Part shown: positions 1 to 64,000 of the stretch, piece after piece
Numbering within the stretch: position 1 is the stretch's first letter
Layout: every line of letters begins with the position of its first letter
DNA from: Bacteroidota bacterium
Lineage (GTDB): Bacteria; Bacteroidota; Bacteroidia; JACCXN01
NCBI GenBank assembly: GCA_013696965.1
Contig: JACCXN010000072.1
Location: 9,336-73,335, forward strand
Reading direction: 5' to 3'
DNA: 64,000 nt
Made by a program: the position numbers and the translations under genes
Notes under the pieces: generated by a model
The model's database searches: none
What the model was told of the DNA's origin: nothing
Seen by the model: the letters and a program-made list of their open reading frames with translations, nothing else

Positions 1-83
1 TAGTTTATCGTACCACATGTTTAACAAGCTTTTTTTTAAACTTACGTGTGGTTTTCTTATTTGGATTTGAAAAATGAAAAAAT

Positions 84-965
84 TTATTCTTTTTCTGGAA
101 AATAAGGTTCTTTGAGAAAAGAAAGAATATCCCGGCCCATAGGGTTGTTCCTGAAATAAAGCTGGGCGATCATTCCGAAATGATTTCTTCCTTTTATTAC
201 TTTTAATGAGCAGAAGTTACCGGATTCATTGAGCTTATGGCAGAACATTTCGCTACTTTCAGAAATAGTTTTATACGTTTTAGATCCTGTAAAAACGAGA
301 AAAGGAACAGATCCTTCTTTGGGGATATGATAAATCGGGGAGGCCTTTCGCCATATACGGGGATCGGTTGTAAAAACTGCTCTTAAAGATTTGCTATAAT
401 TATTGTTGTATTGTTCAAAATAAGAAACCATATCCAGACCAAAGGCATCAATAAGTATGGTCTTTTTTATAGGGTTGTTAAGGTTTAAATCTTTAAACGT
501 ATTTCCTAAAGTAATTAAAGCGACAAGATGGCCCCCGGCCGAATGCCCTGCAACAGTTATTTTTTTAGGATCGCCACCGAATTTTGAAATGTTTTTGTAA
601 ACCCAGTCTGTTGCAGCAGCACAGTCCTCTGCCATCTTATCATATTTAACGGAAGGACTTAAACGGTAGTTTATCAAAACCGTAACAATGCCTTTTTTTG
701 CCATTCTATTACCGATAAAATGAAATCGGTTTTTACTTCCTGTGTTCCAACTGCCCCCGTGAACAAATACTAAAACCTCTCTTTTGTTTTCGCCAGGTTC
801 TGGATAAAAAATATCCAGGATATGCCTGTCAGGGTCAAATTCATTAAGGGTTTTATCCTTGTATGGAATATCTTTCGACTTACGGATGTTTGTGCTCCAT
901 AAAAAGGAGGTAAGAAAAATCGGAAGGGTCAACAATACCACGCTTTTCATTTTATTCTGAACCAA
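84..965 (-). CDS. secreted alpha/beta-hydrolase (esterase/lipase, hydrolase fold-3)
   Basis: N-terminal signal peptide; oxyanion-hole HGGSW and nucleophile elbow GHSAGG motifs in the translation. Confidence 0.8.
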   Translation of the reverse strand: MVQNKMKSVVLLTLPIFLTSFLWSTNIRKSKDIPYKDKTLNEFDPDRHILDIFYPEPGENKREVLVFVHGGSWNTGSKNRFHFIGNRMAKKGIVTVLINYRLSPSVKYDKMAEDCAAATDWVYKNISKFGGDPKKITVAGHSAGGHLVALITLGNTFKDLNLNNPIKKTILIDAFGLDMVSYFEQYNNNYSKSLRAVFTTDPRIWRKASPIYHIPKEGSVPFLVFTGSKTYKTISESSEMFCHKLNESGNFCSLKVIKGRNHFGMIAQLYFRNNPMGRDILSFLKEPYFPEKE

Positions 966-1777
966 GGGAAAAATGCATTCGTTGTTTTTTGATAGTTAAT
1001 ATATGCTTCTCCTTTTGATAAAACTGCCAGTTTCTCCAACATAGGAATGCCTGTTACATTATTCAATAAAAAATACATACTAATGGGTGAAGTTAAAGCC
1101 AGCCAGCCAAAAGGAGAGGATAATGCATAAACGGCAAAGCCGACCCATATCAGCCATTCGAAAAAATAATTGGGGTGGCGGGAATATTTCCAAAGTCCTT
1201 TTTGACAAACTTTTCCTTCATTTCCACTTTCTTTTTTAAAAGATTTAAGTTGTTTGTCTGCCACACTTTCCCCAACAAACCCTACCAACCAAATGGTAGA
1301 ACCGGAGATCTCAAAAAAAGAAACAGAGGAGTCCTGATCAATAAAAACCAACAAAAAAGGAATTGAAAGCAGCACGTTTGAAAATGCCTGGATTAAAAAA
1401 AACGACAGCATGTTACGATTGGCATTTTTTCCGTATCCTTTTCTCAATAAAGCATATCTTATGTCTTCTTTATTTCGGTGAAAAGAGTTTCGGATCAATA
1501 AATAAGTTCCAAGCCTTATGCTCCAAAACATTACCATGGCTATTAATAAAAAAATCCTGATAGAAGAACCTAAGGTTAGAAAATAAAAAAGAACGATCAG
1601 AAAAGTAAAATTATAGGCCCACCAGGCATCTACTATGCCGGCATTTTTTGTTTTTAATTGCCTTAGCCATACAATAAACAGTACCGATGAAGTAAGCAAT
1701 AGCCCCGATAATAGCATTTTAACAATAAGCAACATTATATTTATATAAGTTTTTTTACAAAAAAGAAGACAGAACAA
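947..1777 (-). CDS. polytopic membrane protein, DUF1295/ICMT/steroid-5-alpha-reductase-like
   Basis: multiple TM helices; C-terminal RHPNYFFEW motif typical of this methyltransferase/reductase-like fold; overlaps the esterase by 19 bp, suggesting an operon. Confidence 0.5.
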   Translation of the reverse strand: MFCLLFCKKTYINIMLLIVKMLLSGLLLTSSVLFIVWLRQLKTKNAGIVDAWWAYNFTFLIVLFYFLTLGSSIRIFLLIAMVMFWSIRLGTYLLIRNSFHRNKEDIRYALLRKGYGKNANRNMLSFFLIQAFSNVLLSIPFLLVFIDQDSSVSFFEISGSTIWLVGFVGESVADKQLKSFKKESGNEGKVCQKGLWKYSRHPNYFFEWLIWVGFAVYALSSPFGWLALTSPISMYFLLNNVTGIPMLEKLAVLSKGEAYINYQKTTNAFFPWFRIK

Positions 1778-1855
1778 ATTTAGGAAGACGGGAATTATAC
1801 AGAATTTAACTGGGTATAAAAAAAATGGTATATCCTTAAATTTAAATAAATTCTA

Positions 1856-2215
1856 TTAATTATTTTGTTTGATGAGCAAATCTTTTATACTCTCCTTTTC
1901 CTTTAACTGAAACAGTTCTTTTAATATGTAGATACAGGTGGCTACACTTCCCAGCAGAATCAAGAGTATTAACCACAATATCTTCTTATAGTGCTTTTTT
2001 TCTTTGTAAGCTATCCAAAGAAACAGCGCTGCTACATTGGCATAGAAATCAATAAGGGTAGCTTTCATCCAGGGTATTCGGATTAAATCCGGAAGTGCTT
2101 CAAAAAGATTGCTTTGCAGGCTTGTTTGTATAATGGTGAAAACCATTCCAATTAAAAGGATGGAAAAGAGGAAAATCAATAAGTTTTTTAGCATGGCAGA
2201 TATAAAATATATCAT
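1856..2215 (-). CDS. small hypothetical membrane protein
   Basis: 119 aa, 3-4 predicted TM helices, no recognisable motif. Confidence 0.4.
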   Translation of the reverse strand: MIYFISAMLKNLLIFLFSILLIGMVFTIIQTSLQSNLFEALPDLIRIPWMKATLIDFYANVAALFLWIAYKEKKHYKKILWLILLILLGSVATCIYILKELFQLKEKESIKDLLIKQNN

Positions 2216-2268
2216 ATATACGCTAAAAGAAAAGAGTTGGATTTTTAAAGAAGCAGAAAAAACGGAGA

Positions 2269-3111
2269 TTATACTTTTCCAAGCACAAACATTTCTTCCA
2301 TTGTAGGAGAAGGAGATCCTCCCTTTTTCTCTAAGGTTACCGCAAATGCCTGGGGGTTTTCAACCTGTTTCATTTTTTGCAGCGTTTCCAAACGATATTC
2401 AAAAACACCCATGTCCACCGGCTGGCCTTCCACAATTGCCCATAGTTGGTATTGTTTTCCGGAAGGGGGCTCGGGAAGGTTGTTTAAGCTTAAATAAACA
2501 CTGTTGTCAGAGGGATTGAAGTAAACAGAGGTAAGTCCGTCAGGTGCTTTGTTCTCAAGGCCTTTTAATAGCACTTTTATGTTGTTCGGGTCTTTCACAA
2601 CAGCGAGTTCTTCTTCTGTGTTGTTTAAATTTTCCTGTAGGGAGGATAGTGATGCCGAAACGGCATTTCTTTCTTCTGTTATATTTGTGATCTGTTGCTT
2701 TTGTCCAACATAATTCCTGTATAGGTTATAAGAGAACAAACCTGTTGCTATCAAAATTGAAACAGAAGCAGCGACAGCCAATTTAAGATAACCGGTTTTG
2801 GCACTTTCTGTTTTCACGTTATTGCCTGCATCATTAATTGAGATAATCTTTGATTCAGGCCCCTGTTTCTTTTTTTGCTGCTCTTCTATTTCTTCAACTT
2901 GCTTAAAAATTTTGTCTTTCAGAGTGGGGGGAGGTGTTGTTTGATGGGAAAAGGCATATCCTTCCATGGCACTTTCAAATCTTGAAAGTTCCTGTTTTAT
3001 TTCAGGGTAAATATGAGACATACATTCTACCTCACGCCTCTCTTGATCAGAAGCCTGTCCTAAAATATAGTCCTCCAATATTCCGGAAGATATGTAACTT
3101 TTTACATCCAT
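2269..3111 (-). CDS. anti-sigma factor, RskA-like (single TM, C-terminal extracytoplasmic domain)
   Basis: lies immediately downstream of an ECF sigma gene with abutting stop/start; has an N-terminal cytoplasmic anti-sigma-like segment, a central TM helix and a C-terminal QLWAIVEGQPVDMGVF-type RskA domain. Confidence 0.7.
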   Translation of the reverse strand: MDVKSYISSGILEDYILGQASDQERREVECMSHIYPEIKQELSRFESAMEGYAFSHQTTPPPTLKDKIFKQVEEIEEQQKKKQGPESKIISINDAGNNVKTESAKTGYLKLAVAASVSILIATGLFSYNLYRNYVGQKQQITNITEERNAVSASLSSLQENLNNTEEELAVVKDPNNIKVLLKGLENKAPDGLTSVYFNPSDNSVYLSLNNLPEPPSGKQYQLWAIVEGQPVDMGVFEYRLETLQKMKQVENPQAFAVTLEKKGGSPSPTMEEMFVLGKV

Positions 3112-3678
3112 TTAATTGAATAATTTCCTTAATTCTTTTAATGCGGCCCTTACCCTCGTTTTAACAGTTCCCAACGGAATGTTTAATTCTTTTGACGCCT
3201 CCTCATGGGTGTAACCTGAAAAATAGATTGCATGGATTACTTTTTGATACTCAGGGCCCAGTTTATTTACAACTTCCCTCATTCCTATTGTTTGAATATT
3301 GTTTTGATGGTTTTGGCTTTTATCAATAGTATATACGCTCTGATCGATATCTTGGATTTCGGGCCTTGTTTTTTTACTGCGTAATTTATCTATGGATTTA
3401 TTCCTGGCAATATTAAGCATCCAGGTAAACAGTGAACCTTTCTTTGCATCATAGCTCTCCATTGCCTGCCATATTTTAACAAATGCTTCCTGAAGAACAT
3501 CTTCAGCCAGTTCCTGGTCGGACAGTATTTTTATGACGACCCCGAACAAGGCGCCTGAATATTTATCATACAGATAGCTGAAAGCTTCTTTGTCTTTCTT
3601 TTTTAAAAGATCAACCAGCTCCTGCTCACTGTATGTTTTTTTGTTTTTTAACAAAGATTTTAATTTTGGGCCGGGCAA
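3112..3678 (-). CDS. ECF (sigma-70 family group IV) RNA polymerase sigma factor
   Basis: 188 aa with region 2 (DVLQEAFVKIWQ) and region 4 (HTHEEASKELNIPLGTVKTRV) signatures. Confidence 0.85.
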   Translation of the reverse strand: MPGPKLKSLLKNKKTYSEQELVDLLKKKDKEAFSYLYDKYSGALFGVVIKILSDQELAEDVLQEAFVKIWQAMESYDAKKGSLFTWMLNIARNKSIDKLRSKKTRPEIQDIDQSVYTIDKSQNHQNNIQTIGMREVVNKLGPEYQKVIHAIYFSGYTHEEASKELNIPLGTVKTRVRAALKELRKLFN

Positions 3679-4436
3679 ATATACATTTTTTCACATTCAT
3701 CCGAAACTTTTTATAAACCCCATTAAAATCCTCTGTAATTACTGATTTCATTGAAATAGCAATGAATTATTTCTGAAAACATCTCCTTTTTTTTGTTCCT
3801 ATGGCTTGTCCCTGAATTTGCACAACACTTACCTCCAATTGCCACCGTTAATCCAAAAATGTAGTCTGTTTTTAAGAAGTAACTGATTTTAAATAATCCA
3901 TTTGAGATTTTATAAAAAGCTCCTGTGCATTTATGATTTCAAGGTGCTTCCTGCCTATTATTGTATTGTTTAATTACTGTTACAGAATTATACTGTCGCT
4001 GGCATTTCAATTGGCAAATTGGCAATGAAAGGTCTGCCTAGTTAGAAATTTAAAACAAAAAAGGGAATAGTATATTTTAATGGAAAAATAAAATAGCCAT
4101 TATTACTCAGGTGTTTAAAATTATTGTTTAAGAGGTAATTAAATCGACCAAAGTGTTTGAAATTTGGTTTTTACACTTTTTGAGTGCTTTGCGTAACCTT
4201 TGCGAACTTTGCGGTTAAATACCAAAGATACTAACTTAAATCGTTATATATCAATAACTTAGCGAATCCACAAAAAGAATAGGAACTTGGCTTTTTTATC
4301 GTAATTAAAGATTCGAATTTTTATGCTGTAGAACCAAATCCACAAGTTTCATAAATAAGCCCACACCTTATTATTTATCTTCCCCTTAAGCAGCCGGAAT
4401 TTCAGTCGGGAACAGATTTTGGTTTTACTCCAGGTA
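3679..4436. promoter_or_regulatory. about 750-bp divergent intergenic/leader region between the ECF sigma operon and the GT2 operon
   Basis: unusually long noncoding stretch for this genome; contains a CTTTGCG x3 direct repeat (about 4185-4215); no ORF of 60 aa or more. Confidence 0.4.
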
Positions 4437-6305
4437 ATGAAAGAGTTTTATTTCAACCAGTTCGACCACCGTAAGCCATATAAACCCGTAAAAGATAACA
4501 TTTACAGGGCAAGGTTATTTCAGGTGGCCGGAATCCTGGCAATCATAGCAGGGCTGATTTACCTTTACTGGAGGTGGGCTTTTTCATTGAATTTTGATGC
4601 ACTCTGGTTCTCACTGCCGCTGGCCATAGCCGAAACATTCTCCTTTTTGGGGATTTGCTTTTTTATTTTCGATTTATGGCAAAATAAAGATGCAGCACAG
4701 CAACCAGCACCTCATTATTTATCAGAGGTGGAGGAGTTGAACGGGAGGGAAGACAGGCCCATTAAAATAGATGTTTTTATTGCCACTTTAAATGAAGAAG
4801 CAGAATTGCTAAGGTACACCATCAAAGATGCCAAAGCAATGGAATATCCTTTTGACGATATGCCTGTTCATATTTTTGTTTTGGATGATGGAAGGCGTGA
4901 CGGGCGCAATATTCACAAGGAAAATATAAAAAAACTCTGCCAGGAGGAAGGTGTAAAGTATATTTCCAGGGAACATAACACCGGTTATAAAGCAGGAAAT
5001 TTAAAAAACGGCATTGAACATACTTCTGGCGATTTTTTTGTAATACTTGATGCCGACAACAGGCCGTTTCCAGGTTTTTTAAAAAATACCCTTGGTTATT
5101 TCAAAAGGGAAAAAGTTGCCTGGGTGCAAACCTGCCATTGGTTTTATGATACCACAGAAACAATCCCTTTAAGTACCTACCTGATTAATGCCCTGGGCAT
5201 TACTTCTGAAAAACTTAAGAAAGCAATTATTTTTTCAACAGGATATATTAATACTGGCGGAGATATCTTCGGAAGTGAGCCAAGGCAGTTTTATGAGGTA
5301 ATCCAACGTAGAAGAAACTTCCACAATGCGTCCTTTTGTTGTGGCGCTGCATCTGTTCACAGAAGGGAAGCGGTTATGGGCAATTCCATTAAATTATTCA
5401 GTGAATCCTTCAATGAAGGCTTTCTGCAGGGGAAAATGCAAAAGGACAACCAAAACCTTATGGCAAAGCGGATGGAATTAATCCAAAGCAAAGAATTAAT
5501 GCCTTTTATGTTTCATGCCTCAGAAGACCTCTATTCTTCTATGGTTATCCACAGCGACAGTAAAAATAAATGGGAGAGCGTGCTTCACCCTTACGTGGAA
5601 AGTAAGTTGCTTTCGCCACAGGATATGCAAACCTTTGTAAAGCAAAGGCTTCGCTATGCAGAAGGCTCTATTGACATCGCCCTCCACGACAACCCCTTAT
5701 TCAAAAAAGGGCTTAGCTGGAGGCAAAAACTTTGTTATTTCCATACAGCCTGGGCTTATTTTTCCTGCATCTGGATACTGATATTCTTACTTAGCCCTAT
5801 CGTATTTTTCTTTACGCATCAATTGCCTGTGGATTGCAGCTCTACAGAATTTTTTGCAGTATTCATTCCTTTTTATTTCATCTATAAAATAGCCGAAACA
5901 GCAGGCTCCTGGGGAATCTCTCAAAAACGTGGCAGGCAGTATTATATATGCCTTTTCTGGATAAACCTTCAGGCAATCATCAGTGTTTTATCAGGCAAGA
6001 AAGTGAAATTCACAGTTACGCCTAAATATAAGCAGCAGTCGCACCCGCTAAAACATTCCTGGCCACATTTAACCATTATAATACTCACCGTTTCTGGTAT
6101 CATTTTAAATGGAATACTGGTGTTTTTTGGAAGTGAAAATCTCTCATTTGGCATTACCATGAATACTTTGTGGGGGCTTCATAATTGTTACACTTTAAGT
6201 GTTTATGTGCGCGCTGCGTATTGGGATACGGAATTATCCGGTGTTAAAGAAAAAGTTAAGGAAATCGAGAGAAAATCATATAGACCTCTGGCGGTAGAAG
6301 CCTGA
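4437..6305 (+). CDS. processive family-2 glycosyltransferase, cellulose-synthase/PgaC-like, membrane-embedded
   Basis: N-terminal TM helices; GT2 motifs (VLDDG, ILDADN, QTCHW, FCCGAASVHRREA, QRLRYAEGS as a QxxRW analogue); C-terminal TM bundle; the ORF track starts at TTG 4419 but ATG 4437 is the more likely start. Confidence 0.75.
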   Translation: MKEFYFNQFDHRKPYKPVKDNIYRARLFQVAGILAIIAGLIYLYWRWAFSLNFDALWFSLPLAIAETFSFLGICFFIFDLWQNKDAAQQPAPHYLSEVEELNGREDRPIKIDVFIATLNEEAELLRYTIKDAKAMEYPFDDMPVHIFVLDDGRRDGRNIHKENIKKLCQEEGVKYISREHNTGYKAGNLKNGIEHTSGDFFVILDADNRPFPGFLKNTLGYFKREKVAWVQTCHWFYDTTETIPLSTYLINALGITSEKLKKAIIFSTGYINTGGDIFGSEPRQFYEVIQRRRNFHNASFCCGAASVHRREAVMGNSIKLFSESFNEGFLQGKMQKDNQNLMAKRMELIQSKELMPFMFHASEDLYSSMVIHSDSKNKWESVLHPYVESKLLSPQDMQTFVKQRLRYAEGSIDIALHDNPLFKKGLSWRQKLCYFHTAWAYFSCIWILIFLLSPIVFFFTHQLPVDCSSTEFFAVFIPFYFIYKIAETAGSWGISQKRGRQYYICLFWINLQAIISVLSGKKVKFTVTPKYKQQSHPLKHSWPHLTIIILTVSGIILNGILVFFGSENLSFGITMNTLWGLHNCYTLSVYVRAAYWDTELSGVKEKVKEIERKSYRPLAVEA

Positions 6306-6333
6306 AATAATTTAATTATTAATAAGAATAAAC

Positions 6334-7014
6334 ATGAACTGGGAAACATTAATGTGCTTCGGAGATAGCATCACCATCGGGGCAAGAAGTTATTGCGGAT
6401 ATCCTGAATATGCCGGAAACCTTTTGGAAAAAAAACTTGGAAACAACTGGAATGTCATCAACCTGGCGGTGTGTGGCTATACCGCAATGGATTTGGCACG
6501 CTACATTAGCAGTAACTTTTCAAACCTAAAGCAATTTGAGCCAGGCATCATATCTATTTTGATAGGAACCAATGATGTAAAGAAAAACACCTTGCCTTCT
6601 GATTTTGAAATAGCATACCGGCAAGTTATCCTGAAAGCTTTGTTGCTTTCCTGCAACCGGAATGTGGTATTGATAAAATTGCCCTTTTTTCCTAAAAATG
6701 TAGCATATCCCTATAACTTCGGGATGAATAATAAAGTCGATTCATGCAATGAAATTATTGACCAATTGGCTGTGAATTATAACCTAAGGGCCATGGAATT
6801 TCATTTAAATGATGCTGACCTTTTCGATGGGGTACACTTGAATGCAACTGGTTCAAAAAATACCGGGGCACAATTATCGCGCTTTATTGAAGCGGATAAA
6901 GGGCTGGTTCAAATAAAAGAAATTCCTGCAATGGCTAAAGATGCAATCGCAGGAAACATCTTAAAGGATTTTGTTGGAAATGATTTAAGCACTTTCAAAG
7001 CAAAAAATGGATAA
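6334..7014 (+). CDS. SGNH/GDSL-family hydrolase (acyl-esterase or acetyltransferase-like)
   Basis: block I FGDSIT motif, GTND block and DGVHL block; 28 bp downstream of the GT2 gene. Confidence 0.75.
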   Translation: MNWETLMCFGDSITIGARSYCGYPEYAGNLLEKKLGNNWNVINLAVCGYTAMDLARYISSNFSNLKQFEPGIISILIGTNDVKKNTLPSDFEIAYRQVILKALLLSCNRNVVLIKLPFFPKNVAYPYNFGMNNKVDSCNEIIDQLAVNYNLRAMEFHLNDADLFDGVHLNATGSKNTGAQLSRFIEADKGLVQIKEIPAMAKDAIAGNILKDFVGNDLSTFKAKNG

Positions 7015-8194
7015 AGCATTATTGGCAATAGGAACAAGGCCTGAGCTCATCAAGGTTGCACCCGTTATCCGGGAGATGGAAAAGCGTGGCCTTCGGGGAC
7101 AATTAATCGTAGTAAATACCGGGCAGCATAAGGAGTTAATGAAAAACACCTTCCGGATTTTAGGAATTGATGCAGACTATACACTCGATTTAATGATTCC
7201 GGGCCAAAGTTTAAATGAATTAACCGCCAGGGCATTGGTGCAGTTTCAGCAATTAATAGATGAACTTCAGGTAAAAAATGAAAAACCTGCTATTTTTCTG
7301 GCCCAGGGTGATACCGCAACGGCTTTTGCAGCATCGGTTACTGCTTTTCATAATAAAATTCCATTTGCCCATATTGAAGCAGGTCTTAGGACAAATAACC
7401 TGGAGAATCCTTTTCCGGAGGAATATTACAGAAAAATCATCAGCCTGAATACGATGAAACATTTTACCCCAACTATATCGGCAAGCAACAACCTGTTAAC
7501 AGAGGGGATAAATCCAGAAAACATCATCATGACCGGAAATACGGTGGTTGATGCTATCGAATATATTAAAAAAGTTCAGTTAATGGATGAAGTTGCAAAA
7601 GATTTAAAATTGCCAATGCATTACCTTAAACAGCAGAAAAACCTGGTGCTGATTACATGCCACAGGCGTGAAAATTTTGGGGCTAATATGGAAAATATTA
7701 TAAAGGCCATTGGAGAATTGGCTCATGAAAACCCGGGCCATAATTTTGTTTGGCTGAGGCATCCGAACCCTTCTGTCCAAAAAAGCCTGGAACTAGCCAA
7801 AATTGGCGAACAGGCTAATGTTGCCATTATTGACCCGCTGGATTACTTTGACCTGGTAAGTATTTACCCATTCATAAAGATTATGATTACAGATTCCGGT
7901 GGCCTGCAGGAAGAGGCGCCTACCTTTAAAATTCCGGTGATTATTTTAAGGGAAACCACAGAACGTATGGAAAGCGTACAAAATGGTTTTGCATTTTTAT
8001 GCGGGGCAAACCGGGAAAAGATAAAAAATGCTTTTCAAGGCTGTGTTTTAAAACCGGTAAACATAACCCATAACCCTTATGGGGATGGAAAAGCCTCGAA
8101 TAGAATTGCTGATTTTCTCCAGGATTTCCTGAAGCCTGAAATTAAAATTATCATACAAAAAGAAGGTTATGAAGAATTGCACGCTAAAGTTTAA
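7007..8194 (+). CDS. wecB: UDP-N-acetylglucosamine 2-epimerase (non-hydrolysing)
   Basis: characteristic N-terminus (GTRPELIKVAPV...VNTGQH) and full-length similarity to WecB/MnaA; overlaps the SGNH gene by 8 bp. Confidence 0.85.
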   Translation: MDKALLAIGTRPELIKVAPVIREMEKRGLRGQLIVVNTGQHKELMKNTFRILGIDADYTLDLMIPGQSLNELTARALVQFQQLIDELQVKNEKPAIFLAQGDTATAFAASVTAFHNKIPFAHIEAGLRTNNLENPFPEEYYRKIISLNTMKHFTPTISASNNLLTEGINPENIIMTGNTVVDAIEYIKKVQLMDEVAKDLKLPMHYLKQQKNLVLITCHRRENFGANMENIIKAIGELAHENPGHNFVWLRHPNPSVQKSLELAKIGEQANVAIIDPLDYFDLVSIYPFIKIMITDSGGLQEEAPTFKIPVIILRETTERMESVQNGFAFLCGANREKIKNAFQGCVLKPVNITHNPYGDGKASNRIADFLQDFLKPEIKIIIQKEGYEELHAKV

Positions 8195-9503
8195 AACAGT
8201 TATTATTGGCGCAGGGCCTGCCGGCACAGGAATAATTTTTAATGCCATACGAAAGGGGAAGTTGAAGGAGCTATTAGAAGGTGGCCTTGCTTTTATTGAG
8301 TCAACAGGCAATTTTGCATCCGGTACTATCGGGAAGTACCTGGTTAATTCAGATTCTAATGGGGGAGTGTTTTTAGAATGTTTAAATGACACCGGCACCG
8401 ATTGGTTTAACCATCTCCAAGCGGATGAAAAAGTTAAATCTATTGCAGAAATGGCATCCAATCCTGTTCCTCTGGAATTAGTGGGTGAATATTTACATAG
8501 GCTTGGAGCAGCATTAAAAAACATAATAAATGGTATTTCCCCTTCCGGAATTTTTCAAAATTCAAAGGCAATTTCTATCTATAAAGAAAAAAGCGGGCAA
8601 TTTTTAGTTAAAATGCAAACAACAGAAGATGGCAAAGTAACAGAGCGCCTGATAGAAGCAGAATCCCTGGTATTTGCAATGGGTGGGAAACAGGATTTTG
8701 AGAATATGGCCAATAGCAGTATTACACCCTCATTAAAATTAAAAGAATTTGAACAGAAAATCTTCCTGACAGATGAATTTTTTACCGCTCCAGGACTATC
8801 AAAAGCGGAAGTATTAATTAGAAAAGCAAAATGTAATAAAGTTGTGGTCATTGGAGGCTCTCATAGTGCATTTTCATCCATTTGGCTGATGTTAAATAAA
8901 ATGAATGGAATTGAATTTGAAAAAGCAGCCATTTCCTTAATTCACAGGGGAAAGTTTAAACTGTTTTATGAATCAAAAGAAAAAGCGTGGGCGGAAGGTT
9001 ATGGTGATTTTACGGAAGCGGATATTTGCCCGGTAACGCAAAGGGTATTTCGGATGGGGGGCATGCGTGCCGATTCAAAGGACTTGCTAAGAAAACTTTT
9101 CGGCTTAAGCCATCAAAGGGAAGAAAGGATAGAACTGCTTGAAATTGATGATGGTGGCGATAATTCAGAAATTCTGAAAAAGAAATTGAATGAAGCGGCA
9201 CTCATCATACCTGCTTTTGGTTATCAGCCTAATACCATTCCTTTATATGATGAAGCAGGAGTTGAGCTCATGTTTTCCCAAAAACCACTGGTCAACAAAT
9301 ACTGCCAGGTAATGGATGTTAATGGGAATACTATTACCGGGCTTTATGGAATTGGGCTTGCATCCGGCTTTTTACCCTGGGGTGAAATGGGCGGTGAAGC
9401 CAGTTTCAATGGGCAAACCAATAGTTTATGGGCATACCAGCACGGAATAGGGGAGTTAATTTTTAACCAACTGATGAATGCCGGGAAAGTTATGGCGATA
9501 TAA
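8169..9503 (+). CDS. FAD/NAD(P)-binding flavoprotein with two dinucleotide-binding motifs (monooxygenase or oxidoreductase-like)
   Basis: N-terminal VIIGAGPAGTG and a second VVVIGGSHSAFS Rossmann motif; overlaps wecB, so likely the same operon. Confidence 0.55.
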   Translation: MKNCTLKFKTVIIGAGPAGTGIIFNAIRKGKLKELLEGGLAFIESTGNFASGTIGKYLVNSDSNGGVFLECLNDTGTDWFNHLQADEKVKSIAEMASNPVPLELVGEYLHRLGAALKNIINGISPSGIFQNSKAISIYKEKSGQFLVKMQTTEDGKVTERLIEAESLVFAMGGKQDFENMANSSITPSLKLKEFEQKIFLTDEFFTAPGLSKAEVLIRKAKCNKVVVIGGSHSAFSSIWLMLNKMNGIEFEKAAISLIHRGKFKLFYESKEKAWAEGYGDFTEADICPVTQRVFRMGGMRADSKDLLRKLFGLSHQREERIELLEIDDGGDNSEILKKKLNEAALIIPAFGYQPNTIPLYDEAGVELMFSQKPLVNKYCQVMDVNGNTITGLYGIGLASGFLPWGEMGGEASFNGQTNSLWAYQHGIGELIFNQLMNAGKVMAI

Positions 9504-9887
9504 AATCATCCCCATCAAGTCCTGATCCTAATTTTTAGTATTATATGTGGTTTGTGAAAAACAGAATGGCTGTTGGAGTTGATACCAAAGTCATAGGATG
9601 GGTGAGCAAAAAAGGGATGTTTTCGAAAATACAAATGAATATAACATGGCGAAACGTAAGTTCGTGAAATCAAAGATTCATGAACACCTTTAAAAATTAA
9701 AAGACAAGTGAATAATACATAAAAAAACACATGCTTTAGCATTGGCTTTGCCGAATCTTGATTTGGTAAAGCAAATCATCGATTTCATGAGTTCCTTAAA
9801 GGAATAATAAAAAAAACGAATAATTAAGGAATGAACAATTCCATTTGAATTTATTTTATCAAGAGATTTATTATAAGTAATTTTATT

Positions 9888-11006
9888 TTAAGCTTCTTCC
9901 AGAATCCGGATTAAACTGTCATTTAGGTAAAAAACTTCTTTTCCGTTTTTTTTATAGGATAAAATTCCTGCCTCAACCAACTCCGCCATGTATTTTGTTA
10001 AAGTTGTTCTGGAGGTTTTTCCTAATGCCTCTCCTACAACAGCAGGCTTAATATAAGGTTGATAAAAAAGCGCCTCATTTACTTCCTTGTTGTACCATTT
10101 GATTTCCTTTTTTCCATGGCTTAATGTTGACTCCATTTGTTTGATGATCTGGTCGATTAAATCATTGGTAATTGCAGAGGTTTTGCATACTGCTTCAAGC
10201 ATATACAGTACCCATGGCTTCCAGGCGTTTCTTTGTGTTACAGCGCCCAGGTTAAAATAGTAATCCTCCTTATTATTAATGATATATTTTGAAAGGTAAA
10301 GAATAGGGTGGGAAAGTAGCTTTTTCTGAACCAAGTAGAGCAGGTTCAAAATCCTTCCTGTCCTTCCATTTCCATCCTGAAATGGGTGGATTGCTTCAAA
10401 TTGATAATGGGCAATACACATTTTCAGTAAAGGGTCTTCTGGAAATTGCACATCGTCATCCATATAATCCAACAGGTTTTTTACAAGTTTTTCAATGATG
10501 CCTTTTCCTCTTGGTGGCGTATAGATTACTTCCCCCGGTTTAAATTCACTCGGGCCACGCTTAATAACCACAAGGGCATGTGGAGGGCGAAAACCGGTAT
10601 GGGCATTTTTAACCATCTGAAATACCCTCTTAATAGTTTCTTCCTGTATAATGCCATTCTTTGTAAGTTCATCATGCCCTGCCCATAAGGCTTCTCTGTA
10701 CCTCAATACTTCTTTGGTTGATAAATCAGCATCTTTCTCCTTTACGCTATCTGAAATTGCTTTATATAATTCGTCTTCAGTTGTAAAAATATTCTCTATT
10801 TCTACAGATGTTTTAGCCTCCTGAAGCGCAATGGTATTAATGAGCATAAAAGGATTCGGCAACCTCAGGATATTAGCATTTACGGTTGCCAATTCCCTTG
10901 AAGCCAACAGCAGTTTTTTAAGGATTTCCAGGTCCTCGTCCAGTTTTTTAGAAGGAGGAAGCAATGGTAATTCATTATATGGGAGGTTTCGATCTAATTT
11001 AGCCAT
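9888..11006 (-). CDS. Fic/DOC family protein (class II, auto-inhibited) with C-terminal winged-helix domain
   Basis: HPFQDGNGRTGR active-site motif; N-terminal inhibitory SxxxEN motif (TSVEIEN); about 370 aa. Confidence 0.85.
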   Translation of the reverse strand: MAKLDRNLPYNELPLLPPSKKLDEDLEILKKLLLASRELATVNANILRLPNPFMLINTIALQEAKTSVEIENIFTTEDELYKAISDSVKEKDADLSTKEVLRYREALWAGHDELTKNGIIQEETIKRVFQMVKNAHTGFRPPHALVVIKRGPSEFKPGEVIYTPPRGKGIIEKLVKNLLDYMDDDVQFPEDPLLKMCIAHYQFEAIHPFQDGNGRTGRILNLLYLVQKKLLSHPILYLSKYIINNKEDYYFNLGAVTQRNAWKPWVLYMLEAVCKTSAITNDLIDQIIKQMESTLSHGKKEIKWYNKEVNEALFYQPYIKPAVVGEALGKTSRTTLTKYMAELVEAGILSYKKNGKEVFYLNDSLIRILEEA

Positions 11007-11185
11007 ACGTCCATTTATTTGCTTTTATTGAACATGTTTACGAAATTAAATAAAAAACTGGACATATAATCATAACATGTCCATTATTTGCCTTTTATTG
11101 AACATGTGTAGTTTTGTTGTACAGAAACTGGACATATAATCGTTACATGTTCATTTTATATTAAAAATTGAACATGTTTGGTTTG
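11007..11185. repeat. 2.5 copies of a 70-bp tandem repeat abutting the fic start codon
   Basis: ACTGGACATATAATC...ACATGT...TTATTGAACATGT units at 11057 and 11127 plus a partial copy at 11007; each unit carries AACATGTT-type palindromes. Confidence 0.8.
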
Positions 11186-11310
11186 AATTGATAAAAAGCG
11201 GAGCATCAATTTTTTCTTTTACAGGTTTGTAATTTCCTACCTGTAGAATGATTATCAAAACCTACTCATAGTCCTGAGCCTTTACCTGCACATGGAGAAG
11301 AGTCAATGTT

Positions 11311-11766
11311 AGTATTATTATTAATTAAAGTTTCGGAGTTGTAAATTCCTTGTTTTACTGATGTTTCAGTATGTAAAAATATTTTAGATAAAAAACTGAA
11401 ACATAGAATTAGTGCTTCCAGCACATTTATGTTCAATTGTTTGGCAAAACACACATTGTTGAAAATTAGCAATTTGCGTTGTTGTATTTTTTTAATATAC
11501 TGAAATTAAGGCAATTAAATCAGCTCCGAAACTTCAGTTATTAATTAAAGTTTCGGAGTTGTAAATTCCTTGTTTTACTGATGTTTCAGTATGTGAAAAT
11601 ATTTTAGATAAAAAACTGAAACATAGAATTAGTGCTTCCAGCACATTTATGTTCAATTGTTTGGCAAAACACAAATTGTTGAAAATTAGCAATTTGCGCT
11701 GTTGTATTTTTTTAATATACTGAAATTAAGGCAATTAAATCAACTCCGAAACTTCAGTTATTAATT
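11311..11766. repeat. two tandem 220-bp units, MITE-like with terminal inverted repeats and internal hairpins
   Basis: period exactly 220 bp (11321 to 11541), about 98% identity between copies; each unit bounded by AAGTTTCGGAGTTG / CAACTCCGAAACTT inverted repeats; internal 10-bp stem ATGTTTCAGT/ACTGAAACAT. Confidence 0.8.
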
Positions 11767-12099
11767 TCCTCATAACTAAGTTCAAATCTTCTGTTTTTCA
11801 GCATTAAATCTAATTAACCATTCGGCTATCAATACATACCTCTTCTTCTCCATAAAATTTAGCCAAAAAAACACCTTCGCAATTTGTGATATTTAGAATT
11901 CAGGTAGTAAAGTGGCTGACGGAATTGCCCAAGGTGGGGGAAACCTTCTGCAGAAGCTAAAAAATGTTTTCCTAATCCCGATTCTACCCAATACTCAAAC
12001 GGTTTTTGGTGTAGATAAACATTTCTGGAATTGCTGATTTTTCTTTAATGGATAAAAGGGTATGATTTTAGAAAAATTTAAGTAATTAATACTTAAAAA

Positions 12100-14469
12100 A
12101 TGAAAAGGCTGTATCTGTTTTTCCTTATGTTTTTAATGCAGGTAAATCTTTATGCACAGGAGATAGAGTGGGCAAAGAAGATTAGTATTCCTTTTTGGAA
12201 TCCACATGGAATGTTATATGATAATTCCGGAAATGTTTATCTCTATGGCTCATATTACAGAAACTGGAACATCAATGATCCTGGCCAGGTTATAAATGAT
12301 ACTGTAGGTTCCTTTATTCAAAAATATTCCGATGAAGGCGAATTAATATTTGAAAAAAGGTGGAAGCTTCCATTTTATATCGTTAAAATGATTTTTGATG
12401 GTGATAATGCCTTTTATTTTACTGGCTGTTTTGCAGGTTCTCTTAATCTAAATGGAGTTGCTTTTAATAGTATGGGCGAATATGATGGTATGGTAGGGAA
12501 AATGGACTTAAATGGCAATATTTATTGGGTTAGTACTTTCGGAGGAGGTAAATCTGATTTTGGAATGGGCATAAGCATGTATGCCAATAGCACAAATTTG
12601 CTGATAACAGGTTCTGTAGCTGATTCTCTTTTTGTAAACAGCCAGTATAAAGGCAGTGAACCCCTTCCAATGTTTTTAGGCATTTTTAATTTAAATGGGC
12701 ATAATATAAAAAACAAACTTGTTGATTTTATTCCTGAAAGAATCCATTCAAATAGAGGAATAGAAATAACCTGCGACAAGAATAATGAAATTTTTGTTCT
12801 TGGGGACAGAGAAGGCGCCCATTGGTATGGTGATACTATTGATGGCCCTTTAGCAGGAAGATATATCATAAAATTTAATGAAAATCTTGATACCCTATGG
12901 TCGAGGTATTTGATTGGGCCATCCTGTTATAACGGATGGAGCAATGGAAATCTTGTAGCCGACAGCAAGTGAGATATTTATACCAGAAGTTACTGCTCTT
13001 TTAAATATGGTGGAGATGGCAGTATCAGCAGGTTAAGTAATTCGAATGCAAGTACATTATGGACAGGGCAAAATAGGGATGGGGGTTATAGTGATATTTT
13101 TTTCCGTAACAATTCCATATGGTTTGTTGGTAAAGAAGGGGCAAATGGCTGCCCTTGCCCTGGCAGCAATTCTGGTTATCAGGTGATAAAGAAGATGGAT
13201 GAAAATAACCAACTTTTGGGTGAGGCAAGGATAATGGGAGTATGGCTACGGAAAATTATTCAGGATAATCAGGGAAATGTATTTGTATATGGTGCTTTTA
13301 ATGAAAGGCAAGCACATATTGGCAAAGATGTAATACTAGCTGATAGTATTTCAAGCAGTGGTACTTCTTTTTACTATTCTGGACATTTTTTAATCAAACT
13401 GAATGATAAAAACTGTACTCCTCCAAGTATTAATGATGTACCACACCATCCATTTAACAGGATTATTTGCCCAGATCAGGTCTTTCAACTTGATGCAGGC
13501 CCTGGCTTTGTGGATTATGAGTGGAGTAATGGTTCTAAAACTCAGAAAATAGAAGTTTCTGAGCTAAACAGATATACCGTAAAGGTGAAGGATAAGAATA
13601 ATTGCATTTCATACTCATCTCCAATTTCAATTTTACATAAAGAAAATAGTTCTGTACACAATTTATGCCTGATAACTTATGAAAATGATAAACAAATAAT
13701 TTATGGCACTTTGAATTTTGATTATAGTACAAAGAATTATAAAATATACAAAATAGATAAAGCAACAGGAGATACTGTAGATGTTTTGTTTGAAGATTAC
13801 AAAAATTATTTAAATGTTCAATTTGTTGATGAAAATTCTACACCTTCAACCAAAGCTTATTTATATTCCATTTCAAAGGTTGATACTTGTGGCCTTGAAT
13901 CACCAGTTAGTGTTGCCCATAAGCCAATTCTGCTAAAAATAAGAAAGGAAGGCACAAGTAATTTACTTGAGTGGGAGCCTTATGAAGGGATGGATATTCA
14001 TAGCTATCATATTTATAAAGGAACAGATAAAGGGAAGATGCGTTTGGTTGATTCTATTGGTGTTTCAGTTTTAATTTACGTTGACACAAATCTGGATAGC
14101 CTTTTTCATTATCAGGTGAAGGCCAACAAAAAATTATTTTGTTACTTGGGTAGTAGTAATTATTTTGGAACTACATCTTCAAATATTGTTGTGGATGAGG
14201 CCTATGTACCTACAATTGTTGAGGCAACTGAAATGGATATTAATGCCGATCTCTTTCCTAACCCTGCCCATGATATTTTAACCATTCAGCTTCCTGAACA
14301 AAAACAAGTAACTATAGTTCTTAAAAACCTATTAGGAGAGGTACTTTATAAAACCTCAGGCAATCAAAATAAATTTGAAATTCCAATGCAAAATTTTAAA
14401 CAGGGTTTATATGTTATTTCTATTGATTATGGAGTGGAAAGGAAGCAGTTTAAAATTATAAAACATTAA
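12100..14469 (+). pseudogene. T9SS-sorted secreted repeat/Ig-like protein interrupted by one in-frame TGA (12970-12972)
   Basis: ORFs 12100-12972 and 13183-14469 are in the same frame with no other stop between them; N-terminal signal peptide; C-terminal T9SS CTD (LFPNPAHDILTIQL...). Confidence 0.6.
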
Positions 14470-14804
14470 AAGTTTTTAGTCATAAAGGCTGTTGTAATTT
14501 AGGATGGTATAAATTATCTATTTATACTTTTGGTTTTATACTTGCAAGGAAAACTTTAAAATATATTTAAGCAGTTTTCATTCTGTATTCTACATTTTGA
14601 TACTATCAAATGCTAATGAAGCCACCTAATGAAATAACCCACCTGAACAAAAAAAATCAGTATTAAAGTAATCAGCCTTTTCATAATCTACACTTTTTAA
14701 TTTAAAATCTTAAGCATTTTCATCACTACAACTTGTCCCGTCCCGAAAGCTTTATAGGTCATCGGGATCACCATAATCCGCTAATCATCGCATCCGCTAA
14801 TTAG

Positions 14805-16877
14805 TTAATTGATAACCAGCTTCCTCCTCACCAAATCCTCCCCAACTTTCACCTGCACAAAATAAATTCCTTTAGAAAAGCCACTGGTGCTGATGTTTTC
14901 GTTGCTTTTTACCTGGCGCTGGAGCATAATTCTTCCTGAAAAATCGGTGATGGTAACATCAGCTTTCTCGGCTTCAAAAGAAAGGGTGAAATGGGAAGAG
15001 GTGGGGTTTGGGTGGAGGAGAAAATTAATTCTATTTATTGCTTCCGACTCTATACTGACATTACTACTTAATTCCATGCTGTGTATATAAACTCCTCCTC
15101 TGTTCAGCGATGCATAGAGTTTACCATCTCTTACAACTAATCGCCAAATTTTATTTCCTGCTAAATCATTTTCTAAATCAAAATCTATCCCCTCATTCAT
15201 TGGTTCCCAGGTTTTGCCAAAATCTTTGGTGAACAAAAGGTTTCCATTATAATTGACTGTAATGGCTATTAGTGAATCCTCTATAACAATATTGCTAACA
15301 AGATTTTTAAATCTCATATTTGAATTGTCTTCCCAGGCCTTGTTCCAGGTGGCCCCACCATCACGGGAGATATAGAGGCCTTGGTTAAAAGTACCTATGC
15401 ATATTATATCACCTTTTACTTTTGCTGAGTATATTTCCCATATACCCAACCAGGAAAGAATTGCAATTTTTTTAAAGGTTATACCACCATCATCTGACCT
15501 AAATAATTCCTGCCTTGTAAAGCCATAAATGAAATCATTGTCTGAATCCAATAAGCTATAATTTTCACCTCCTAAATATTTATAAGATTTTCCTTCAAGC
15601 TCATATAGCCCGTGAGTGGTGGACAGCAACAGTTTACCTTTATGCTTTAAAAAACTTTTGGCACTTATATCATTTGTACTGTCAGGAAAAATGACTTCCC
15701 ATTCATTGCCTCCTTGTTTTAAGATGCTTAATTGTAGTTTATCGTCAATAATATAAATATCCCCTTTGTAAGTTTGTGCTTGGGTAATATAACCTGGGGA
15801 AAAATAGGGAGTAGGTTTGCCTGAATCAGAAAAGGCGAATTGAGTGCTTAAGTCAGGAGATATTTTTTCCCATTTCTGTTTTTTCTCATCCAGCTTGTAT
15901 AGTTTTTGATTAATTGAAGCTAACAGGCCTGCATCAGTATTTGAAAGGCTATATACTGGAGCGCCATTTAGAAATATGCTGGCTTCTTCCCAGGTGCCAT
16001 TGTTGAATTTGTATATTCCATTAAAATTATCTGTTCCTGCAAATAAATGCCCTTTGAACTTTACAAAAGAGGTTACATTTTTTCTTTCAAGTCCGGTACC
16101 CAGGTAATTCCATGTTAAGCCATTATCAACAGAATAGTACACACCGTTGATGGTGCCAGCATAGAGGGTGTCAGTGTCCATAAAAAAAGTTCTTAGGTAT
16201 GCAGGTATAGATATGGTTTGTTCCAGCCACGTTTGCCCCAGGTTTGGAGAAATATGATAACCTAAAAAAATACTGTCCCCTTTAAATTCTAAGGCATTTG
16301 AGCTTCTTGGAGAATCAATGGTTTTCCATGATAAGCCATTGTTATAAGATATACAAGTTTTGCCTTCATTTTGCCTTTTTGTACTTGCTATTAAGGTATT
16401 ATTTCCAGCTGCAAATGAAACAAAATTCCCTCCTATGACTAATTTCCAGGTATTATCATTGAAGCCACATTTTAAAATTCCACCCTGATGGCAGAAAAAA
16501 ACAGTGTCATCAATCGCTGCAAATCTAGGTACACCATCCCAACTAGAGGAATGAAAGTAAAAGTTATCATTCTGAATCATCTCCTGCCAGGAATCTCCGT
16601 TATCAAGGGAAACATAGTATTTACCTGTGTAAATAAATAATTTTCCTCTGTAGTGAAAAATGGCCCTTGTGAATTCATAATTATTAAAATTCCATGTTTT
16701 GCTTCCATCATCAGAAAAATATAACCCTCTATCGGTGCCAGCGAAAATTCGAGTATCGGAGGCCGCAAGGCAATTAATAGTCGCACCGTAAGGCCCGTTT
16801 GTGGGCTGCCAACTTTCCTGGGCCTGTACTAAGCCCTGTAATACAACAACCATTGAAAACAAAATCAACTTTCTCAT
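14805..16877 (-). CDS. BNR/Asp-box repeat protein with T9SS C-terminal sorting domain
   Basis: signal peptide; many SxDxGxTW Asp-box repeats; C-terminal LHPNPTSSHFTLSFEAEKADVTITDFSGRIM...KLVIN block shared with the four downstream genes. Confidence 0.8.
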   Translation of the reverse strand: MRKLILFSMVVVLQGLVQAQESWQPTNGPYGATINCLAASDTRIFAGTDRGLYFSDDGSKTWNFNNYEFTRAIFHYRGKLFIYTGKYYVSLDNGDSWQEMIQNDNFYFHSSSWDGVPRFAAIDDTVFFCHQGGILKCGFNDNTWKLVIGGNFVSFAAGNNTLIASTKRQNEGKTCISYNNGLSWKTIDSPRSSNALEFKGDSIFLGYHISPNLGQTWLEQTISIPAYLRTFFMDTDTLYAGTINGVYYSVDNGLTWNYLGTGLERKNVTSFVKFKGHLFAGTDNFNGIYKFNNGTWEEASIFLNGAPVYSLSNTDAGLLASINQKLYKLDEKKQKWEKISPDLSTQFAFSDSGKPTPYFSPGYITQAQTYKGDIYIIDDKLQLSILKQGGNEWEVIFPDSTNDISAKSFLKHKGKLLLSTTHGLYELEGKSYKYLGGENYSLLDSDNDFIYGFTRQELFRSDDGGITFKKIAILSWLGIWEIYSAKVKGDIICIGTFNQGLYISRDGGATWNKAWEDNSNMRFKNLVSNIVIEDSLIAITVNYNGNLLFTKDFGKTWEPMNEGIDFDLENDLAGNKIWRLVVRDGKLYASLNRGGVYIHSMELSSNVSIESEAINRINFLLHPNPTSSHFTLSFEAEKADVTITDFSGRIMLQRQVKSNENISTSGFSKGIYFVQVKVGEDLVRRKLVIN

Positions 16878-16937
16878 TATCTTAAACTTTCAATTTTCTA
16901 AAAACCACATCCGTTAATCCGCTAATCATTTCATCCG

Positions 16938-18389
16938 CTAATTAATAACCAATTTCCTTCTTACAACTTCCTCCCCAACTTTTATCTGCACAATATATAT
17001 CCCTTTAGAAAAGCCGATGGTGCTGATGTTTTCATTGCTTTTTACCTGGCGCTGGAGCATAATTCTTCCAGAGAAATCGGTGATGGTAACATCTGCTTTT
17101 TTGGCTTCAAATGAAAGGGTGAAATGGGATGAGGTTGGGTTGGGGTTGAGGGAAAGGGAAGTCTTTGAAATATTTCTTTTTATAGCTGAATTCTGTTCTG
17201 GCAAGGTATCCGGAGGAAAATTTCGCAAAGCGTATTTTGCTAAAAATGTATAATAACTGTCTTCAGTTTTTCCAATGTTGAAAGGGCCAATACTTATCGG
17301 TTCATTGGCCGTCCCAAAAAAATATAAATTATCATTTTCATCTATGCTTACTTTTTGACCAGTCAATTTGACTGCCCAGCCTGGCACAAAGGTTTCAAGT
17401 AATTCTCCTGTTTCATCATTTAATTTCCAGGCAAATGATTTGGTTTTACCATCGCCAGATGCCACATAACCAGTTCCATAAAGATTTCCATTTTTGTCAA
17501 AAACTATGTTCGAAAATTGACTGTAAACAGCATCTATATTGGTCTTCCAGGTTTCCTTTCCATCTTTTGAGTTTTTGAATAAGGTAATGCCGGAATATCT
17601 GCTGACATTGGCTCTATAAACACTTCCGTCTTCTTTTACTTTTAGAAACCCTTGAGAACCATATGGATTCCCACCTTTATTCTGAAAATATTTTACTTCT
17701 AGGTTTGTGTCGAAAATTATTTCAAAATTATTGGTATAAAAGCCATCCCATCCGGAGCTTATACTTTCAATCAACCAAAAATCTTCCCTGTTGCCACCTA
17801 TCAGGTATATAAAACCCAGGGTGTCGGATTCAATTCTTTGGCCGAACCCTCCCTTCTTTGCCTCAAAGGCTTTTAATGCTTTGCCTACAGAATCAATTTG
17901 AATTATAAACAATCCACTATTACTAAAGGTATAGTCTCCAAAGTGGTCACCTTGGTTAGCTTTTCCCGTAATCCAATAATTTCCATAATAATCTATGTGG
18001 ATTTCGGAAAGCGATACCTGCTCATTTCCTTCCAGGTTCTGTTGCCACATTGAATTTCCGTCTTCTGAGAATCTTTCAAGTGTAAACCTTTTTTTATCCT
18101 GGCTTCCATAGGTAAGAAAAAAACCTCCCTGTTTCAATGTCTTCAAAGAAACTGTCCAATAATCATTTGAGATTTGCCTGGTCCAGAGCATTTCCCCTTC
18201 AGAAGAAAATTTTTCAAGGTTTATTTTTTCTTGTTCACTATCAAAATGAAATAAATAAATGTTTCCAAATGCATCCACATCGCAGGAAGAAGAGCGTATA
18301 AAATCGAGCTCTTTTACCCACTCCCATTCCTGGGCTTTAACCTGCACCTGAACAAAAAACATCAATATTAAAATAATCAGCCTCCTCAT
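16938..18389 (-). CDS. secreted T9SS cargo protein, paralog family member (QEWEWV N-terminus, shared CTD)
   Basis: signal peptide, conserved post-cleavage motif, divergent core, near-identical 3' 270 bp. Confidence 0.75.
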   Translation of the reverse strand: MRRLIILILMFFVQVQVKAQEWEWVKELDFIRSSSCDVDAFGNIYLFHFDSEQEKINLEKFSSEGEMLWTRQISNDYWTVSLKTLKQGGFFLTYGSQDKKRFTLERFSEDGNSMWQQNLEGNEQVSLSEIHIDYYGNYWITGKANQGDHFGDYTFSNSGLFIIQIDSVGKALKAFEAKKGGFGQRIESDTLGFIYLIGGNREDFWLIESISSGWDGFYTNNFEIIFDTNLEVKYFQNKGGNPYGSQGFLKVKEDGSVYRANVSRYSGITLFKNSKDGKETWKTNIDAVYSQFSNIVFDKNGNLYGTGYVASGDGKTKSFAWKLNDETGELLETFVPGWAVKLTGQKVSIDENDNLYFFGTANEPISIGPFNIGKTEDSYYTFLAKYALRNFPPDTLPEQNSAIKRNISKTSLSLNPNPTSSHFTLSFEAKKADVTITDFSGRIMLQRQVKSNENISTIGFSKGIYIVQIKVGEEVVRRKLVIN

Positions 18390-18509
18390 AATTTACACTT
18401 TTTAATTTAAAATCTTATGCATTTTACCATCACCAAATCACTTTCCCGATTCGTACCTCAAATGGATTTCGCTTCTCTCATAATCCGCTAATATCGCATC
18501 AGCAATTAG

Positions 18510-20051
18510 CTAATTGATAACCAGCTTCCTTCTTACCACATCCTCTCCAAGCATCACCTGCACAAAATAAATCCCTTTTGAAAAGCCGCTGGTGCTGATG
18601 TTTTCCTTGCTTTTTACCTGCCGTTGGAGCATAATTCTCCCTGAAAAATCGGTAATGGTAACATCTGCTTTTTCGGCTTCAAATGAAAGGGTGAAATGGG
18701 ATGAGGTGGGGTTTGGGTGGAGGTTGAGGGAAGAGTGAAAATTCTTGTTTTCTGAATGTACTTTTGTAAATTTTTCGATTGTGTTTATTTTGATAAGAAA
18801 GTTTATTTTAAGATTATCCCGATTGACTTCCAAATTATTACCAAAACTAATTAATGAAGAAGATACTCCTGTTATATAAAGGTTTTTGTTGTTGTCATAA
18901 CAAATTGAGTATCCTATTGATTCCCAGCTTTCAATTTCACTACTTTTCAATTTGAAAATTTTCGTACCTGTTGAATCTGTTAATTCTACACTTAATCCTG
19001 TTTTAGGATAATTTAAAAATGTACTCAATGTTGCAAAACCATAATTTATTAATTCCATCTTAATAGGATGTAGATTGTTTAAGCTAAAACCCCAACGATA
19101 ATTAAGCAGACTATCGTAGCTTTCAATTCGATCAGTACAGGGTGAATGATTGCCACAGAATGATCTATAAAAATAAAAGTTGTTAATTGAATCAATTTTA
19201 AAATCGGAAATAAATTTGCGTGAGCTCGAAATATTCTTATGATTTAAAAAATAGCCTTCTTTGGAAAATTTGAGCATATACTGGCCACTTTCATAAGCCA
19301 GTAAATTATTTGAGAAATTAGTTTCTCCATTAATGCGGGCAATTAAATAAATATCATCCTGATTATTTATTTTAATTAAATCTGGCTTGGATCCAATAGG
19401 ATTAATTAAAGAAGGTGAGTCTTTAAGAAATATTTCTTTTGCCCATAGAGATACACCGTAAGTATCATATTTGGCATAAAAGATATTATCTTCTTCAGCT
19501 TCTGAAAAAAACATTTGATTATTAATTGACCCGCCCTTACTAAAGCTTCCTGTAATCACAATTTCACTATTCTTTATATCCATGGTTTTGAAAACTTCCT
19601 TCTTAGTCCCTCCATCCCTTTTTACCATCTTCAAATCCCTCTCCATATCAAAAGAAGCCAGAAAAATATCCCAACCACCGACAGAAGTTTCATCTCCTAA
19701 ACTTGATTTCAAAGTCCCTGTAAAATTCCCCCCAATATAAGCCACCCCTGCTTTGGCTTTAAGCTCAACCATTACAAGGGTATCAGTACTTCCAATGGTT
19801 TTCCACCAAAGGATATTCCCATCTTCATCATACCTTAAAACAAAACAAGCTGATTTTTCAGGTGAGGCAATTGTAACTTCTCCTAATTTGCAAGAGCCTT
19901 TGAAATTTCCTGAAGCAAAAAGATTTCCTTCTTCGTCCGCGGCTGTTTGGAGGTTTTCAATGCCTTCGCCTTCTATAACCCATTCCCAATCCTGGGCTTT
20001 AGACTGCACCTGAACAAAAAACATCAATATTAATATAATCAGCCTTTTCAT
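18510..20051 (-). CDS. secreted T9SS cargo protein, paralog family member (mosaic; 5' 450 bp about 95% identical to the 21819-23375 gene)
   Basis: N-terminal 145 aa nearly identical to the gene at 21819-23375, then divergent, then the shared CTD. Confidence 0.75.
   Translation of the reverse strand: MKRLIILILMFFVQVQSKAQDWEWVIEGEGIENLQTAADEEGNLFASGNFKGSCKLGEVTIASPEKSACFVLRYDEDGNILWWKTIGSTDTLVMVELKAKAGVAYIGGNFTGTLKSSLGDETSVGGWDIFLASFDMERDLKMVKRDGGTKKEVFKTMDIKNSEIVITGSFSKGGSINNQMFFSEAEEDNIFYAKYDTYGVSLWAKEIFLKDSPSLINPIGSKPDLIKINNQDDIYLIARINGETNFSNNLLAYESGQYMLKFSKEGYFLNHKNISSSRKFISDFKIDSINNFYFYRSFCGNHSPCTDRIESYDSLLNYRWGFSLNNLHPIKMELINYGFATLSTFLNYPKTGLSVELTDSTGTKIFKLKSSEIESWESIGYSICYDNNKNLYITGVSSSLISFGNNLEVNRDNLKINFLIKINTIEKFTKVHSENKNFHSSLNLHPNPTSSHFTLSFEAEKADVTITDFSGRIMLQRQVKSKENISTSGFSKGIYFVQVMLGEDVVRRKLVIN
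19610..20051. repeat. about 450-bp direct repeat (5' coding block), copy 1
   Basis: near-identical to 22919-23375 at nucleotide level, inferred from near-identical sense and antisense translations. Confidence 0.7.
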
Positions 20052-20203
20052 AATTATAAATTTTTATTCTCAATTCACTCAACATCAGCTAATCCGATTC
20101 CCTATTCCTACCTCACCGGGATTTCGCTCTCTCATAATCCGCTAATCATCGCATCAGCTTCCCGATTCGAACCTCATCGGGATTTCGCTTCGCTCAAAAT
20201 CCG

Positions 20204-21796
20204 CTAATTGATAACCAGCTTCCTCCTCACCACTTCCTCCCCAACCTTCACCTGCACAAAATAAATCCCTTTAGAAAACCCGCTGGTGCTGATGTTTTCG
20301 TTGCTTTTTACCTGCCGCTGGAGCATAATTCTTCCTGAAAAATCGGTGATGGTAACATCTGCTTTTTCGGCTTCGAAGGAAAGGGTGAAATGGGATGAGG
20401 TTGGGTTGGGGTTGAGAGTGAGGGGGATTATCTTTGTTTCAGATATTATTGGAGTTGTTTCACCTTTATATGGTGTTGTAAGTTTTGCGAAAAATAATCT
20501 CTGAAGGGTATCTGAGGTATTTAATTTAAAACTACCTAGGACTAAATTTCTATTCCCCTCGGTGCAATAGTAGTCAGTTCTGTTGTAATTTCCAATTACA
20601 TAAGAATTTCCCTTTCTATCGCTGATAATATCAGTTATTTTATTGCATCCATCACCTTCAGAAGTAATTGCCCATTGAAATTTATTATCTTTAGATATGC
20701 CTGCCAATAACAATCTTTCCATTGTATCTGGAACAATGTAATGACTGTCAAAATAAACAGTATCAAAATTCATATAAACATTTTTTTTTATGGCTCCTGA
20801 TATTATTATATCTTCTTCATTTTGTGCAGTGATAAAATTCGTGTAATAACCATTATAATATTTACCTACATCTTTTCTAAGGTTGCTTGTTCCGTTAGAA
20901 AGTTGGTCATAAATTGATCGGTCGCCATAATTATATCTGGTTTTCATATTAAGGGAAGTAATTTTAGAATTATATGATATAAAATCTACAGATGCCCATG
21001 TAAAGGAAAATTGTATTATTTGAATTTCTTCTCCGCTAGGTTTAATCTTAAAAATTATATTCTTACCACAATACGCATAACAACCAGGTTCAAGTGTGGA
21101 AAGTGTGGAATATGAAGAGAGGAAGATATAATTATCAGGGCCAACCTTAATTTTAGCTCCATTGTGATTATTAATACTATCGTTTAAATGCCAAATAAAT
21201 TCTCCGTTTTTATCAAGTTTAATTAAATAAGCCCAACTTTTCTTATCGTTATTAATGGTATTATTTTCAATCAAATAATCGCCAAAAATCTGGCCTCCGA
21301 AATAAATGTTTCCTTTTATATCAACTCCGACAGAACTAGCTATTTCTTTATTTTCATCATTTCCTATAGGTTTTGCCCATATACAATCCCCTTCTGGATT
21401 AAATTTTGCTAAAAATGCATCAGAGCTCCCAAGGCTTAAAATTGATATTGAATTAAAGCTCAGTTGCACAGTGAATAGACCCACTAAATAAAAGTTGCTG
21501 TTATTATCTGTAGTAATGTCTTCAATTATTCCTGAATAATTCTTACCCCAAATGAAATTTCCATCTATGTCGTATTTTAAAATGAAATAGCCAGTGTCAA
21601 GAGTAGTATTAATTATTTTGCTTTTGCCATCCTGGTAAGCCAAGACGTAAATATGTTGTTGATTAAAGCAAATTTTCCTGGCATCCTGTCGGCCTTCTAC
21701 AACATCGAATCCTTTCACCCACTCCCAGTCCTGGGCCTTTACCGCTCCCATAAGTAGGGTAATCATCAGAAATAACAAAAACTTTTTCATAACCAA
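20204..21796 (-). CDS. secreted T9SS cargo protein, paralog family member
   Basis: signal peptide, AQDWEWVKG motif, shared CTD. Confidence 0.75.
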   Translation of the reverse strand: MVMKKFLLFLMITLLMGAVKAQDWEWVKGFDVVEGRQDARKICFNQQHIYVLAYQDGKSKIINTTLDTGYFILKYDIDGNFIWGKNYSGIIEDITTDNNSNFYLVGLFTVQLSFNSISILSLGSSDAFLAKFNPEGDCIWAKPIGNDENKEIASSVGVDIKGNIYFGGQIFGDYLIENNTINNDKKSWAYLIKLDKNGEFIWHLNDSINNHNGAKIKVGPDNYIFLSSYSTLSTLEPGCYAYCGKNIIFKIKPSGEEIQIIQFSFTWASVDFISYNSKITSLNMKTRYNYGDRSIYDQLSNGTSNLRKDVGKYYNGYYTNFITAQNEEDIIISGAIKKNVYMNFDTVYFDSHYIVPDTMERLLLAGISKDNKFQWAITSEGDGCNKITDIISDRKGNSYVIGNYNRTDYYCTEGNRNLVLGSFKLNTSDTLQRLFFAKLTTPYKGETTPIISETKIIPLTLNPNPTSSHFTLSFEAEKADVTITDFSGRIMLQRQVKSNENISTSGFSKGIYFVQVKVGEEVVRRKLVIN

Positions 21797-21818
21797 CTTT
21801 TAACTTTTAACTTTTAAT

Positions 21819-23375
21819 TTAATTTACCACCAGTTTCCTCCTTACCAATTCCTCCCCAACCTTCACCTGAACAAAATAAATTCCCTTTGAAAATCCTTGG
21901 GTGCTGATGTTTTCGTTGCTTTTTACCTGCCGCTGGAGCATAATTCTTCCAGAGAAATCGGTAATGGTAACATCTGCTTTTTCGGCTTCAAAGGAAAGGG
22001 TGAAATGGGATGAGGTTGGGTTTGGGTGGAGGGATTCGGATAATTGACGACTTATTGCATCGAAGCCAGTCTGGGTTTCAAAAGAATGATTCTTAGCAAT
22101 TTTAGCAATATATTGAACTTGTTTTCTATTTTCATTTATTATTTGGGCTCCAAAAGATATTTTATCAGCTAAGGCTCCTGAAATAATAACAAAATCTGAT
22201 GAAACTGAAAATATATTGTGCGGGGATATAGAATAAAATGTCCCTGCTGATTCTACTTTTCCAAGATTGAAATTTATTAATTTTCCTTCTGTATTAAATT
22301 CTTGAATTAAAAGTCCATTCTTATTTTCATTGTTATAATTGTTAACCGAAGTAAAAATTAGAATTTTATCTTCCTTTACTTCTAATGATAAAGGATAAGC
22401 GGGCTCTGCGTTTATTGAATAGATCCAATTTGCATTCCCAGAACTATCAGAGTATTTCGAAAGCGAAGTTATGATATATCTGATACTGCTCCGAAAAAAA
22501 CGATAAAAAAAACCATCTGAATCAATATGTATTGATTTAGTAGAATGGCCGGGATTGCTTATGCAATATAAATATTCAAGAAAATCACCTTGAGGAGAAA
22601 ATTTTAATAATTTGTCACAAGAATTAAAGGTTGTATCAACTTCACCAATCCTAATATTTTGTATCCCACAACTAATATATATATTTCCCTTTGAGTCCGT
22701 TACTGCCATACGAGCAAAACTATACGAATCCTCTCCACCTAAAAATTCTTTTATCCACTCATAGTTACCTAGCGTGTCCATTTTTAAATAATATGAATTA
22801 TTTCTTGTAGACTGTGATGTGAAGTTTATGTTCCCAATTTTTCCTCCAACTGAAAAGCTGCCAATAACAATTAAATCTTCTCCCGTAAAAGCCAAGGAAA
22901 CCAGTTCCTCCCTCTCAGGCCCACCATCCCTCTTCACCATCTTCAAATCCCCCTCCTTATCAAAAGAAGCCAGAAAAATATCCATTCCACCTGCAGATGG
23001 GGAAATACCTAAACTAGATTTCAAAGTCCCTTTGAAATTTCCTCCAATATAAGCCACACCTGCTTTGGCTTTAAGCTCAACCATTGCAAGGGTATCAGTA
23101 CTGCCAATGGTTTTCCACCAAAGGATATTCCCCGCTTCATCATACCTTAAAACAAAACAAGCTGATTTTTCAGGTGAGGTAATTGTAACTTCTCCAAGTT
23201 TGCAGGAGCTCTTAAAATTTCCGGAAGCAAAAAGGTTTCCCTCTTCATCAGCGGCTGTTTGGAGGTTTTCAATGCCTTCGCCTTCTATAACCCATTCCCA
23301 ATCCTGGGCTTTAGACTGCACCTGGAACAGGATAATCATTAAAACTATAAATAACATTCTCATAAATACATACAC
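21819..23375 (-). CDS. secreted T9SS cargo protein, paralog family member (mosaic partner of the 18510-20051 gene)
   Basis: see the 18510-20051 gene; shared CTD. Confidence 0.75.
   Translation of the reverse strand: MYVFMRMLFIVLMIILFQVQSKAQDWEWVIEGEGIENLQTAADEEGNLFASGNFKSSCKLGEVTITSPEKSACFVLRYDEAGNILWWKTIGSTDTLAMVELKAKAGVAYIGGNFKGTLKSSLGISPSAGGMDIFLASFDKEGDLKMVKRDGGPEREELVSLAFTGEDLIVIGSFSVGGKIGNINFTSQSTRNNSYYLKMDTLGNYEWIKEFLGGEDSYSFARMAVTDSKGNIYISCGIQNIRIGEVDTTFNSCDKLLKFSPQGDFLEYLYCISNPGHSTKSIHIDSDGFFYRFFRSSIRYIITSLSKYSDSSGNANWIYSINAEPAYPLSLEVKEDKILIFTSVNNYNNENKNGLLIQEFNTEGKLINFNLGKVESAGTFYSISPHNIFSVSSDFVIISGALADKISFGAQIINENRKQVQYIAKIAKNHSFETQTGFDAISRQLSESLHPNPTSSHFTLSFEAEKADVTITDFSGRIMLQRQVKSNENISTQGFSKGIYFVQVKVGEELVRRKLVVN
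22919..23375. repeat. about 450-bp direct repeat (5' coding block), copy 2
   Basis: near-identical to 19610-20051. Confidence 0.7.
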
Positions 23376-23574
23376 TTTTTACTTGTGCATCTATTGGATA
23401 GTGTAATAAAACTTTGCCGTTATTTCAGGAAAAAGTAAATGCTTGTGTCTCTGTTTTTCAGAAAGTTGGGCAGATGTGCCTCTTGCACAGGATGGGGAAT
23501 TTTTTTCCTTTGGATTAACTAGTGAGTAGGGGAATCAAAATTGCAAATACAAATCGCAAGTTCTTGACAATCAA

Positions 23575-24963
23575 CTATTTTCCTATGCAGAAATTCCTGA
23601 AAATATTCTCCAATAAATCATCAGTGGTAATACTTCCCGTAATTTCTCCTAAATGAAACAATGATTTTCGGATATCAATAGCGAGGAAATCACTGCTAAT
23701 TCCTGAAACAAGGCCCGTATTTACACTATCAATAGCTTCGGATGCTTTTTTTAATGCCTCATAATGGCGCACATTGCTTACTATTGTTTGTCCGCTTTGG
23801 AGTAGTCCTGTGTTGATAAAGGAAGATAGTTTTTGGGTAAGTTCTTCCAGGTTTTCTTTCTGTTTTGCGGAAATGAAAATAACATTTTCCAATTCACTGA
23901 ACTTTAGTTTTAGTTCATCCAGGTTGATTTTGTCAGCTTTGTTGGCAAGCAAGATTAAATGTACCGGCAGTTTTTTTATTTTTTCCTGTAATAAGGCTGT
24001 ATTTTTCTGAATTGTCTGAGGACTATCATTATAGGCATCAAACATATACAATAATACCCGTGCCTTTTCAATTGCATCATAAGTCCTGGAAATACCCAGA
24101 GCCTCTATTGTGTTTTGGGTTTCCCTGATTCCTGCCGTATCAATAAAACGAAATACAACCCCATCAATATTAATTTCATCTTCAATGGTATCTCTGGTTG
24201 TGCCAGCTATTTCCGAAACTATTGCCCGCTCTTCGTTGAGCAGTGCATTTAAAAGAGTGGATTTACCAACATTAGGTTCTCCTGCAATAGCAACTGGAAT
24301 ACCAGTTTTAATTACATTGCCAACAGAAAAAGAATTAATTAAACGTGAAAGTACTTTTTGAATATGCTTTAAGAGATCCTGTAAATCCTTGCGATTGGCA
24401 AACTCAACATCCTCTTCAGAAAAATCAAGTTCCAGTTCTATCAGGGAAGCAAAGTTTATGAGTTTCTCCCTCAAGTCATTAAGTTCTTTTGCAAAACCAC
24501 CCCTCATTTGGTGCATAGCAATTTGATGTGAGGCTTCTGAATCAGAAGCAATCAGATCTGCAACAGCTTCAGCCTGTGAAAGATCTATCTTCTTATTTAA
24601 ATAAGCCCTTAAAGTAAATTCGCCGGGTTTTGCAGCTCTTGCACCTGTCTTAATCAACAATTGTAGAATCTGTTGCTGAATATAAACAGAACCATGACAG
24701 GAGATTTCAATGGTATTTTCTCCTGTAAATGAATTTGGACCCTTAAAAACTGAAATTAAAACTTCATCAATTATTTTATTATCCTCCTTAATAAAACCAA
24801 AGTGCAGGGTATGGGATTTGACTTCTGAGAGTTTCTTTCGAGATTTAGAATCGAAAATTTTTTCGGTAATAAAAATAGCCTGAGGGCCAGAAATGCGAAT
24901 AACAGCAATTGCACCCATTCCAGGCGAAGTTGCAATAGCACAAATAGAATCTATATTTATCAA
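23575..24963 (-). CDS. mnmE: tRNA modification GTPase MnmE
   Basis: G-domain motifs (GEPNVGKS, DTAG, NKAD) and the invariant C-terminal CIGK tetrapeptide. Confidence 0.9.
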   Translation of the reverse strand: MINIDSICAIATSPGMGAIAVIRISGPQAIFITEKIFDSKSRKKLSEVKSHTLHFGFIKEDNKIIDEVLISVFKGPNSFTGENTIEISCHGSVYIQQQILQLLIKTGARAAKPGEFTLRAYLNKKIDLSQAEAVADLIASDSEASHQIAMHQMRGGFAKELNDLREKLINFASLIELELDFSEEDVEFANRKDLQDLLKHIQKVLSRLINSFSVGNVIKTGIPVAIAGEPNVGKSTLLNALLNEERAIVSEIAGTTRDTIEDEINIDGVVFRFIDTAGIRETQNTIEALGISRTYDAIEKARVLLYMFDAYNDSPQTIQKNTALLQEKIKKLPVHLILLANKADKINLDELKLKFSELENVIFISAKQKENLEELTQKLSSFINTGLLQSGQTIVSNVRHYEALKKASEAIDSVNTGLVSGISSDFLAIDIRKSLFHLGEITGSITTDDLLENIFRNFCIGK

Positions 24964-25129
24964 TGATTTGTTTTTTATAGTAATTACCGATATTTATTAA
25001 CGTTAAAAAGTGCCAAAAATATAAGGTTTTGCAAAAATATCATTTTACTTTGTTCCTTTTTACGAGAATAAACTTTATTTTAGCGCTCTGAATAAGGGTA
25101 TTTTCAATAAAACTAACCAAAAATAAACA

Positions 25130-26047
25130 ATGAGTGTTTTAATAAACAAGAATTCCAAAGTAATTGTGCAAGGGTTTACAGGCAGCGAAGGAACCTTTCA
25201 TGCCGGTCAAATGATTGAATACGGGACCAATGTTGTAGGAGGAGTAACTCCTGGTAAAGGGGGACAATCACATTTAGATCGTCCAGTATTTAACACAGTT
25301 GAAGAGGCTGTAAAAAAAACAGGAGCAGATGTTTCCATCATTTTTGTTCCACCTCCATTTGCAGCTGATGCTATAATGGAAGCTGCAGAGGCTGGTATTA
25401 AAGTTATAATATGTATTACTGAAGGAATTCCAACAAAAGACATGATTGATGTTAAAGAATATCTATCAGATAAGGATTGCAGGTTAATAGGACCAAATTG
25501 TCCTGGAGTGATTACAGCAGGGGAAGCTAAAGTTGGTATTATGCCTGGTTTTGTTTTTAAATCGGGTAGAATTGGGATTGTTTCCAAATCAGGGACTTTA
25601 ACATATGAAGCAGCAGATCAGGTTGTGAAAGCAGGCTTGGGGATATCAACAGCAATTGGAATAGGAGGGGATCCAATAATTGGAACTCCAACAAAGGATG
25701 CAGTAAAACTTTTAATGGAAGATCCTGAAACAGATGGTATTGTAATGATAGGTGAGATAGGTGGAGGAATGGAAGCTGAGGCCGCTTATTGGATAAAGGA
25801 ATTTGGAACTAAGCCAGTTGTGGGATTCATAGCCGGTCAAACCGCCCCTCCAGGAAGAAGAATGGGCCATGCTGGGGCAATTGTAGGTGGAGCGGATGAT
25901 ACTGCTGCTGCCAAAATGAAAATTATGAGTGAATGTGGGATTATAGTTGTAGATTCTCCTGCAATTATTGGAAAAGCAATAGCTGATGCAGTTGCCAAGG
26001 AATCCAGAACAGAAAATCCTCATCATTATGCAAACCGAGTAGATTAA
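25130..26047 (+). CDS. sucD: succinyl-CoA synthetase alpha subunit
   Basis: CoA-binding N-terminus ([15 protein letters not shown]), catalytic His region (RMGHAGAI); full-length SucD similarity. Confidence 0.9.
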
Positions 26048-26119
26048 TTATTCCCGTTGATACCATTTAAAGTCTAATTTTTGTACTTATTGGACTAAAG
26101 TAAATACGATTAAACTGGC

Positions 26120-26154
26120 TGGAAGCCACTCCATTTATGGGGTGGCTTTTTTTA
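26120..26154 (+). terminator. rho-independent terminator after sucD
   Basis: GC-rich hairpin AGCCACTCC-loop-GGGGTGGCT followed by T7. Confidence 0.6.
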
Positions 26155-26258
26155 TTGGCTTATATTAAACTATTTGGCAAGGTTTTGAATTGGTTTAAGC
26201 AAGAGAATGAATGATTTGGAGGATTAAAAGAGTAAAAACAACTTAAATATTAATAATT

Positions 26259-26756
26259 ATGGAAACTAAAAAAATCAGCCGGAGAATATTTTCCTTTTTA
26301 GGGATTTTAGGAATCGCGGCAATGGTATATTCCTGTGAACCAAGTAAACGAGCAGCAGATACAACAGCTTCAGTGCCAATTACAGAATCGGTAACCCCTG
26401 GAAATGAAGGTGCAGCGGCATTGGATTCAAGGATTCAGAACCTTAACCAAAATTTTACAAATGTTGAAAAGGAAGTGATGTCATCCGACAAAGTATCTGA
26501 AGAAGGCTTTAGGGAGGAATGGAGAAAAGTTGAGGTTAAAAGACATGAACTAAACCGAAGTATTGAACTCTATAATCAGGCAATTGAAAAAGATGCTTCA
26601 CTTGAAGCCGCTGAATTAAGGACTGATATAAACAGAATGATAACTGAACTGGAAAGGGATTTGATATCTGTAAGAGATGGTGATGGAATGCAGCAAGAAC
26701 CAACGCAAGAGCCTCAATTTGAGCAAGAACAGGAAATTGAACAATATCCAGAATAG
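26259..26756 (+). CDS. hypothetical lipoprotein with coiled-coil and acidic tail
   Basis: signal peptide with lipobox (VYSC); Glu-rich C-terminus. Confidence 0.5.
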   Translation: METKKISRRIFSFLGILGIAAMVYSCEPSKRAADTTASVPITESVTPGNEGAAALDSRIQNLNQNFTNVEKEVMSSDKVSEEGFREEWRKVEVKRHELNRSIELYNQAIEKDASLEAAELRTDINRMITELERDLISVRDGDGMQQEPTQEPQFEQEQEIEQYPE

Positions 26757-26972
26757 AATTATTTTGGCTTCAAAAACCTATTTATTCAATGGGCTGACTT
26801 TAATTAGTCAGTCCATTTTTTTATTAATATACCCATTAATTAATAATAAAGTTTCTCGAATTGTGGAAGATTCTCTTCAAATTTAATTTTTTACTCTTAA
26901 CATTCCAAGAAATATTCAACTCATAAGTGGAGGAGCCAATGCGGCAAGATTTTTTAATTAAGTTAAAATGAC

Positions 26973-28466
26973 TTGAAAAAAAATAGCAAAATGGACTCAA
27001 AATATACAATTTCCTGTTTCACGAACTTCAAAAACATTATGTTCTTTTTGGTAATGTTGTTAGTTCCATTAATTTCTTATGGCCAAATAACTTTTCAAAA
27101 AATATTTGGAGGAACTCGTTCTGAATCCTCTTATAAAGTGGAAATATGTTCAGATGGAGGCTATATAACTGCTGGATATACCGTATCCTCTGGACCAGGA
27201 GATGCGAGTATGCAATTAATTAAAACAGACTTGTATGGTAAACAAATTTGGGAGGCAGTAATTGGTGGAAAATATACAGATTATGCATTTGCAGTAACCA
27301 CAACAACAGATGGAAATTATGTAGCTGTGGGCTCTACAACAAGCTTTGGTTCTGGTCAACAAGATATTTATGCAGTTAAAATTGATAATAATGGAAACAA
27401 ATTGTGGGAAAAAACATATGGAGGATTACAAAAAGAAGAAGGTTGGGACATAAGACAGACCAACGATGGCGGATTCATTATTACGGGAATGACCAATAGT
27501 TTTGGGGCAACTTTCTTCGATGCTTTTCTTTTAAAAATAGATACTAATGGAAATGAAGAATGGAAAAAGCTATATGGAGGTCCTTCTTATGATTCAGGAT
27601 TATGCGTAAGACAAACTCTGGATGGCGGTTATGCTTTCCTTGGCCAAACACATAGCTTTGGAGAAGGTTCAGGAGATTTTTATTTAGTGAAGACTGATTC
27701 AAATGGAAATAAAGAATGGTCAAAAACTTATGGAGGGACATTAACAGAAGAGGGTAGATATTTTTCACTTACTGATGATGGAGGATTCATTTTAATTGGA
27801 AAAACAGAAAGTTTTGGAGCAGGAGATGAGGATATTTATGTTGTAAAAACAGATGATAAAGGGATTCTTGAATGGTACAAAACATTTGGTGGTGATAAAA
27901 AAGATACTGGAAAATCCATTGAACCAACTAATGATGGGGGTTATATAATTGCTTCTTCCTCCCGTAGTTTTAATTGGGCAAACCCAAATGCTTGGTTTAT
28001 TAAAATAGATAAACAAGGTGAACAGGTATGGGCTAAAGAATATGGAGGTTATGATCATGATCACGGACATCATATTCTTCCAACTTCCGATGGGGGTTAC
28101 ATTGCCACTGGACATGTTAATAAGAATATAGCACAAATGGAAGATTCCTATTTGCTTAAACTAGATTCACTGGGCGAATGGAGTGATAACACTGGAATCA
28201 GAGAAGAGTCATTAGCAAATACAATTCAAATATATCCTAACCCAAGTTCTGGAATTGTGGAACTTTCACTTAAGATGAACACGCATGGCTCTTTAGAAAT
28301 CAATATTTTAAGTTACATGGGAAAGGTAATTTATAAAAATATTTATCATCCTGAAAACCTTTCATTTTCAATAAAGATAGATATGCAAAGTTTTCCAAAA
28401 GGTATTTATTTGCTCCGTGTTTCCGATGGCCTTGATCAAACTACCACAAAAGTAATATTGGATTAA
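26973..28466 (+). CDS. seven-repeat beta-propeller-like T9SS cargo protein
   Basis: signal peptide; seven tandem repeats of about 52 aa (YGG..D.G..V.QT.DGGYII.G.T.SFG.G..D.Y.VKTD.NGN..W); C-terminal T9SS CTD (IYPNPSSGIVEL...). Confidence 0.75.
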   Translation: MKKNSKMDSKYTISCFTNFKNIMFFLVMLLVPLISYGQITFQKIFGGTRSESSYKVEICSDGGYITAGYTVSSGPGDASMQLIKTDLYGKQIWEAVIGGKYTDYAFAVTTTTDGNYVAVGSTTSFGSGQQDIYAVKIDNNGNKLWEKTYGGLQKEEGWDIRQTNDGGFIITGMTNSFGATFFDAFLLKIDTNGNEEWKKLYGGPSYDSGLCVRQTLDGGYAFLGQTHSFGEGSGDFYLVKTDSNGNKEWSKTYGGTLTEEGRYFSLTDDGGFILIGKTESFGAGDEDIYVVKTDDKGILEWYKTFGGDKKDTGKSIEPTNDGGYIIASSSRSFNWANPNAWFIKIDKQGEQVWAKEYGGYDHDHGHHILPTSDGGYIATGHVNKNIAQMEDSYLLKLDSLGEWSDNTGIREESLANTIQIYPNPSSGIVELSLKMNTHGSLEINILSYMGKVIYKNIYHPENLSFSIKIDMQSFPKGIYLLRVSDGLDQTTTKVILD

Positions 28467-28497
28467 AATATTAAAAAGAGAATTAAATATTCGATTT

Positions 28498-30510
28498 ATG
28501 GCAACTAAGCTATTTAAGGAAACACGTACTGGGAAAATAGTAAATGAAATATTAATTATGAGTTTGTTATTAATTGTTTTTACAGGTTATTCCAACCCAA
28601 TTCACTTGCCTTTAAAACTGAAAATTACACATGAAAACGAATGTGCTGATTATATAAGAAAAGGGAAACAAAAAATGGATAAACAGGATTATAAGGGTGC
28701 TATTTTTGATTTCACAAAAGCTGTTGAATTGGATCCAAATAATTCCGAAGCTTTTTATTTGCGAGCAAATTCATTAAATAGCCTCAAAGATTATGATGCT
28801 GCCATAGAAGATTACAACAAAGTTTTGCAGTTAAAACCAATGTTTGCTGATGCATATTTGAACAGGGCTATTGTGAAGGAAACCCAAAAAGAATTTAAAG
28901 ATGCTGTTGCAGACCTTAACCAATTTCTAAAAATAAACCCCAATGACAATATGGTTCTTATTAAACGCGGAGAACTGAAAATGAAATTACAAGATTTAAA
29001 TGGAGCTCTTGATGATTTTACTGCTGCAATAGAAATTCAACCAAGCTATACTCCTGCACTTGAACTTCGAGCAACAGTTTATGTGATAAACAAAAAATTT
29101 AAAGAAGCTTTGGATGATTACAATCAAATTATTAGTTTGAATCCTGATAATGCCTTAGTGTACTGCAACAGAGCAAATATATTATCTGAACTAAAGGATT
29201 TTGAAGGAGCAATGTTAGATTATGAAAAAGCACTAAGTATTGATCCAACTATTTCTGAGGCTGCACAAAAGAAAAACAGCATACAGAATAAACTATCTAA
29301 CATAAAATCACTTCCAGAAGACAAGAATGAAATAACTGAAAAAAGCCCCAGCTATGCTGAGGACTTTGTGCGAAGGGGAACATTTAATTACGAGCAGGGA
29401 AAGTTTCAGGAAGCCCTTTATGATTTTGGCAAGGCGATAGAACTACAGCCTGATTATGAGGAAGTTTATCAAAAAAGAGCGAATACCTACCTAAAACTTG
29501 AAGATTATAATGCAGCTCTTAAAGACTATACAATTCAATTAAGGTTAAATCCAAACAATGAACTTGCCTACAACAACCGAGGCATGGTTAAAGCAAAACT
29601 TAAGGATCATGCAGGTGCCCTTGCAGATTACAATAAAGCAATTGAATTAAATCCTGATTTTGCCATAGCCTATAGTAACCGTGGTAGTACATACAGCGAA
29701 TTGAATGATATACAATCTGCAATGAGAGATTTTGATAAGGCCCTGGCAATTGAGGGAAATTCTGCCGAAGCTTATTACAACAGGGCTTTGGCACGAAATC
29801 AACTAGGTGATACAAAAGGTGCAATAGAGGATTACAATATGTGCATAAAACTAAATCCAGGAAATGCAATGGCTTACAACAACAGGGCAAACGCATATTG
29901 TGACATTGATGATTATAAGAAAGCCTTAGAGGATTACAATAAAGCAATAATGATGAAAATTGATGGAGCAGATGTTTATTTTAACCGAGGTATGGTAAGA
30001 CATATAATGGGAGATTACAAACTCGCAATAATGGATTACAACAATGCTATTGAATTAAAACCAGATGATTCTGAGGCATATTCACAAAGAGGAATGGCAA
30101 AAGCTGAACTGGGTGATTTCAGAGGTGCTCTTGCAGATTATGATAAGGCATTAACCTTAAAACCAAAGTCAATGGTTGGTTATTATAAAAGGGGTTTGCT
30201 AAGGCACATCAATAAAGATTACAAAGGAGCATTAAGTGATTTTAATAATGCAATAGAAATAAAATCGGATTATGCACTTGCCTATTATAACAGGGGATTA
30301 GTAAAAAAAGACCTTGGTGAATACGAAGAAGCAATTATGGACTTTACAATTGCCATCGAATTCAAACCTGGTTTTGAAAAGGCATACAATAGCAGAGGTA
30401 TGGTAAAATTTGAAATGGGGGATAAGGATGGCGCTTGTTTTGATTTAAGTAAAGCTGTAAAACTTGGATATAGAGTTGCCTATGACAATATGCAATTGTA
30501 TTGTAAATGA
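28498..30510 (+). CDS. tetratricopeptide (TPR) repeat protein, about 17 TPR units
   Basis: long series of 34-aa repeats with W-LG-Y/A-F-A-P signatures (AYYNRG..., AIEDYNKAI...). Confidence 0.85.
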   Translation: MATKLFKETRTGKIVNEILIMSLLLIVFTGYSNPIHLPLKLKITHENECADYIRKGKQKMDKQDYKGAIFDFTKAVELDPNNSEAFYLRANSLNSLKDYDAAIEDYNKVLQLKPMFADAYLNRAIVKETQKEFKDAVADLNQFLKINPNDNMVLIKRGELKMKLQDLNGALDDFTAAIEIQPSYTPALELRATVYVINKKFKEALDDYNQIISLNPDNALVYCNRANILSELKDFEGAMLDYEKALSIDPTISEAAQKKNSIQNKLSNIKSLPEDKNEITEKSPSYAEDFVRRGTFNYEQGKFQEALYDFGKAIELQPDYEEVYQKRANTYLKLEDYNAALKDYTIQLRLNPNNELAYNNRGMVKAKLKDHAGALADYNKAIELNPDFAIAYSNRGSTYSELNDIQSAMRDFDKALAIEGNSAEAYYNRALARNQLGDTKGAIEDYNMCIKLNPGNAMAYNNRANAYCDIDDYKKALEDYNKAIMMKIDGADVYFNRGMVRHIMGDYKLAIMDYNNAIELKPDDSEAYSQRGMAKAELGDFRGALADYDKALTLKPKSMVGYYKRGLLRHINKDYKGALSDFNNAIEIKSDYALAYYNRGLVKKDLGEYEEAIMDFTIAIEFKPGFEKAYNSRGMVKFEMGDKDGACFDLSKAVKLGYRVAYDNMQLYCK

Positions 30511-30667
30511 TTTTTTCTTCACCTAAATTATCAAAAAAAGGGATTTTGAAGTTTAAAAATTCAATAGAAGTAAAAGTAATCATTTGTGTAGTTTGCGTTT
30601 TCGTTTGTGTAGTAATTTGTGAAGTCCCTACCACACAACCCTAAAACATACACAACCTAACACGCTG

Positions 30668-30713
30668 AAAAACACTCAGAAACAAAAAAAGGAGCGCATT
30701 TCTGCGACTCCTT
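30668..30713 (-). terminator. terminator hairpin downstream of tRNA-Asp
   Basis: on the minus strand AGGAGTCGCAGAAATGCGCTCCT followed by T7. Confidence 0.55.
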
Positions 30714-30716
30714 TTG

Positions 30717-30790
30717 CGGTCCGGACGGGACTCGAACCCGCGACCTCCTGCGTGACAGGCAGGCATTCTAACCAGCTGAACTACCGGACC
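30717..30790 (-). tRNA. tRNA-Asp (anticodon GTC)
   Basis: reverse complement folds as a cloverleaf: acceptor GGTCCGG/CCGGACC, D-arm AGTTCAGCTGGTTAGAAT, anticodon loop CTGTCAC, T-arm GGTTCGAGTCC; CCA not encoded. Confidence 0.9.
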
Positions 30791-30959
30791 GTTTTTACTA
30801 TTTTTAAGAGTTTAAAACTCATTATTTTTAAGAACAATTTTCCCTTAATTGGTTTTAGAGAGCGGCAAAAGTAGTTTATTTTTTTTAATACCACAAAGAA
30901 AAAGAAAAATAATTAAAAATATTTTTTTAAACTTTTTCTTTTGCCAAAATCCTTCTAAA

Positions 30960-31886
30960 TTAAAGCATTTTAGATCGCTTTATAAGATAGGGGAGTAGCA
31001 CTTGATTAAAACCCTCACCAATATCTGCCTCTACAAATTCTATTTTATATTGACCACACTTTAACATCAACTCTTTATTGTATTCTTTTATAGCTTTCAA
31101 ATAGTTTGACTTTACTTCGTTTGCGTGGACTTTTACCTCCTCGCCAGTTTCAACATCAATAAATTGATAGGGTCGGTTTTCAAATTCAAAATCTAGTTCT
31201 TTCTTTTTATCTGTAACATGAAACAGTATTACCTCATGTTTATTATGCCTGAGATGTTGAAGGGAAGAAAATAAATCATCCTTGGAAGCTGAACTTTCCA
31301 TCATGTCACTAAAAATTATCACCAATGAGCGGCGATGAATATTATCAGCAATTTTATGCAATGCCTGAACTGCAAATGTTTTCTTTTTATCCGGCTTATC
31401 TTCCAGCAATTGCTCCATTTGATCAAAAAGATATTTATGATGCATTGAAGTTGATTTGGACGGAGTATGCAATTCAACATCCTGGGAAAACACACTTAAG
31501 CCGGCTGCGTCTCTTTGTCTTCCAAGGAGTTCAATGAGTGCGGCTGCGCAATATATTGAAAAATGGATTTTACTAAACTGGTTATCCTTTAAAGATTCCT
31601 TCAAGGGATAATACATTGAAGAGGAATTGTCAATGATTAACTGACATCTTAAATTTGTTTCTTCTTCAAAGCGCTTTATAAATAATTTTTCTGTACGGGC
31701 ATATAATTTCCAATCAATATGCCTTGTTGACTCACCGGTATTGTAAATGCGGTGCTCAGCAAATTCAACTGAAAAACCATGAAAAGGACTTTTATGCAAA
31801 CCGGTAATAAAACCTTCTACAACTTGTTTGGAGAGTAGTTCAAGATGGGAATACTGCTGAAGTTGGTGTAGGTCTATGCTTGCCAT
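30960..31886 (-). CDS. DUF58 domain protein (vWA-like, MoxR/Bat-associated family)
   Basis: FHGFSVEFAEHR.Y..GESTRHIDWK signature of DUF58; no adjacent MoxR ATPase in this window. Confidence 0.75.
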   Translation of the reverse strand: MASIDLHQLQQYSHLELLSKQVVEGFITGLHKSPFHGFSVEFAEHRIYNTGESTRHIDWKLYARTEKLFIKRFEEETNLRCQLIIDNSSSMYYPLKESLKDNQFSKIHFSIYCAAALIELLGRQRDAAGLSVFSQDVELHTPSKSTSMHHKYLFDQMEQLLEDKPDKKKTFAVQALHKIADNIHRRSLVIIFSDMMESSASKDDLFSSLQHLRHNKHEVILFHVTDKKKELDFEFENRPYQFIDVETGEEVKVHANEVKSNYLKAIKEYNKELMLKCGQYKIEFVEADIGEGFNQVLLPYLIKRSKML

Positions 31887-32028
31887 TTTAAGTCAATCAA
31901 TTTTGTTAATTCGCCAATTGTAATTTTCCTTTTAAAATCACAATTATTTTAAGTCTTAATAATAAACTTACAACAATTCAATTTAGTATTAATTATCGAA
32001 TTGGCGAATTATCAAATTGATTTAAAGT

Positions 32029-32346
32029 CTAAAGGTGGGCGTCAATTTTTGCTGCAAGCACAGATTTTGGCACAGCTCCAACTTGCTTATCCACAATTTC
32101 TCCGTTTTTAAAAAACAAAATAGTTGGAATGTTTCTTATACCAAACTGTGCAGAAATACCAGGATTATTATCAACATCTAATTTTCCAATTACTGCTTTC
32201 CCTTCGTATTCCTTGGAAAGTTCCTCTACTATTGGCCCAACCATTCTGCATGGACCGCACCATTCTGCCCAAAAGTCAACTAAAACAGGCTGATTTGATT
32301 TCAATACTGTTTCTTCAAAATTAGCATCTGTGAATTCTAAAGCCAT
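32029..32346 (-). CDS. trxA: thioredoxin
   Basis: 105 aa, WCGPC active site. Confidence 0.9.
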   Translation of the reverse strand: MALEFTDANFEETVLKSNQPVLVDFWAEWCGPCRMVGPIVEELSKEYEGKAVIGKLDVDNNPGISAQFGIRNIPTILFFKNGEIVDKQVGAVPKSVLAAKIDAHL

Positions 32347-32469
32347 AATTTATGTTTTATTTTTATAATGAATGTTTATTTTACTAATAGTTGTAAAAGT
32401 ATATAATTTACTGTCTTCTCCCAAAAAATAGTCTGATTTTAAATATAAAAACGCATTTAATATAAATTA

Positions 32470-35400
32470 TTATTGCAAACTCAAATCAATAATTTTCCAG
32501 GATTTCATTTCATCTAGAAATTCTTTTTCCAGGTTTACTTTTAACTGTTTGGCAGGCATGTCAATTTTAATATTCTCAACAGGGTCATAAACAGTGATAT
32601 TCAACCTGCATTTTCCGGAATTTTTTCGAATTAACTGATCAAGCTTTTCAATTAAATCTTCATTGATATTTGACAATGCAATTTTCAAATTAAGGTTTTT
32701 GACCAAATTATCTTTTACATCGGTTAACAGCTGAATAGTATGTATTTTAAATTCGAGCTGTTCTGGCGCTCCCCATTTCCTGTTTTGAGCTTTCCCTTTA
32801 ACAAATAGGAAACAATCTTTTATCATATATTTCTGAAAGTTCAGATAATCCTCTGAAAACAATGCAAACTGAAAGGAACCAGTATAATCTTCTACCGTTA
32901 GAAGTCCGAATTGTTTGCCCATTTTAGTGGTGCGGTGAATAAAGTCAGTTACAATGCCTGCTATGGCCACATCCCTGCCTTTTACCTCCTCTAAATTTCC
33001 AAGTTGATTTAATTGAACATTACAAAAAGTATCAATTTCTAATTTAAAATCATCGAGTGGATGACCGGATATATAAATTCCAATGACTTCTCTTTCGCGG
33101 GAAAGCCTTCTTAATGTGGGCCATTCTTCAATAATTGGCACTTGTGGAAGGGCAATATCAACTGATGAGGCTTCTCCAAAAAGATTTGGGGCTGCACTAT
33201 CGTTTTCTTGACAACTGTTCCCATAACGGATTATTTTCTCAAGAAATGTAGCAGCGTTGGCATTGTCCTGGTAAAAATATTGAGCACGGTTAAAAGTACC
33301 CAATGAATCCAGGGCGCCACCAAAAGTAAGACTTTCAAAACATTTTTTATTTGCAGATTTTAAATCAACCCTCCTTACAAGGTCAAATATATCGGCATAA
33401 AGCCCATTTTTTTTGCGCTCCTTAACAAGAGCTTCAACAGCCGCTTCTCCAATTCCTTTAATTGCACCTAATCCAAACCGGATCTGGTCATTTTTATTTA
33501 CCGTAAACATATATTCACTCTCATTCACATCGGGACCAAGCACTGAAACCCCCATTCTTTTACACTCTTCCATAAAAAAACTTATCTTATCAATGTTGCT
33601 CAAGTTATGAGTAAGAACAGAGGCCATATATTCGGCCGGATAATTGGTTTTAAGGTAAGCAGTCTGATATGCAACAACTGAATATGCTGCCGAATGGGAT
33701 CGGTTAAAACCATATTCAGCAAATTTGGCCATTATGGCAAAAATTTCTTTGGCTTGATCTTTTGGAACATTGTGTATTTTTTGTGCGCCTTCAATGAAAA
33801 TAAGGCTTTGGCGCTCCATTTCTTTATGGTCTTTTTTACCCATTGCCCTTCGAAGCAAATCTGCCTGGCCAAGGGAATAGCCAGCCATTATTTGAGCTGT
33901 TTGCATGATTTGTTCCTGGTAAACCATTATTCCATAGGAATAGTTAAGTATTGGTTCCAGCAATTCATGTGGATAAGAAACTTCTTCTCTACCGTGTTTC
34001 CTGTTGATAAAATTAGGAATAAATTGCATTGGACCTGGCCTGTAAAGGGCATTCATGGCAATAAGGTCTTCAATGTTATTGGGTTTTAAATCAACAAGGT
34101 GTTTACTCATTCCATCGCTCTCAAACTGAAAAATACCAACAGTATCCCCTCTTTGAAACATCTGATAGGTTTTCTCATCATCCAAAGGAATATTATCAAT
34201 ATCTATTATTTGCCCTTTATTGCTCTTTATAAGCCTGATAGCATCACGGATAATTGTTAAATTTTTGAGACCTAAAAAGTCCATTTTAAGCATTCCAGCA
34301 CTTTCAATGTATTTTCCATCAAACTGGGCAACCAATAAATCAGTTTCCTTAGAAGTTGAAACAGGAATGTAGTTTAACATATCATCGGGAGCAATAATGA
34401 TTCCTGCGGCATGAATACCGGTATTGCGCACCGAACCTTCAAGTTTTACGGCAAGTCTTAGCGTTTCACCCCTTAAATCATTTCCCTTTCTGATGTCATC
34501 AAATTCTTTTGCCTCAAAAGCTTTCTTTAAAGTAACACCTGCACCATCCGGAACCATTTTTGCCAACAGGTTTGCTTCGGAAAGAGGCAAATCAAGAACT
34601 CTTGAAACATCTTTAATGGATGATTTTGCAGCCATTGTTCCAAAAGTAATAATCTGAGCAACCTGGTTTCTTCCGTATTTTTGAACCACGTAATCAATTA
34701 CCTTTCCACGGCCTTCATCATCAAAATCGGTATCGATATCGGGCATGGAAACACGTTCGGGGTTTAAAAACCTTTCAAAAAGCAAATTGTATTTGATGGG
34801 ATCAATATTTGTAATACCTACACAATAAGCAACTGCTGAACCAGCAGCAGATCCTCTTCCGGGCCCAACTGCAACATCCATTTTACGGGCTTCATTAATA
34901 AAATCTTGTGTAATAAGAAAGTAGCCTGCAAATCCCATGGTTTTAATTATGAATAGCTCATGGTTAATTCTTTCTTCTACTTCCTGTGTAATTTCTTTAT
35001 ACCTTTCCTTGGCGCCTTTAAAAGTCAAGTGTTTAAGAAATTCATCAGCTCCTGAAAATTCTTCAGGAATAGGATAATTAGGTAAAAGAATATCTCGCTT
35101 TAATTTTAGAACTTCAACCTTGTCAACAATTTCATTTGTATTGTCAATTGCTTCAGGTATATCGGCAAATAAGGTATTCATTTCTGCCTGGTTCTTAAAG
35201 AAAAATTCATTGTTAGGAAAACCAAACCGCCTATCCCTGCCATGACCAATCTCAGTTGATTTCTTTTCCCCGGTATTCACACATAATAATATATCATGAG
35301 CCTCTGAATCTTCTTGTTCAATATAATGGGAATCGTTGGAAGCAATAATTTTAACATTGTATTTTTTCGCAAATTTCAACAATACTGCATTTACCCTTTC

Positions 35401-35952
35401 CTGTTCCTCCATTCCGTGACGCTGCAATTCCACATAATAATCCTCACCAAAAATATCGAGCCACCATTTAAAAAGTTCTTCTGCCTCGGCTTCGTTTTTA
35501 TTCATAATTGCCTGAGGCACTTCAGCTCCAAGGCAACAAGTTGTTGCAATAAGGTCCTGGTGGTATTGTAAAATAAGCTCTTTATCAATTCGGGGCCATT
35601 TGCTGTATAAGCCATCAATATAGCCCAAAGAACAAAGCCTGCTTAAATTTTTATATCCATTGGCATTCTTTGCAATTAACAACTGATGGTAACGCTGATC
35701 TTTTTGTTCTTTTGTGAAATTTTTTTTAAATCTGTCTTCAACAAGATAAAATTCGCATCCAACTATTGGTTTTACATTGTATTTACTTGCCTCTGCAACA
35801 AATTTAAACACCCCAAACATATTGCCATGATCTGTTATGGCAACTGCTTTCATGTTGTCTTCTTTGGCCTTTTTGAATAAACCGGAAATATCAGCAGCAC
35901 CATCCAACAATGAATACTGAGTATGAACATGTAAATGAGAAAAATCAGGCAT
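32470..35952 (-). CDS. dnaE: DNA polymerase III alpha subunit
   Basis: N-terminal PHP domain (HLHVHTQYSLLDGA), polymerase core; 1160 aa. Confidence 0.95.
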   Translation of the reverse strand: MPDFSHLHVHTQYSLLDGAADISGLFKKAKEDNMKAVAITDHGNMFGVFKFVAEASKYNVKPIVGCEFYLVEDRFKKNFTKEQKDQRYHQLLIAKNANGYKNLSRLCSLGYIDGLYSKWPRIDKELILQYHQDLIATTCCLGAEVPQAIMNKNEAEAEELFKWWLDIFGEDYYVELQRHGMEEQERVNAVLLKFAKKYNVKIIASNDSHYIEQEDSEAHDILLCVNTGEKKSTEIGHGRDRRFGFPNNEFFFKNQAEMNTLFADIPEAIDNTNEIVDKVEVLKLKRDILLPNYPIPEEFSGADEFLKHLTFKGAKERYKEITQEVEERINHELFIIKTMGFAGYFLITQDFINEARKMDVAVGPGRGSAAGSAVAYCVGITNIDPIKYNLLFERFLNPERVSMPDIDTDFDDEGRGKVIDYVVQKYGRNQVAQIITFGTMAAKSSIKDVSRVLDLPLSEANLLAKMVPDGAGVTLKKAFEAKEFDDIRKGNDLRGETLRLAVKLEGSVRNTGIHAAGIIIAPDDMLNYIPVSTSKETDLLVAQFDGKYIESAGMLKMDFLGLKNLTIIRDAIRLIKSNKGQIIDIDNIPLDDEKTYQMFQRGDTVGIFQFESDGMSKHLVDLKPNNIEDLIAMNALYRPGPMQFIPNFINRKHGREEVSYPHELLEPILNYSYGIMVYQEQIMQTAQIMAGYSLGQADLLRRAMGKKDHKEMERQSLIFIEGAQKIHNVPKDQAKEIFAIMAKFAEYGFNRSHSAAYSVVAYQTAYLKTNYPAEYMASVLTHNLSNIDKISFFMEECKRMGVSVLGPDVNESEYMFTVNKNDQIRFGLGAIKGIGEAAVEALVKERKKNGLYADIFDLVRRVDLKSANKKCFESLTFGGALDSLGTFNRAQYFYQDNANAATFLEKIIRYGNSCQENDSAAPNLFGEASSVDIALPQVPIIEEWPTLRRLSREREVIGIYISGHPLDDFKLEIDTFCNVQLNQLGNLEEVKGRDVAIAGIVTDFIHRTTKMGKQFGLLTVEDYTGSFQFALFSEDYLNFQKYMIKDCFLFVKGKAQNRKWGAPEQLEFKIHTIQLLTDVKDNLVKNLNLKIALSNINEDLIEKLDQLIRKNSGKCRLNITVYDPVENIKIDMPAKQLKVNLEKEFLDEMKSWKIIDLSLQ

Positions 35953-36409
35953 TTAAGGAAATATTTGTCGCTCCTGAAATTGGAACAAGGTTTAAAAATT
36001 GCAAATGTAAAATTAAGAAAAAAGCAGAGGCCTTAGCCTGTTGTTAAAAACTTTAAACGTAAAAAATTTAAACTTAATTTATATTTAAATAGCAGTATCA
36101 TCAATCCAATAAACCAATATGCGACTTGTAAATTAAAGTTTAAAAAATGAAGATAATTGAATAAAAGTACTATGTTTGTGAAGCTTAAAAGTGCTTTTTA
36201 ACAAAAATATCTTCTCCATTTTAAAATTTAATTTTGGAGCACAAAAGCTGTGAAATTATAGAAAAGTGAATTTAAAGAAAACAGTATTTGTTAATTTATC
36301 TAAAAAAGCGTTATACTTAAATTCTTTCTAATTGAAATGATTAAATTATTGATGTTCAAACTAAATTTGATTAACATTTTAAAATTTCAAAAATAATAAT
36401 TGGAAAATT

Positions 36410-37735
36410 ATGCAAAGAATTGTCTTTATAAGAAAAGCTTTAAATTATTTTAATCTTGAGACTGAACTTGATGACTTTGATATTATCCATGAAAATATTT
36501 CAAAAGATATAGTATTTAAGGGTACAAATCTCTGGATTTTAATATTTGCAATAATTATTGCATCCATTGGATTGAATATGAATTCCACGGCTGTGATTAT
36601 TGGTGCAATGCTTATTTCCCCTTTAATGGGCCCAATCAATGGCATGGGATACAGTATTGCAACCTATAATTTTCCTTTATTCAGAAGATCACTTAAAAAT
36701 TTCGCTTTTGCAGTTGTCGCAAGTCTCGTTGCATCAACAACTTACTTTGCTTTAAGTCCAATTTCTACGGCTCAATCAGAACTCTTGGCTCGTACAAGTC
36801 CAACTATTTATGATGTGTTAATAGCATTGTTTGGCGGCCTTGCTGGTATTGTTGCTATCAGTAGTAAACATAAAGGAAATGTAATTCCAGGAGTAGCAAT
36901 TGCTACTGCTTTAATGCCTCCATTATGCACTGCGGGTTTTGGATTGGCAACAGGTAATTTTTATTATTTTATTGGGGCAATTTATTTATTCACAATAAAT
37001 ACAGTTTTTATCGCATTGTCCTCTGTTTTCATATCTCAAATATTAAAATTTCCTATCCGAACAATATCTTTAGATTCTCAAAGAACAAAAGTAAACAGAT
37101 GGATTTCTTTAGTTACTATTTTAATCTTAATTCCAAGTATTTATTTTGGTTACGTTCTTGTTCAAAAAGAAAAATTCTTGGCTAATGCAACTAATTATGT
37201 AAGGAATATTAGCATTGTAGAGGGTAATTACCTGCTGAAAAATGAAATTGATCCTAAGAGCAAAAAGATTATATTAGTTTATGGAGGGGCAAACATGAAT
37301 AACGATCAAAAGGAAAAAATTAAAGAAAAAGCCAAAGATTTCTCCATTGATAATGCAAAAATTATTTTTCAGCAAGGGTTATCTTTTGATTTAATTAACA
37401 ACAAAAATAGTGAGGTAGAAACCCTTAAAGCTGAAATGAACAGATTAAATACTTTACTAAAGTTAAATGAAAACCGTGTTGACAGCATTTCCCAGAGCAA
37501 ATTATTAGGAAAACAAATATACTATGAGATAAAGAACCTATATCCCCAAATAATAAGTTGTTCATATGCCAGCACCTTGTTGTTTAATGATACTTTGGTA
37601 AATTCAAACCAAATGGAAATAGTTGCATTTAATACAAAGGGAAATATAAATAGTATTGATAAAAAGAAAATTGGACAGTGGTTACAAGCCAGGCTTAAAA
37701 CTGAAAAAATAAAAGTTTACTTTGAAAACCAATAA
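36410..37735 (+). CDS. DUF389 family membrane protein
   Basis: N-terminal DUF389-type hydrophobic domain (ISPLMGPINGMG...) followed by a soluble C-terminal domain. Confidence 0.6.
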   Translation: MQRIVFIRKALNYFNLETELDDFDIIHENISKDIVFKGTNLWILIFAIIIASIGLNMNSTAVIIGAMLISPLMGPINGMGYSIATYNFPLFRRSLKNFAFAVVASLVASTTYFALSPISTAQSELLARTSPTIYDVLIALFGGLAGIVAISSKHKGNVIPGVAIATALMPPLCTAGFGLATGNFYYFIGAIYLFTINTVFIALSSVFISQILKFPIRTISLDSQRTKVNRWISLVTILILIPSIYFGYVLVQKEKFLANATNYVRNISIVEGNYLLKNEIDPKSKKIILVYGGANMNNDQKEKIKEKAKDFSIDNAKIIFQQGLSFDLINNKNSEVETLKAEMNRLNTLLKLNENRVDSISQSKLLGKQIYYEIKNLYPQIISCSYASTLLFNDTLVNSNQMEIVAFNTKGNINSIDKKKIGQWLQARLKTEKIKVYFENQ

Positions 37736-37845
37736 TATTTACCATAAAACAACCAGTACAAAAATATATACTCCTATAGTATTGAAAACTTGTCCTTTTA
37801 GTTTTTTCGGTTTAAATTAATCTAGCAGTTGGTATGCCAATACAA

Positions 37846-38047
37846 CACGTAATCAATTACCTTTCCACGGCCTTCATCATCACAATCGGTATCAATATCG
37901 GGCATGGAAACACGTTCGGGGTTTAAAAACCTTTCAACAAGTAAATTGTATTTTATGGGATCAATATTTGTAATACCTCCGCAATAAGCAACTGCTGAAC
38001 CAGCAGCAGATCCCCTTCCGGGCCCAACCGTAACATCAATTTTACGC
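37846..38047 (-). pseudogene. 200-bp internal fragment of dnaE (copy of 34688-34887), open frame retained
   Basis: about 92% nucleotide identity to the dnaE segment encoding ...[46 protein letters not shown]...; same orientation, 3 kb away. Confidence 0.75.
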
Positions 38048-38108
38048 TGAAAAAACGACTCGGTTTTAGTGTAATATCCAAACTTAATATGTTTTTAATA
38101 CCCTATTT

Positions 38109-38560
38109 CTACCTTAACTCCTGCGGAGGCCTTATAAGTTGCTTTATGGCCCTGAAAATGGTTTGAATTTCTTCTCCCTGTTTCCTTAGTCCTCCATCGT
38201 TTTTAATCATTTTCTTTTCCAGTTTTAACAGTACGTCCTTTTCATTTATGATCAATTCACGTATCCGGGTGAAAATCCTGATAATTTGTATGTTTGCTTC
38301 TATAGCTGCTTCACTTTTTTAATACACTGGATAGCATTGCTACACCTTGTTCTGTGAATACACAAGGGAATTTCAGGAGTCCCATTTTCTCTTTAATGGA
38401 TATCACAAAATCCTTGGGAAAACGCGTTTCAATTTCTTTTTACTGGCAGGTTTAATACCCTTATTTCTACTCCATAAATATTGGGCAGCCTAAGTGATAA
38501 AAAAGCTGTTCTTCTTTGTACCTTTCTGTAATGAAATGTTTCAGCAAATTGCCCATTTCG
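38109..38560 (-). pseudogene. decayed ORF6N-domain (KilA-N/antirepressor-like) gene with multiple frameshifts
   Basis: minus-strand translations give ..NIYGVEIRVLNLPVKRN*, ..FTEQGVAMLSSVLKK*, ..SEAAIEANIQIIRIFTRIRELI...IRPPQELR* in three different frames; these are hallmark ORF6N motifs. Confidence 0.55.
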
Positions 38561-38604
38561 GTAAATTGGGAGAAAATTAAAACGTTCTCAATTGCAATAG
38601 GTAC

Positions 38605-39615
38605 TTAATAAAAAACAAGCGAAGTGAATAACAACAGGAGAAAAAATAAGGGGATAAACAATAACAGGTAACTCAATGAAAGCATTATGAAACTTGAAAT
38701 TGTCTTTTTGTAACTTTCACCATATACCTTTTTCATTGCCATGAAAAGATAAACTAAAAGCAGCAGAATTGAAATAGAGAATGAAAAATCAAATACATAG
38801 TGCACAAAAAGCAGGTTTATAATTAAATAGCTGAAAATAAATGTGTGAAAATGAAGGGAAAATATAAAATGTTCGTAAAAGTATTTTCCTTTTCTTATAT
38901 AAATAAACTTCAGTAACAATGCAAAAAAGGGTAGCATCAGGAAAATTAATTTTGAAGAGAAGTTAACTACAACTTCAGTAAATTTAGAATGATCATCAAT
39001 AAATATTTTTATCAGTTGTTTAACTATAAACTTCTCATATTTACTATCATTCGGTCTAATTGAATCTATATAAGTATCAAAACCAACTTTGGAAATTAAG
39101 TTTCTTGTAGAATCAATATTGAAACCAATATTAAAATCATTTCCAAAATCTAATTTTACCACAGCTTTATTTCCTGGTTCATTTGAATGAACAACTTTTT
39201 TGTTTTCAGTATGAGCATAATTTTCATTCTTATTTGGCAAACTGTCGTTTAAACCGCTATTAGTAGTAGTTTCAAACTCAATAAAACTGCTTTTCTGATT
39301 GTTAAGAGAAGAAAACAATAGAAAAAAAGCAACAGAAATAATAATGAAAACTCTGAAAGGAGGAATAAATTTAACTCTTTTTCCTTTTATATATTCAAGT
39401 GTTAAATGCCCGGGGTTAACAAAAAGGGGAATAATGCTTTTAAAAATTTTTGAATCATAGGAAAAGTAATCTCCTAAAAAATCCTGGATAAAATGAATTA
39501 TGGGAACTTTGGCAGGAGTTGTTTTTTGCCCGCATTGCCCACAGTAAGAATCTTTATCATCTATTGGCTTTTCACAATTCAAACAAATTTTCTTCTCTGA
39601 TATAGATTGATCCAT
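38605..39615 (-). CDS. zinc-ribbon-fronted polytopic membrane protein (DUF3667-like)
   Basis: N-terminal CLNCEKP...CGQCGQ double CxxC, central soluble region, C-terminal TM helices. Confidence 0.5.
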   Translation of the reverse strand: MDQSISEKKICLNCEKPIDDKDSYCGQCGQKTTPAKVPIIHFIQDFLGDYFSYDSKIFKSIIPLFVNPGHLTLEYIKGKRVKFIPPFRVFIIISVAFFLLFSSLNNQKSSFIEFETTTNSGLNDSLPNKNENYAHTENKKVVHSNEPGNKAVVKLDFGNDFNIGFNIDSTRNLISKVGFDTYIDSIRPNDSKYEKFIVKQLIKIFIDDHSKFTEVVVNFSSKLIFLMLPFFALLLKFIYIRKGKYFYEHFIFSLHFHTFIFSYLIINLLFVHYVFDFSFSISILLLLVYLFMAMKKVYGESYKKTISSFIMLSLSYLLLFIPLFFLLLLFTSLVFY

Positions 39616-39751
39616 ATACTATTTTTGTGGAAATATAGCTAAATTTAAAATAATTAGCGGAACATGCGTTAATATTATATAAATTTTTACGATATTCGCA
39701 CACCCAAAAAAAGGGAGTAAACTATTATTTAACTTAAAAACTTAATTAACA

Positions 39752-40306
39752 ATGCCTACAAGAATCAGATTACAAAGACATGGTAAAAAAGGGCAAGCCT
39801 TTTTCCATATTGTAATTGCCGATGGTCGTGCACCTCGTGATGGAAAATATATCGAGAAAATAGGCACGTACAACCCGAATACCAATCCGGCAACAATCGA
39901 CATTAATTTTGACAAAGCTTTAACCTGGCTTAAAAACGGAGCACAACCTTCAGATACCTGTAGGGCAATGTTATCTTACAGAGGTGTTCTTTACAGATAT
40001 CACCTTGCAAAGGGTGTTGCAAAAGGCGCTTTAACTGAAGAGCAGGCTGATGCTAAGTTTGAGAAGTGGTTAGAGGAGAAAGAAGGTAGAATTACTGGTA
40101 AAAAAGACAAATTGTCTTCTGGAAAACAAGAAGCTACTAAAAAACGTTTGGCTGAAGAATCAGTTTCAAGGGAGGCAAAAGCTGCCAAAATAGCTGCGAA
40201 AAACACGCCCCCTGCTGAGGAAGTAGCCGTTGAAGAGGCTCCAGCTGAAGAAACAACTTCAGAGCCTAAAGCAGAATCTGCAGAAGAAAACAGTCCAGAA
40301 GCTTAA
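39752..40306 (+). CDS. rpsP: 30S ribosomal protein S16 with Ala/Glu/Lys-rich C-terminal extension
   Basis: MPTRIRLQRHGKKGQAFFHIVIADGRAPRDGKYIEKIGTYNP S16 core. Confidence 0.9.
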   Translation: MPTRIRLQRHGKKGQAFFHIVIADGRAPRDGKYIEKIGTYNPNTNPATIDINFDKALTWLKNGAQPSDTCRAMLSYRGVLYRYHLAKGVAKGALTEEQADAKFEKWLEEKEGRITGKKDKLSSGKQEATKKRLAEESVSREAKAAKIAAKNTPPAEEVAVEEAPAEETTSEPKAESAEENSPEA

Positions 40307-40315
40307 TTTAAAGGT

Positions 40316-40843
40316 ATGCACAAGAAAGATTGCTTCTATCTTGGACATACGGTAAAATTACATGGATATAAAGGTGAACTCAGCATTAAATTAGATGTTG
40401 ATAATCCTTGGGAATACAAAGAATTGGAATCAGTTTTCATTGAAATAGATGAACAACTGATTCCTTTTTTTATTAAACAAATTGATGTTAAAGACAAGGG
40501 CTTTGCTGTTGTAAGATTTGACGGAGTTGATAACCTTGAACAAGCACAAAGACTTTTAAGTAAAGAACTTTATCTGCCTTTAAGTGTTCTTCCTGCTTTA
40601 AATGGCAATAAATTTTATTACCATGAAGTAGTTGATTTCACTGTAGTTGATAAAAATTTTGGTGTTGTTGGTATTGTAAAACAAGTTCTTGATTTCCCTA
40701 ATCAGGCTGTTTTGCAGGTTTTTAAGGATAACAAGGAAATTCTTATTCCGGTTAATGATGAAATCATCAAATCAGTTGACAGAATTCAAAAAGAGGTGAT
40801 AACAGAGACTCCCGAAGGCCTTATTGCCCTTTATTTAAAATAA
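40316..40843 (+). CDS. rimM: ribosome maturation factor RimM
   Basis: follows rpsP; RimM N-terminal beta-barrel plus PRC-barrel pattern (LGHTVKLHGYKGEL...). Confidence 0.8.
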   Translation: MHKKDCFYLGHTVKLHGYKGELSIKLDVDNPWEYKELESVFIEIDEQLIPFFIKQIDVKDKGFAVVRFDGVDNLEQAQRLLSKELYLPLSVLPALNGNKFYYHEVVDFTVVDKNFGVVGIVKQVLDFPNQAVLQVFKDNKEILIPVNDEIIKSVDRIQKEVITETPEGLIALYLK

Positions 40844-40908
40844 ACTTTTCCTTCATTTTTTCTTTATTGCCTTTCTTTTTGTAAATTGCTTTTCTAAATA
40901 TATCAGTT

Positions 40909-41181
40909 ATGGAAACCAATGAAATCACAATTAAGGTAGTTGTAGACGAGTGTAATGTAAAACATCAGATTGATATTGCTATGGAAACCATTATTTATTC
41001 AGAAGATGGGGATAACAAAATAGTATGGCGATCAAAAGATGGAAAATACAAACTACAGGTGTGGAGAAATGGCAATGAAATCGTAATAAATCCGGCAAAT
41101 GTTGATAAGGATGAAAAAATTGTTTCTACTGCTGTGGAAATAGCAGATCAGGTAGACAGAATTAAGCCCGATCAATATTAA
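40909..41181 (+). CDS. small hypothetical protein
   Basis: 90 aa, no motif. Confidence 0.35.
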   Translation: METNEITIKVVVDECNVKHQIDIAMETIIYSEDGDNKIVWRSKDGKYKLQVWRNGNEIVINPANVDKDEKIVSTAVEIADQVDRIKPDQY

Positions 41182-41203
41182 TTGGATTTTTAATTGATCC
41201 AAC

Positions 41204-41605
41204 TTATTTTTTTTCTTTCATGTCCAATTCATTTTGATGAGCTTGTTCGTCTGAGCTTGCCAAGTTCTCTGATTGCTTATTGTATCTGTTTTTTAATTCA
41301 TCTCCAACCGTTTTTTTCCAAAGTGGGTCCCCAATAAAATAGGCTGCCCTGCCAATCATATGAGCTGCAGCAGGACCTGTTAGGAATACAAAGAGTAAAA
41401 TTGCCAAGGCCCTGGTTGTAATAGCGAAATTTTCATAATGAACGGCAAGGCCAATAAGCATAAATCCTACGCCAAGGGTAGCGGCTTTGGTAACAACAGA
41501 AATTCTTAAATACACATCAGGCATGCGTAATATTCCAATAGATGCAGTAAGGATAAAAAATGTTCCCAGAATTAAGAAAACAAGGGTTGTAATTGTAGAA
41601 ATCAT
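41204..41605 (-). CDS. mrpG: Na+/H+ antiporter subunit G
   Basis: last gene of a mrpA-G-ordered operon; MnhG-like TM pattern. Confidence 0.75.
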   Translation of the reverse strand: MISTITTLVFLILGTFFILTASIGILRMPDVYLRISVVTKAATLGVGFMLIGLAVHYENFAITTRALAILLFVFLTGPAAAHMIGRAAYFIGDPLWKKTVGDELKNRYNKQSENLASSDEQAHQNELDMKEKK

Positions 41606-41883
41606 TCAGTCCCCCTTCTTTTAAGATAATAGGCAAATGCAATTGTGCTCAAAAATGCTATTAAAGCAAGTATCATTGCAATATCCAGATAGGCAGATTG
41701 GCCAGTGGCAATGCTGTAAACAGAAATAATGGCTATTCCAATTGTTACCAGTAAATCCAAAGCAACAACCCTATCAGTTAAACTAGGTCCTTTTATAAAC
41801 CGTATAACAACTAGCATGATGGCAATTCCCATAATTGGTAAAAAAACGATAACAGATAAATTCTCAATTAATAGTAGATTCAT
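41602..41883 (-). CDS. mrpF: Na+/H+ antiporter subunit F
   Basis: 93 aa, 3 TM helices; position in operon. Confidence 0.75.
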   Translation of the reverse strand: MNLLLIENLSVIVFLPIMGIAIMLVVIRFIKGPSLTDRVVALDLLVTIGIAIISVYSIATGQSAYLDIAMILALIAFLSTIAFAYYLKRRGTE

Positions 41884-42353
41884 CTTAAAACCTCCAATAG
41901 CCTTCTTTCCAGGCCTGATTTGATTTGCTCAATAAATTTTTCAGGGGTAACCAAATACATAGTATGAACATATATTATTTTTTTGTCATCAGAAACATCA
42001 ATGCTTAAGGTGCCAGGGGTAAGGGTTATAAGATTTGCAAGCAAGGTTATTTCTAAATCCGATTCAACTGACAAGGGGACTGCAATGATTGCAGGTTGCA
42101 TTTTAAATTTTGGAGTTATAATATCATAAGTAACTAATACATTAGCTTTTAACAATTCCCGTATAAAGTAAAAAATCAATCCGAAAGCACTGATTAACCT
42201 GGGGAAATAACGGGATGACTTTCCGTAACCTGTAGATATCCACAGCACAAAGAAACTCATTGCAAAACCCAAAATAAAGTTTTGATAAATAAACTCCCCT
42301 GTTAAAACAACCCAAACAAAAGTCAGTAATATGTTAGTTAAAAAGGATCTCAT
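41880..42353 (-). CDS. mrpE: Na+/H+ antiporter subunit E
   Basis: 157 aa; position in operon, overlapping stop/start with neighbours. Confidence 0.75.
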
Positions 42354-42474
42354 AATAATTCTGGTAAATTCTTGAAACCAACTATTTTGTTCTTAAATTA
42401 AATCTCTTTTTATTCTCAAATTAAAAATTCAGTCTACACTTAGTTCTAAAAAATACAATTTATAATTATTTAAC

Positions 42475-43986
42475 TTACTTTCCTAAAACCTCATTTATAT
42501 AAATCTGAGGATCCATTAATTGTTCTGCTGCTCTTTGTGCAATTGAAATGGCAGTTTCAGCACCAAAGCTAATCAAACCTATTAAGATGCATAACCAGAT
42601 TATTGGTCCAAATATCATTGCTTTTTTCATAAAATTAAATTGTTGATAATTTCCAATAGTATTGAGGCTTTCTTTAGGAGTAGTTTTCCAAAAAGCCTGA
42701 GTCCATATCTTAATCATAGAAAATAATGTTAGAACACTTACAATTAAGGAAATGGCAAGAATTGCATATTGTTCCGTTTCAATGGCCGCTTTCATAAGTA
42801 TAAATTTTCCCCAAAATCCTGAAAGTGGAGGTACACCAGCAAGTGAAAGTGCCGGAATCAGAAACAAAATGGAAAGAAAGGGGAAAGCCTGGTACAATCC
42901 GCCAAGATAATACAATTGATAATGCCCTTTTATTTTATAAATAATTCCACTAACCAGGAATAAAGCATTTTTAACAATAATATTATGAAACATAAAATAA
43001 ATAGCCCCAGCTAGTGCAAGGGGGGTGAAAATGGCTAGTCCCATAATCATATATCCTATTTGGGATATAATATGGAAAGATAGCAACCTCCTTATTTCTG
43101 ATTGTGCCACTGCACCCAAGACACCTGTTACCATGGTAAAACCAGCAATTACCAGGAGTATGAAATGTGTAAAATCAATGTCGTGGATAAAAATAAGGGT
43201 AAAAATGCGAATTAAAGCATATGTACCAACCTTGGTAAGCAAACCCGCAAATATGGCAGAAACTGCTATGGGAGGGGTATGGTAAGATGCAGGAAGCCAA
43301 TAAAACAATGGAAAAACAGCGGCCTTTATTCCAAATGCAATAATAAATAATACAGCCGCAATGTTTATTATTCCTTTATCTTCAAAGGCGGCCACTTTTA
43401 CAGCAATATCAGCCATATTTAATGCACCGGTAATTCCATAAATCATCCCAACAGCAGTTAACAGCATTATGGATGCAAATAAATTCAGAGTAACGTATTT
43501 AATTGCTCCCTCAAGCTGCGCCTTTTCACTTCCTAAAGCTATTAAAACAAACGAAGTGATGAGTATTAATTCAAACCAGACATATAAATTAAACAAATCA
43601 CCAGCTAAAAAGGCGCCTGAAATACCCATCATTAAAAAATAAAATAATGGAAAAAAACCATATTTTATCCTTTGCTTATCCATACTAACCATTGAGTATA
43701 TTGCACCCCCTGACCCAAGAATTCCTGTAACAAGAATCATAATTGCACTATATAAATCTGCTACGAGTGTTATTCCAAAAGGGGCAGGCCAATTGCCTGA
43801 CTGAAAAGTGATAATATCAAAATGATTTACCTGAAGAAAAAGATTAACAGTTGTTCCAAGAAAAATCAATGCGCCAAAAATGTTTAACCATAGCTGTATT
43901 TTTTGTTTCCACCAGAAAAAAATGGATAAAATAGCCACAATACAAGGTACAACTATAGGAAGAATAATACTTATATAACTATTCAT
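42475..43986 (-). CDS. mrpD: Na+/H+ antiporter subunit D (NuoN/NuoL-like proton-pumping fold)
   Basis: 503 aa, about 14 TM helices, complex I antiporter-like repeat. Confidence 0.8.
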
Positions 43987-44351
43987 TCTCCGAATTCGAT
44001 TAATTCCTGATCCGTTGTAATTAATTCATCCAAATCATCTGTTTGAGATCCCTGATAAACTTTTTTAATTAATACAATTGCAAAAGCTTGTACACCAAAA
44101 CTAATAACTATAGCTGTTAAAATAAGTGCATGCGGAACAGGATCTGCGTAAAGTTCTTTAAGAACTTCAGAAGATTCTTCAATAAGCGGTGGCGTTCCTC
44201 TGGTAATACGACTGATAACAAAAATAAATAAATTTGCGCCATGTGAAAGCAAAATTAAACCAATAATAAGTTTAACTATACTCCTTCTAAGCATCATATA
44301 CATTCCTCCGGCATAGAGTATTCCAACGATAACGGCTAAAAATAAATTCAT
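43983..44351 (-). CDS. mrpC: Na+/H+ antiporter subunit C (NuoK-like)
   Basis: 122 aa; NuoK-like three-helix pattern. Confidence 0.8.
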
Positions 44352-44356
44352 ACTTT

Positions 44357-44764
44357 TTAATCTTCTGCAAGTGAAAAAACAATAGTATTGGTAACTCCAA
44401 ATACAACAAGGAAAACACCAACATCAAACAACAATGGGGTACTAAGTTTTCCGAAGGCTGGAATATGAAAATCTGACCATAATCCAGTTAAAAACGGCAA
44501 TTGAAAAAACAAGGGCAGAATACCTGAGCCTACTGCGAAACTTAATCCTGTTGCAATGAATATTCCCGGTTTAACTTGTAATGTAGCAGTTGCATATTTT
44601 ACTCCATTTGCAATTGTATATAAAGCAAATGCAGTTGAAGCTACCAATCCCCCTACAAATCCACCACCGGGCTCATTGTGCCCTCTTATCAATAAAAAAA
44701 TTGAAAACAATAGCAGCAATGGTAACAAAAACCTAGAAGCTGTTGTAAATAATTTTGATTTCAT
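44357..44764 (-). CDS. mrpB: Na+/H+ antiporter subunit B
   Basis: 135 aa, 4 TM helices; position in operon. Confidence 0.75.
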
Positions 44765-44872
44765 TATTAAAAGTTAAGTTTATCCTTGTTAAAAAATGGC
44801 GAACTGTTTAAAATTTTGTCTTAAAGTTAAATATTTGCGGTTATAAAATAGAATTGGTTAAAAACGGATTTA

Positions 44873-47170
44873 TCATTGTTTTTCATCAAGCTTAAGTTTT
44901 AAAAGGGCATAAACACCTATTGCGGCAACCGCTAATACAGTAATTTCAACTAGTGTATCAAGACTTCTGAAATCAACCAGAATTACATTTACTACATTTC
45001 TTCCTTTTGCAAGCAAGTAACTATTTTGTGCAAAAAAAGTTCTTAATCCCGCATCTGAGGGCTTTGCTGAAACATAGAAAATTATAAATGTGAGTAAAGC
45101 TCCGGTTGTGAGTGCAATGAGCATATCCCTAATGCGCACATAAATAGTTGACATTGTTGAGAATGTTGGGAGTTTATAAAGTATCAAAACAAAAAGAATA
45201 ACTGTAAGCGTATCAATTGTGAACTGAGTCATTGCAATATCAGGAGCGCCAAAAAGTACAAATATCAGCGCAAGCCCATAACCAGCAAGACCAAGGGAGG
45301 CTACGGCCATTAATCTTGATTTTGTAATAACAATTGAAATTGATGCTATAACAATGGTAATTCCAAGAAAAAACTCGTAGATCATTAGATCTTTAAGATA
45401 AAATTCAATTGGAGGGGAAATATACATGAATAGGGTAATTACTAATAAAAGCAGCAAGAACAATATTATAGCCAAAAGGTAATGCCTTAAATATCCATTT
45501 TGAATTGCCTTTGTTTGAAGCCAGGAAAATTTAAGCAAAGCATTTATTAATTGTTCATACCATTTTTCAGGCCCTATATTAAAAAGAATGTTTAAATATG
45601 GATTTTTTTTAAGTCTGTAAAGCCTAAGAAAATACAAACCAACCCCTAAGGTTACTGTCAACACACTTAAAAACAACATTACATTTAATCCATGCCAGAG
45701 CTCTAATTGCACTTGTGTTTTAACATTCAAAATAGCACTAACTGATTGAGTAATGAAAACATTAGCCACTACTTGAGGAAAAACACCTGCAAAAAGGCCT
45801 GCCAGGGCTAGAACAGCGGGTCCAAACCAAAGTAAAAAAGGAACATTTAAAGGAAGCTTAGGGGCAGAAGTTTTACCCATAAAAGGTTTGATGCCAACTT
45901 GAATTGCAGTTACAACAAGTAGTATATTTGATAAAACAGCAAGTCCAATGAAAAAATAAGAGCTTTGTTCGCCAACTGCAATAGCAGCTTCGTAAATTAA
46001 TTCCTTTCCAATAAACCCTATTAAAGGCGGTACACCTGAATAAGATAAGGCAGCAAAAATTCCTGCCAGGCCTACTAACGGCATATATTTAAACAGTCCT
46101 CCAAGCTTTGAAATATCCCTACTAGTAGTTAAATAATCTACATTTCCTACTACCAAAAACAAAGCGCCTTTATAAAGGGAATGAATAATTAAAAAGGACA
46201 TTGCAGCTTTAATAGCAACTTCCCCTCCGATACCTATAAGCAGTACAAGCATTCCCAATGAGCTAACAGTTGAGTAGGCCAGAATTTTTTTCATATCAGT
46301 TTGAAGTACTGCCATTATTGCCCCTGTAAGCATTGTTATAGCACCAATATTCATCAATAGATTACTCCATAACACAGTTTCCCCTAAAACAGGGCTCAAT
46401 CTTGCAAGTAAATAAATACCCACCTTAACCATTGTTGCTGAATGAAGGTATGCGCTAACAGGAGTTGGTGCAGCCATTGCATTTGGCAGCCAAAAATGAA
46501 AAGGAAACTGAGCTGATTTAGTAAATGCTCCAATAGAAACCAAAAGTAAAATTGGAACGTAAGCCCCATCAGTGCGAATAAACTGAGAATTATTCAACAT
46601 TTCTGAAAGTTCATAAGTTCCTATCCTCTCACCCAGAATTATCATTCCTGCAAGCAACAATAAGCCTCCACCAGCTGTTACCAGCAAAGCTTGAAGGGCC
46701 GATTTTCTGGAATCTTCATCCTGATGTTTATGTCCGATAAGAAAAAAGGAACTAATGCTTGTAATTTCCCAAAAAATAAATAAACAAATAATATTCCCTG
46801 CCAAAACAAGTCCAAGCATGGATGCCATGAAAAGCAGAATAAATAAATAAAATCTTCCAGCATGCTTGTCATTTTTCATGTATTCACTGGAAAAAAGCAT
46901 AACCAGGAAACCGATGAAAGTAATCATAATAGCAAACAGTATACTTAGGCCATCTGCATAAAAAGAAATATTAATTTGCAAAACAGGTACCCAATTATAA
47001 AACTCAACTTCAGGATCGCCTTTAATAATTTGGGGTAAAAGAATAAGCAGGTAAATTAAAAAAAGCAATGGATAAAAGGAAAACATTACCAATGCTAGCC
47101 TTTTGGAAAATTTATATAAAGCAGGAGCAAGCAATGCAAGGGTTATTCCTAATATAATAAGAAAAAACAT
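44873..47170 (-). CDS. mrpA: Na+/H+ antiporter subunit A (NuoL-like with C-terminal MrpB-like domain)
   Basis: 765 aa polytopic, NuoL-type antiporter core. Confidence 0.85.
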   Translation of the reverse strand: MFFLIILGITLALLAPALYKFSKRLALVMFSFYPLLFLIYLLILLPQIIKGDPEVEFYNWVPVLQINISFYADGLSILFAIMITFIGFLVMLFSSEYMKNDKHAGRFYLFILLFMASMLGLVLAGNIICLFIFWEITSISSFFLIGHKHQDEDSRKSALQALLVTAGGGLLLLAGMIILGERIGTYELSEMLNNSQFIRTDGAYVPILLLVSIGAFTKSAQFPFHFWLPNAMAAPTPVSAYLHSATMVKVGIYLLARLSPVLGETVLWSNLLMNIGAITMLTGAIMAVLQTDMKKILAYSTVSSLGMLVLLIGIGGEVAIKAAMSFLIIHSLYKGALFLVVGNVDYLTTSRDISKLGGLFKYMPLVGLAGIFAALSYSGVPPLIGFIGKELIYEAAIAVGEQSSYFFIGLAVLSNILLVVTAIQVGIKPFMGKTSAPKLPLNVPFLLWFGPAVLALAGLFAGVFPQVVANVFITQSVSAILNVKTQVQLELWHGLNVMLFLSVLTVTLGVGLYFLRLYRLKKNPYLNILFNIGPEKWYEQLINALLKFSWLQTKAIQNGYLRHYLLAIILFLLLLLVITLFMYISPPIEFYLKDLMIYEFFLGITIVIASISIVITKSRLMAVASLGLAGYGLALIFVLFGAPDIAMTQFTIDTLTVILFVLILYKLPTFSTMSTIYVRIRDMLIALTTGALLTFIIFYVSAKPSDAGLRTFFAQNSYLLAKGRNVVNVILVDFRSLDTLVEITVLAVAAIGVYALLKLKLDEKQ

Positions 47171-47309
47171 ATTCTTGTATTTAAGTATTTAATCTATTTT
47201 CTGATGAGCTTATGCCTCTAATATACTGAAATTGCATATAAAAATGTAATCTTTTTAATTTTTAATCTATATTTGAAAATCCATTTTTTATACAAAAAAT
47301 CATAAAACT

Positions 47310-48128
47310 ATGTCTAACAATTTATTAAAAGGAAAAAGAGGAATAATATTCGGAGCGCTTGATGAAAAATCCATTGCCTGGAAGGTTGCAGAAAGGGCTT
47401 ATGAGGAAGGCGCAATATTTACATTAACAAATGCCCCAATAGCGTTAAGAATGGGAGCTATAAATCAACTGGCTGAAAAATGTAAAACAACAGTTATTCC
47501 AGCTGATGCCACCTCGGTTGAAGATTTGGAAAACCTTTTTAAAGTATCCATGGAACAAATGGGGGGGAAGGTAGATTTCGTGTTGCATTCAATAGGAATG
47601 TCACCAAATGTTAGAAAAGGAAGACATTATACAGATAGTAATTATGAGTTTTTTCTTAAAACCCTTGACATTTCGGCATTGTCCTTTCATAAGGTATTAC
47701 AAACTGCTATGAAACTTGATGCTATTAATGATTGGGGATCTGTTTTAGGTTTAAGTTATATTGCAGCGCAAAGAGTTTTTCCGGATTATAATGATATGGC
47801 AGATGCAAAATCCCTACTTGAATCTATTGCAAGAAGCTTTGGGTATCATTATGGCATAAAAAGGAAAATAAGGGTTAATACCATTTCACAATCTCCAACA
47901 GTTACAACAGCTGGAAGCGGGGTGAAGGGTTTTGAAAAGTTTTTTGATTATGCTAATAAAATGTCTCCTCTAGGAAATGCTCCGGCAGTAGATTGTGCTA
48001 ATTTCTGTGTTTCTATGTTCTCAGACTTCACACGTTATGTAACTATGCAAAATTTGATGCATGATGGTGGTTTTTCCAATACAGGGATAAGTGAGGAAGT
48101 AATGAACCATTTTGGTACAAATAAATAG
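47310..48128 (+). CDS. fabI: enoyl-[acyl-carrier-protein] reductase (NADH), FabI-type SDR
   Basis: LKGKRGIIFGALDEKSIAWKVAERAYEEGA N-terminus and Y..MAD..K active-site spacing typical of FabI. Confidence 0.7.
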   Translation: MSNNLLKGKRGIIFGALDEKSIAWKVAERAYEEGAIFTLTNAPIALRMGAINQLAEKCKTTVIPADATSVEDLENLFKVSMEQMGGKVDFVLHSIGMSPNVRKGRHYTDSNYEFFLKTLDISALSFHKVLQTAMKLDAINDWGSVLGLSYIAAQRVFPDYNDMADAKSLLESIARSFGYHYGIKRKIRVNTISQSPTVTTAGSGVKGFEKFFDYANKMSPLGNAPAVDCANFCVSMFSDFTRYVTMQNLMHDGGFSNTGISEEVMNHFGTNK

Positions 48129-48156
48129 GGGAGAAGCAGATAAAATACGATAATCA

Positions 48157-48214
48157 AAATAGGTATAAAAAAGAAACCCGGTCCAAATGGCCGGGTTTCT
48201 TTTTTATACCTATT
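48157..48214. terminator. bidirectional rho-independent terminator between convergent fabI and clpC
   Basis: perfect 24-nt-arm inverted repeat AATAGGTATAAAAAAGAAACCCGG-TCCAAATGG-CCGGGTTTCTTTTTTATACCTATT, flanked by A- and T-runs for both strands. Confidence 0.8.
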
Positions 48215-48231
48215 TGAATTAAATCTTAAAA

Positions 48232-50778
48232 CTAATCTTTTTCTTTCTCATCATCCGCCTTAGTTTTTCTTTTTTTAGGTTTAGTTATTTTAATTGAAAT
48301 TTCAGTTTTTTCCTTGTCAAAATCAACAAGAATAGAATCACCTTCAGCAAGATTTGATTTTATTATTTCCTCTGCAAGTGGATCTTCAATGTATTTTTGA
48401 ACGGCCCTTTTTAAGTGACGAGCACCAAATGCTTCATCAAAACCTTTATCAGCAATGAAATCTTTAGCTTCTTCTGAAATTTTAATTTCATAACCTAGTT
48501 GAAGGATTCTTTTGAATAAGCTATTTAATTCAATATCAATAATTTTATGAATATCCTCTCTGGACAAATGGTTAAACATCACAATATCATCAATCCTGTT
48601 AAGGAATTCAGGTGAAAATGCTTTTTTCAATGCACCTTCTACAACATTTTTAGCATAAACTTCAGATCCCCCTTGTTTAGCCGAAGTAGAAAATCCTACT
48701 CCTTGTCCAAAATCCTTTAATTGACGAGAGCCAATGTTGGAGGTCATGATGATAATAGTGTTTTTAAAATCAATTTTTCTACCTAAACTATCTGTTAACT
48801 GTCCGTCATCTAGAGCTTGCAGTAAAAGGTTGAAAACATCAGGATGTGCTTTTTCAATTTCATCCAGCAATACAACTGCATAAGGTCTTCTTCTTACTTT
48901 TTCAGTAAGTTGTCCGCCTTCTTCGTAACCTACATATCCCGGAGGTGCTCCAACAAGCCTTGATAAGGCAAATTTTTCCATGTACTCACTCATGTCAATT
49001 CTAATGAGTGCATCTTCATTATCAAACAAATACCTTGAAAGCACTTTAGCAAGTTGTGTTTTTCCAACCCCGGTAGGGCCAAGGAAAATAAAAGAACCAA
49101 TAGGTTTATTAGGATCCTTAAGTCCGGCACGATTTCGTTGAATAGCCTTTACAACTTTTTTCAAAGCCTCATCCTGTCCAATAACTGCCTCCCTCATCTC
49201 ATCCATCATTTTTGAAAGCTTATTGCTTTCATTCTGTGCCACACGTTGCACAGGAATTCCACTCATCATAGAAACAACTTCTGCAACATTGTCCTCACTT
49301 ACAACTTCTCTATGTGTACGTGTTTCTTCTTCCCATGCTTTTTTTGCTGCTTCCAATTGTTCTTGCAACTGTCTTTCAGTATCCCTTAAACGAGCTGCTT
49401 CTTCATACTTTTGGCTTCTAACAACTTTGTTTTTTTGTTCTTTTATATCTTCAATTTTCTTTTCAATCTCAATAACATTCTTTGGAACATTAATATTCTT
49501 AATATGAACCCGTGAGCCTGATTCATCCAGGGCATCAATGGCTTTATCTGGCAGATGCCTGTCGGTAATGTATCTTTGTGTTAAAGTAACACAAGCTGAA
49601 ATGGCCTCATCAGTATAAACAACGTTGTGGTGATCCTCGTACTTGCTTTTAATGTTGTGAAGAATTTGTATGGTTTCTTCAACAGAGGTTGGTTCAATCA
49701 ATACTTTTTGAAACCTTCTTTCCAGCGCCCCGTCCTTTTCAATATACTGTCTGTATTCGTCAAGAGTGGTAGCTCCTATACATTGAATTTCGCCTCTTGC
49801 AAGGGCTGGTTTAAACATGTTGGAAGCATCAAGTGATCCAGAAGCACCACCCGCACCAATTATGGTATGAATTTCATCAATAAATAAAATAACATCAGGA
49901 TTTTTCTCCAGTTCATTCATTACTGCTTTCATTCTTTCTTCAAACTGTCCACGGTATTTAGTACCGGCAACAAGAGAAGCCAAATCAAGAGAAACAATGC
50001 GCTTATCAAAAAGCACTCTGGATACTTTTCTTTGAACAATTCTTAAAGCAAGACCTTCTGCAATAGCGGATTTACCAACACCTGGCTCTCCAATTAAAAT
50101 AGGATTGTTTTTCTTTCTGCGACTCAAAATTTGAGAAACCCTTTCAATTTCTTTTTCACGACCTACAATAGGATCAAGTCTTCCCTCATCTGCTGCTTTA
50201 GTCAAATCTCTTCCAAAATTATCCAAAACGGGAGTCTTGGATTTGGAATCAGCCACTTTTTTTGCACCACCTGAAAAACCGGAAGACTCTTCTGGATCAT
50301 CATCATCAGCTTGATTTCCGGGCATTTCTGATTTCGGATTAAAATTATTCATAATATCTAATTCCTCCTTTACAAGTTCGTAAGTAATATTCATTTGATT
50401 AAGTGACCTGGTAGCAACGCTGTCTTCATCTTTTAAAATAGAAAGCAATAAGTGTTCTGTTCCAATCACAGAACTTTTCATCAATTTGGCTTCAAGGTAG
50501 GTGATTTTCAATACTTTTTCTGCCTGCTTTACCAATGGAATATTGCCTGCAGCAGGACTTTTACCTGTGTTTACTTTTGTTGAATGTTCCACAGTTTTTC
50601 TTAAATCTGATAAATCAACATTAAGACTTTTCAATACTTTTATAGCCATTCCATCACCCTCTCTAATAATTCCTAGCAAGAGATGTTCCGTACCTATATA
50701 ATCATGTCCTAATCTTAAAGCTTCTTCTCTGCTAAAGTTAATTACCTCTTTAACACGTGGGGAAAATTTCTGATCCAT
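48232..50778 (-). CDS. clpC: ATP-dependent Clp protease ATP-binding subunit ClpC
   Basis: two N-terminal Clp-N repeats, two AAA+ modules ([16 protein letters not shown]), 848 aa. Confidence 0.9.
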
Positions 50779-51105
50779 AATTTTTTATTCTATTGTTTAT
50801 TATACTATTTTTTTAATTAATGTGTTTGATTAATTATAAATTAAAACGTTCTTTTTACGATTGAGGTATGTTAAATATAGTTAAAAATAAAACAACTCAA
50901 ATTTAAAGAACAATTATTCTTGAAATAGTTTATTAATGGCTTTTTATCAACAGAATTTTGTTAGTAATTAAGTGCATTTTCACAATTGCCTGCATTAATT
51001 TTAACTATTTTCGGAACTTCAAAAAGCTTATAAATTTTATACAAATATAAGGATTTCTGAACATTTGCATTATGCTAATAAAAAACAATAAAATAATATA
51101 AAAAC

Positions 51106-53691
51106 ATGGCAGAAGAAGAAGGAAAAATTATCAATATAAATATTGAGGATGAAATGAAAACCGCTTACATTGATTATTCAATGTCGGTAATTGTTTCCAG
51201 GGCTCTTCCTGATGTAAGAGACGGATTAAAGCCTGTTCATCGCAGAGTCCTTTACGGAATGCTGGATCTTGGTGTTTTATCAAACCGTGCACATAAAAAA
51301 TCTGCAAGGATAGTAGGTGAGGTTTTAGGTAAATATCATCCCCATGGTGATACATCGGTATATGATGCTATGGTGCGTATGGCCCAGGAATGGTCACTTC
51401 GCTACCCTTTGGTAGACGGACAAGGAAACTTCGGTTCAATTGATGGTGATAGCCCTGCTGCAATGCGTTATACCGAAGCAAGATTGAAAAAAATTGCTGA
51501 GGAAATGGTTGCAGATATTGACAAGGAAACCGTTGATTTCAGGCTGAATTTTGATGATTCACTCGAGGAACCAACAGTTCTTCCTGCACGAATTCCTAAT
51601 TTGTTAATTAATGGAGCTTCTGGTATTGCCGTTGGTATGGCAACTAACATGCCTCCGCATAATCTTACAGAGGTAATAAATGCAACAGTTGCATACATCG
51701 ACAACAGGGAAATAGACATAGCTGGATTGATGCAATATGTTAAAGCTCCTGATTTTCCAACCGGAGGTACCATTTATGGTTATGAAGGGGTAAAAGATGC
51801 TTTTGAAACAGGGAGAGGGCGTGTTGTAATGCGTGCTAAATCTCATATTGAAAATGAAAATGGCAGAGATCAAATTGTTGTAACCGAAATACCTTATATG
51901 GTAAATAAGGCTGAAATGATTAAAAAAACAGCCGAGCTAGTAGAAGATAAGAAAATTGAAGGTATATCGGATATGCGCGATGAGTCGGACAGGGACGGTA
52001 TGCGAATTGTATATGAGCTTAAGCGTGATGCAATTACCAATGTTGTATTAAACAAGTTGTTTAAATACACCCAACTCCAAACTTCATTTAGTGTTAACAA
52101 CATTGCCCTTGTAAAAGGAAGGCCAATGATGCTTAATTTAAAAGATATGCTTGTTCATTTTGTTGATCACAGGCATGAAGTTGTTGTAAGAAGAACTCAA
52201 TACGAACTAAAGGAAGCTCAAAAAAGGGCGCATATTCTTGAAGGATTATTAATTGCGCTTGACCATTTAGATGAAGTAATTAAGCTAATTCGCGCTTCAA
52301 GAACCCCAGAAGATGCAAGAAACGGGCTAATGGGCCAGTTCGGGCTAAGTGAAATCCAAGCCAGGGCTATTCTTGATTTGAGATTACAAAAGTTAACCGG
52401 ACTTGAACGCGATAATATTAAAGCAGAACATGCTGAGTTAATGAAGCAAATCAATTATTACCAGGAAATTTTAGGTAATGAAGGCCTAAGAATGGAAATT
52501 ATAAAAACAGAATTAATCGAAATACGTGATAAATATGGTGATGAAAGAAGGACTGACATTGTATATGCAGCTGATGATTTCCGTATTGAAGACATGATTG
52601 CTGATGAGGCTGTTGTTATTACTATTTCTCATCTTGGTTATATTAAAAGGACTGCTCTTTCAGAATACCGTGTACAAAGCAGGGGAGGAAGAGGTTCTAA
52701 AGGCAGTGCCACGCGTGATGAGGATTTCCTTGAACATATATTCATTGCAACTGCCCATAACTATATGCTTTTCTTTACTGAACAAGGCAAATGTTTTTGG
52801 TTAAGGGTATTTGAAATTCCTGAAGGAACTAAGACTTCAAAAGGAAGAGCCATTCAAAATTTAGTTAATATCGGGCCAGATGATAAGGTAAAGGCTTTTA
52901 TTAATGTGAAGGATCTTACTGATCAGGAATATATCAAAAATAACTACATAATTATGTGTACCGAGAAAGGTGTGATTAAGAAAACCACACTTGAGGCTTA
53001 TTCCAGGCCAAGGGTAAATGGTATTAATGCCATTACTGTTCGTGAAGGCGATCATTTACTTGGGGCAAGATTGACCAACGGTAAAAATGAAATTATTATG
53101 GCATTGCGTTCTGGTAGAGCAATCCGTTTTAATGAGGAGAAAGTTAGGCCAATGGGTAGAAATGCATCAGGAGTAAGAGGAGTAAGGCTAAAGGATGAAA
53201 AAGATGCGGTAGTGGGTATGATATGCGTTTCTGATCTTACATCTACAGTTTTGGTTGTATCTGAAAAAGGATACGGAAAACGTACTGATGTAGAGGATTA
53301 TAGAATTACTAACCGTGGAGGTAAAGGTGTTAAAACCTTGAATGTAACTGAAAAAACAGGTGAACTAATTGCAATTAAACTTGTAAGCGATGAGGAAGAT
53401 TTGATGATTATTACCAAGTCTGGTGTTGTAATCAGAACACCGGTTTCTGAATTAAGGGTAATGGGAAGAGCCACACAAGGGGTAAGGTTGATAAATTTAA
53501 AAGGTAATGCAAGTATAGCAGCAGTTACAAATGTTCCCCATGAGGATGAGGAGCAGGAAATAATTGTAACTGATGATGGAATTGTAGTGGATTTAGGACC
53601 ATCAATTGACACAACACCTGATAATAATGGATCCAGTGGAAATGAACCTGAGACAGACGAATCAGAAGAAGAAAATCCAGAGGTTGAATAA
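51106..53691 (+). CDS. gyrA: DNA gyrase subunit A
   Basis: [27 protein letters not shown], active-site Tyr region, C-terminal beta-pinwheel repeats, acidic tail. Confidence 0.95.
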
Positions 53692-53702
53692 TTCTTTTTA
53701 AT

Positions 53703-53748
53703 ACTAAAAGAGAGGTTGAATCTATGGATTCAGCCTCTTTTTTAGTAT
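53703..53748 (+). terminator. rho-independent terminator after gyrA
   Basis: AGAGAGGTTGAATC-TATGG-ATTCAGCCTCT followed by T6. Confidence 0.65.
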
Positions 53749-53865
53749 TAATTTTTCAAAGACTATGAAAATGGCATAAAAAGTGAGAACTTTAACACCT
53801 GAAATTAAAAACCCACGTTTGTAATTTTTAATTATTAAGATAAAGGAAGAATTAAAAAAGATTTT

Positions 53866-55098
53866 ATGGAATCAAAAACAAATAATTCAATTATGAAAAA
53901 ATTAATCCTCTCAGCAATCCTTGCTGCTGCAACCACCCTTACTTTTGCACAAAATAACAAGGTTGTTACTGCTTTTAATTACCATAAGTATTATGTTGAA
54001 AGGGGCGGCAAATTAGATGATCTTATGAATGCAAAGGCGGCAATTGACGAGGCTACCCAACATGCACAAACAATGGGAAATTCAAAAACCTGGTATTACA
54101 GGGGACAGATTTATCATGCAATGGTGGAGAGTAAGGAAGCATCCTTAATTGAAACTAAGGATAAAAACCTTCAGGAAACAGTAAAATCTTACCTTAAAAC
54201 ACTTGAACTTGATTCAAAAAAGGAATATTCTAGAGAAACATTGCAGCGATTGGCAATTGCTCAAATACAATATTTAAACCTTGGGGTTGAGCAATTCGAG
54301 AATAAAAAGTACGTACATGCAGCAAATGCTTTTGAAGAGGCTGTAATTGTTGCAGGACATCTTAATAAGGTTGATACTTTAGCCTTATACAATGCTGCAT
54401 TGGCTGCTGAAAAAGGCAATTTAAATGATAAAGCTATAGCTCATTATGAAAGATTAATCCAATTGAAATACGGAGGGGCTAATACCTACATATTTCTTTC
54501 CAATATCCATAAAAATCTAAAACAGGATGATAAAGCTCAGGAAGTTATCAAAAAAGGAAGAACCGCTTTTCCTGATGATAAAAACCTGATAATTGAGGAA
54601 CTTAATTATTATTTAATCCAGGGTAAATTAAAAGAAGCAATTTCAAATCTAGAATTAGCCGTGCAGGCAGATCCAGCCAACCATATTCTTATTTTTTCAC
54701 TTGGAAGTGTTTATGATAATCTTGCCAATCCTGATAAAGAGAAAACTCAACCAACCCCAGCTGAATATACTGAATACATGAACAAATCCGAGGCTTCATA
54801 TAAAAAAGCACTGGAAGTAAAACCTGATTATTTTGATGCTATTTACAATTTAGGGGCCTTGTATTTTAACCAAGCTGTAAAAATTAATGATCAATCACAA
54901 AATATTAAAGATAACGCTGTTTATGCAAAGGAAATTAAAAAATCAGATGATAAATTTGCACTGGCATTACCATATTTGGAAAAAGCACACGAACTTGATC
55001 CTAAAGACAGAAATACTTTGATTTCTTTAAAACAACTTTATGCCCGTACACAACAGGCCGATAAATACAAAAAGATCAAGGAATTATTGGAGAATTAA
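53866..55098 (+). CDS. secreted TPR-like protein
   Basis: signal peptide; helical TPR-like repeats. Confidence 0.55.
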   Translation: MESKTNNSIMKKLILSAILAAATTLTFAQNNKVVTAFNYHKYYVERGGKLDDLMNAKAAIDEATQHAQTMGNSKTWYYRGQIYHAMVESKEASLIETKDKNLQETVKSYLKTLELDSKKEYSRETLQRLAIAQIQYLNLGVEQFENKKYVHAANAFEEAVIVAGHLNKVDTLALYNAALAAEKGNLNDKAIAHYERLIQLKYGGANTYIFLSNIHKNLKQDDKAQEVIKKGRTAFPDDKNLIIEELNYYLIQGKLKEAISNLELAVQADPANHILIFSLGSVYDNLANPDKEKTQPTPAEYTEYMNKSEASYKKALEVKPDYFDAIYNLGALYFNQAVKINDQSQNIKDNAVYAKEIKKSDDKFALALPYLEKAHELDPKDRNTLISLKQLYARTQQADKYKKIKELLEN

Positions 55099-55118
55099 AC
55101 TAATTTATAATTATCTTT

Positions 55119-55158
55119 AAAGAAAGGGGAATCGTATTGATTTCCCTTTCTTTCTTTA
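55119..55158 (+). terminator. rho-independent terminator
   Basis: AAAGAAAGGGGAATCGTATTGATTTCCCTTTCTTTCTTT hairpin. Confidence 0.55.
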
Positions 55159-55288
55159 ATCCTATTTAACATAATATTAATTATAGGGCAAATATATAAA
55201 TGTAACAATACGATTTTATGCTCATTACATACAATTTTAAAATCAGGTTTTAAAATATTAAATTTAATTCTATTTAATAAAGAATTGG

Positions 55289-55453
55289 ATGAATTTAAAA
55301 AAGCTATTAATAATTGGACTATTAATTGCGATTATAATATACCTTGTATTTGCATTAATTATAGAAACAATACAATTGGCAATTACTGCAGCGGTATTAT
55401 TTTTACTTACCTATCTTTTGATTATTCTCATTAAAGGAAAAAAAGAAAAATAA
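55289..55453 (+). CDS. unannotated 54-aa two-TM small membrane protein
   Basis: ATG at 55289 to TAA at 55451-55453; translation MNLKKLLIIGLLIAIIIYLVFALIIETIQLAITAAVLFLLTYLLIILIKGKKEK; below the 60-aa cutoff of the ORF track. Confidence 0.35.
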   Translation: MNLKKLLIIGLLIAIIIYLVFALIIETIQLAITAAVLFLLTYLLIILIKGKKEK

Positions 55454-55491
55454 ATGTCTTAATACTGTCATTATAGAATATTGGTCTTCTT

Positions 55492-55686
55492 TTATCCTAT
55501 GATTTGCTTTACCCTGCCAATTTCTCCATTTTCCAGCCTCACTTTAATTCCATGGTGATGCATTGGCGAATTTGTAAGAATATCTTTTACGATCCCTTGT
55601 GTAAGTATTCCTGATTTTTGATTTTGCTTTGTAACTATCTTTACAATTAATCCTGATTTAATATCAGCTCGATTTGTTCCATCCAT
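55492..55686 (-). CDS. YwbE family protein (DUF2196)
   Basis: 64 aa; GIVKDILTNSPMHHHGIKVRLENGEIGRV matches the YwbE signature. Confidence 0.75.
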   Translation of the reverse strand: MDGTNRADIKSGLIVKIVTKQNQKSGILTQGIVKDILTNSPMHHHGIKVRLENGEIGRVKQIIG

Positions 55687-55782
55687 TTTATACTATTTAG
55701 TTTTTAAAGTTAATTTTATAAATCGTTTTCATTACAATATATCTGTTCATTTTTTATAGTTTTACAAAAAAAACAATTTCCA

Positions 55783-56379
55783 ATGAGGTATATATTTGGT
55801 TTGATACTAATATTTATAATTGCATCCTGTCAGGAAAAAACTCCTGATGCTTATTTTAAGGTTTCTAATGAGGGAAATTTACCTGGCAAGGAAATCAAAA
55901 TAATAAACCAGACTATTGAAGGTCATTTCTTTAAATGGGAAGTATTAAATTACGCGAATTATTTCATAGAAGAATTTTCAACGAAAGATTTAACATATAC
56001 TCCCAGTAAGGAAGGACAATATTCTATTACATTAAAAGCCTATTCAAAAAACAAGACAAAATCAGATGAATACTCTAAATCATTGATAGTAGAGGCTGAT
56101 AAAGGCAAGGTGATTTTTTACAGGAACTTCAATTATAGTGCTTGCACCAGTGGCGATATATTTGTAACCATTTCACCTGGAAACCACGAAGGAAGTATTT
56201 ATTCCTCCTATAATTATGTTCCTAATTGTACAACAACCTATGGCAATTATATTAAAGAATTAGAAAGTGGGGAGTATTCTTATACAGCCCGTCATGGATA
56301 CTCCAGCAATTGTAAAAAATGGAGCGGTAATTTTACCATAACAAAGAATGGTTGCTACCCAATTTTGATGGCACTATAG
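55783..56379 (+). CDS. hypothetical lipoprotein
   Basis: signal peptide plus lipobox (IASC). Confidence 0.45.
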   Translation: MRYIFGLILIFIIASCQEKTPDAYFKVSNEGNLPGKEIKIINQTIEGHFFKWEVLNYANYFIEEFSTKDLTYTPSKEGQYSITLKAYSKNKTKSDEYSKSLIVEADKGKVIFYRNFNYSACTSGDIFVTISPGNHEGSIYSSYNYVPNCTTTYGNYIKELESGEYSYTARHGYSSNCKKWSGNFTITKNGCYPILMAL

Positions 56380-57363
56380 TATTGGTTTAATTTTTTTTTT
56401 ATTTATTACAAGATCCCAGCCAAGGGCGCTCGCACCTAATATTGCACTGTTTTTATCCAGTAATTCGGAGATTTGCAATTTGATTTTATTTTTAAATACG
56501 GGGAGCAAATTTTCTTCCATGGCTATTTTAGCAGGAGCCAGTAATAAATCACCTGCTCTTGCCAGTCCTCCTCCAAAAAAAATTGCCTCAGGGTCAAGAA
56601 TAGAAACAATATCTGCCAATTTTTTGCCCAAAATAGCTGCGGTATATTCAAATGCTTTTATAGCTATTGTATCTCCATTTTCTGCTGCTTGGGTAATTTG
56701 TTCACCTGTTAAGTTATTAAAGGTAATATCCCGGAATTCACTATTTTGTTTTGAATCAGAAAGCATATAATAAATTGTCCTTTTAATTCCTTCGGCTGAA
56801 ACATAAGCTTCCAGGCATCCGCGTATTCCCGATCCGCACATTCTCCCATTTTCATGCATTATAATGTGCCCCATTTCACCTGCGAAACCCTGGTGGCCAT
56901 GTACTATTTTTCCATTTGTATAAATACCGCTTCCCAATCCTGTACCAAGAGTTAAACTTAAAAAATTATCCATTTTTTTTGCACCACCAAATAATTTCTC
57001 CCCAATAGCAGCAGCATTTGCATCATTGGTTAATGCAACAGGAAGTTCTGTATTTTGGTTAAATAGCTTTACAAAGGGAATTATACCCTTCCAGGATAGA
57101 TTAACAGGATATTCAATTGTTCCACGGTAAAAATTTGCATTTGGAGCACCAATTCCAATTGCTTTTATTGCCAAATTTTCCCTGGATTCATTTTTAAGTT
57201 GATTAATTGCCTTTAAACATTGTTTAACAAATTCATTTACCTCAGTAAATTCACTCGTGGTTAGTATGCATTTTTCAAAACAAGTCCCAAAGGCATCAAC
57301 TAAACCAATTTCGGTTGTAAATCCTCCCACATCGATACCGGCTACAACTGAAATTTCCTGCAT
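56374..57363 (-). CDS. ROK family sugar kinase (glucokinase/N-acetylglucosamine kinase-like)
   Basis: N-terminal GIDVGG ATPase motif, ROK signature with Cys/His zinc motif (GHQG...CGSGIRGCLE). Confidence 0.8.
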   Translation of the reverse strand: MQEISVVAGIDVGGFTTEIGLVDAFGTCFEKCILTTSEFTEVNEFVKQCLKAINQLKNESRENLAIKAIGIGAPNANFYRGTIEYPVNLSWKGIIPFVKLFNQNTELPVALTNDANAAAIGEKLFGGAKKMDNFLSLTLGTGLGSGIYTNGKIVHGHQGFAGEMGHIIMHENGRMCGSGIRGCLEAYVSAEGIKRTIYYMLSDSKQNSEFRDITFNNLTGEQITQAAENGDTIAIKAFEYTAAILGKKLADIVSILDPEAIFFGGGLARAGDLLLAPAKIAMEENLLPVFKNKIKLQISELLDKNSAILGASALGWDLVINKKKIKPIL

Positions 57364-57365
57364 TA

Positions 57366-58577
57366 TTATTTGTTTTGCTCTGCGTAAGCATGAACCTCTT
57401 CTAAAGCCTTAATAGCGGGAAATTGTTTACCTTCAATATACTTTAAAAGCGCTCCCCCTCCTGTTGAAACATGAGAGAACTGGTCTGTTAAACCGAATTT
57501 TTTTACCGCTGCGGATGTTTCCCCCCCACCTATAAGGGAAAATGCACCATTTCGGGTAGCATTAGCAATAGCTTTTGCAATTGCTTTTGTACCACCTTCA
57601 AATTCATTGATTTCAAACACACCCATTGGTCCATTCCAAAGTATGGTTTTTGAGTTATCAATAATATCCTCAAACATGCCTCTTGCTTCAAAACCAATGT
57701 CCATTCCTTTAAAATGCTCAGGTATTTGGTCAGTTTGTGAATCTTCGGGATCGTTAGCCTCATCCATATCCACAATCATAGAATCTAGGGGAAGCATTAT
57801 TTTTACATTGTTTTGTTTTGCTTTTTCTAATAAAGCCAGGGCCTTATCCAAAGCATCTTTTTCATAAATGGAACTTCCTATATCTCCGCCTTTAGCCTTA
57901 ACAAAAGTATAAGCCATAGCCCCACCAATAAGTAAATAATCCACTTTATCCAACAATACTTCAATAACTTTTATCTTATCGGATACTTTAGCCCCACCAA
58001 TTATTGCAATAAATGGTTTTTGCTGATTTTCCATTATCTTATTTATTTTCTCAAGTTCTTTTAAAAACAATATACCTGCATACCTTTCTTTAATAAATTG
58101 AGGCAAAACAGAAACTGATGCATGAGGGCGATGGGCTGCTCCAAAGGCATCATTTACATATACATCACCAAGAGATGCAAGTTTTCTTGCAAAATCCTCG
58201 CTTCCCTCCTCTTCTTCTTTGTGAAATCTTAGGTTCTCCAACAAAAGAACTTCTCCTTTTTTTAAGCCTCTGGAAAGTGAAACAGCTTGATTGCCAATGC
58301 AATCATCAGCAAAAAGAACTTCTAGTTTTAACAGTTCGCTTAAAACAGGAAGCACATTTGTTAAAGATAGTTCCTCTTTAAACTCACCTTCTGGTTTACC
58401 TAAATGTGTCATTATAATTACTGAACCACCGTCTCTTATTATTTTTCGAATGGTTGGAATTGTTTTCCTTATTCTTGTATCATCGGTAATCTCTTGCATT
58501 TCATTGAAGGGAACATTAAAATCAACTCTTAAGAGCACTTTTTTTCCTTTGAAATTGGCCTCATCTATGTTTTTCAT
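57366..58577 (-). CDS. pgk: phosphoglycerate kinase
   Basis: KVLLRVDFNVP N-terminus, full-length Pgk similarity, 403 aa. Confidence 0.9.
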   Translation of the reverse strand: MKNIDEANFKGKKVLLRVDFNVPFNEMQEITDDTRIRKTIPTIRKIIRDGGSVIIMTHLGKPEGEFKEELSLTNVLPVLSELLKLEVLFADDCIGNQAVSLSRGLKKGEVLLLENLRFHKEEEEGSEDFARKLASLGDVYVNDAFGAAHRPHASVSVLPQFIKERYAGILFLKELEKINKIMENQQKPFIAIIGGAKVSDKIKVIEVLLDKVDYLLIGGAMAYTFVKAKGGDIGSSIYEKDALDKALALLEKAKQNNVKIMLPLDSMIVDMDEANDPEDSQTDQIPEHFKGMDIGFEARGMFEDIIDNSKTILWNGPMGVFEINEFEGGTKAIAKAIANATRNGAFSLIGGGETSAAVKKFGLTDQFSHVSTGGGALLKYIEGKQFPAIKALEEVHAYAEQNK

Positions 58578-58956
58578 TTTCAGGAATTATTTTTAGGTAA
58601 ATAGATTTTTTAATGCACGAATCATCAAATATTGAGCCTGCAATAAATTTTTAAATTATGTGTGGATTAAAGGGAGATTTTCATTTTTAATCCCAAATGT
58701 TTTGCAGAACAAGTGGAAAAAAAGTCACATTTTGAGTAAATGTTTCATCAAGAAACGGATAGTATAAATTCAAATTAGATTAAAAGCTTTATCACTTAAT
58801 ATGGAGAAAAGGCATTTGAAAAACCTGGTTTACTTAAAAACTATTTGACAAATGAATATTTGCCTTTCTCTGCTGATTTCTGTACTTTTGTATTATGTTA
58901 ATTAAAGCTAGTATAAAATTACTTGTTTAGTTGCTTTTACTAAAAAAACGAACAAC

Positions 58957-59343
58957 ATGAAAATTGCATTCTATTTTTTAATATTATTTTCTGCCTTGAA
59001 TTTTTCGGCATGTAACCAATCTGTTGATAATAAAACCATTGGTACCGAAAACAATATAGATGTTTTGCCTGTGGAGGCCCATAATGTTAATGAATTTAAT
59101 ACTGGTGCCCTTAATCCAGTACATGGCGAGCCAGGGCATCGTTGTGAAATTGCGGTTGGTGCGCCCTTAGATTCAGATCCTGGACAAGCTGCTATTACCA
59201 CCATTTCCCAGCCTGATTTATCTACTACACCTACATTTTCTCAACCCGTTGAAAAGGTTATTGCTGCCAATGGAACTAATCCTGCACACGGTGAACCAGG
59301 CCATGATTGTGCTATTGCCGTTGGAGCCCCATTAAATAAATAA
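58957..59343 (+). CDS. small lipoprotein with duplicated NP.HGEPGH.C.IAVGAPL motif
   Basis: lipobox FSAC; two 20-aa repeats each containing three His and one Cys. Confidence 0.5.
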   Translation: MKIAFYFLILFSALNFSACNQSVDNKTIGTENNIDVLPVEAHNVNEFNTGALNPVHGEPGHRCEIAVGAPLDSDPGQAAITTISQPDLSTTPTFSQPVEKVIAANGTNPAHGEPGHDCAIAVGAPLNK

Positions 59344-59642
59344 GAAATTAATTTAATCGATTTCTTTTTCACTTTACTTAACCTTTAAATTAAGTTCAAT
59401 CTATTTGAATTATATGGTCTTTTTATTTAAGCAAACTAATAGTTTTCTTAAATACCTGTTAAAAATTCTTGATTGAATTTTTAACCCATTTTATTTTCCC
59501 AATAAATCTATATTAATATTTCATCTTTTTGTTATATATATTCATTTATATCAAAGAGCTAATAAATAAATATATAATTATGGTTCATTAATATTTGGCA
59601 CTTGAATTGGCTGGATGAAAAGTATATTCATTCAATTAATTT

Positions 59643-60698
59643 ATGAAAATTGCCCAAATTGCACCTTTGTATGAGAGTATTCCACCAAAAATGTATGGCG
59701 GAACCGAACGCATTGTTTATTACCTTACTGAAGAACTCATTAAACAAGGTCATCATGTAACTCTTTTCGCTTCGGGGGATTCAAGAACCAATGCTGAACT
59801 GGTTTCAATATGTGATAATTCCTTACGATTAAATCAGCAATGTGTTGATCCATTTGCCCATCATATTGTACAATTGCAATTGGTCCAAAACAGGATTTCC
59901 GAATTTGATATAGTGCATTACCATACTGATTATTTTCACTTTCCATCTTCATCCCTTAATAAAGAGGTTAACCACGTTACCACAGTACATGGGAGATTAG
60001 ATATTATTGATTTGCAAAATGTATACACCGTTTTTAACGGAATACCTTTAATCTCAATTTCGAATAACCAGCGTATTCCAATCCCTTATGCAAACTGGGT
60101 AGGAACGGTTTATCATGGGCTTCCTTTTAATTTATATAAATTCTATCCAAGTCAAGGTAAATATTTAGCCTTCCTGGGAAGGATATCTCCTGAAAAAGGG
60201 GTAGAACGAGCAATAGAAATTGCAAAGCGATCTGGAATTAAATTGATTATTGCTGCAAAAATAAGTAATGTGGATGAAATATATTTTCAAACTACAATAA
60301 AACCACTTCTAAATAATGAGTTAATAGAATTTATCGGGGAAATTGGTGAAAAAGAAAAAGGTGATTTTTTGGGAAATGCAATTGCCTTGCTCTTTCCTAT
60401 TGACTGGCCAGAGCCCTTTGGCATAGTTATGATTGAATCCCTTGCTTGTGGCACCCCTGTAATAGGTTTTAACAAGGGTTCAGTACCGGAAATATTAACT
60501 GAAGGGGAAAACGGGTTCATTATTGATTCAATAGAAGCTGGAGTTAAAGCAATTACTAATATAAATTCAGTTGACAGGGCGAAATGCAGAGCAATTTTTG
60601 AAGAAAAATTTTCTGCTGAAAGAATGACAAATGATTATTTGAAAATTTATGAACAAATACTAAAGAAAAAAGTCTTTTCAAATACTGTCAATTATTAA
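59643..60698 (+). CDS. glycosyltransferase family 4 (GT-B, retaining)
   Basis: N-terminal MKIAQIAPLYESIPPKMYGGTERIV and the EPFG (EX7E region) motif. Confidence 0.75.
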   Translation: MKIAQIAPLYESIPPKMYGGTERIVYYLTEELIKQGHHVTLFASGDSRTNAELVSICDNSLRLNQQCVDPFAHHIVQLQLVQNRISEFDIVHYHTDYFHFPSSSLNKEVNHVTTVHGRLDIIDLQNVYTVFNGIPLISISNNQRIPIPYANWVGTVYHGLPFNLYKFYPSQGKYLAFLGRISPEKGVERAIEIAKRSGIKLIIAAKISNVDEIYFQTTIKPLLNNELIEFIGEIGEKEKGDFLGNAIALLFPIDWPEPFGIVMIESLACGTPVIGFNKGSVPEILTEGENGFIIDSIEAGVKAITNINSVDRAKCRAIFEEKFSAERMTNDYLKIYEQILKKKVFSNTVNY

Positions 60699-60713
60699 TT
60701 TTTAAGCTATTTT

Positions 60714-62900
60714 ATGAGTAACCGGATTAAAATTGAAGACAATTATTACATTTCTGCTACATCAACTTATGCTGATAGCAGGGTATTTGTGTTAAATAAT
60801 GCGGATACTTTTGGTGTGTTTGATTTATGGGGAGACATTAATCTGATCGGGAAGGAAGCACAGGGAATTTACCATGCAGGAACTCGCTTTGTTTCTGAGC
60901 TTGAATTTAAAGTTAATGGTGAAAGGCCAGTATTATTGAGTTCTGCTATTCGGGAAGAAAATGATATTTTACATGCAGATTTAACCAATGTAGATGTTAT
61001 AATTAATGGAGAAATAACCTTAATAAAAGGATCCATTCACATTAGTAGAATCAAGTTTATAAAGAACGGCATGTGCCATGAAAAAATAACCTTGATTAAT
61101 TACAATAGAAGTGCTCATGAGCTGAATTTTTCGTTTTCTATTGATGCTGATTTTAAAGATATTTTTGAAATCAGAGGGATCAAGCGGGAAAATCGAGGTG
61201 AGACTGTACAAATTAATAAAAATTTAGAGAAATTCACTTTCACCTATCTGGGTCTTGATAATATTAGCAGAAAGACTGAATTCACTTTTTTTCCACTGCC
61301 TGATAATAGTATAGGTTCAGAGCTTAATTACAAAGTTGTTTTACAACCTTTAATAGCCTTTGAACTGAGTTATAGTATTTCTTTTGAAATCGGTTCTAAA
61401 TCAATTAAAACCGAACAAATGGATTTTTATAATTGCTATAAACAATTAAATATTCAGTTGGAAAAAGAGAAGAAGCAAATAGCAGGAATAACAACTGAAA
61501 ATGGTTTTTTTAATCATTGGATCAACCGCTCAAGAGTTGACCTTATTTCATTGATCGCTCACACTCCGCACGGTAGATATCCATATGCTGGAATTCCATG
61601 GTATAATACTGCTTTTGGAAGAGACGGTATTATTACAGCCCTTGAGGTTTTATGGGTATATCCTGATATTGCAAAAGGTGTTTTATTTTATTTGGCTCAA
61701 ACCCAATCCAAGTCAACCAATTATTACCAGGATTCAGAACCAGGAAAAATTTTTCATGAAACACGGGAAGGAGAAATGGCTGAATTAGGCGAAGTTCCAT
61801 TTAAATTATATTATGGAACTGTAGATGCAACACCCTTATTTATTGTGTTGGCAGGCGCATATTACAAGCGCACTAATGATTTGGAAACAATAAAAAAGAT
61901 TTGGAAAAATATTGAAGCAGCACTTGCATGGATAGAAAAATATGGAGATTTGGATGGGGATGGATTTGTAGAATATCAGCATCATTCTGAACAAGGTCTA
62001 TACAACCAGGGATGGAAGGATTCATACGATTCTGTAAGTCATAAAAATGGTGATTTGGCCAACTCCCCCATTGCCTTGTGTGAAGTTCAGGCTTATGTTT
62101 TTGATGCAAAAAAAAATGCATCTTTCCTTGCAAATGCTTTAGGTTTCCAGGCTTTATCAAACAAATTGAATGAAGAGGCCGAACTATTGAAAAAAAAATT
62201 TAATGAGGCATTTTGGGATGAGGAATTGCAGTGCTTTGTTCTTGCACTTGATGGAAACAAAGAACCTTGCAGGGTTAAGTCTTCAAATGTTGGGCACTGT
62301 TTATTTTCAGGAATAGTAAATCAGGAATATGTAATGCCTTTAGTTAATACACTATTTGCAAAGGAAATGTTCTCACAATGGGGAATAAGAACACTTTCCT
62401 CTGAGGAGGTAAGGTATAATCCAATGTCTTATCACAATGGTTCTGTTTGGCCCCATGATAATGCTTTAATTGCTTTTGGTTTAGCAAGATATGGATTGCA
62501 AAAAGAGGCCTTGAAAATATTAAGCAGTTTTTACCAGGCAACAATGTATATTGATCTTCAGAGATTACCCGAGCTATTTTGTGGTTTTGAAAGGCAATTT
62601 GGGGAAGGTCCAATTGCTTATCCAGTTGCCTGTTCACCACAAGCCTGGGCAGTTGGGGCTTTATATATGTTATTACAAGCCTGTATTAAAATTGATATTA
62701 ATGCTATCGAAAAAAGAGTAACCTTCCATAAACCGGTACTGCCTGATTTTATCCATAGAATAGAAATAGACAATTTAACTCTTGGAAGTGAAGTTGCTGC
62801 TATTCGATTACAAAAACAAATAGTTGAAACTGAAAGTTCTGATGTTACCATCATGGTAATTAAAAAGCCTGCAGATTGGGAAATAGTGATCATTAAATAA
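60714..62900 (+). CDS. amylo-alpha-1,6-glucosidase family protein (glycogen-debranching-enzyme-like, GDE_N_bis plus GDE_C)
   Basis: (alpha/alpha)6-barrel region with the W..GW.D (GWKDSYD) signature; 728 aa; 15 bp after the GT4 gene. Confidence 0.7.
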   Translation: MSNRIKIEDNYYISATSTYADSRVFVLNNADTFGVFDLWGDINLIGKEAQGIYHAGTRFVSELEFKVNGERPVLLSSAIREENDILHADLTNVDVIINGEITLIKGSIHISRIKFIKNGMCHEKITLINYNRSAHELNFSFSIDADFKDIFEIRGIKRENRGETVQINKNLEKFTFTYLGLDNISRKTEFTFFPLPDNSIGSELNYKVVLQPLIAFELSYSISFEIGSKSIKTEQMDFYNCYKQLNIQLEKEKKQIAGITTENGFFNHWINRSRVDLISLIAHTPHGRYPYAGIPWYNTAFGRDGIITALEVLWVYPDIAKGVLFYLAQTQSKSTNYYQDSEPGKIFHETREGEMAELGEVPFKLYYGTVDATPLFIVLAGAYYKRTNDLETIKKIWKNIEAALAWIEKYGDLDGDGFVEYQHHSEQGLYNQGWKDSYDSVSHKNGDLANSPIALCEVQAYVFDAKKNASFLANALGFQALSNKLNEEAELLKKKFNEAFWDEELQCFVLALDGNKEPCRVKSSNVGHCLFSGIVNQEYVMPLVNTLFAKEMFSQWGIRTLSSEEVRYNPMSYHNGSVWPHDNALIAFGLARYGLQKEALKILSSFYQATMYIDLQRLPELFCGFERQFGEGPIAYPVACSPQAWAVGALYMLLQACIKIDINAIEKRVTFHKPVLPDFIHRIEIDNLTLGSEVAAIRLQKQIVETESSDVTIMVIKKPADWEIVIIK

Positions 62901-63168
62901 AATCTTCAGACTTTTTTATTTTGTCCTAATAATTGAATTAGTGCATGTTAAATAAAAAAAAATGCAGAAGTGTTTATAGAAACAGTAGAATAAAGGATTA
63001 ATGTATTATTTTCCAGTAAATCATTTTACTCAAAAAATGACATTCTATAAAATCCAATCCTTTTAATATCAATTTATTTCATTGCTTGCTTATTAGATCC
63101 ATCTCATCCCTAATTCGGATTGAATTTTGTATCACATAAACTAGAAAAAATATTAAACAATTGAAATC

Positions 63169-63810
63169 ATGAAAAAAACGATTTTTATTTTGGTAAGTAT
63201 TTTCCTTTTTTTCCTTAATGTAAAAGCTCAGGACTTAGTTAATCCAAATACCATTTCCATTGGACCCAGAGTGGGTATTAATATGAGCGGCTTATCTATG
63301 GAGGATCAAAATACCAGTTCAAGGATAGCTCCAACATTTGGTGTTATGATGGTTTACAGTTGGAATCGAAGTTTCGGAATAGCAGCTGATTTAATGTATG
63401 TTCCAATGGGTGCTAAAATTGAAATTCCTTCCAATGGATCATCCAGGGAATTAAATATTTCCCTAAATTATTTGCACTTACCCATCCAGGGGCTTTATTT
63501 CTACGACCTAACAGAAAGTTTTCGGCCAAAAATTGGTCTTGGACCTTATGTTTCTTTTCTTGTAAACAGTTCAGAAAAAATTGATGGAATGGAAGTAAAT
63601 ACAGGAAGAGCTTACGCCCCTTTGGATTTTGGTGTTAATGCTACAATTGGATTCAATTACCTAATTACTCCCCGCATTTGGTTAAATACTGATTTACGTT
63701 ATGCACTGGGACTAATTAACATTGAAGCTGCAAACGGACCAAACACAACAAACACAAGCTTAGGCCTTACTATTGGAGTAGGATTTTCATTGGGAACTAT
63801 CGTCAACTAA
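63169..63810 (+). CDS. outer-membrane beta-barrel (porin-family/OmpA-like barrel) protein
   Basis: signal peptide; alternating amphipathic beta-strands; about 210 aa. Confidence 0.55.
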   Translation: MKKTIFILVSIFLFFLNVKAQDLVNPNTISIGPRVGINMSGLSMEDQNTSSRIAPTFGVMMVYSWNRSFGIAADLMYVPMGAKIEIPSNGSSRELNISLNYLHLPIQGLYFYDLTESFRPKIGLGPYVSFLVNSSEKIDGMEVNTGRAYAPLDFGVNATIGFNYLITPRIWLNTDLRYALGLINIEAANGPNTTNTSLGLTIGVGFSLGTIVN

Positions 63811-64000
63811 TTAAGGCTAAAAGGAACGAATTTTATAGGAGAATAAAGTAAAGCAGTTAAGAACCCTTAGGTTTTTTAACTGCTTTTTTATTTCATCAAT
63901 TGAAAAACAATTAATATATAAGTATTACCAGACTATTTTGAGGTTTTGGACAAAGGACAAAAAAGATTATATTTATCCAGATTTTATTAATTCACCCCAG

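Follow-up and report, generated by a model that had tools for sequence, protein, structure and literature searches.

Four tightly packed genes at positions 4437 to 9503 of the window, the stretch of 64,000 nucleotides of DNA from an uncultured member of the Bacteroidota that we analysed, form an operon that is rare yet conserved in Bacteroidota. With about even confidence, we read it as a membrane-embedded synthase together with a module that tailors the sugar donor of this synthase, the adjacent sigma/anti-sigma pair being a chance neighbour.

A conserved four-gene operon

The six open reading frames called in the first-pass annotation were all found in place and their identities were confirmed with Pfam and NCBIfam. 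The operon starts with the GT2 synthase gene (4437..6305, + strand), numbered here from the ATG at 4437, which is probably the start rather than the alternative TTG at 4419. After a gap of 28 nt follows an SGNH/GDSL hydrolase gene (6334..7014, +), the first gene of the three-gene module, which overlaps by 8 nt the gene of a predicted WecB-type non-hydrolysing UDP-GlcNAc 2-epimerase (7007..8194, +). The latter overlaps by 26 nt the gene of a flavoprotein with two dinucleotide-binding domains (8169..9503, +), and the dense, overlapping packing that had been described is thus confirmed. A candidate terminator-like hairpin, weak and coming from a consensus scan only, lies 3′ of the last gene (9742..9754, +). 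No BcsB-like, periplasmic or outer-membrane component is encoded between 4437 and 9503.

The order GT2-SGNH-WecB-flavoprotein, again with short gaps or overlaps, was also found in L081/L082, L168 and L173. These three contigs belong to divergent Bacteroidota, and their proteins are 45-68% identical to those of the window (GT2 57-61%, SGNH 64-68%, WecB 56-63%, flavoprotein 45-47%); L173 encodes WecB joined to the flavoprotein in a single protein of 836 aa. The co-occurrence of the four genes elsewhere, which the first-pass annotation had proposed as a check, was thereby established, and the conserved unit is these four genes, not all six. Arrangements lacking the operon-type GT2 were SGNH with a fused WecB-flavoprotein (L084 and L106), SGNH-WecB-flavoprotein-GT4 (L117) and WecB-GT4-(alpha/alpha)6-flavoprotein (L172, L089 and L165). 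A literature search found no described system with the gene set of the operon, in agreement with the earlier remark that this combination was not recognised as a described exopolysaccharide system.

The GT2 synthase

The GT2 protein matches the Pfam GT2 and Cellulose_synt models and scores below the cut-offs of more specific ones: 235 bits against TIGR03030 CelA (equivalog cut-off 699), 169 against NF008558 (cut-off 992) and 52 bits against the PgaC equivalog model TIGR03937 (cut-off 422), with 28 bits against the NodC model. By phmmer it matched BcsA at 5e-37, aligned over the GT domain and the TM/gating-loop region, with residues 363-590 placed on BcsA 456-685. The top Foldseek matches of its AF2 model (pLDDT 75) were BcsA (3e-24, TM 0.66) and then CesA, the Chs and HAS folds being far weaker (E 1e-7 to 1e-6, TM 0.33-0.43). 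The motifs DDG (150-152), DAD (205-207), FCCGA (300-304) and SED (362-364) are invariant across an alignment of 24 GT2 homologues; the QxxRW position reads QRLRY (403-407), with an equally invariant Tyr, and the gating loop is FTVTPK (525-530). No PilZ domain was matched with Pfam or NCBIfam, and the chain stops about 30 residues past the last helix.

From these profile, phmmer and fold matches, the protein is predicted to be a PilZ-less processive synthase-translocase of the BcsA type and not a single-addition glycosyltransferase; the first-pass annotation had likewise called it a processive GT2 without PilZ domain. The "large insert" mentioned there is only partly right: extra sequence is present, but compared with BcsA of E. 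coli the protein has two inserts instead of one, about 26 and about 37 residues long.

By sequence and by fold, the closest relative of the GT2 is the BcsA-BcsB system of E. coli and Rhodobacter sphaeroides. It shares with BcsA a GT-A domain with DDG, DxD, (T/S)ED and FxCG, the interface helices, homologous channel helices and the FxVTxK gating loop; it differs from BcsA in the two inserts, in the Tyr that replaces the QxxRW Trp, in having two N-terminal helices instead of four and in lacking the C-terminal PilZ domain, and thus a built-in c-di-GMP switch. BcsB, BcsC and BcsZ were not found near the GT2, nor was any BcsB-like gene in those parts of the window that were annotated (84-11006, 12100-28466 and most of the larger ORFs to 55 kb), and the operon adds WecB, SGNH and flavoprotein genes that have never been described for Bcs systems. 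PgaC/IcaA, NodC, hyaluronan and chitin synthases are likewise membrane-embedded processive GT2s, with UDP-HexNAc as donors, and are much more distant from this GT2 than BcsA is.

The operon GT2s form a subclade of their own, which also includes three GT2 genes (L001-L003) with the same signature residues and none of the three module genes within 10 kb, suggesting that the synthase may not need the module. Most members of the wider GT2 family have no donor-synthesis genes nearby, and this, with the likeness to BcsA and CesA, agrees with a common donor, for example UDP-glucose. The GT2 could then make an ordinary beta-glucan, cellulose-like or mixed-linkage, from UDP-glucose, while the module, merely co-transcribed, would make something separate, perhaps a small glycoside or a sugar that goes into another glycan. 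BcsA and CesA stand much closer to the GT2, in structure and in sequence, than any other protein; the module occurs elsewhere alone or with GT4 enzymes; and in a sister clade the GT2 is accompanied by a DUF3131 protein, presumably of six-hairpin glycosidase-like fold going by its Pfam clan assignment. Against this stands the tight order of the four genes, which is kept in four lineages diverged to 45-60% identity and argues for functional dependence and not just co-regulation, and the commonest neighbour of the module wherever it was found is a glycosyltransferase, which fits a role in donor-sugar supply. We regard the beta-glucan explanation as unlikely, although it is the strongest of the competing ones.

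The SGNH, WecB and flavoprotein genes

The SGNH protein matches PF13472 with 78.6 bits (cut-off 32.9), and its blocks GDS, G, GTND and DGVH are kept in all six family members. Its N-terminus is MNWETLMCFGDS, with the catalytic GDS motif starting already at residue 10; the protein thus has no signal peptide, is expected to be cytoplasmic and could not act on an exported polymer, so that the earlier suggestion of an SGNH enzyme modifying the finished polymer does not hold. Its similarity to TesA structures is weak. SGNH enzymes are as a rule esterases and N-deacetylation would be atypical for them, which weakens the favoured model below with its de-N-acetylation step.

The WecB protein scored 346 bits against TIGR00236 (cut-off 210), 1.6e-91 against PF02350 and only 75 bits against TIGR03568, the model of the hydrolysing type, NeuC (cut-off 236). 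By family it is a non-hydrolysing UDP-GlcNAc 2-epimerase, with the corresponding activity predicted.

The flavoprotein belongs to a rare, uncharacterised family (586 clusters out of 1.84 billion at E<=1e-30) whose predicted fold is closest to that of the N-hydroxylating flavin monooxygenases. The window protein has a weak Pyr_redox_2 match in Pfam and none in NCBIfam. The top PDB matches of its AF2 model (pLDDT 92) in Foldseek were putrescine N-hydroxylase, DfoA, SidA and PvdA, with 7us3 and 5o8r among them (E 3e-12 to 1e-10, TM about 0.55, identity 13-15%); bacillithiol disulfide reductase (Bdr/YpdA) and ferredoxin-NADP reductases scored nearly as well. The Lys_Orn_oxgnase model PF13434 does not match the window protein and matches 3 of 35 family members, at best with an E-value of 0.019, the Pfam matches across the family being to the generic Pyr_redox_2 and Pyr_redox_3. 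Fusions to WecB (Epimerase_2) and to DegT sugar aminotransferases, the latter on either side, recur in the family; its other fusion partners are Glucosamine_iso, GT8 and a GH76-like barrel, and all of these are amino-sugar or nucleotide-sugar enzymes.

The best full-length structural matches are thus class B NMOs, which like the flavoprotein have two dinucleotide-binding domains. The motifs GGSHSA (second dinucleotide motif) and AFGY resemble the GxGQSA and ATGY of these enzymes, GxGxSA-like and (A/F)GY motifs being similar in both groups. The known class B NMOs have amino acids or diamines as substrates and belong to siderophore pathways, whereas the present family, at 13-15% identity and with PF13434 unmatched in the window protein, adjoins and fuses to nucleotide-sugar enzymes. 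N-oxygenation of amino sugars in antibiotic pathways is carried out by the nitrososynthases ORF36, KijD3 and DnmZ and by CalE10, which oxidise a sugar amine derived from a DegT-type aminotransferase. The flavoprotein may, by analogy, share this overall chemistry, although their folds are of the acyl-CoA-dehydrogenase or P450 kind, not the two-Rossmann NMO-like one. Amino sugars have been reported as accepted by flavin N-hydroxylases (PMC7347517).

Alternatively, the flavoprotein could act as a dehydrogenase or oxidase and produce a keto-sugar, or it could be a Bdr-like thiol/disulfide reductase, and the HexNAc polymer would then be oxidised or epimerised without any N-O chemistry. DegT enzymes need a keto-sugar and DegT-flavoprotein fusions occur in both orders, the top fold matches include Bdr/YpdA and ferredoxin-NADP reductases, and the family looks generic to Pfam, with the Lys/Orn oxygenase model touching so few of its members. 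We consider this improbable in view of the top full-length fold matches, which are consistently N-hydroxylases, and of the NMO-like motifs described above; sugar alcohols are normally oxidised by GFO/IDH/MocA, SDR and GMC folds, and the family alignment contains no conserved redox-active Cys pair, C287 being the sole invariant Cys.

The divergent sigma/anti-sigma pair

On the other side of the operon's leader, the first-pass annotation had placed a divergent ECF sigma factor and RskA-type anti-sigma factor, and both identities stand. The sigma gene (3112..3678, - strand), whose product has only regions 2 and 4 of sigma-70, scored 104.7 against TIGR02937 (cut-off 42.9), and the anti-sigma gene (2269..3111, -), which abuts it at 3111/3112, scored 82.6 against PF10099 (29.4) and 107.6 against NF052375 (100). 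SigK is the best NCBIfam subfamily of the sigma factor and the anti-sigma factor has an RskA C-terminal domain, a likeness to the mycobacterial SigK-RskA pair; the SigK score is however far below the cut-off (131 vs 226), and the pair is one of thousands in Bacteroidota (3782 homologues of the anti-sigma factor). The sigma gene has a housekeeping-type promoter with a perfect Bacteroidetes-type element, TTTC-N19-TATATTTG, overlapping 3678, and since the listed TTG at 3678 sits inside this element the true start is more likely the TTG at 3654.

The divergent intergenic region with the GT2 leader (3679..4436, 758 nt) contains, as the best GT2 promoter candidate, TTTG-N21-GAACTTTG at 4179-4211 (+), within a triple CTTTGCG repeat, a predicted assignment. 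It showed no Rfam match, no excess of sigma-70-like sites, no credible small ORF and no remnants of STAS or small-TM partner genes.

Genes close to that of an ECF sigma factor are often under its control, and divergent adjacency across the 758-nt region is the physical evidence for the idea, raised in the first-pass annotation, that the pair controls the operon and that the polymer belongs to an envelope-stress response. This is very unlikely: a promoter scan of the GT2 leader found no AAC-N16/17-CGT-like ECF site, the two divergent sides have no motif in common, the sigma gene has its own housekeeping-type promoter, and the pair is absent beside all three other operon copies, which have upstream of them Fur and KatG with a hypothetical gene in one case, a tRNA with uncharacterised genes in another and a NUDIX gene in the third. 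Three sampled anti-sigma loci (L169-L171) have unrelated, non-conserved neighbours and none has the GT2 operon. DUF1475, DUF1295 and esterase genes follow 3′ of the pair on the same strand, and the five genes look like a separate transcription unit. A link of the sigma pair to the operon is not supported, and the pair would be a chance neighbour.

Proposed mechanism and product

The operon probably makes an amino-sugar polymer. In the model that we favour, the PilZ-less BcsA-type synthase would build a chain on the cytoplasmic side of the membrane, taking the sugar from a UDP-activated donor, and pass this chain through a channel of its own, as its fold, motifs and channel homology suggest. 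SGNH, WecB and the NMO-like flavoprotein would act as a translationally coupled, cytoplasmic donor-tailoring module, and from this location it follows that the modification is most likely placed on the nucleotide-sugar donor rather than on the polymer. WecB would convert UDP-GlcNAc to UDP-ManNAc, as expected for its family, and SGNH and the flavoprotein may then modify the 2-acetamido sugar, the likeliest route being de-N-acetylation followed by flavin/NADPH/O2-dependent N-oxygenation and the alternative a flavin-dependent oxidation at another position of the sugar. The product is likely to be a beta-linked polymer derived from ManNAc or ManN and carrying an unusual modification. Since neither a BcsB-like partner nor an outer-membrane exporter is encoded in the operon, the polymer may remain in the periplasm or depend on genes at other loci.

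The backbone would be analogous to that of Pss of Listeria monocytogenes (pssA-E, with PssC as synthase). Besides the synthase, Pss has a BcsB-like subunit (PssD), a c-di-GMP receptor (PssE) and a dedicated hydrolase (PssZ), accessory types of which Pfam found none in our operon; the Pss operon in turn has no WecB, SGNH or flavoprotein gene, and the host here is a Gram-negative Bacteroidota. The synthase-dependent Listeria polymer has a backbone of beta-1,4-linked N-acetylmannosamine (PMC13492145), which shows that the product of WecB can be polymerised by a machine of the BcsA kind.

The favoured model is weakened by the module-less GT2s of the same subclade and the few donor genes near the wider GT2 family, as well as by the missing BcsB-like, periplasmic or outer-membrane component, the distant fold match of the flavoprotein and its lack of a PF13434 match. 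The sugar chemistry of the operon may be new. A bolder version, which we regard as a long shot, is that the flavoprotein family represents the first N-oxygenase of NMO fold acting on nucleotide-activated amino sugars, with N-hydroxylated mannosamine as the donor that the synthase polymerises. We know of no described polysaccharide of such N-O type. If this were true, the three-gene module would convert UDP-GlcNAc to a hydroxylamino or hydroxamate mannosamine donor, and the organism would make a polysaccharide bearing N-O groups, such as a matrix polymer that chelates metals.

A recurrent operon built around a BcsA-like synthase

The six genes of the first-pass annotation were recovered as ORFs at the same positions in the window (G+C about 36%) and their identities were upheld by Pfam and NCBIfam, a minor correction of the start codon being needed for two of the six. 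On the forward strand, a membrane GT2 gene (4437-6305) is followed by genes for an SGNH hydrolase (6334-7014), a non-hydrolysing UDP-GlcNAc 2-epimerase (WecB, 7007-8194; TIGR00236, 346 bits against a cut-off of 210) and a two-Rossmann flavoprotein (8169-9503), the last three overlapping by 8 nt and 26 nt, respectively. A gene for a Fic/SoFic-like protein adenylyltransferase with Fic_N, Fic and SoFic-like C domains (9888-11006, reverse strand) converges on the operon end, closing the unit, and is missing from the other operon copies. An uncultured Bacteroidota MAG encodes proteins identical (100%) to those of the window. Cargo genes of type IX secretion are numerous in the window. In 12100-23375 and 26973-28466, a type IX C-terminal sorting domain (Por_Secre_tail) is encoded by at least seven genes, consecutive or close to one another, of which one has BNR/sortilin repeats and four adjoining ones are similar in size (483-530 aa); together they resemble an array of paralogous cargo genes.

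A search begun from the flavoprotein identified the identical order GT2-SGNH-WecB-flavoprotein on three further contigs (L081/L082, L168 and L173), confirming the co-occurrence of the four genes. Identity to the window proteins is 57-61% (GT2), 64-68% (SGNH), 56-63% (WecB) and 45-47% (flavoprotein). A single polypeptide of 836 residues in L173 combines WecB with the flavoprotein. The three accessory genes occur also as a module without the BcsA-like GT2. Loci L084 and L106 have SGNH and a fused WecB-flavoprotein, L117 has SGNH-WecB-flavoprotein and then a GT4 glycosyltransferase, and the arrangement WecB-GT4-(alpha/alpha)6 protein-flavoprotein is present in L172, L089 and Actinoplanes L165. 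The searchable literature yielded no description of the four-gene combination or of the family to which the flavoprotein belongs; the first-pass annotation, too, had not recognised the combination as a described exopolysaccharide system.

The only PDB sequence matches of the window GT2 were BcsA chains (5e-37), the alignment taking in the channel helices at the C-terminus as well as the GT-A domain. Its AlphaFold model (pLDDT 75) matched best the fold of BcsA (E 3e-24, TM 0.66), then plant CesA, and far more weakly chitin and hyaluronan synthases; the PgaC and NodC models gave only 52 and 28 bits, respectively. The motifs DDG, DAD, FCCGA and SED and the FxVTxK gating loop are invariant in 24 aligned homologues. 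On account of these sequence, fold and motif results, we regard the GT2 as a predicted processive synthase-translocase of the BcsA kind; the first-pass annotation had described a processive GT2 with cellulose-synthase/PgaC-like motifs and without PilZ. It shares with BcsA the GT-A domain, the channel helices, the DDG/DAD/SED motifs and the gating loop, but it is not BcsA proper: it has no PilZ domain and no accompanying BcsB gene, and the QxxRW hallmark of processive GT2 synthases reads QRLRY (5643-5657, residues 403-407), with Tyr in place of Trp in all 24 homologues. The "large insert" noticed earlier is in fact two separate ones: in comparison with E. coli BcsA, the protein is longer by about 26 residues at one site and by about 37 at another.

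A scan for GT2 homologues, taking one genome per species, gave 80 loci, and in none of them was an SGNH, WecB or flavoprotein gene or the sigma pair present within 10 kb. Upstream of the GT2, 46 of the 80 loci encode a STAS-like protein (about 120 aa); downstream, 37 encode a membrane protein (about 95 aa) with an N-terminus similar to that of DUF3131 proteins (E 1e-11). In a second clade (Saprospiraceae, Flavobacteriales) the GT2 is accompanied by a complete DUF3131 protein, together with a putative barrel protein (about 287 aa), and Rhodobacterales loci have a STAS::nucleotidyltransferase fusion upstream, with a DUF3131 protein in about half. BcsA-like synthases without PilZ form a large family in Bacteroidota (L004-L061, e.g., L004 3578-6068, and L042-L073), whose regulation must go by a route other than c-di-GMP binding to PilZ; the neighbours suggest STAS-based control replacing c-di-GMP control. 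The searchable literature on DUF3131, or on STAS with cellulose-synthase-like enzymes in Bacteroidetes, did not describe this system.

Of the operon GT2s, those of the window, L082 and L168 were placed in a neighbour-joining tree, where they form one subclade, apart from the STAS and DUF3131 clades; both paralogues are present in some MAGs. No remnants of the sister-clade partners (STAS protein, small TM protein, 168-aa protein of L082) were found across the whole window. The GT2s of L001-L003 fall inside the operon subclade, yet lack SGNH, WecB and flavoprotein genes within 10 kb, and they are therefore the main evidence against an obligatory dependence of the GT2 on the module. They also favour the reading in which the GT2 is a plain glucan synthase, merely co-transcribed with an unrelated sugar module, which we consider rather unlikely although it is the strongest of the alternatives. 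The operon GT2s differ from the other clades at 24 specificity-determining positions, including QTP to QTC and QHxRY to QRxRY; since the operon-clade residue is also found in at least two of the module-less L001-L003 at 20 of the 24, these positions were rejected as evidence for a bond between synthase and module.

The SGNH hydrolase and the flavoprotein family

All the SGNH orthologues begin with MNWETL-C-GDS, with the catalytic Ser at residue 12, and none has a signal peptide. Because the GDS lies at the very N-terminus without a signal peptide, the enzyme is predicted to be cytoplasmic. A periplasmic O-acetyl-esterase or transferase of the polymer was rejected for the lack of a signal peptide, and the cytoplasmic location excludes the earlier suggestion that SGNH acts on the exported polymer.

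For the flavoprotein, NCBIfam gave no match and Pfam only generic ones. An exhaustive profile search retrieved 586 clusters of its family (E<=1e-30) among 1.84 billion representatives, so that the family, though rare, is real. Fusion proteins are numerous among its members, with Epimerase_2 (N-terminal), with a DegT/DnrJ/EryC1 sugar aminotransferase on either side, or with a GH76-like barrel, a glucosamine-6-phosphate-isomerase-like domain or GT8. A CBS-DegT aminotransferase gene usually precedes the more distant members, and GT4 and FkbM methyltransferase genes lie near. Within the family, the DegT-linked members form one large clade and the WecB-linked ones separate clades. Candidatus Mycobacterium wuenschmannii (L167, 10001-11452) has a member in a large glycan cluster with WecG, PIG-L, many methyltransferases and GT4 genes, and in Actinoplanes sp. 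NBC_00393 (L165, 10001-11299) a member lies in a glycan cluster with a divergent Epimerase_2, the (alpha/alpha)6 protein and two GT2 genes. Both hosts are cultured actinobacteria, tractable for enzyme study. Tailoring of amino sugars in their nucleotide-activated form is the role that we infer for the family.

The closest folds to the AlphaFold model of the flavoprotein (pLDDT 92) were the N-hydroxylating flavin monooxygenases putrescine N-hydroxylase, DfoA, SidA and PvdA, a distant likeness (13-15% identity, TM about 0.55), and against PDB sequences the profile matched a short Rossmann motif alone. According to a review, flavin N-hydroxylases accept amino sugars (PMC7347517); the searchable literature on WecB together with an N-hydroxylase did not describe this system. 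We favour N-oxygenation as the putative reaction, the main alternative being a dehydrogenase forming a keto-sugar. Bacillithiol disulfide reductase and ferredoxin-NADP reductases score close behind, which would speak for a role other than N-oxygenase, but with N-hydroxylating monooxygenases as the closest folds we hold such a role to be improbable.

The sigma pair and the intergenic region

The ECF sigma factor gene (3112-3678, reverse strand), 758 nt from the GT2 gene, is abutted by the RskA-type anti-sigma factor gene (2269-3111, reverse strand), for which 3782 homologues were found across Bacteroidota. None of the three other operon copies has an ECF pair: upstream lie Fur, KatG and a hypothetical gene in L081/L082, a tRNA and unknown genes in L168, and a NUDIX gene in L173. 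Conversely, in the three sampled sigma-pair genomes (L169-L171) the neighbours differ on both sides and do not include a GT2 operon. In 3654-3710 (reverse strand), the nominal TTG start codon of the sigma gene (3678) falls inside a perfect Bacteroidetes housekeeping-type promoter, TTTC-N19-TATATTTG; translation probably begins instead at the TTG at 3654. In L169, L170 and L171 the orthologous sigma genes are preceded by a AATGTnAAAAAAT-like motif, two copies being off by 1-2 bases, and the GT2 leader has no clear copy. The search of this leader for an ECF-type -35/-10 pair found none. Control of the operon by the ECF sigma factor, the link named in the title of the first-pass annotation, is therefore not supported and we judge it highly doubtful; the adjacency is best read as coincidental.

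A scan for sigma-70 and terminator consensus gave no excess over shuffled sequence, the motifs common to the sigma and GT2 sides were chance-level repeats only, the 758-nt intergenic region had no small ORFs, and Rfam at a permissive threshold returned no riboswitch or leader RNA in window 1-14000. The GT2 leader has a triple CTTTGCG direct repeat (4179-4213, forward strand), overlapping the best candidate promoter TTTG-N21-GAACTTTG, and a perfect TATCTTTG element at 4230 on the opposite strand. Downstream of the anti-sigma gene, on its strand, come genes for DUF1475, DUF1295 (a steroid-reductase/ICMT-like membrane protein) and an alpha/beta-hydrolase esterase (84-2215, reverse strand), closely spaced or overlapping. 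They may be cotranscribed with the sigma pair as a single unit, and the set is not kept in the three other sigma-pair loci.

A proposed pathway and its implications

Synthase-dependent exopolysaccharide systems are few, namely cellulose, PNAG, alginate, Pel, Pss and hyaluronan, and each has taught a separate lesson on polymer secretion and modification. The operon is a variant of these systems built on an uncharacterised enzyme family, not a new category. In the mechanism that we consider most likely, with about an even chance of being correct, WecB would make UDP-ManNAc, SGNH and the flavoprotein would modify it in the cytoplasm, and the PilZ-less BcsA-like synthase would polymerise the modified sugar and move the product across the inner membrane; the operon does not encode a periplasmic or outer-membrane export component. 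The Listeria Pss polymer, in which a synthase-dependent system makes a beta-1,4-ManNAc backbone (PMC13492145), is a precedent for the proposed product.

The operon and its flavoprotein merit experimental study. With it, the known systems would gain a variant that modifies the donor sugar, in the cytoplasm, by means of an uncharacterised flavoprotein family, which is found fused to WecB or DegT aminotransferases in hundreds of bacterial protein clusters. Solving the flavoprotein reaction would allow annotation of all the glycan clusters that contain it, including those of Mycobacterium and Actinoplanes, and might reveal a new class of sugar modification.

Follow-up and report, generated by a model that had tools for sequence, protein, structure and literature searches.

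The two near-identical units that lie head-to-tail at positions 11318-11766 of the 64,000-nucleotide stretch of DNA analyzed (the window), which comes from an uncultured Bacteroidota MAG, are very probably each a 213-bp non-autonomous DNA transposon (MITE), with a transposase encoded elsewhere and belonging to the IS4/IS701 superfamily. The pair has the anatomy of such an element, a dispersed family of relatives exists, target-site duplications are present, and one autonomous insertion sequence (IS) has the same ends. The leading candidate of the original prediction, a MITE captured as a tandem dimer, is thus supported, in particular by some 71 relatives, by the TTATTAA copies that bracket the units, and by the ends of the autonomous element, L092.

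Tandem Repeats Finder (TRF) places the array at 11318-11766, with a period of 220, 2.0 copies, 98% matches and no indels; the start at 11311 proposed previously was 7 nt too far left. Base-by-base comparison reveals exactly four differences between the units, at 11375, 11454, 11479, and 11523 of unit 1 (unit positions 58, 137, 162, and 206), the two copies being 98.2% identical, and the predicted pair of head-to-tail copies with a 220-bp period and 4-5 mismatches is therefore borne out by both approaches. The two elements have the same orientation, are 213 bp each, and are separated and bracketed by TTATTAA, the order in the window being TTATTAA / TTA-AAGTTTCGGAGTTG...CAGCTCCGAAACTT-CAG / TTATTAA / TTA-AAGTTTCGGAGTTG...CAACTCCGAAACTT-CAG / TTATTAA. 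Two 213-bp elements with three copies of a 7-bp duplication account for the period (213 + 7 = 220); the TT at 11765-11766 matches the first two bases of the element by chance, hence the 9-nt overhang of the TRF array.

The first duplication (11318-11324) stands in the same register as the duplications of the family, 3 nt outside the AAGTTT core. It is followed by MITE copy 1 (11325-11537, plus strand), the left (TTA-AAGTTTCGGAGTTG, 11325-11341) and right (CAGCTCCGAAACTT-CAG, 11521-11537) ends of which match the family end CTS-AAGTTTCGGAG-TT and those of L092. The second duplication (11538-11544) is common to both elements and, with the adjoining ends, forms a 41-nt near-palindrome (11521-11561). 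MITE copy 2 (11545-11757, plus strand) then runs from its left end, TTA-AAGTTTCGGAGTTG (11545-11561), to its right end, CAACTCCGAAACTT-CAG (11741-11757), and the third duplication (11758-11764) closes the array. The 14-nt arms, AAGTTTCGGAGTTG and CAACTCCGAAACTT, are perfect in unit 2 (11548-61 and 11741-54), as had been claimed for both units (with arms of 14-15 bp), but match at only 13 of 14 positions in unit 1, where the right arm reads CAGCTCC. Both copies have the left terminal trinucleotide TTA, versus CTC or CTG in the family, and it may be that the left element end in the window is degenerate.

In each unit, the ~55 nt on the left and the ~55 nt on the right make up a longer, imperfect inverted repeat, to which the left arm of the copy 1 internal hairpin also belongs. 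This internal hairpin has 10-bp arms (ATGTTTCAGT and ACTGAAACAT) and is located at 11361-11404 in copy 1 and at 11581-11624 in copy 2 (plus strand in each case); the second strong hairpin that had been described is thus present, but with a loop of 24 rather than 27 nt. The weaker third hairpin is also present, as the short GC hairpin GTGCT-TCC-AGCAC (11412-11424 and 11632-11644, plus strand), which is terminator-like by pattern only. The two-arm pattern occurs twice in the window, compared with 0.00 expected occurrences in window shuffles.

A scan of JGI metagenomes for AAGTTTCGGAG followed, after a gap of 155-215 nt, by CTCCGAAACTT, i.e. with the 11-nt arm cores as the sole requirement, gave 76 matches, where our own estimate would predict roughly one. 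About 71 of the 76 are true relatives, in about 19 subfamilies; L014, L016, L045, L051, and L052 were rejected as family members, being unrelated palindromes or coding sequence. The family shares an 18-nt end, C (92%) T (94%) C/G (76/15%) - AAGTTTCGGAG - T (96%) T (97%) C (77%) A (86%), the seven positions of which that were not forced by the scan pattern are 76-97% conserved among the ~71 relatives. By contrast, the interiors of the subfamilies are mutually unrelated, with lengths of 183-242 bp and GC contents of 0.24-0.61, while identity within the other subfamilies ranges from 67 to 100%. Copies were found at 25 loci in one sample group and at 11 in another, and as many as three share one contig (of 486 kb). 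The window interior constitutes a subfamily of its own, of the minority CTG/CAG end type.

As target-site duplications, exact direct repeats of 6-8 bp lie directly outside the ends of 44 of 75 elements, with lengths of 6 bp (23 elements), 7 bp (19), or 8 bp (2), and they occur only in this register, i.e. beyond the three-nucleotide tip (CTC...GAG or CTG...CAG); flanks re-paired at random as a control match in 0.3% of cases. The duplications are copy-specific, e.g. TTAATAC at L024, GTCTTAA at L030, ATAGGAA at L036, and TAAAATA at L081, and the target consensus is AT-rich, TTATAA. Additional copies with diverged ends are likewise duplicated, including one at L029 (TCATTAA) and a 369-nt copy in L070 (TACGAA). 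Shared ends combined with copy-specific, AT-rich duplications are hallmarks of a MITE family. The expectation that a MITE should be present as dispersed copies with target duplications is thus realized at the level of the family, but not for the window interior itself, of which no further copy was found in the 64-kb window, the 76 metagenome loci, or plasmids.

BLAST searches of plasmids with the unit and with the consensus end gave no matches. Among species-representative genomes, a collection that excludes the locus of the window, the strict two-arm pattern produced only a chance match in a GC-rich Anaerolineae satellite (L006/L007). This satellite, on the Anaerolineae MAG contig CBDAUV010000034.1 (L006 1-2400, L007 1300-2100), extends over kilobases in tandem and inverted blocks of ~155-nt units and is unrelated to the MITE family. 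In a search for a longer element, the longest end pair in ~480 kb of metagenome DNA spanned 369 nt. The ends CTS-AAGTTTCGGAG-TTCA were found neither in the full text of 8 million papers, where the matches were primer coincidences alone, nor in Rfam; ISfinder lay outside the search, and the family may be catalogued there.

The link to a transposase comes from a scan of viral contigs for a single end, CTGAAGTTTCGGAGTT, which yielded L092. The second end of this element, ...GTCCGAAACTTCAG, was not forced by the search pattern and lies 1,445 nt away in inverted orientation. Between its ends, CTGAAGTTTCGGAGTT / CTGAAGTTTCGGAC, this 1,462-bp element is occupied by a 441-aa ORF encoding a DDE transposase (Pfam DDE_5 at 3e-28, with DDE_Tnp_1 also matched) that has a complete YREK motif, Y-(2)-R-(3)-E-(6)-K, YSDRWSEEQTIKDCK. 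The other matches in the viral-contig scan (L012 and L090-L096 apart from L092) were mostly chance occurrences in coding sequence, only L092 being informative, and in L089 a lone end lies at the edge of the contig. A transposase-alignment scan of viral contigs recovered L092 again, together with two partial CTSGACTTT-type elements. L092 (620-2120) is without a clear target duplication and lies between the hairpin-like halves CCCTTCG...CGAAGGG, a position that looks like insertion into a stem-loop.

The DNA hosting L092 is 69% GC and its closest transposase homologues are actinomycete; among autonomous IS, precisely these ends were found solely in this GC-rich, actinomycete-like context, outside the Bacteroidota. 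Homologues with 38-55% identity occur on Streptomyces, Kitasatospora, and Mycobacterium plasmids, in ~1.5-kb elements with ends CTCGACTTTCGCTGTT, CTCGACTTTCGACGTT, and CTTGACTTTCGCAGTT, compared with CTCAAGTTTCGGAGTT in the MITEs. The plasmid homologues are flanked by the duplications TGACTAC (7 bp), CTGCGCG (7 bp), and CGACTC (6 bp), with L097 (54% identity) having a 7-bp and L100 (38%) a 6-bp duplication; the transposase clade closest to the MITE ends therefore shares the duplication length of the MITEs. More distant homologues, with 24-28% identity, are found in Acaryochloris, Sinorhizobium, and Deinococcus and have CTCGACTTT ends with 5-bp CTAAG duplications. In these three elements (L101-L103, on Acaryochloris pREB3, Sinorhizobium pSmeRU11b, and a Deinococcus plasmid, respectively) CTAAG or CTNAG is present on both sides, a 5-bp duplication at a palindromic target, versus the AT-rich duplications of 6-7 bp in the closer clade.

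The proposed mechanism is that a DDE transposase encoded elsewhere would recognize the terminal inverted repeats of the unit and cut an AT-rich target, here TTATTAA, at positions staggered by 6-7 bp, repair of the cuts then duplicating the target on either side of the insertion. The autonomous partner in the host would, on this proposal, be a ~1.5-kb element with CTSAAGTTTCGGAG ends. No transposase, recombinase, or integrase was found in the 40 of the 47 window ORFs of at least 120 aa that were scanned, which include all those longer than 215 aa. It can be inferred that such a transposase mobilized the window pair in a Bacteroidota host.

The strong folding of the units invites the alternative that they represent a tandem duplication of a gene for a structured small RNA, which would act in cis or in trans; the original prediction had allowed for such a gene. 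As RNA, the plus strand folds at -58 kcal/mol (z = -6.1) and the minus strand with z = -4.2, and a promoter-like motif of the Bacteroidota type, TTTG-N18-TAGTTTTG (11087-11116, plus strand), faces the MITE pair and, beyond it, the cargo gene; if this site is used, both MITE copies would lie within a long 5' leader. However, the single-stranded DNA also folds significantly (z = -4.6), as is expected of any long inverted repeat, and the strong fold arises because of the long imperfect terminal inverted repeat; the hairpins follow from these repeats and are no evidence of RNA function. The Rfam scan proposed earlier, when run on the units, gave no match to any family, either at the gathering threshold or at relaxed E-values, and 20 family loci likewise gave none at the gathering score, the best relaxed matches being chance miRNA models. 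The only Rfam match in the window is a tRNA gene (30717-30790, minus strand), beside which an ORF (30960-31886) encodes a DUF58/VWA protein and no integrase. The family conserves only its 18-nt ends, the interiors being unrelated between subfamilies, and the opposite would be seen with a functional RNA. A small RNA gene is thus very unlikely. With respect to coding capacity, the units have TTG-start frames only, of 68 and 52 aa on the minus strand, without real homologues among 1.84 billion representative proteins; the 52-aa frame found only two long proteins, judged spurious (multiple or no aligned stretches). The claim that the units carry no ORF is essentially right.

A similarly small probability attaches to the possibility that the units are a recombination or attachment site at the edge of an accessory island, whether an att site or a breakpoint hotspot. 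As had been described, they lie between fic (9888-11006, minus strand) and a block of Por_Secre_tail (T9SS cargo) genes that extends from 12100 to 23375. The nearest relative (L008/L108) is 92% identical through fic, then loses homology at 11178 and is without 11179-20152, i.e. the units and four cargo genes, consistent with an island edge near the units. The breakpoint, however, falls outside the units, 140 bp left of the array, a short repeat, AATTGATAA, is present at both edges of the missing segment, the scanned ORFs are without an integrase, and transposition fully explains the ends and the duplications; the earlier suggestion that the units mark the block edge is thus not supported. With the entire ~9 kb around the units missing, this relative cannot serve as an empty site, and in the search for such a site the other Fic-cluster members proved to be the same rearranged relative.

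Several features of this neighborhood are apparent. The ~9-kb segment that contains the MITE pair, together with four T9SS cargo genes that are paralogs of one another, is missing from the nearest relative (GCA_013820985.1 / GCA_020064125.1) or rearranged in it; the 9-mer at its edges lies near 11186-11194 and 20206-20214, and the 56 nt past the far edge match the relative in the orientation opposite to that expected of a simple deletion. Directly upstream of the fic start codon are three ~70-bp direct repeats (11009-11184), each with a hairpin, TGGACAT...ATGTCCA, and ATTGAACATGT motifs; they are kept in the 92%-identical relative and look like operator or promoter repeats for fic, the product of which has a C-terminal winged-helix domain. 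The first cargo gene after the MITE pair (12100-14469) is in one frame with a single in-frame stop at 12970-12972 (...ADSK*DIYTRS...VIKKMDENNQ), which divides it into a 290-aa ORF, comprising the N-terminal region without a sorting domain, and a 428-aa ORF with the T9SS sorting domain. The gene is identical in every strain assembly that covers it (two MAGs and one Logan contig), and would be either a pseudogene with a nonsense mutation or one translated by read-through.

An invertible promoter, in which a site-specific recombinase would flip the ~180-bp interior between the 14-bp inverted repeats and so switch fic or the T9SS cargo genes on and off, is less probable still. The arrangement does resemble Bacteroidales invertons in that ~200 bp lie within short perfect inverted repeats, between divergent genes, one of them for a surface or secreted protein, and upstream of it. 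Yet the direct target duplications of the family differ from copy to copy, and inversion sites generate no such repeats; the 40 scanned ORFs include no recombinase, and the Bacteroidota TAnnTTTG promoter motif is absent from both strands of the unit. Logan contigs assembled at k=31 from two samples cross the inner arm edges unbranched, L002 ending at 11347, 6 nt past the inner arm edge, and L005 starting at 11713, 28 nt past it; both break exactly k-1 bases into the tandem repeat, as the repeat alone predicts. Since an appreciable flipped fraction would break contigs at the arm edges, none is seen in the two samples, low-frequency variants being below the reach of this comparison. The strain assemblies, i.e. 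two NCBI MAGs and contigs from two short-read runs, are 100% identical over both units. The window pair therefore differs from the Bacteroidales invertons in having target duplications and in being without a recombinase among the scanned ORFs, an internal promoter motif, or a flipped variant in the short-read contigs.

With a MITE as the preferred identity of each unit, there is the matter of how the dimer arose. The route that appears somewhat favored is a single insertion followed by unequal exchange or replication slippage between the flanking direct repeats. Such a process would necessarily give a head-to-tail arrangement, for which there is only an even chance under a second insertion; both copies carry the atypical left tip TTA; their 98.2% identity is at the top of the 67-100% range within subfamilies; and the repeat available for exchange is effectively 9 nt (TTATTAATT), owing to two chance bases after the third duplication. 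The other route, which is possible though less probable, is the second insertion of a near-identical copy into one duplicated target. In its favor, TTATTAA is a near-consensus target of the family, and the exchange route would have a perfect 220-bp tandem survive long enough to gain four substitutions. The abutted pair is the only one among about 77 loci.

A more ambitious and, on balance, unlikely proposal is that the transposase tends to choose its own target duplication, beside a resident end, for a further insertion and, jointly, that the end CTS-AAGTTTCGGAG-TTCA defines an undescribed and unusually conserved MITE/IS lineage, with representatives in the Bacteroidota, the Pseudomonadota, and an actinomycete-like host, and thus in no fewer than three phyla, and repeatedly spawning MITEs with unrelated interiors. 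Were such self-targeting to occur, the window dimer would be no passive duplication. The least credible of the readings is that the pair represents an (IS)2-type intermediate of transposition, of the kind formed with abutted ends by IS30, IS21, and IS256, rather than a fixed genomic duplication. Although the right and left ends do abut across 7 bp in the 41-nt near-palindrome, two independent MAGs carry the identical dimer as a fixed feature, including the same four differences, and the breaks in two short-read contigs from additional samples fall at the places expected of a tandem repeat. The spacer corresponds exactly to the target duplication, no other of the ~77 loci has an abutted pair, and IS4-type enzymes act by cut-and-paste through hairpins, as is established for Tn5 and Tn10.

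Related copies with the same ends appear to be present in several bacterial phyla, the host assignments, which are taken from neighboring genes, being indicative only. Beside the largest subfamily (41% GC) is a TonB receptor, the named relatives of which are almost all from Gammaproteobacteria or Pseudomonadota, with at most 51% identity, one being from a Thermodesulfobacteriota bin (45%). Beside a 60%-GC subfamily is a protein with relatives almost all from Gamma- and Betaproteobacteria, at about 60% identity, with one weaker match to a Deltaproteobacteria MAG. The lineage is seemingly abundant in some environmental Pseudomonadota, with dozens of copies, and is also present in Bacteroidota; its ends, CTS-AAGTTTCGGAG-TTCA, together with a 6-7-bp AT-rich duplication, are diagnostic. 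For annotation, the 449 bp are best labeled as two MITE copies and not as a small RNA gene, a phase-variation switch, or an island boundary; the window pair is an ordinary mobile-DNA relic, with no new RNA gene or switch. Such repeats also break short-read assemblies, as in the Logan contigs.

Among the closest characterized families is the ISPepr1 subgroup of IS4, defined by the end signature YT-AA-YTT---A, flanking direct repeats 7-8 bp in length, AT-rich target sites, an element size of 1,500-1,600 bp, and a complete YREK motif (De Palmenaer, Siguier and Mahillon 2008, PMC2266710, Table 1). Compared by this published signature, the MITE ends are similar in starting with 5'-CT, with 8 of 8 specified positions matched in CTCAAGTTTCGGA, in CTGAAGTTTCGGA, and in the TTAAAGTTTCGGA of the window; the targets are AT-rich and the window duplication is 7 bp, as in that of ISTeha8, an ISPepr1 member (TTATTCA; PMC10269466). 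L092, at 1,462 bp, has a complete transposase YREK motif and the same length as ISAsp3, a curated ISPepr1 member located on Anabaena plasmid B (PMC3542288). By contrast with ISPepr1, about half of the duplications in the MITE family have a length of 6 bp, and the L092 transposase falls in NCBIfam IS701_3 (NF049999), with 256.6 bits versus a cutoff of 170, the IS4 models scoring far below their cutoffs (24-35 bits versus 115-250).

The likeness to IS701 is in the transposase, which is above the IS701_3 equivalog cutoff (families NF049999 and NF033540), and in the distant homologues L101-L103, with CTCGACTTT ends and 5-bp CTNAG duplications. IS701 itself, however, is described as having ---YACT-Y--YR at its ends, duplications of 4 bp, and a YREK motif that is incomplete (PMC2266710); the MITE ends, which read CTSAAGTTTCGG, are off this signature, and the MITE duplications are 6-7 bp rather than the published 4 bp. 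There is thus a conflict of classes, in that the HMM assigns the transposase to IS701, whereas IS4/ISPepr1 is indicated by the ends, by the length of the duplications, and by the YREK motif. As judged from these sequence comparisons, the element is a putative MITE that can be placed in the IS4/IS701 superfamily, with ends like those of ISPepr1 but of ambiguous subgroup; the lineage is thereby tied to a transposase clade intermediate between IS701 and IS4/ISPepr1 as these are defined, where HMM- and end-based classes disagree.

Bacterial MITEs are exemplified by the Correia elements of Neisseria and RUP of pneumococcus. Cyanobacterial MITEs have also been listed, for Anabaena sp. 90 (PMC3542288). 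The family described here resembles bacterial MITEs in being small (183-242 bp) and non-coding, with terminal inverted repeats and flanking duplications, in having, in subfamilies other than that of the window, several dispersed copies per genome, in a strong potential to form hairpins, and, at the family level, in the existence of a matching full-length IS. It differs from them in that one 18-nt end is common to subfamilies with unrelated interiors, in hosts with GC contents ranging from 24 to 61%.

Follow-up and report, generated by a model that had tools for sequence, protein, structure and literature searches.

SBBP-repeat beta-propellers with a T9SS type-A C-terminal domain (CTD; PF06739 together with PF18962) form a large Bacteroidota family of unknown function, and T9SS cargo repertoires are large and poorly understood. 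Concerted evolution has been described for the outer-membrane paralogues babA, babB and babC of H. pylori (PMC4552749; also Pride & Blaser 2002, as cited in PMC4552749). The T9SS cargo genes rgpA, kgp and hagA of P. gingivalis undergo domain rearrangement and allelic exchange (PMC5266723). Here we describe a tandem array that resembles each of these systems in part.

In the window, the 64-kb stretch of DNA that was analysed, five consecutive and complete minus-strand ORFs, g1-g5 (14805-23375; 690, 483, 513, 530 and 518 aa), were found exactly where an earlier note, made from the sequence alone, had placed five genes of 483-690 aa. The array is real, with five intact genes predicted to encode type-A T9SS cargo proteins, and lies on the chromosome of an uncultured, AT-rich (35% GC) Bacteroidia bacterium. 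The genes of the array and the gene next to it are as follows.

14805-16877, minus strand: g1, 690-aa T9SS cargo with a signal peptide, a BNR/Sortilin-Vps10 propeller body and the array-type CTD
16938-18389, minus strand: g2, 483-aa SBBP-type beta-propeller T9SS cargo, 28% identical to g4 over the full length
18510-20051, minus strand: g3, 513-aa SBBP-type beta-propeller T9SS cargo
20204-21796, minus strand: g4, 530-aa SBBP-type T9SS cargo, ORF from TTG 21796
21819-23375, minus strand: g5, 518-aa ORF, SBBP-type T9SS cargo
12100-14469, plus strand: flanking gene fA/fB, convergent T9SS cargo of about 790 codons with an unrelated CTD

The likely start of g4 is ATG 21790, not TTG 21796 where the ORF opens, and the database version of g5 has 514 aa, from ATG 23363. 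All five proteins matched PF18962 (44.6-51.1 bits, cut-off 27) and TIGR04183 (48.7-59 bits, cut-off 23) up to the last residue. A Sec signal peptide, read by eye, was found in each of them (basic n-region, hydrophobic core and ...(K/V)AQ site), and residues 2-15 of g3 form a helix before the first strand in the predicted model. The earlier note had placed a (Q/E)(D/E)WEW(V/A) motif behind the signal peptide in all five genes; the signal peptides were confirmed throughout and the motif in g2-g5, but not in g1, which reads AQESWQP. No T9SS components were located within the window, and a PorV gene adjoins the syntenic locus in the sister MAG. From these signals we infer secretion: each array protein would cross the inner membrane by Sec, and the common CTD would then route five different propeller 'heads' through one T9SS export and processing path.

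Apart from one in-frame stop, the flanking genes were as the earlier note had described them. The gene at 12100-14469, noted for a QEIEWAKK motif and its own CTD, starts with AQEIEWAKK and has a CTD unrelated to that of the array, and the gene at 26973-28466 carries another CTD type again. The former contains one in-frame stop at 12970-12972, and tblastn of L4a gave a single frame-1 alignment over 12100-14463. A paralogue from its family adjoins SBBP genes in L003, L004 and L050.

The cores, which had been called unrelated, are so only for g1, whose fold is different. This protein belongs to the BNR/Sortilin-Vps10 family (PF15902, 61.8 bits, cut-off 33; BNR, 47.3 bits, cut-off 27; PF18962, 46.4 bits), its homologues contain the same domains, and the nearest of them are 22-25% identical overall. 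The genes g2-g5 belong to one diverged SBBP-type beta-propeller family with a repeat of ~50 aa (consensus D..GN.Y..G.F ... D.F..K.D..GN..WAK..GG), in which g2 and g4 align over the full length at 28% and g3 and g5 are 51% identical overall. PF06739 (cut-off 20.5) scored 17.9 bits in g2 and 19.3 bits in g4 and did not match g3 or g5; it is carried by most homologues of g2-g5, dozens of which have both PF06739 and PF18962. Within this family, g2-g5 make up a narrow subclade with QDWEW at the N-terminus and a CTD variant rich in GC. The AlphaFold model of g3 (pLDDT 88) is an all-beta propeller with a CTD sandwich, and among PDB entries it is matched best by the CylK propeller (E 1e-13).

The two shared "ends" of these genes are one junction module across each gene boundary, which comprises the CTD, the non-coding spacer and the signal peptide of the next gene. 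Its parts and related features are listed below.

14805-15017, minus strand: CTD-coding block of g1, 213 nt including the stop codon, 87-93% pairwise identity
16938-17150, 18510-18722, 20204-20416 and 21819-22031, minus strand: equivalent CTD blocks of g2, g3, g4 and g5
14685-14804, minus strand: non-coding spacer downstream of g1, part of the junction module
18390-18509 and 20052-20203: homologous spacers; shortened at 16878-16937 and of 22 nt at 21797-21818
14613-14684, minus strand: relic start of a lost sixth paralogue downstream of g1, ATG and signal-peptide codons (MKRLITLILIFFVQV...)
19597-20056, minus strand: shared 5' block of g3, signal peptide and first two propeller repeats; partner in g5 at 22909-23368

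The earlier note had described the 3' 270 nt (90 aa) as about 90% identical in all five genes. The five-copy direct repeat does exist, at 87-93% identity, and is shorter, 213 nt or 70 aa. The 57 nt just upstream are 18-44% identical across genes, which is the chance level, and this sharp 5' edge coincides with the first CTD residue. The gene-start portion of the module is about 80 nt long, from the signal peptide to QDWEWV. Positions 14635-15018 match 18338-18723 with 85% identity over 391 nt, contiguous through the spacer, and 18310-18730 match 19972-20424, also contiguous from the CTD through the spacer to the next gene start. The spacers are 81-91% identical at aligned positions (z up to 16 against shuffles) and are also homologous to spacers in L006 and L050. 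In the relic start, 14640-14687 is 91.7% identical to 20007-20054; homology to the starts of g2 and g3 stops at 14640, and a stop codon occurs after 23 codons. A structured RNA element or terminator in the spacers was considered and rejected, with the folding of the five spacers no better than that of shuffles (z -0.8 to +0.7). Rfam gave nothing in the array, its sole match being a tRNA at 30717-30790.

The CTD copies differ by 7-13% within the array, with pS of 0.26-0.39 and pN of 0.02-0.06, and a dN/dS of about 0.1 shows that purifying selection acts on the CTD protein. The shared CTD stands out in GC3, at 0.46-0.59; the cores have 0.24-0.31, and CTDs of other types in this genome 0.20-0.27. 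Among changes from the CTD consensus, 33 are GC>AT and 15 are AT>GC, and the GC-rich third positions are drifting towards AT. This excess in current substitutions indicates that GC-biased conversion is not active now; any GC bias in the CTD is past, or the block came from elsewhere. In the CTD alignment, 81/136 informative-site pairs were incompatible, without spatial clustering. Since a PHI-like test was non-significant (p 0.74), the four-gamete incompatibilities are not assignable to recombination over homoplasy, and the pattern would fit many short conversion events or homoplasy alike.

To compare the ages of ends and cores, codon identity was counted at aligned identical residues and set against chance expectation. 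In the cores of g3 and g5, 39/79 codons were identical versus 35.7 expected, which is chance, and five other pairs behaved likewise. The CTDs reached 45-52 of 60-65 (about 27 expected), and the 5' block of g3 and g5 reached 89/108 (47 expected). The ends are thus more conserved than the cores at synonymous sites, contrary to the outcome that the earlier note had named as its refutation; the cores are saturated at these sites and the module is not, a contrast which indicates that recombination, and not protein-level selection alone, joined young ends to old cores. At synonymous and non-coding sites alike, the middles are older than the termini that the genes have in common. These results support the view of the earlier note that the mosaic requires recombination, given the synonymous-site contrast, the homology through the non-coding spacer and the presence of the same CTD on the unrelated BNR gene.

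The claim that g3 and g5 share about 450 nt of 5' sequence also proved accurate, with 87.5% identity over 456 nt, or 87.4% over a 461-nt alignment. By our reading of the sequence and the repeat consensus, it probably ends at the ...KRDGG repeat boundary.

An exhaustive HMMER search with the CTD against 1.84 billion representatives returned 16 proteins at E<=1e-10, and the matches of >=75% identity were SBBP-family members or short fragments from one small clade, plus g1. As g1 is the only non-SBBP protein with an array-type CTD among these representatives, it captured its CTD locally. A word-indexed protein search with the CTD alone yielded two fragments, and a CTD-peptide pattern scan of genome contigs, dominated by generic T9SS patterns, yielded, among the matches listed, CTDs <=41% identical over the whole domain. 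Two metagenome scans with conserved CTD stretches as DNA patterns gave no match, in a collection evidently without these samples. As a control within the MAG, the SBBP paralogue P0005, encoded on a different contig, has a CTD only 53% (aa) and 65% (nt) identical, with a normal GC3 of 0.24.

The CTDs of the array MAG and the sister MAG form one clade with 78% bootstrap (210 sites), in which copies of both genomes are intermixed; a clade of the five array CTDs alone received 0%. CTD identity is 87-93% within the array and 89-93% between the array and P7 of the sister MAG, with pS of 0.26-0.39 and 0.24-0.42, respectively. The Fic orthologues adjoining the array, 93% identical and the sole benchmark gene for species divergence, have a pS of 0.20. 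In more distant family members pS is 0.5-0.77, and the synonymous sites of the module are therefore free to change. A g4-like fragment in L051 is a specific orthologue of the 3' end of the g4 core, with orthology resting on about 44 residues. The CTD of g4 is 90-93% identical to those of its array paralogues versus 87% to that of this core-orthologue fragment, and the two never group (0% bootstrap). At the nucleotide level the pair is about 80% identical in the core and 87% in the CTD (our own count), a similar divergence.

The locus varies among related genomes, with a different array or a collapsed one, and relic gene starts, at the same site. At this Fic-linked site, L006 carries at least two genes with non-orthologous cores (<=44% aa), and in L051 the g4-like fragment, which is truncated, is accompanied by a CTD, a spacer and a relic start. 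The comparison genomes are fragmentary MAGs or metagenome contigs, so that orthologues of g1-g5 could exist off-contig. The collapsed locus and the relic starts are as expected if, as the earlier note suggested, deletion and rearrangement take place at the repeats. The phase-type variation proposed along with this found no support.

We consider it probable that old, diverged SBBP paralogues (g2-g5) and the unrelated g1 were given a far younger module by recombination before the sister-species split. The module would have spread over the array and onto g1 by recombination between members, through gene conversion or unequal exchange with the module as homology, and the same recombination would have removed one member or more, of which the relic start remains. 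The spread would have occurred in the common ancestor of the host species and the sister species, after which the copies diverged independently. The layout of the array, the relative ages of its parts, the local capture of the CTD by g1 and the variation among genomes are shown by the data above; both mechanism and timing we infer from these comparisons.

If selection alone were responsible, the ends would be as old as the cores and held by constraint on the protein or nucleotide sequence of the CTD and signal peptide. The CTD protein is strongly conserved over several metagenomes, at the low dN/dS given above, and its unusual GC3 could reflect codon selection; however, synonymous codon identity far above chance in the ends only and an equally conserved non-coding spacer largely refute this explanation, and the synonymous freedom in distant members, the similar divergence of core and CTD between g4 and L051 and the unrelated body of g1 also make it very unlikely. 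It is extremely unlikely that the assembly joined paralogues from different places or strains at the repeats. Although the source is a MAG, and a second assembly from this organism has a break at 21717-21736, within the shared 5' block of g4, that assembly agrees by 100% over 8510-21736, including g1-g4 and all their junctions; moreover, every junction copy has private differences, and the independent samples L006 and L050 show the same tandem architecture and module. The break, at the g5/g4 junction, could also be taken as a sign of active antigenic or phase variation, with frequent present-day conversion or switching among the five genes, as could the resemblance of shared ends and a variable middle to the bab genes (PMC4552749), the likeness to domain shuffling in P. 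gingivalis cargo (PMC5266723) and a 74-nt perfect run in the 5' block of g3 and g5 (p about 0.001-0.006). We judge such activity highly improbable. The CTD copies diverge by >=7% and are no closer within the array than to those of the sister MAG, and the longest stretch of unbroken identity in a CTD pair measures 20-51 nt (p 0.05-1.0; lowest uncorrected p 0.048, 10 pairs), no such stretch being clearly long; the 74-nt run is the only exception, and this segment is nearly unchanged also in the distant homologue P0003. The exchange that the earlier note called ongoing is thus not supported. Its analogy with variable surface-protein switching was not supported either: all five genes are intact and have start codons and signal peptides of their own; silent cassettes of the pilE/pilS, vlsE or msp2 type were absent from the array, the only truncated copy being the 23-codon relic; and no invertible-promoter inverted repeats were found, the four weak inverted pairs (72-88% complementary) all lying within coding sequence. 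The strict two-box Bacteroidetes promoter pattern had no match in the array. What the array records appears to be recombination between its gene copies in the past rather than a switching system at work today.

Another possible, though unlikely, explanation is that cassettes are exchanged between genomes. Junction modules would serve as homology arms for the horizontal replacement or addition of whole cores among related Bacteroidia, with the ends pooled across species and ancient core 'alleles' kept by diversifying or frequency-dependent selection. It would account for the wholly different cores (<=44% aa) next to the same kind of module at the Fic-linked site of the sister MAG, where Fic is 93% identical, for the intermixing of CTD copies in the tree, for N-block breakpoints that vary from pair to pair and for raised GC3 limited to the shared block. 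However, a donor or recently transferred core was not found, spread before the split with differential loss explains the intermixing equally well, substitutions now run from GC to AT with biased conversion inactive, and no plasmid match or nearby mobile-element genes were detected, the neighbours being housekeeping genes, e.g. MnmE, SucD, DnaE, GyrA and ClpB. A bolder reading is more speculative still. The CTD/spacer/signal-peptide junction might be a portable cassette boundary, such that homologous recombination could capture, swap or delete any T9SS cargo body lying between two modules; in that case g1 would be a captured foreign body, and the cores of the sister species would be swaps, possibly cross-species. 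If so, arrays of this type would be a recombination-based means of diversifying the propellers that environmental Bacteroidia secrete or display at the surface, and the GC-rich CTD block would be the recombination hotspot.

At nucleotide resolution, the locus shows that local recombination can carry a secretion tag from one cargo gene to an unrelated one, along with the downstream spacer and the signal peptide of the next gene, and that arrays of this kind undergo remodelling between closely related species. Tag transfer may be a concrete route for new proteins to become T9SS substrates. The junction repeats, which break MAG assemblies, are a warning for annotators and assemblers. No new principle is involved, since it is already well documented that the termini of surface-protein paralogues evolve in concert. 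Compared with the SBBP and T9SS CTD family, g2-g5 share the ~50-aa repeat and the predicted propeller but fall short of the Pfam SBBP threshold or give no hit. As in the bab genes of H. pylori, within-genome recombination via shared ends yields chimeras, and the shared C-terminal part is an export or anchoring element, the middle being thought to bind. The bab loci, however, are dispersed and show frequent within-host conversion and phase variation by CT repeats, whereas here the genes lie in tandem with a shared unit that extends over the intergenic spacer, the most recent spread to be detected would precede a species split, and scans for inverted repeats and the promoter pattern showed no phase-variation element. 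With rgpA, kgp and hagA of P. gingivalis the array has in common that Bacteroidota T9SS cargo genes with a conserved CTD form modular mosaics made by recombination. The modules shuffled in P. gingivalis are adhesin domains, and the strains compared there belong to a pathogen that is cultured and naturally competent, whereas in this uncultured environmental lineage, known by comparison only, the module is the CTD/spacer/signal-peptide junction of SBBP propeller genes.

The earlier note's description of a tandem array of five mosaic T9SS cargo paralogs proved largely correct, but its block size, the relatedness of its cores and the N-terminal motif assigned to g1 needed correction. ORF calls recovered the five consecutive minus-strand genes at 14805-23375 as five complete ORFs:

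g1: 14805-16877, minus strand, complete ORF, 690 aa
g2: 16938-18389, minus strand, complete ORF, 483 aa
g3: 18510-20051, minus strand, complete ORF, 513 aa
g4: 20204-21796, minus strand, complete ORF, 530 aa
g5: 21819-23375, minus strand, complete ORF, 518 aa

The C-termini of g1-g5 matched PF18962 (44.6-51.1 bits) and TIGR04183 (48.7-59 bits), all above the curated cut-offs, and the N-termini were signal-peptide-like in 5/5. g1 is a BNR/Sortilin-Vps10 protein (PF15902, 61.8 bits), whose nearest relatives in any source are just 22-25% identical. The cores of g2-g5 had been taken as unrelated, which the alignments refute: g2 and g4 are 28% identical over their full length, and g3 and g5 are 51% identical overall. 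Database homologues of g2-g5 were mostly proteins with SBBP repeats and a T9SS C-terminal sorting domain (CTD), with a repeat unit of ~50 residues in an alignment of 36 family members. AlphaFold models g3 (pLDDT 88) as an all-beta propeller with the CTD sandwich after it; the CylK propeller was the closest PDB structure to this model.

With the stop codon counted, the 3' repeat measures exactly 213 nt, at an identity of 87-93% in 10/10 pairs. In the 57 nt directly upstream identity is 18-44%, so that the boundary is sharp and falls at the first CTD residue; the reported identity of about 90% across the five genes holds, but the reported block of 270 nt (90 aa) was too large and is 213 nt (70 aa). 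The 5' sequence reported to be common to g3 and g5 was also found, over 456 nt at 87.5% identity; judged by eye from the sequence and the repeat consensus, it stops at the boundary of the second propeller repeat (...KRDGG). Homology at the 5' and 3' ends belongs to a single block, which extends from the CTD past the stop codon, across the non-coding spacer and into the beginning of the following gene: 14635-15018 and 18338-18723 are 85% identical over 391 nt, and 18310-18730 aligns with 19972-20424. The shared "ends" are thus one junction module, which adds to the earlier picture. Spacers of different junctions are 81-91% identical at aligned positions (z up to 16 versus shuffles). Downstream of g1 the module continues into a relic gene start: signal-peptide codons (MKRLITLILIFFVQV) come after an ATG at 14684, homology ceases at 14640 and a stop codon closes the frame after 23 codons, so a sixth paralogue has been lost.

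A spacer motif of ~45 nt (…GCGAAATCCCGxTGAGGT.CGAATCGGGAA…) was observed at 18429-18473, 20084-20128 and 20145-20189, thus twice after g4, and at 3915-3970 of L006, the locus of the sister MAG GCA_013820985.1; 'GATTAGCGGATTA' repeats lie close by. RNA folding of the spacers with this motif gave no structure better than shuffles, and no structured RNA was found in the array spacers.

Alike ends could in principle result from purifying selection alone. In 30-codon windows, pS was 0.15-0.55 in the shared blocks versus ~0.55-0.95 in the cores. We also compared codon identity at aligned identical residues with the chance expected from the window's own codon usage, a test independent of alignment quality.

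Codon identity at aligned identical residues
Region: identical codons; expected by chance
Cores g3/g5: 39/79; 35.7
Cores g2/g3: 37/85; 37.8
Cores g2/g4: 38/79; 38.1
CTD, all pairs: 45-52 of 60-65; ~27
g3/g5 5' block: 89/108; 47

Codon identity in the remaining core pairs likewise equalled chance. The ends are thus more conserved than the cores at synonymous sites, and this test, together with the conserved non-coding spacers, largely rules out purifying selection alone. These results show that the common ancestor of the module is much more recent than that of the bodies.

To trace the CTD of g1, we used the 70-aa domain as query in an exhaustive HMMER search of 1.84 billion representative proteins; no more than 16 matched at E<=1e-10. 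Carriers at least 75% identical were g1, g2, g3, g5, the SBBP-family proteins P0003, P0006, P0007 and P0010, and three short fragments; among these carriers only g1 has a non-SBBP body. P0005, an SBBP paralogue on another contig of the same genome, has a CTD just 53% (aa) and 65% (nt) identical. From the tail of g1 through its spacer to the relic, the sequence is a copy of the junction between the g3 tail and the g2 head, which points to local recombination having joined the BNR body to an array module; g1 thus captured its CTD locally.

The sister MAG, in which the gene order is P0007-P0006-spacer-Fic, allowed us to time the spread of the module. Its Fic region and that of the window share 92-93% identity (pS 0.20), this one gene being the benchmark of species divergence. 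CTD pS was 0.26-0.39 within the array versus 0.24-0.42 between array copies and P0007. In a neighbour-joining CTD tree, a clade of the five array copies alone received 0% bootstrap, the copies of both MAGs together 78%, and a second group of P0010 and P0240, from other metagenomes, 66%. P0240, encoded in the metagenomic locus L051, is a truncated g4 orthologue: its last ~44 core residues match g4 at ~69% (aa) and ~80% (nt) by manual count from the alignment, and no other paralogue resembles this stretch. The CTD of g4, however, is 87% identical to that of P0240 versus 90-93% to those of its paralogues, and the two never cluster in the tree. CTDs thus group by lineage and not by core, a signature of concerted evolution. 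With Fic alone as benchmark, these comparisons place the spread of the module before the two sister MAGs diverged, without renewal since. No clearly long identical tracts were found between CTD pairs, informative CTD sites are star-like and mutually conflicting without spatial clustering, and changes from the consensus number 33 GC>AT versus 15 AT>GC, all of which agree with an old, unrenewed spread. Only one sign of any later event was seen, a perfect run of 74 nt shared by the 5' blocks of g3 and g5 (p about 0.001-0.006), and this segment is nearly unchanged in the distant P0003 too. Recombination thus appears to have built the mosaic and remodelled the locus, as proposed, but the proposed "ongoing" exchange did not stand, given the early spread and the lack of clearly long CTD tracts; recombination in the array is better regarded as historical, and not demonstrably ongoing.

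GC3 of the shared CTD blocks (14805-15017 and its four equivalents) was 0.46-0.59 versus 0.24-0.31 in the cores. Four CTDs of other types from this genome had values of 0.20-0.27: those of fB (from the flanking T9SS cargo gene fA/fB), the gene at 26973, the fA/fB paralogue L4a, and P0005. The raised value of the shared CTD was seen in every genome with this CTD variant. It could stem from past GC-biased conversion, or the module could have come from a foreign source; the present drift to AT argues against active GC bias.

The suggestion that the direct repeats are recombination substrates was borne out by differences between genomes at the locus, all drawn from short metagenomic contigs of fragmentary genomes. 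In the sister MAG this Fic-linked site is occupied by two genes, neither of which has a core more than 44% identical to any array gene, although their junctions are 80-93% identical to those of the array. L051 (1-1099; JGI 3300078329, Ga0643547_0310698) has the array in collapsed form at this site of the chromosome: the end of an unrelated ORF is followed by a truncated g4-like fragment, a CTD, a spacer, 'KSQDWEWV' as a relic gene start, and a Fic upstream region 83% identical to 11117-11192. L050 carries a further tandem pair, adjoining a paralogue of fA/fB. Relative to L006, the window has gained 11179-14804, comprising a 220-nt tandem duplication, fA/fB (interrupted by an in-frame stop) and the relic gene start. 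N-block breakpoints vary from pair to pair. The direct repeats therefore mark a recombinationally unstable locus.

The 220-nt unit, non-coding and AT-rich, is present head-to-tail in 2.04 copies (98% identical) at 11318-11766, between the Fic upstream region and fA/fB; it is absent from L006, where the spacer of the last array gene runs directly into the Fic upstream region. fA/fB (12100-14469, plus strand) has a single in-frame stop at 12970-12972, and tblastn of L4a gave one frame-1 alignment spanning 12100-14463, so fA/fB either is a recent pseudogene or contains a sequencing error or a read-through site. Its paralogues (N-terminus AQ.(I/V)EW(A/V)K) adjoin an SBBP/QDWEW gene in divergent orientation at L003 7370-9715, L004 7404-9722 and L050 2-721, one of the three loci being in the same genome as the array; the two families seem to travel as a pair. 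The Fic orthologue (L006 3972-5265) has 93% nt identity over its last 294 codons and an N-terminal part broken by stops or frameshifts. Synteny stops right after Fic, with PorV next in L006 and a Pyr_redox_2 gene next in the window. Just upstream of Fic, 11009-11114 and 11079-11184 form a weak overlapping direct repeat (75% over ~106 nt).

The array belongs to an uncultured Bacteroidia MAG, of which a second assembly, GCA_035696205.1, matched 8510-21736 and 21717-33363 at 100%. That assembly breaks at the g5/g4 junction: its contigs DASRQY010000062.1 and DASRQY010000036.1 overlap by 20 nt only (21717-21736), within the 5' block that g4 shares. This break is repeat-induced, or possibly reflects strain heterogeneity at the junction. 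The array neighbourhood is ordinary chromosome (MnmE, SucD, DnaE, GyrA, ClpB and the Fic gene); neither mobile-element nor T9SS machinery genes were found in the surroundings, and a search for plasmid matches returned none. A 201-nt intergenic fragment at 37846-38046 is 94.5% identical to 34687-34887, internal to dnaE (DNA polymerase III alpha, ORF 32470-35952) and ~3 kb away; it translates to the same ...PDIDTD segment and looks like a duplicated piece of this gene.

The analogy drawn earlier with variable surface-protein families holds for architecture only: the array ORFs included no silent or promoterless cassettes, no invertible-promoter repeats were found, and the strict two-box Bacteroidetes promoter pattern had no matches within the array. 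The closest documented parallels are the H. pylori bab paralogues, whose near-identical ends enclose a divergent middle and which undergo conversion within the genome (PMC4552749), and the domain shuffling of P. gingivalis T9SS cargo (PMC5266723).
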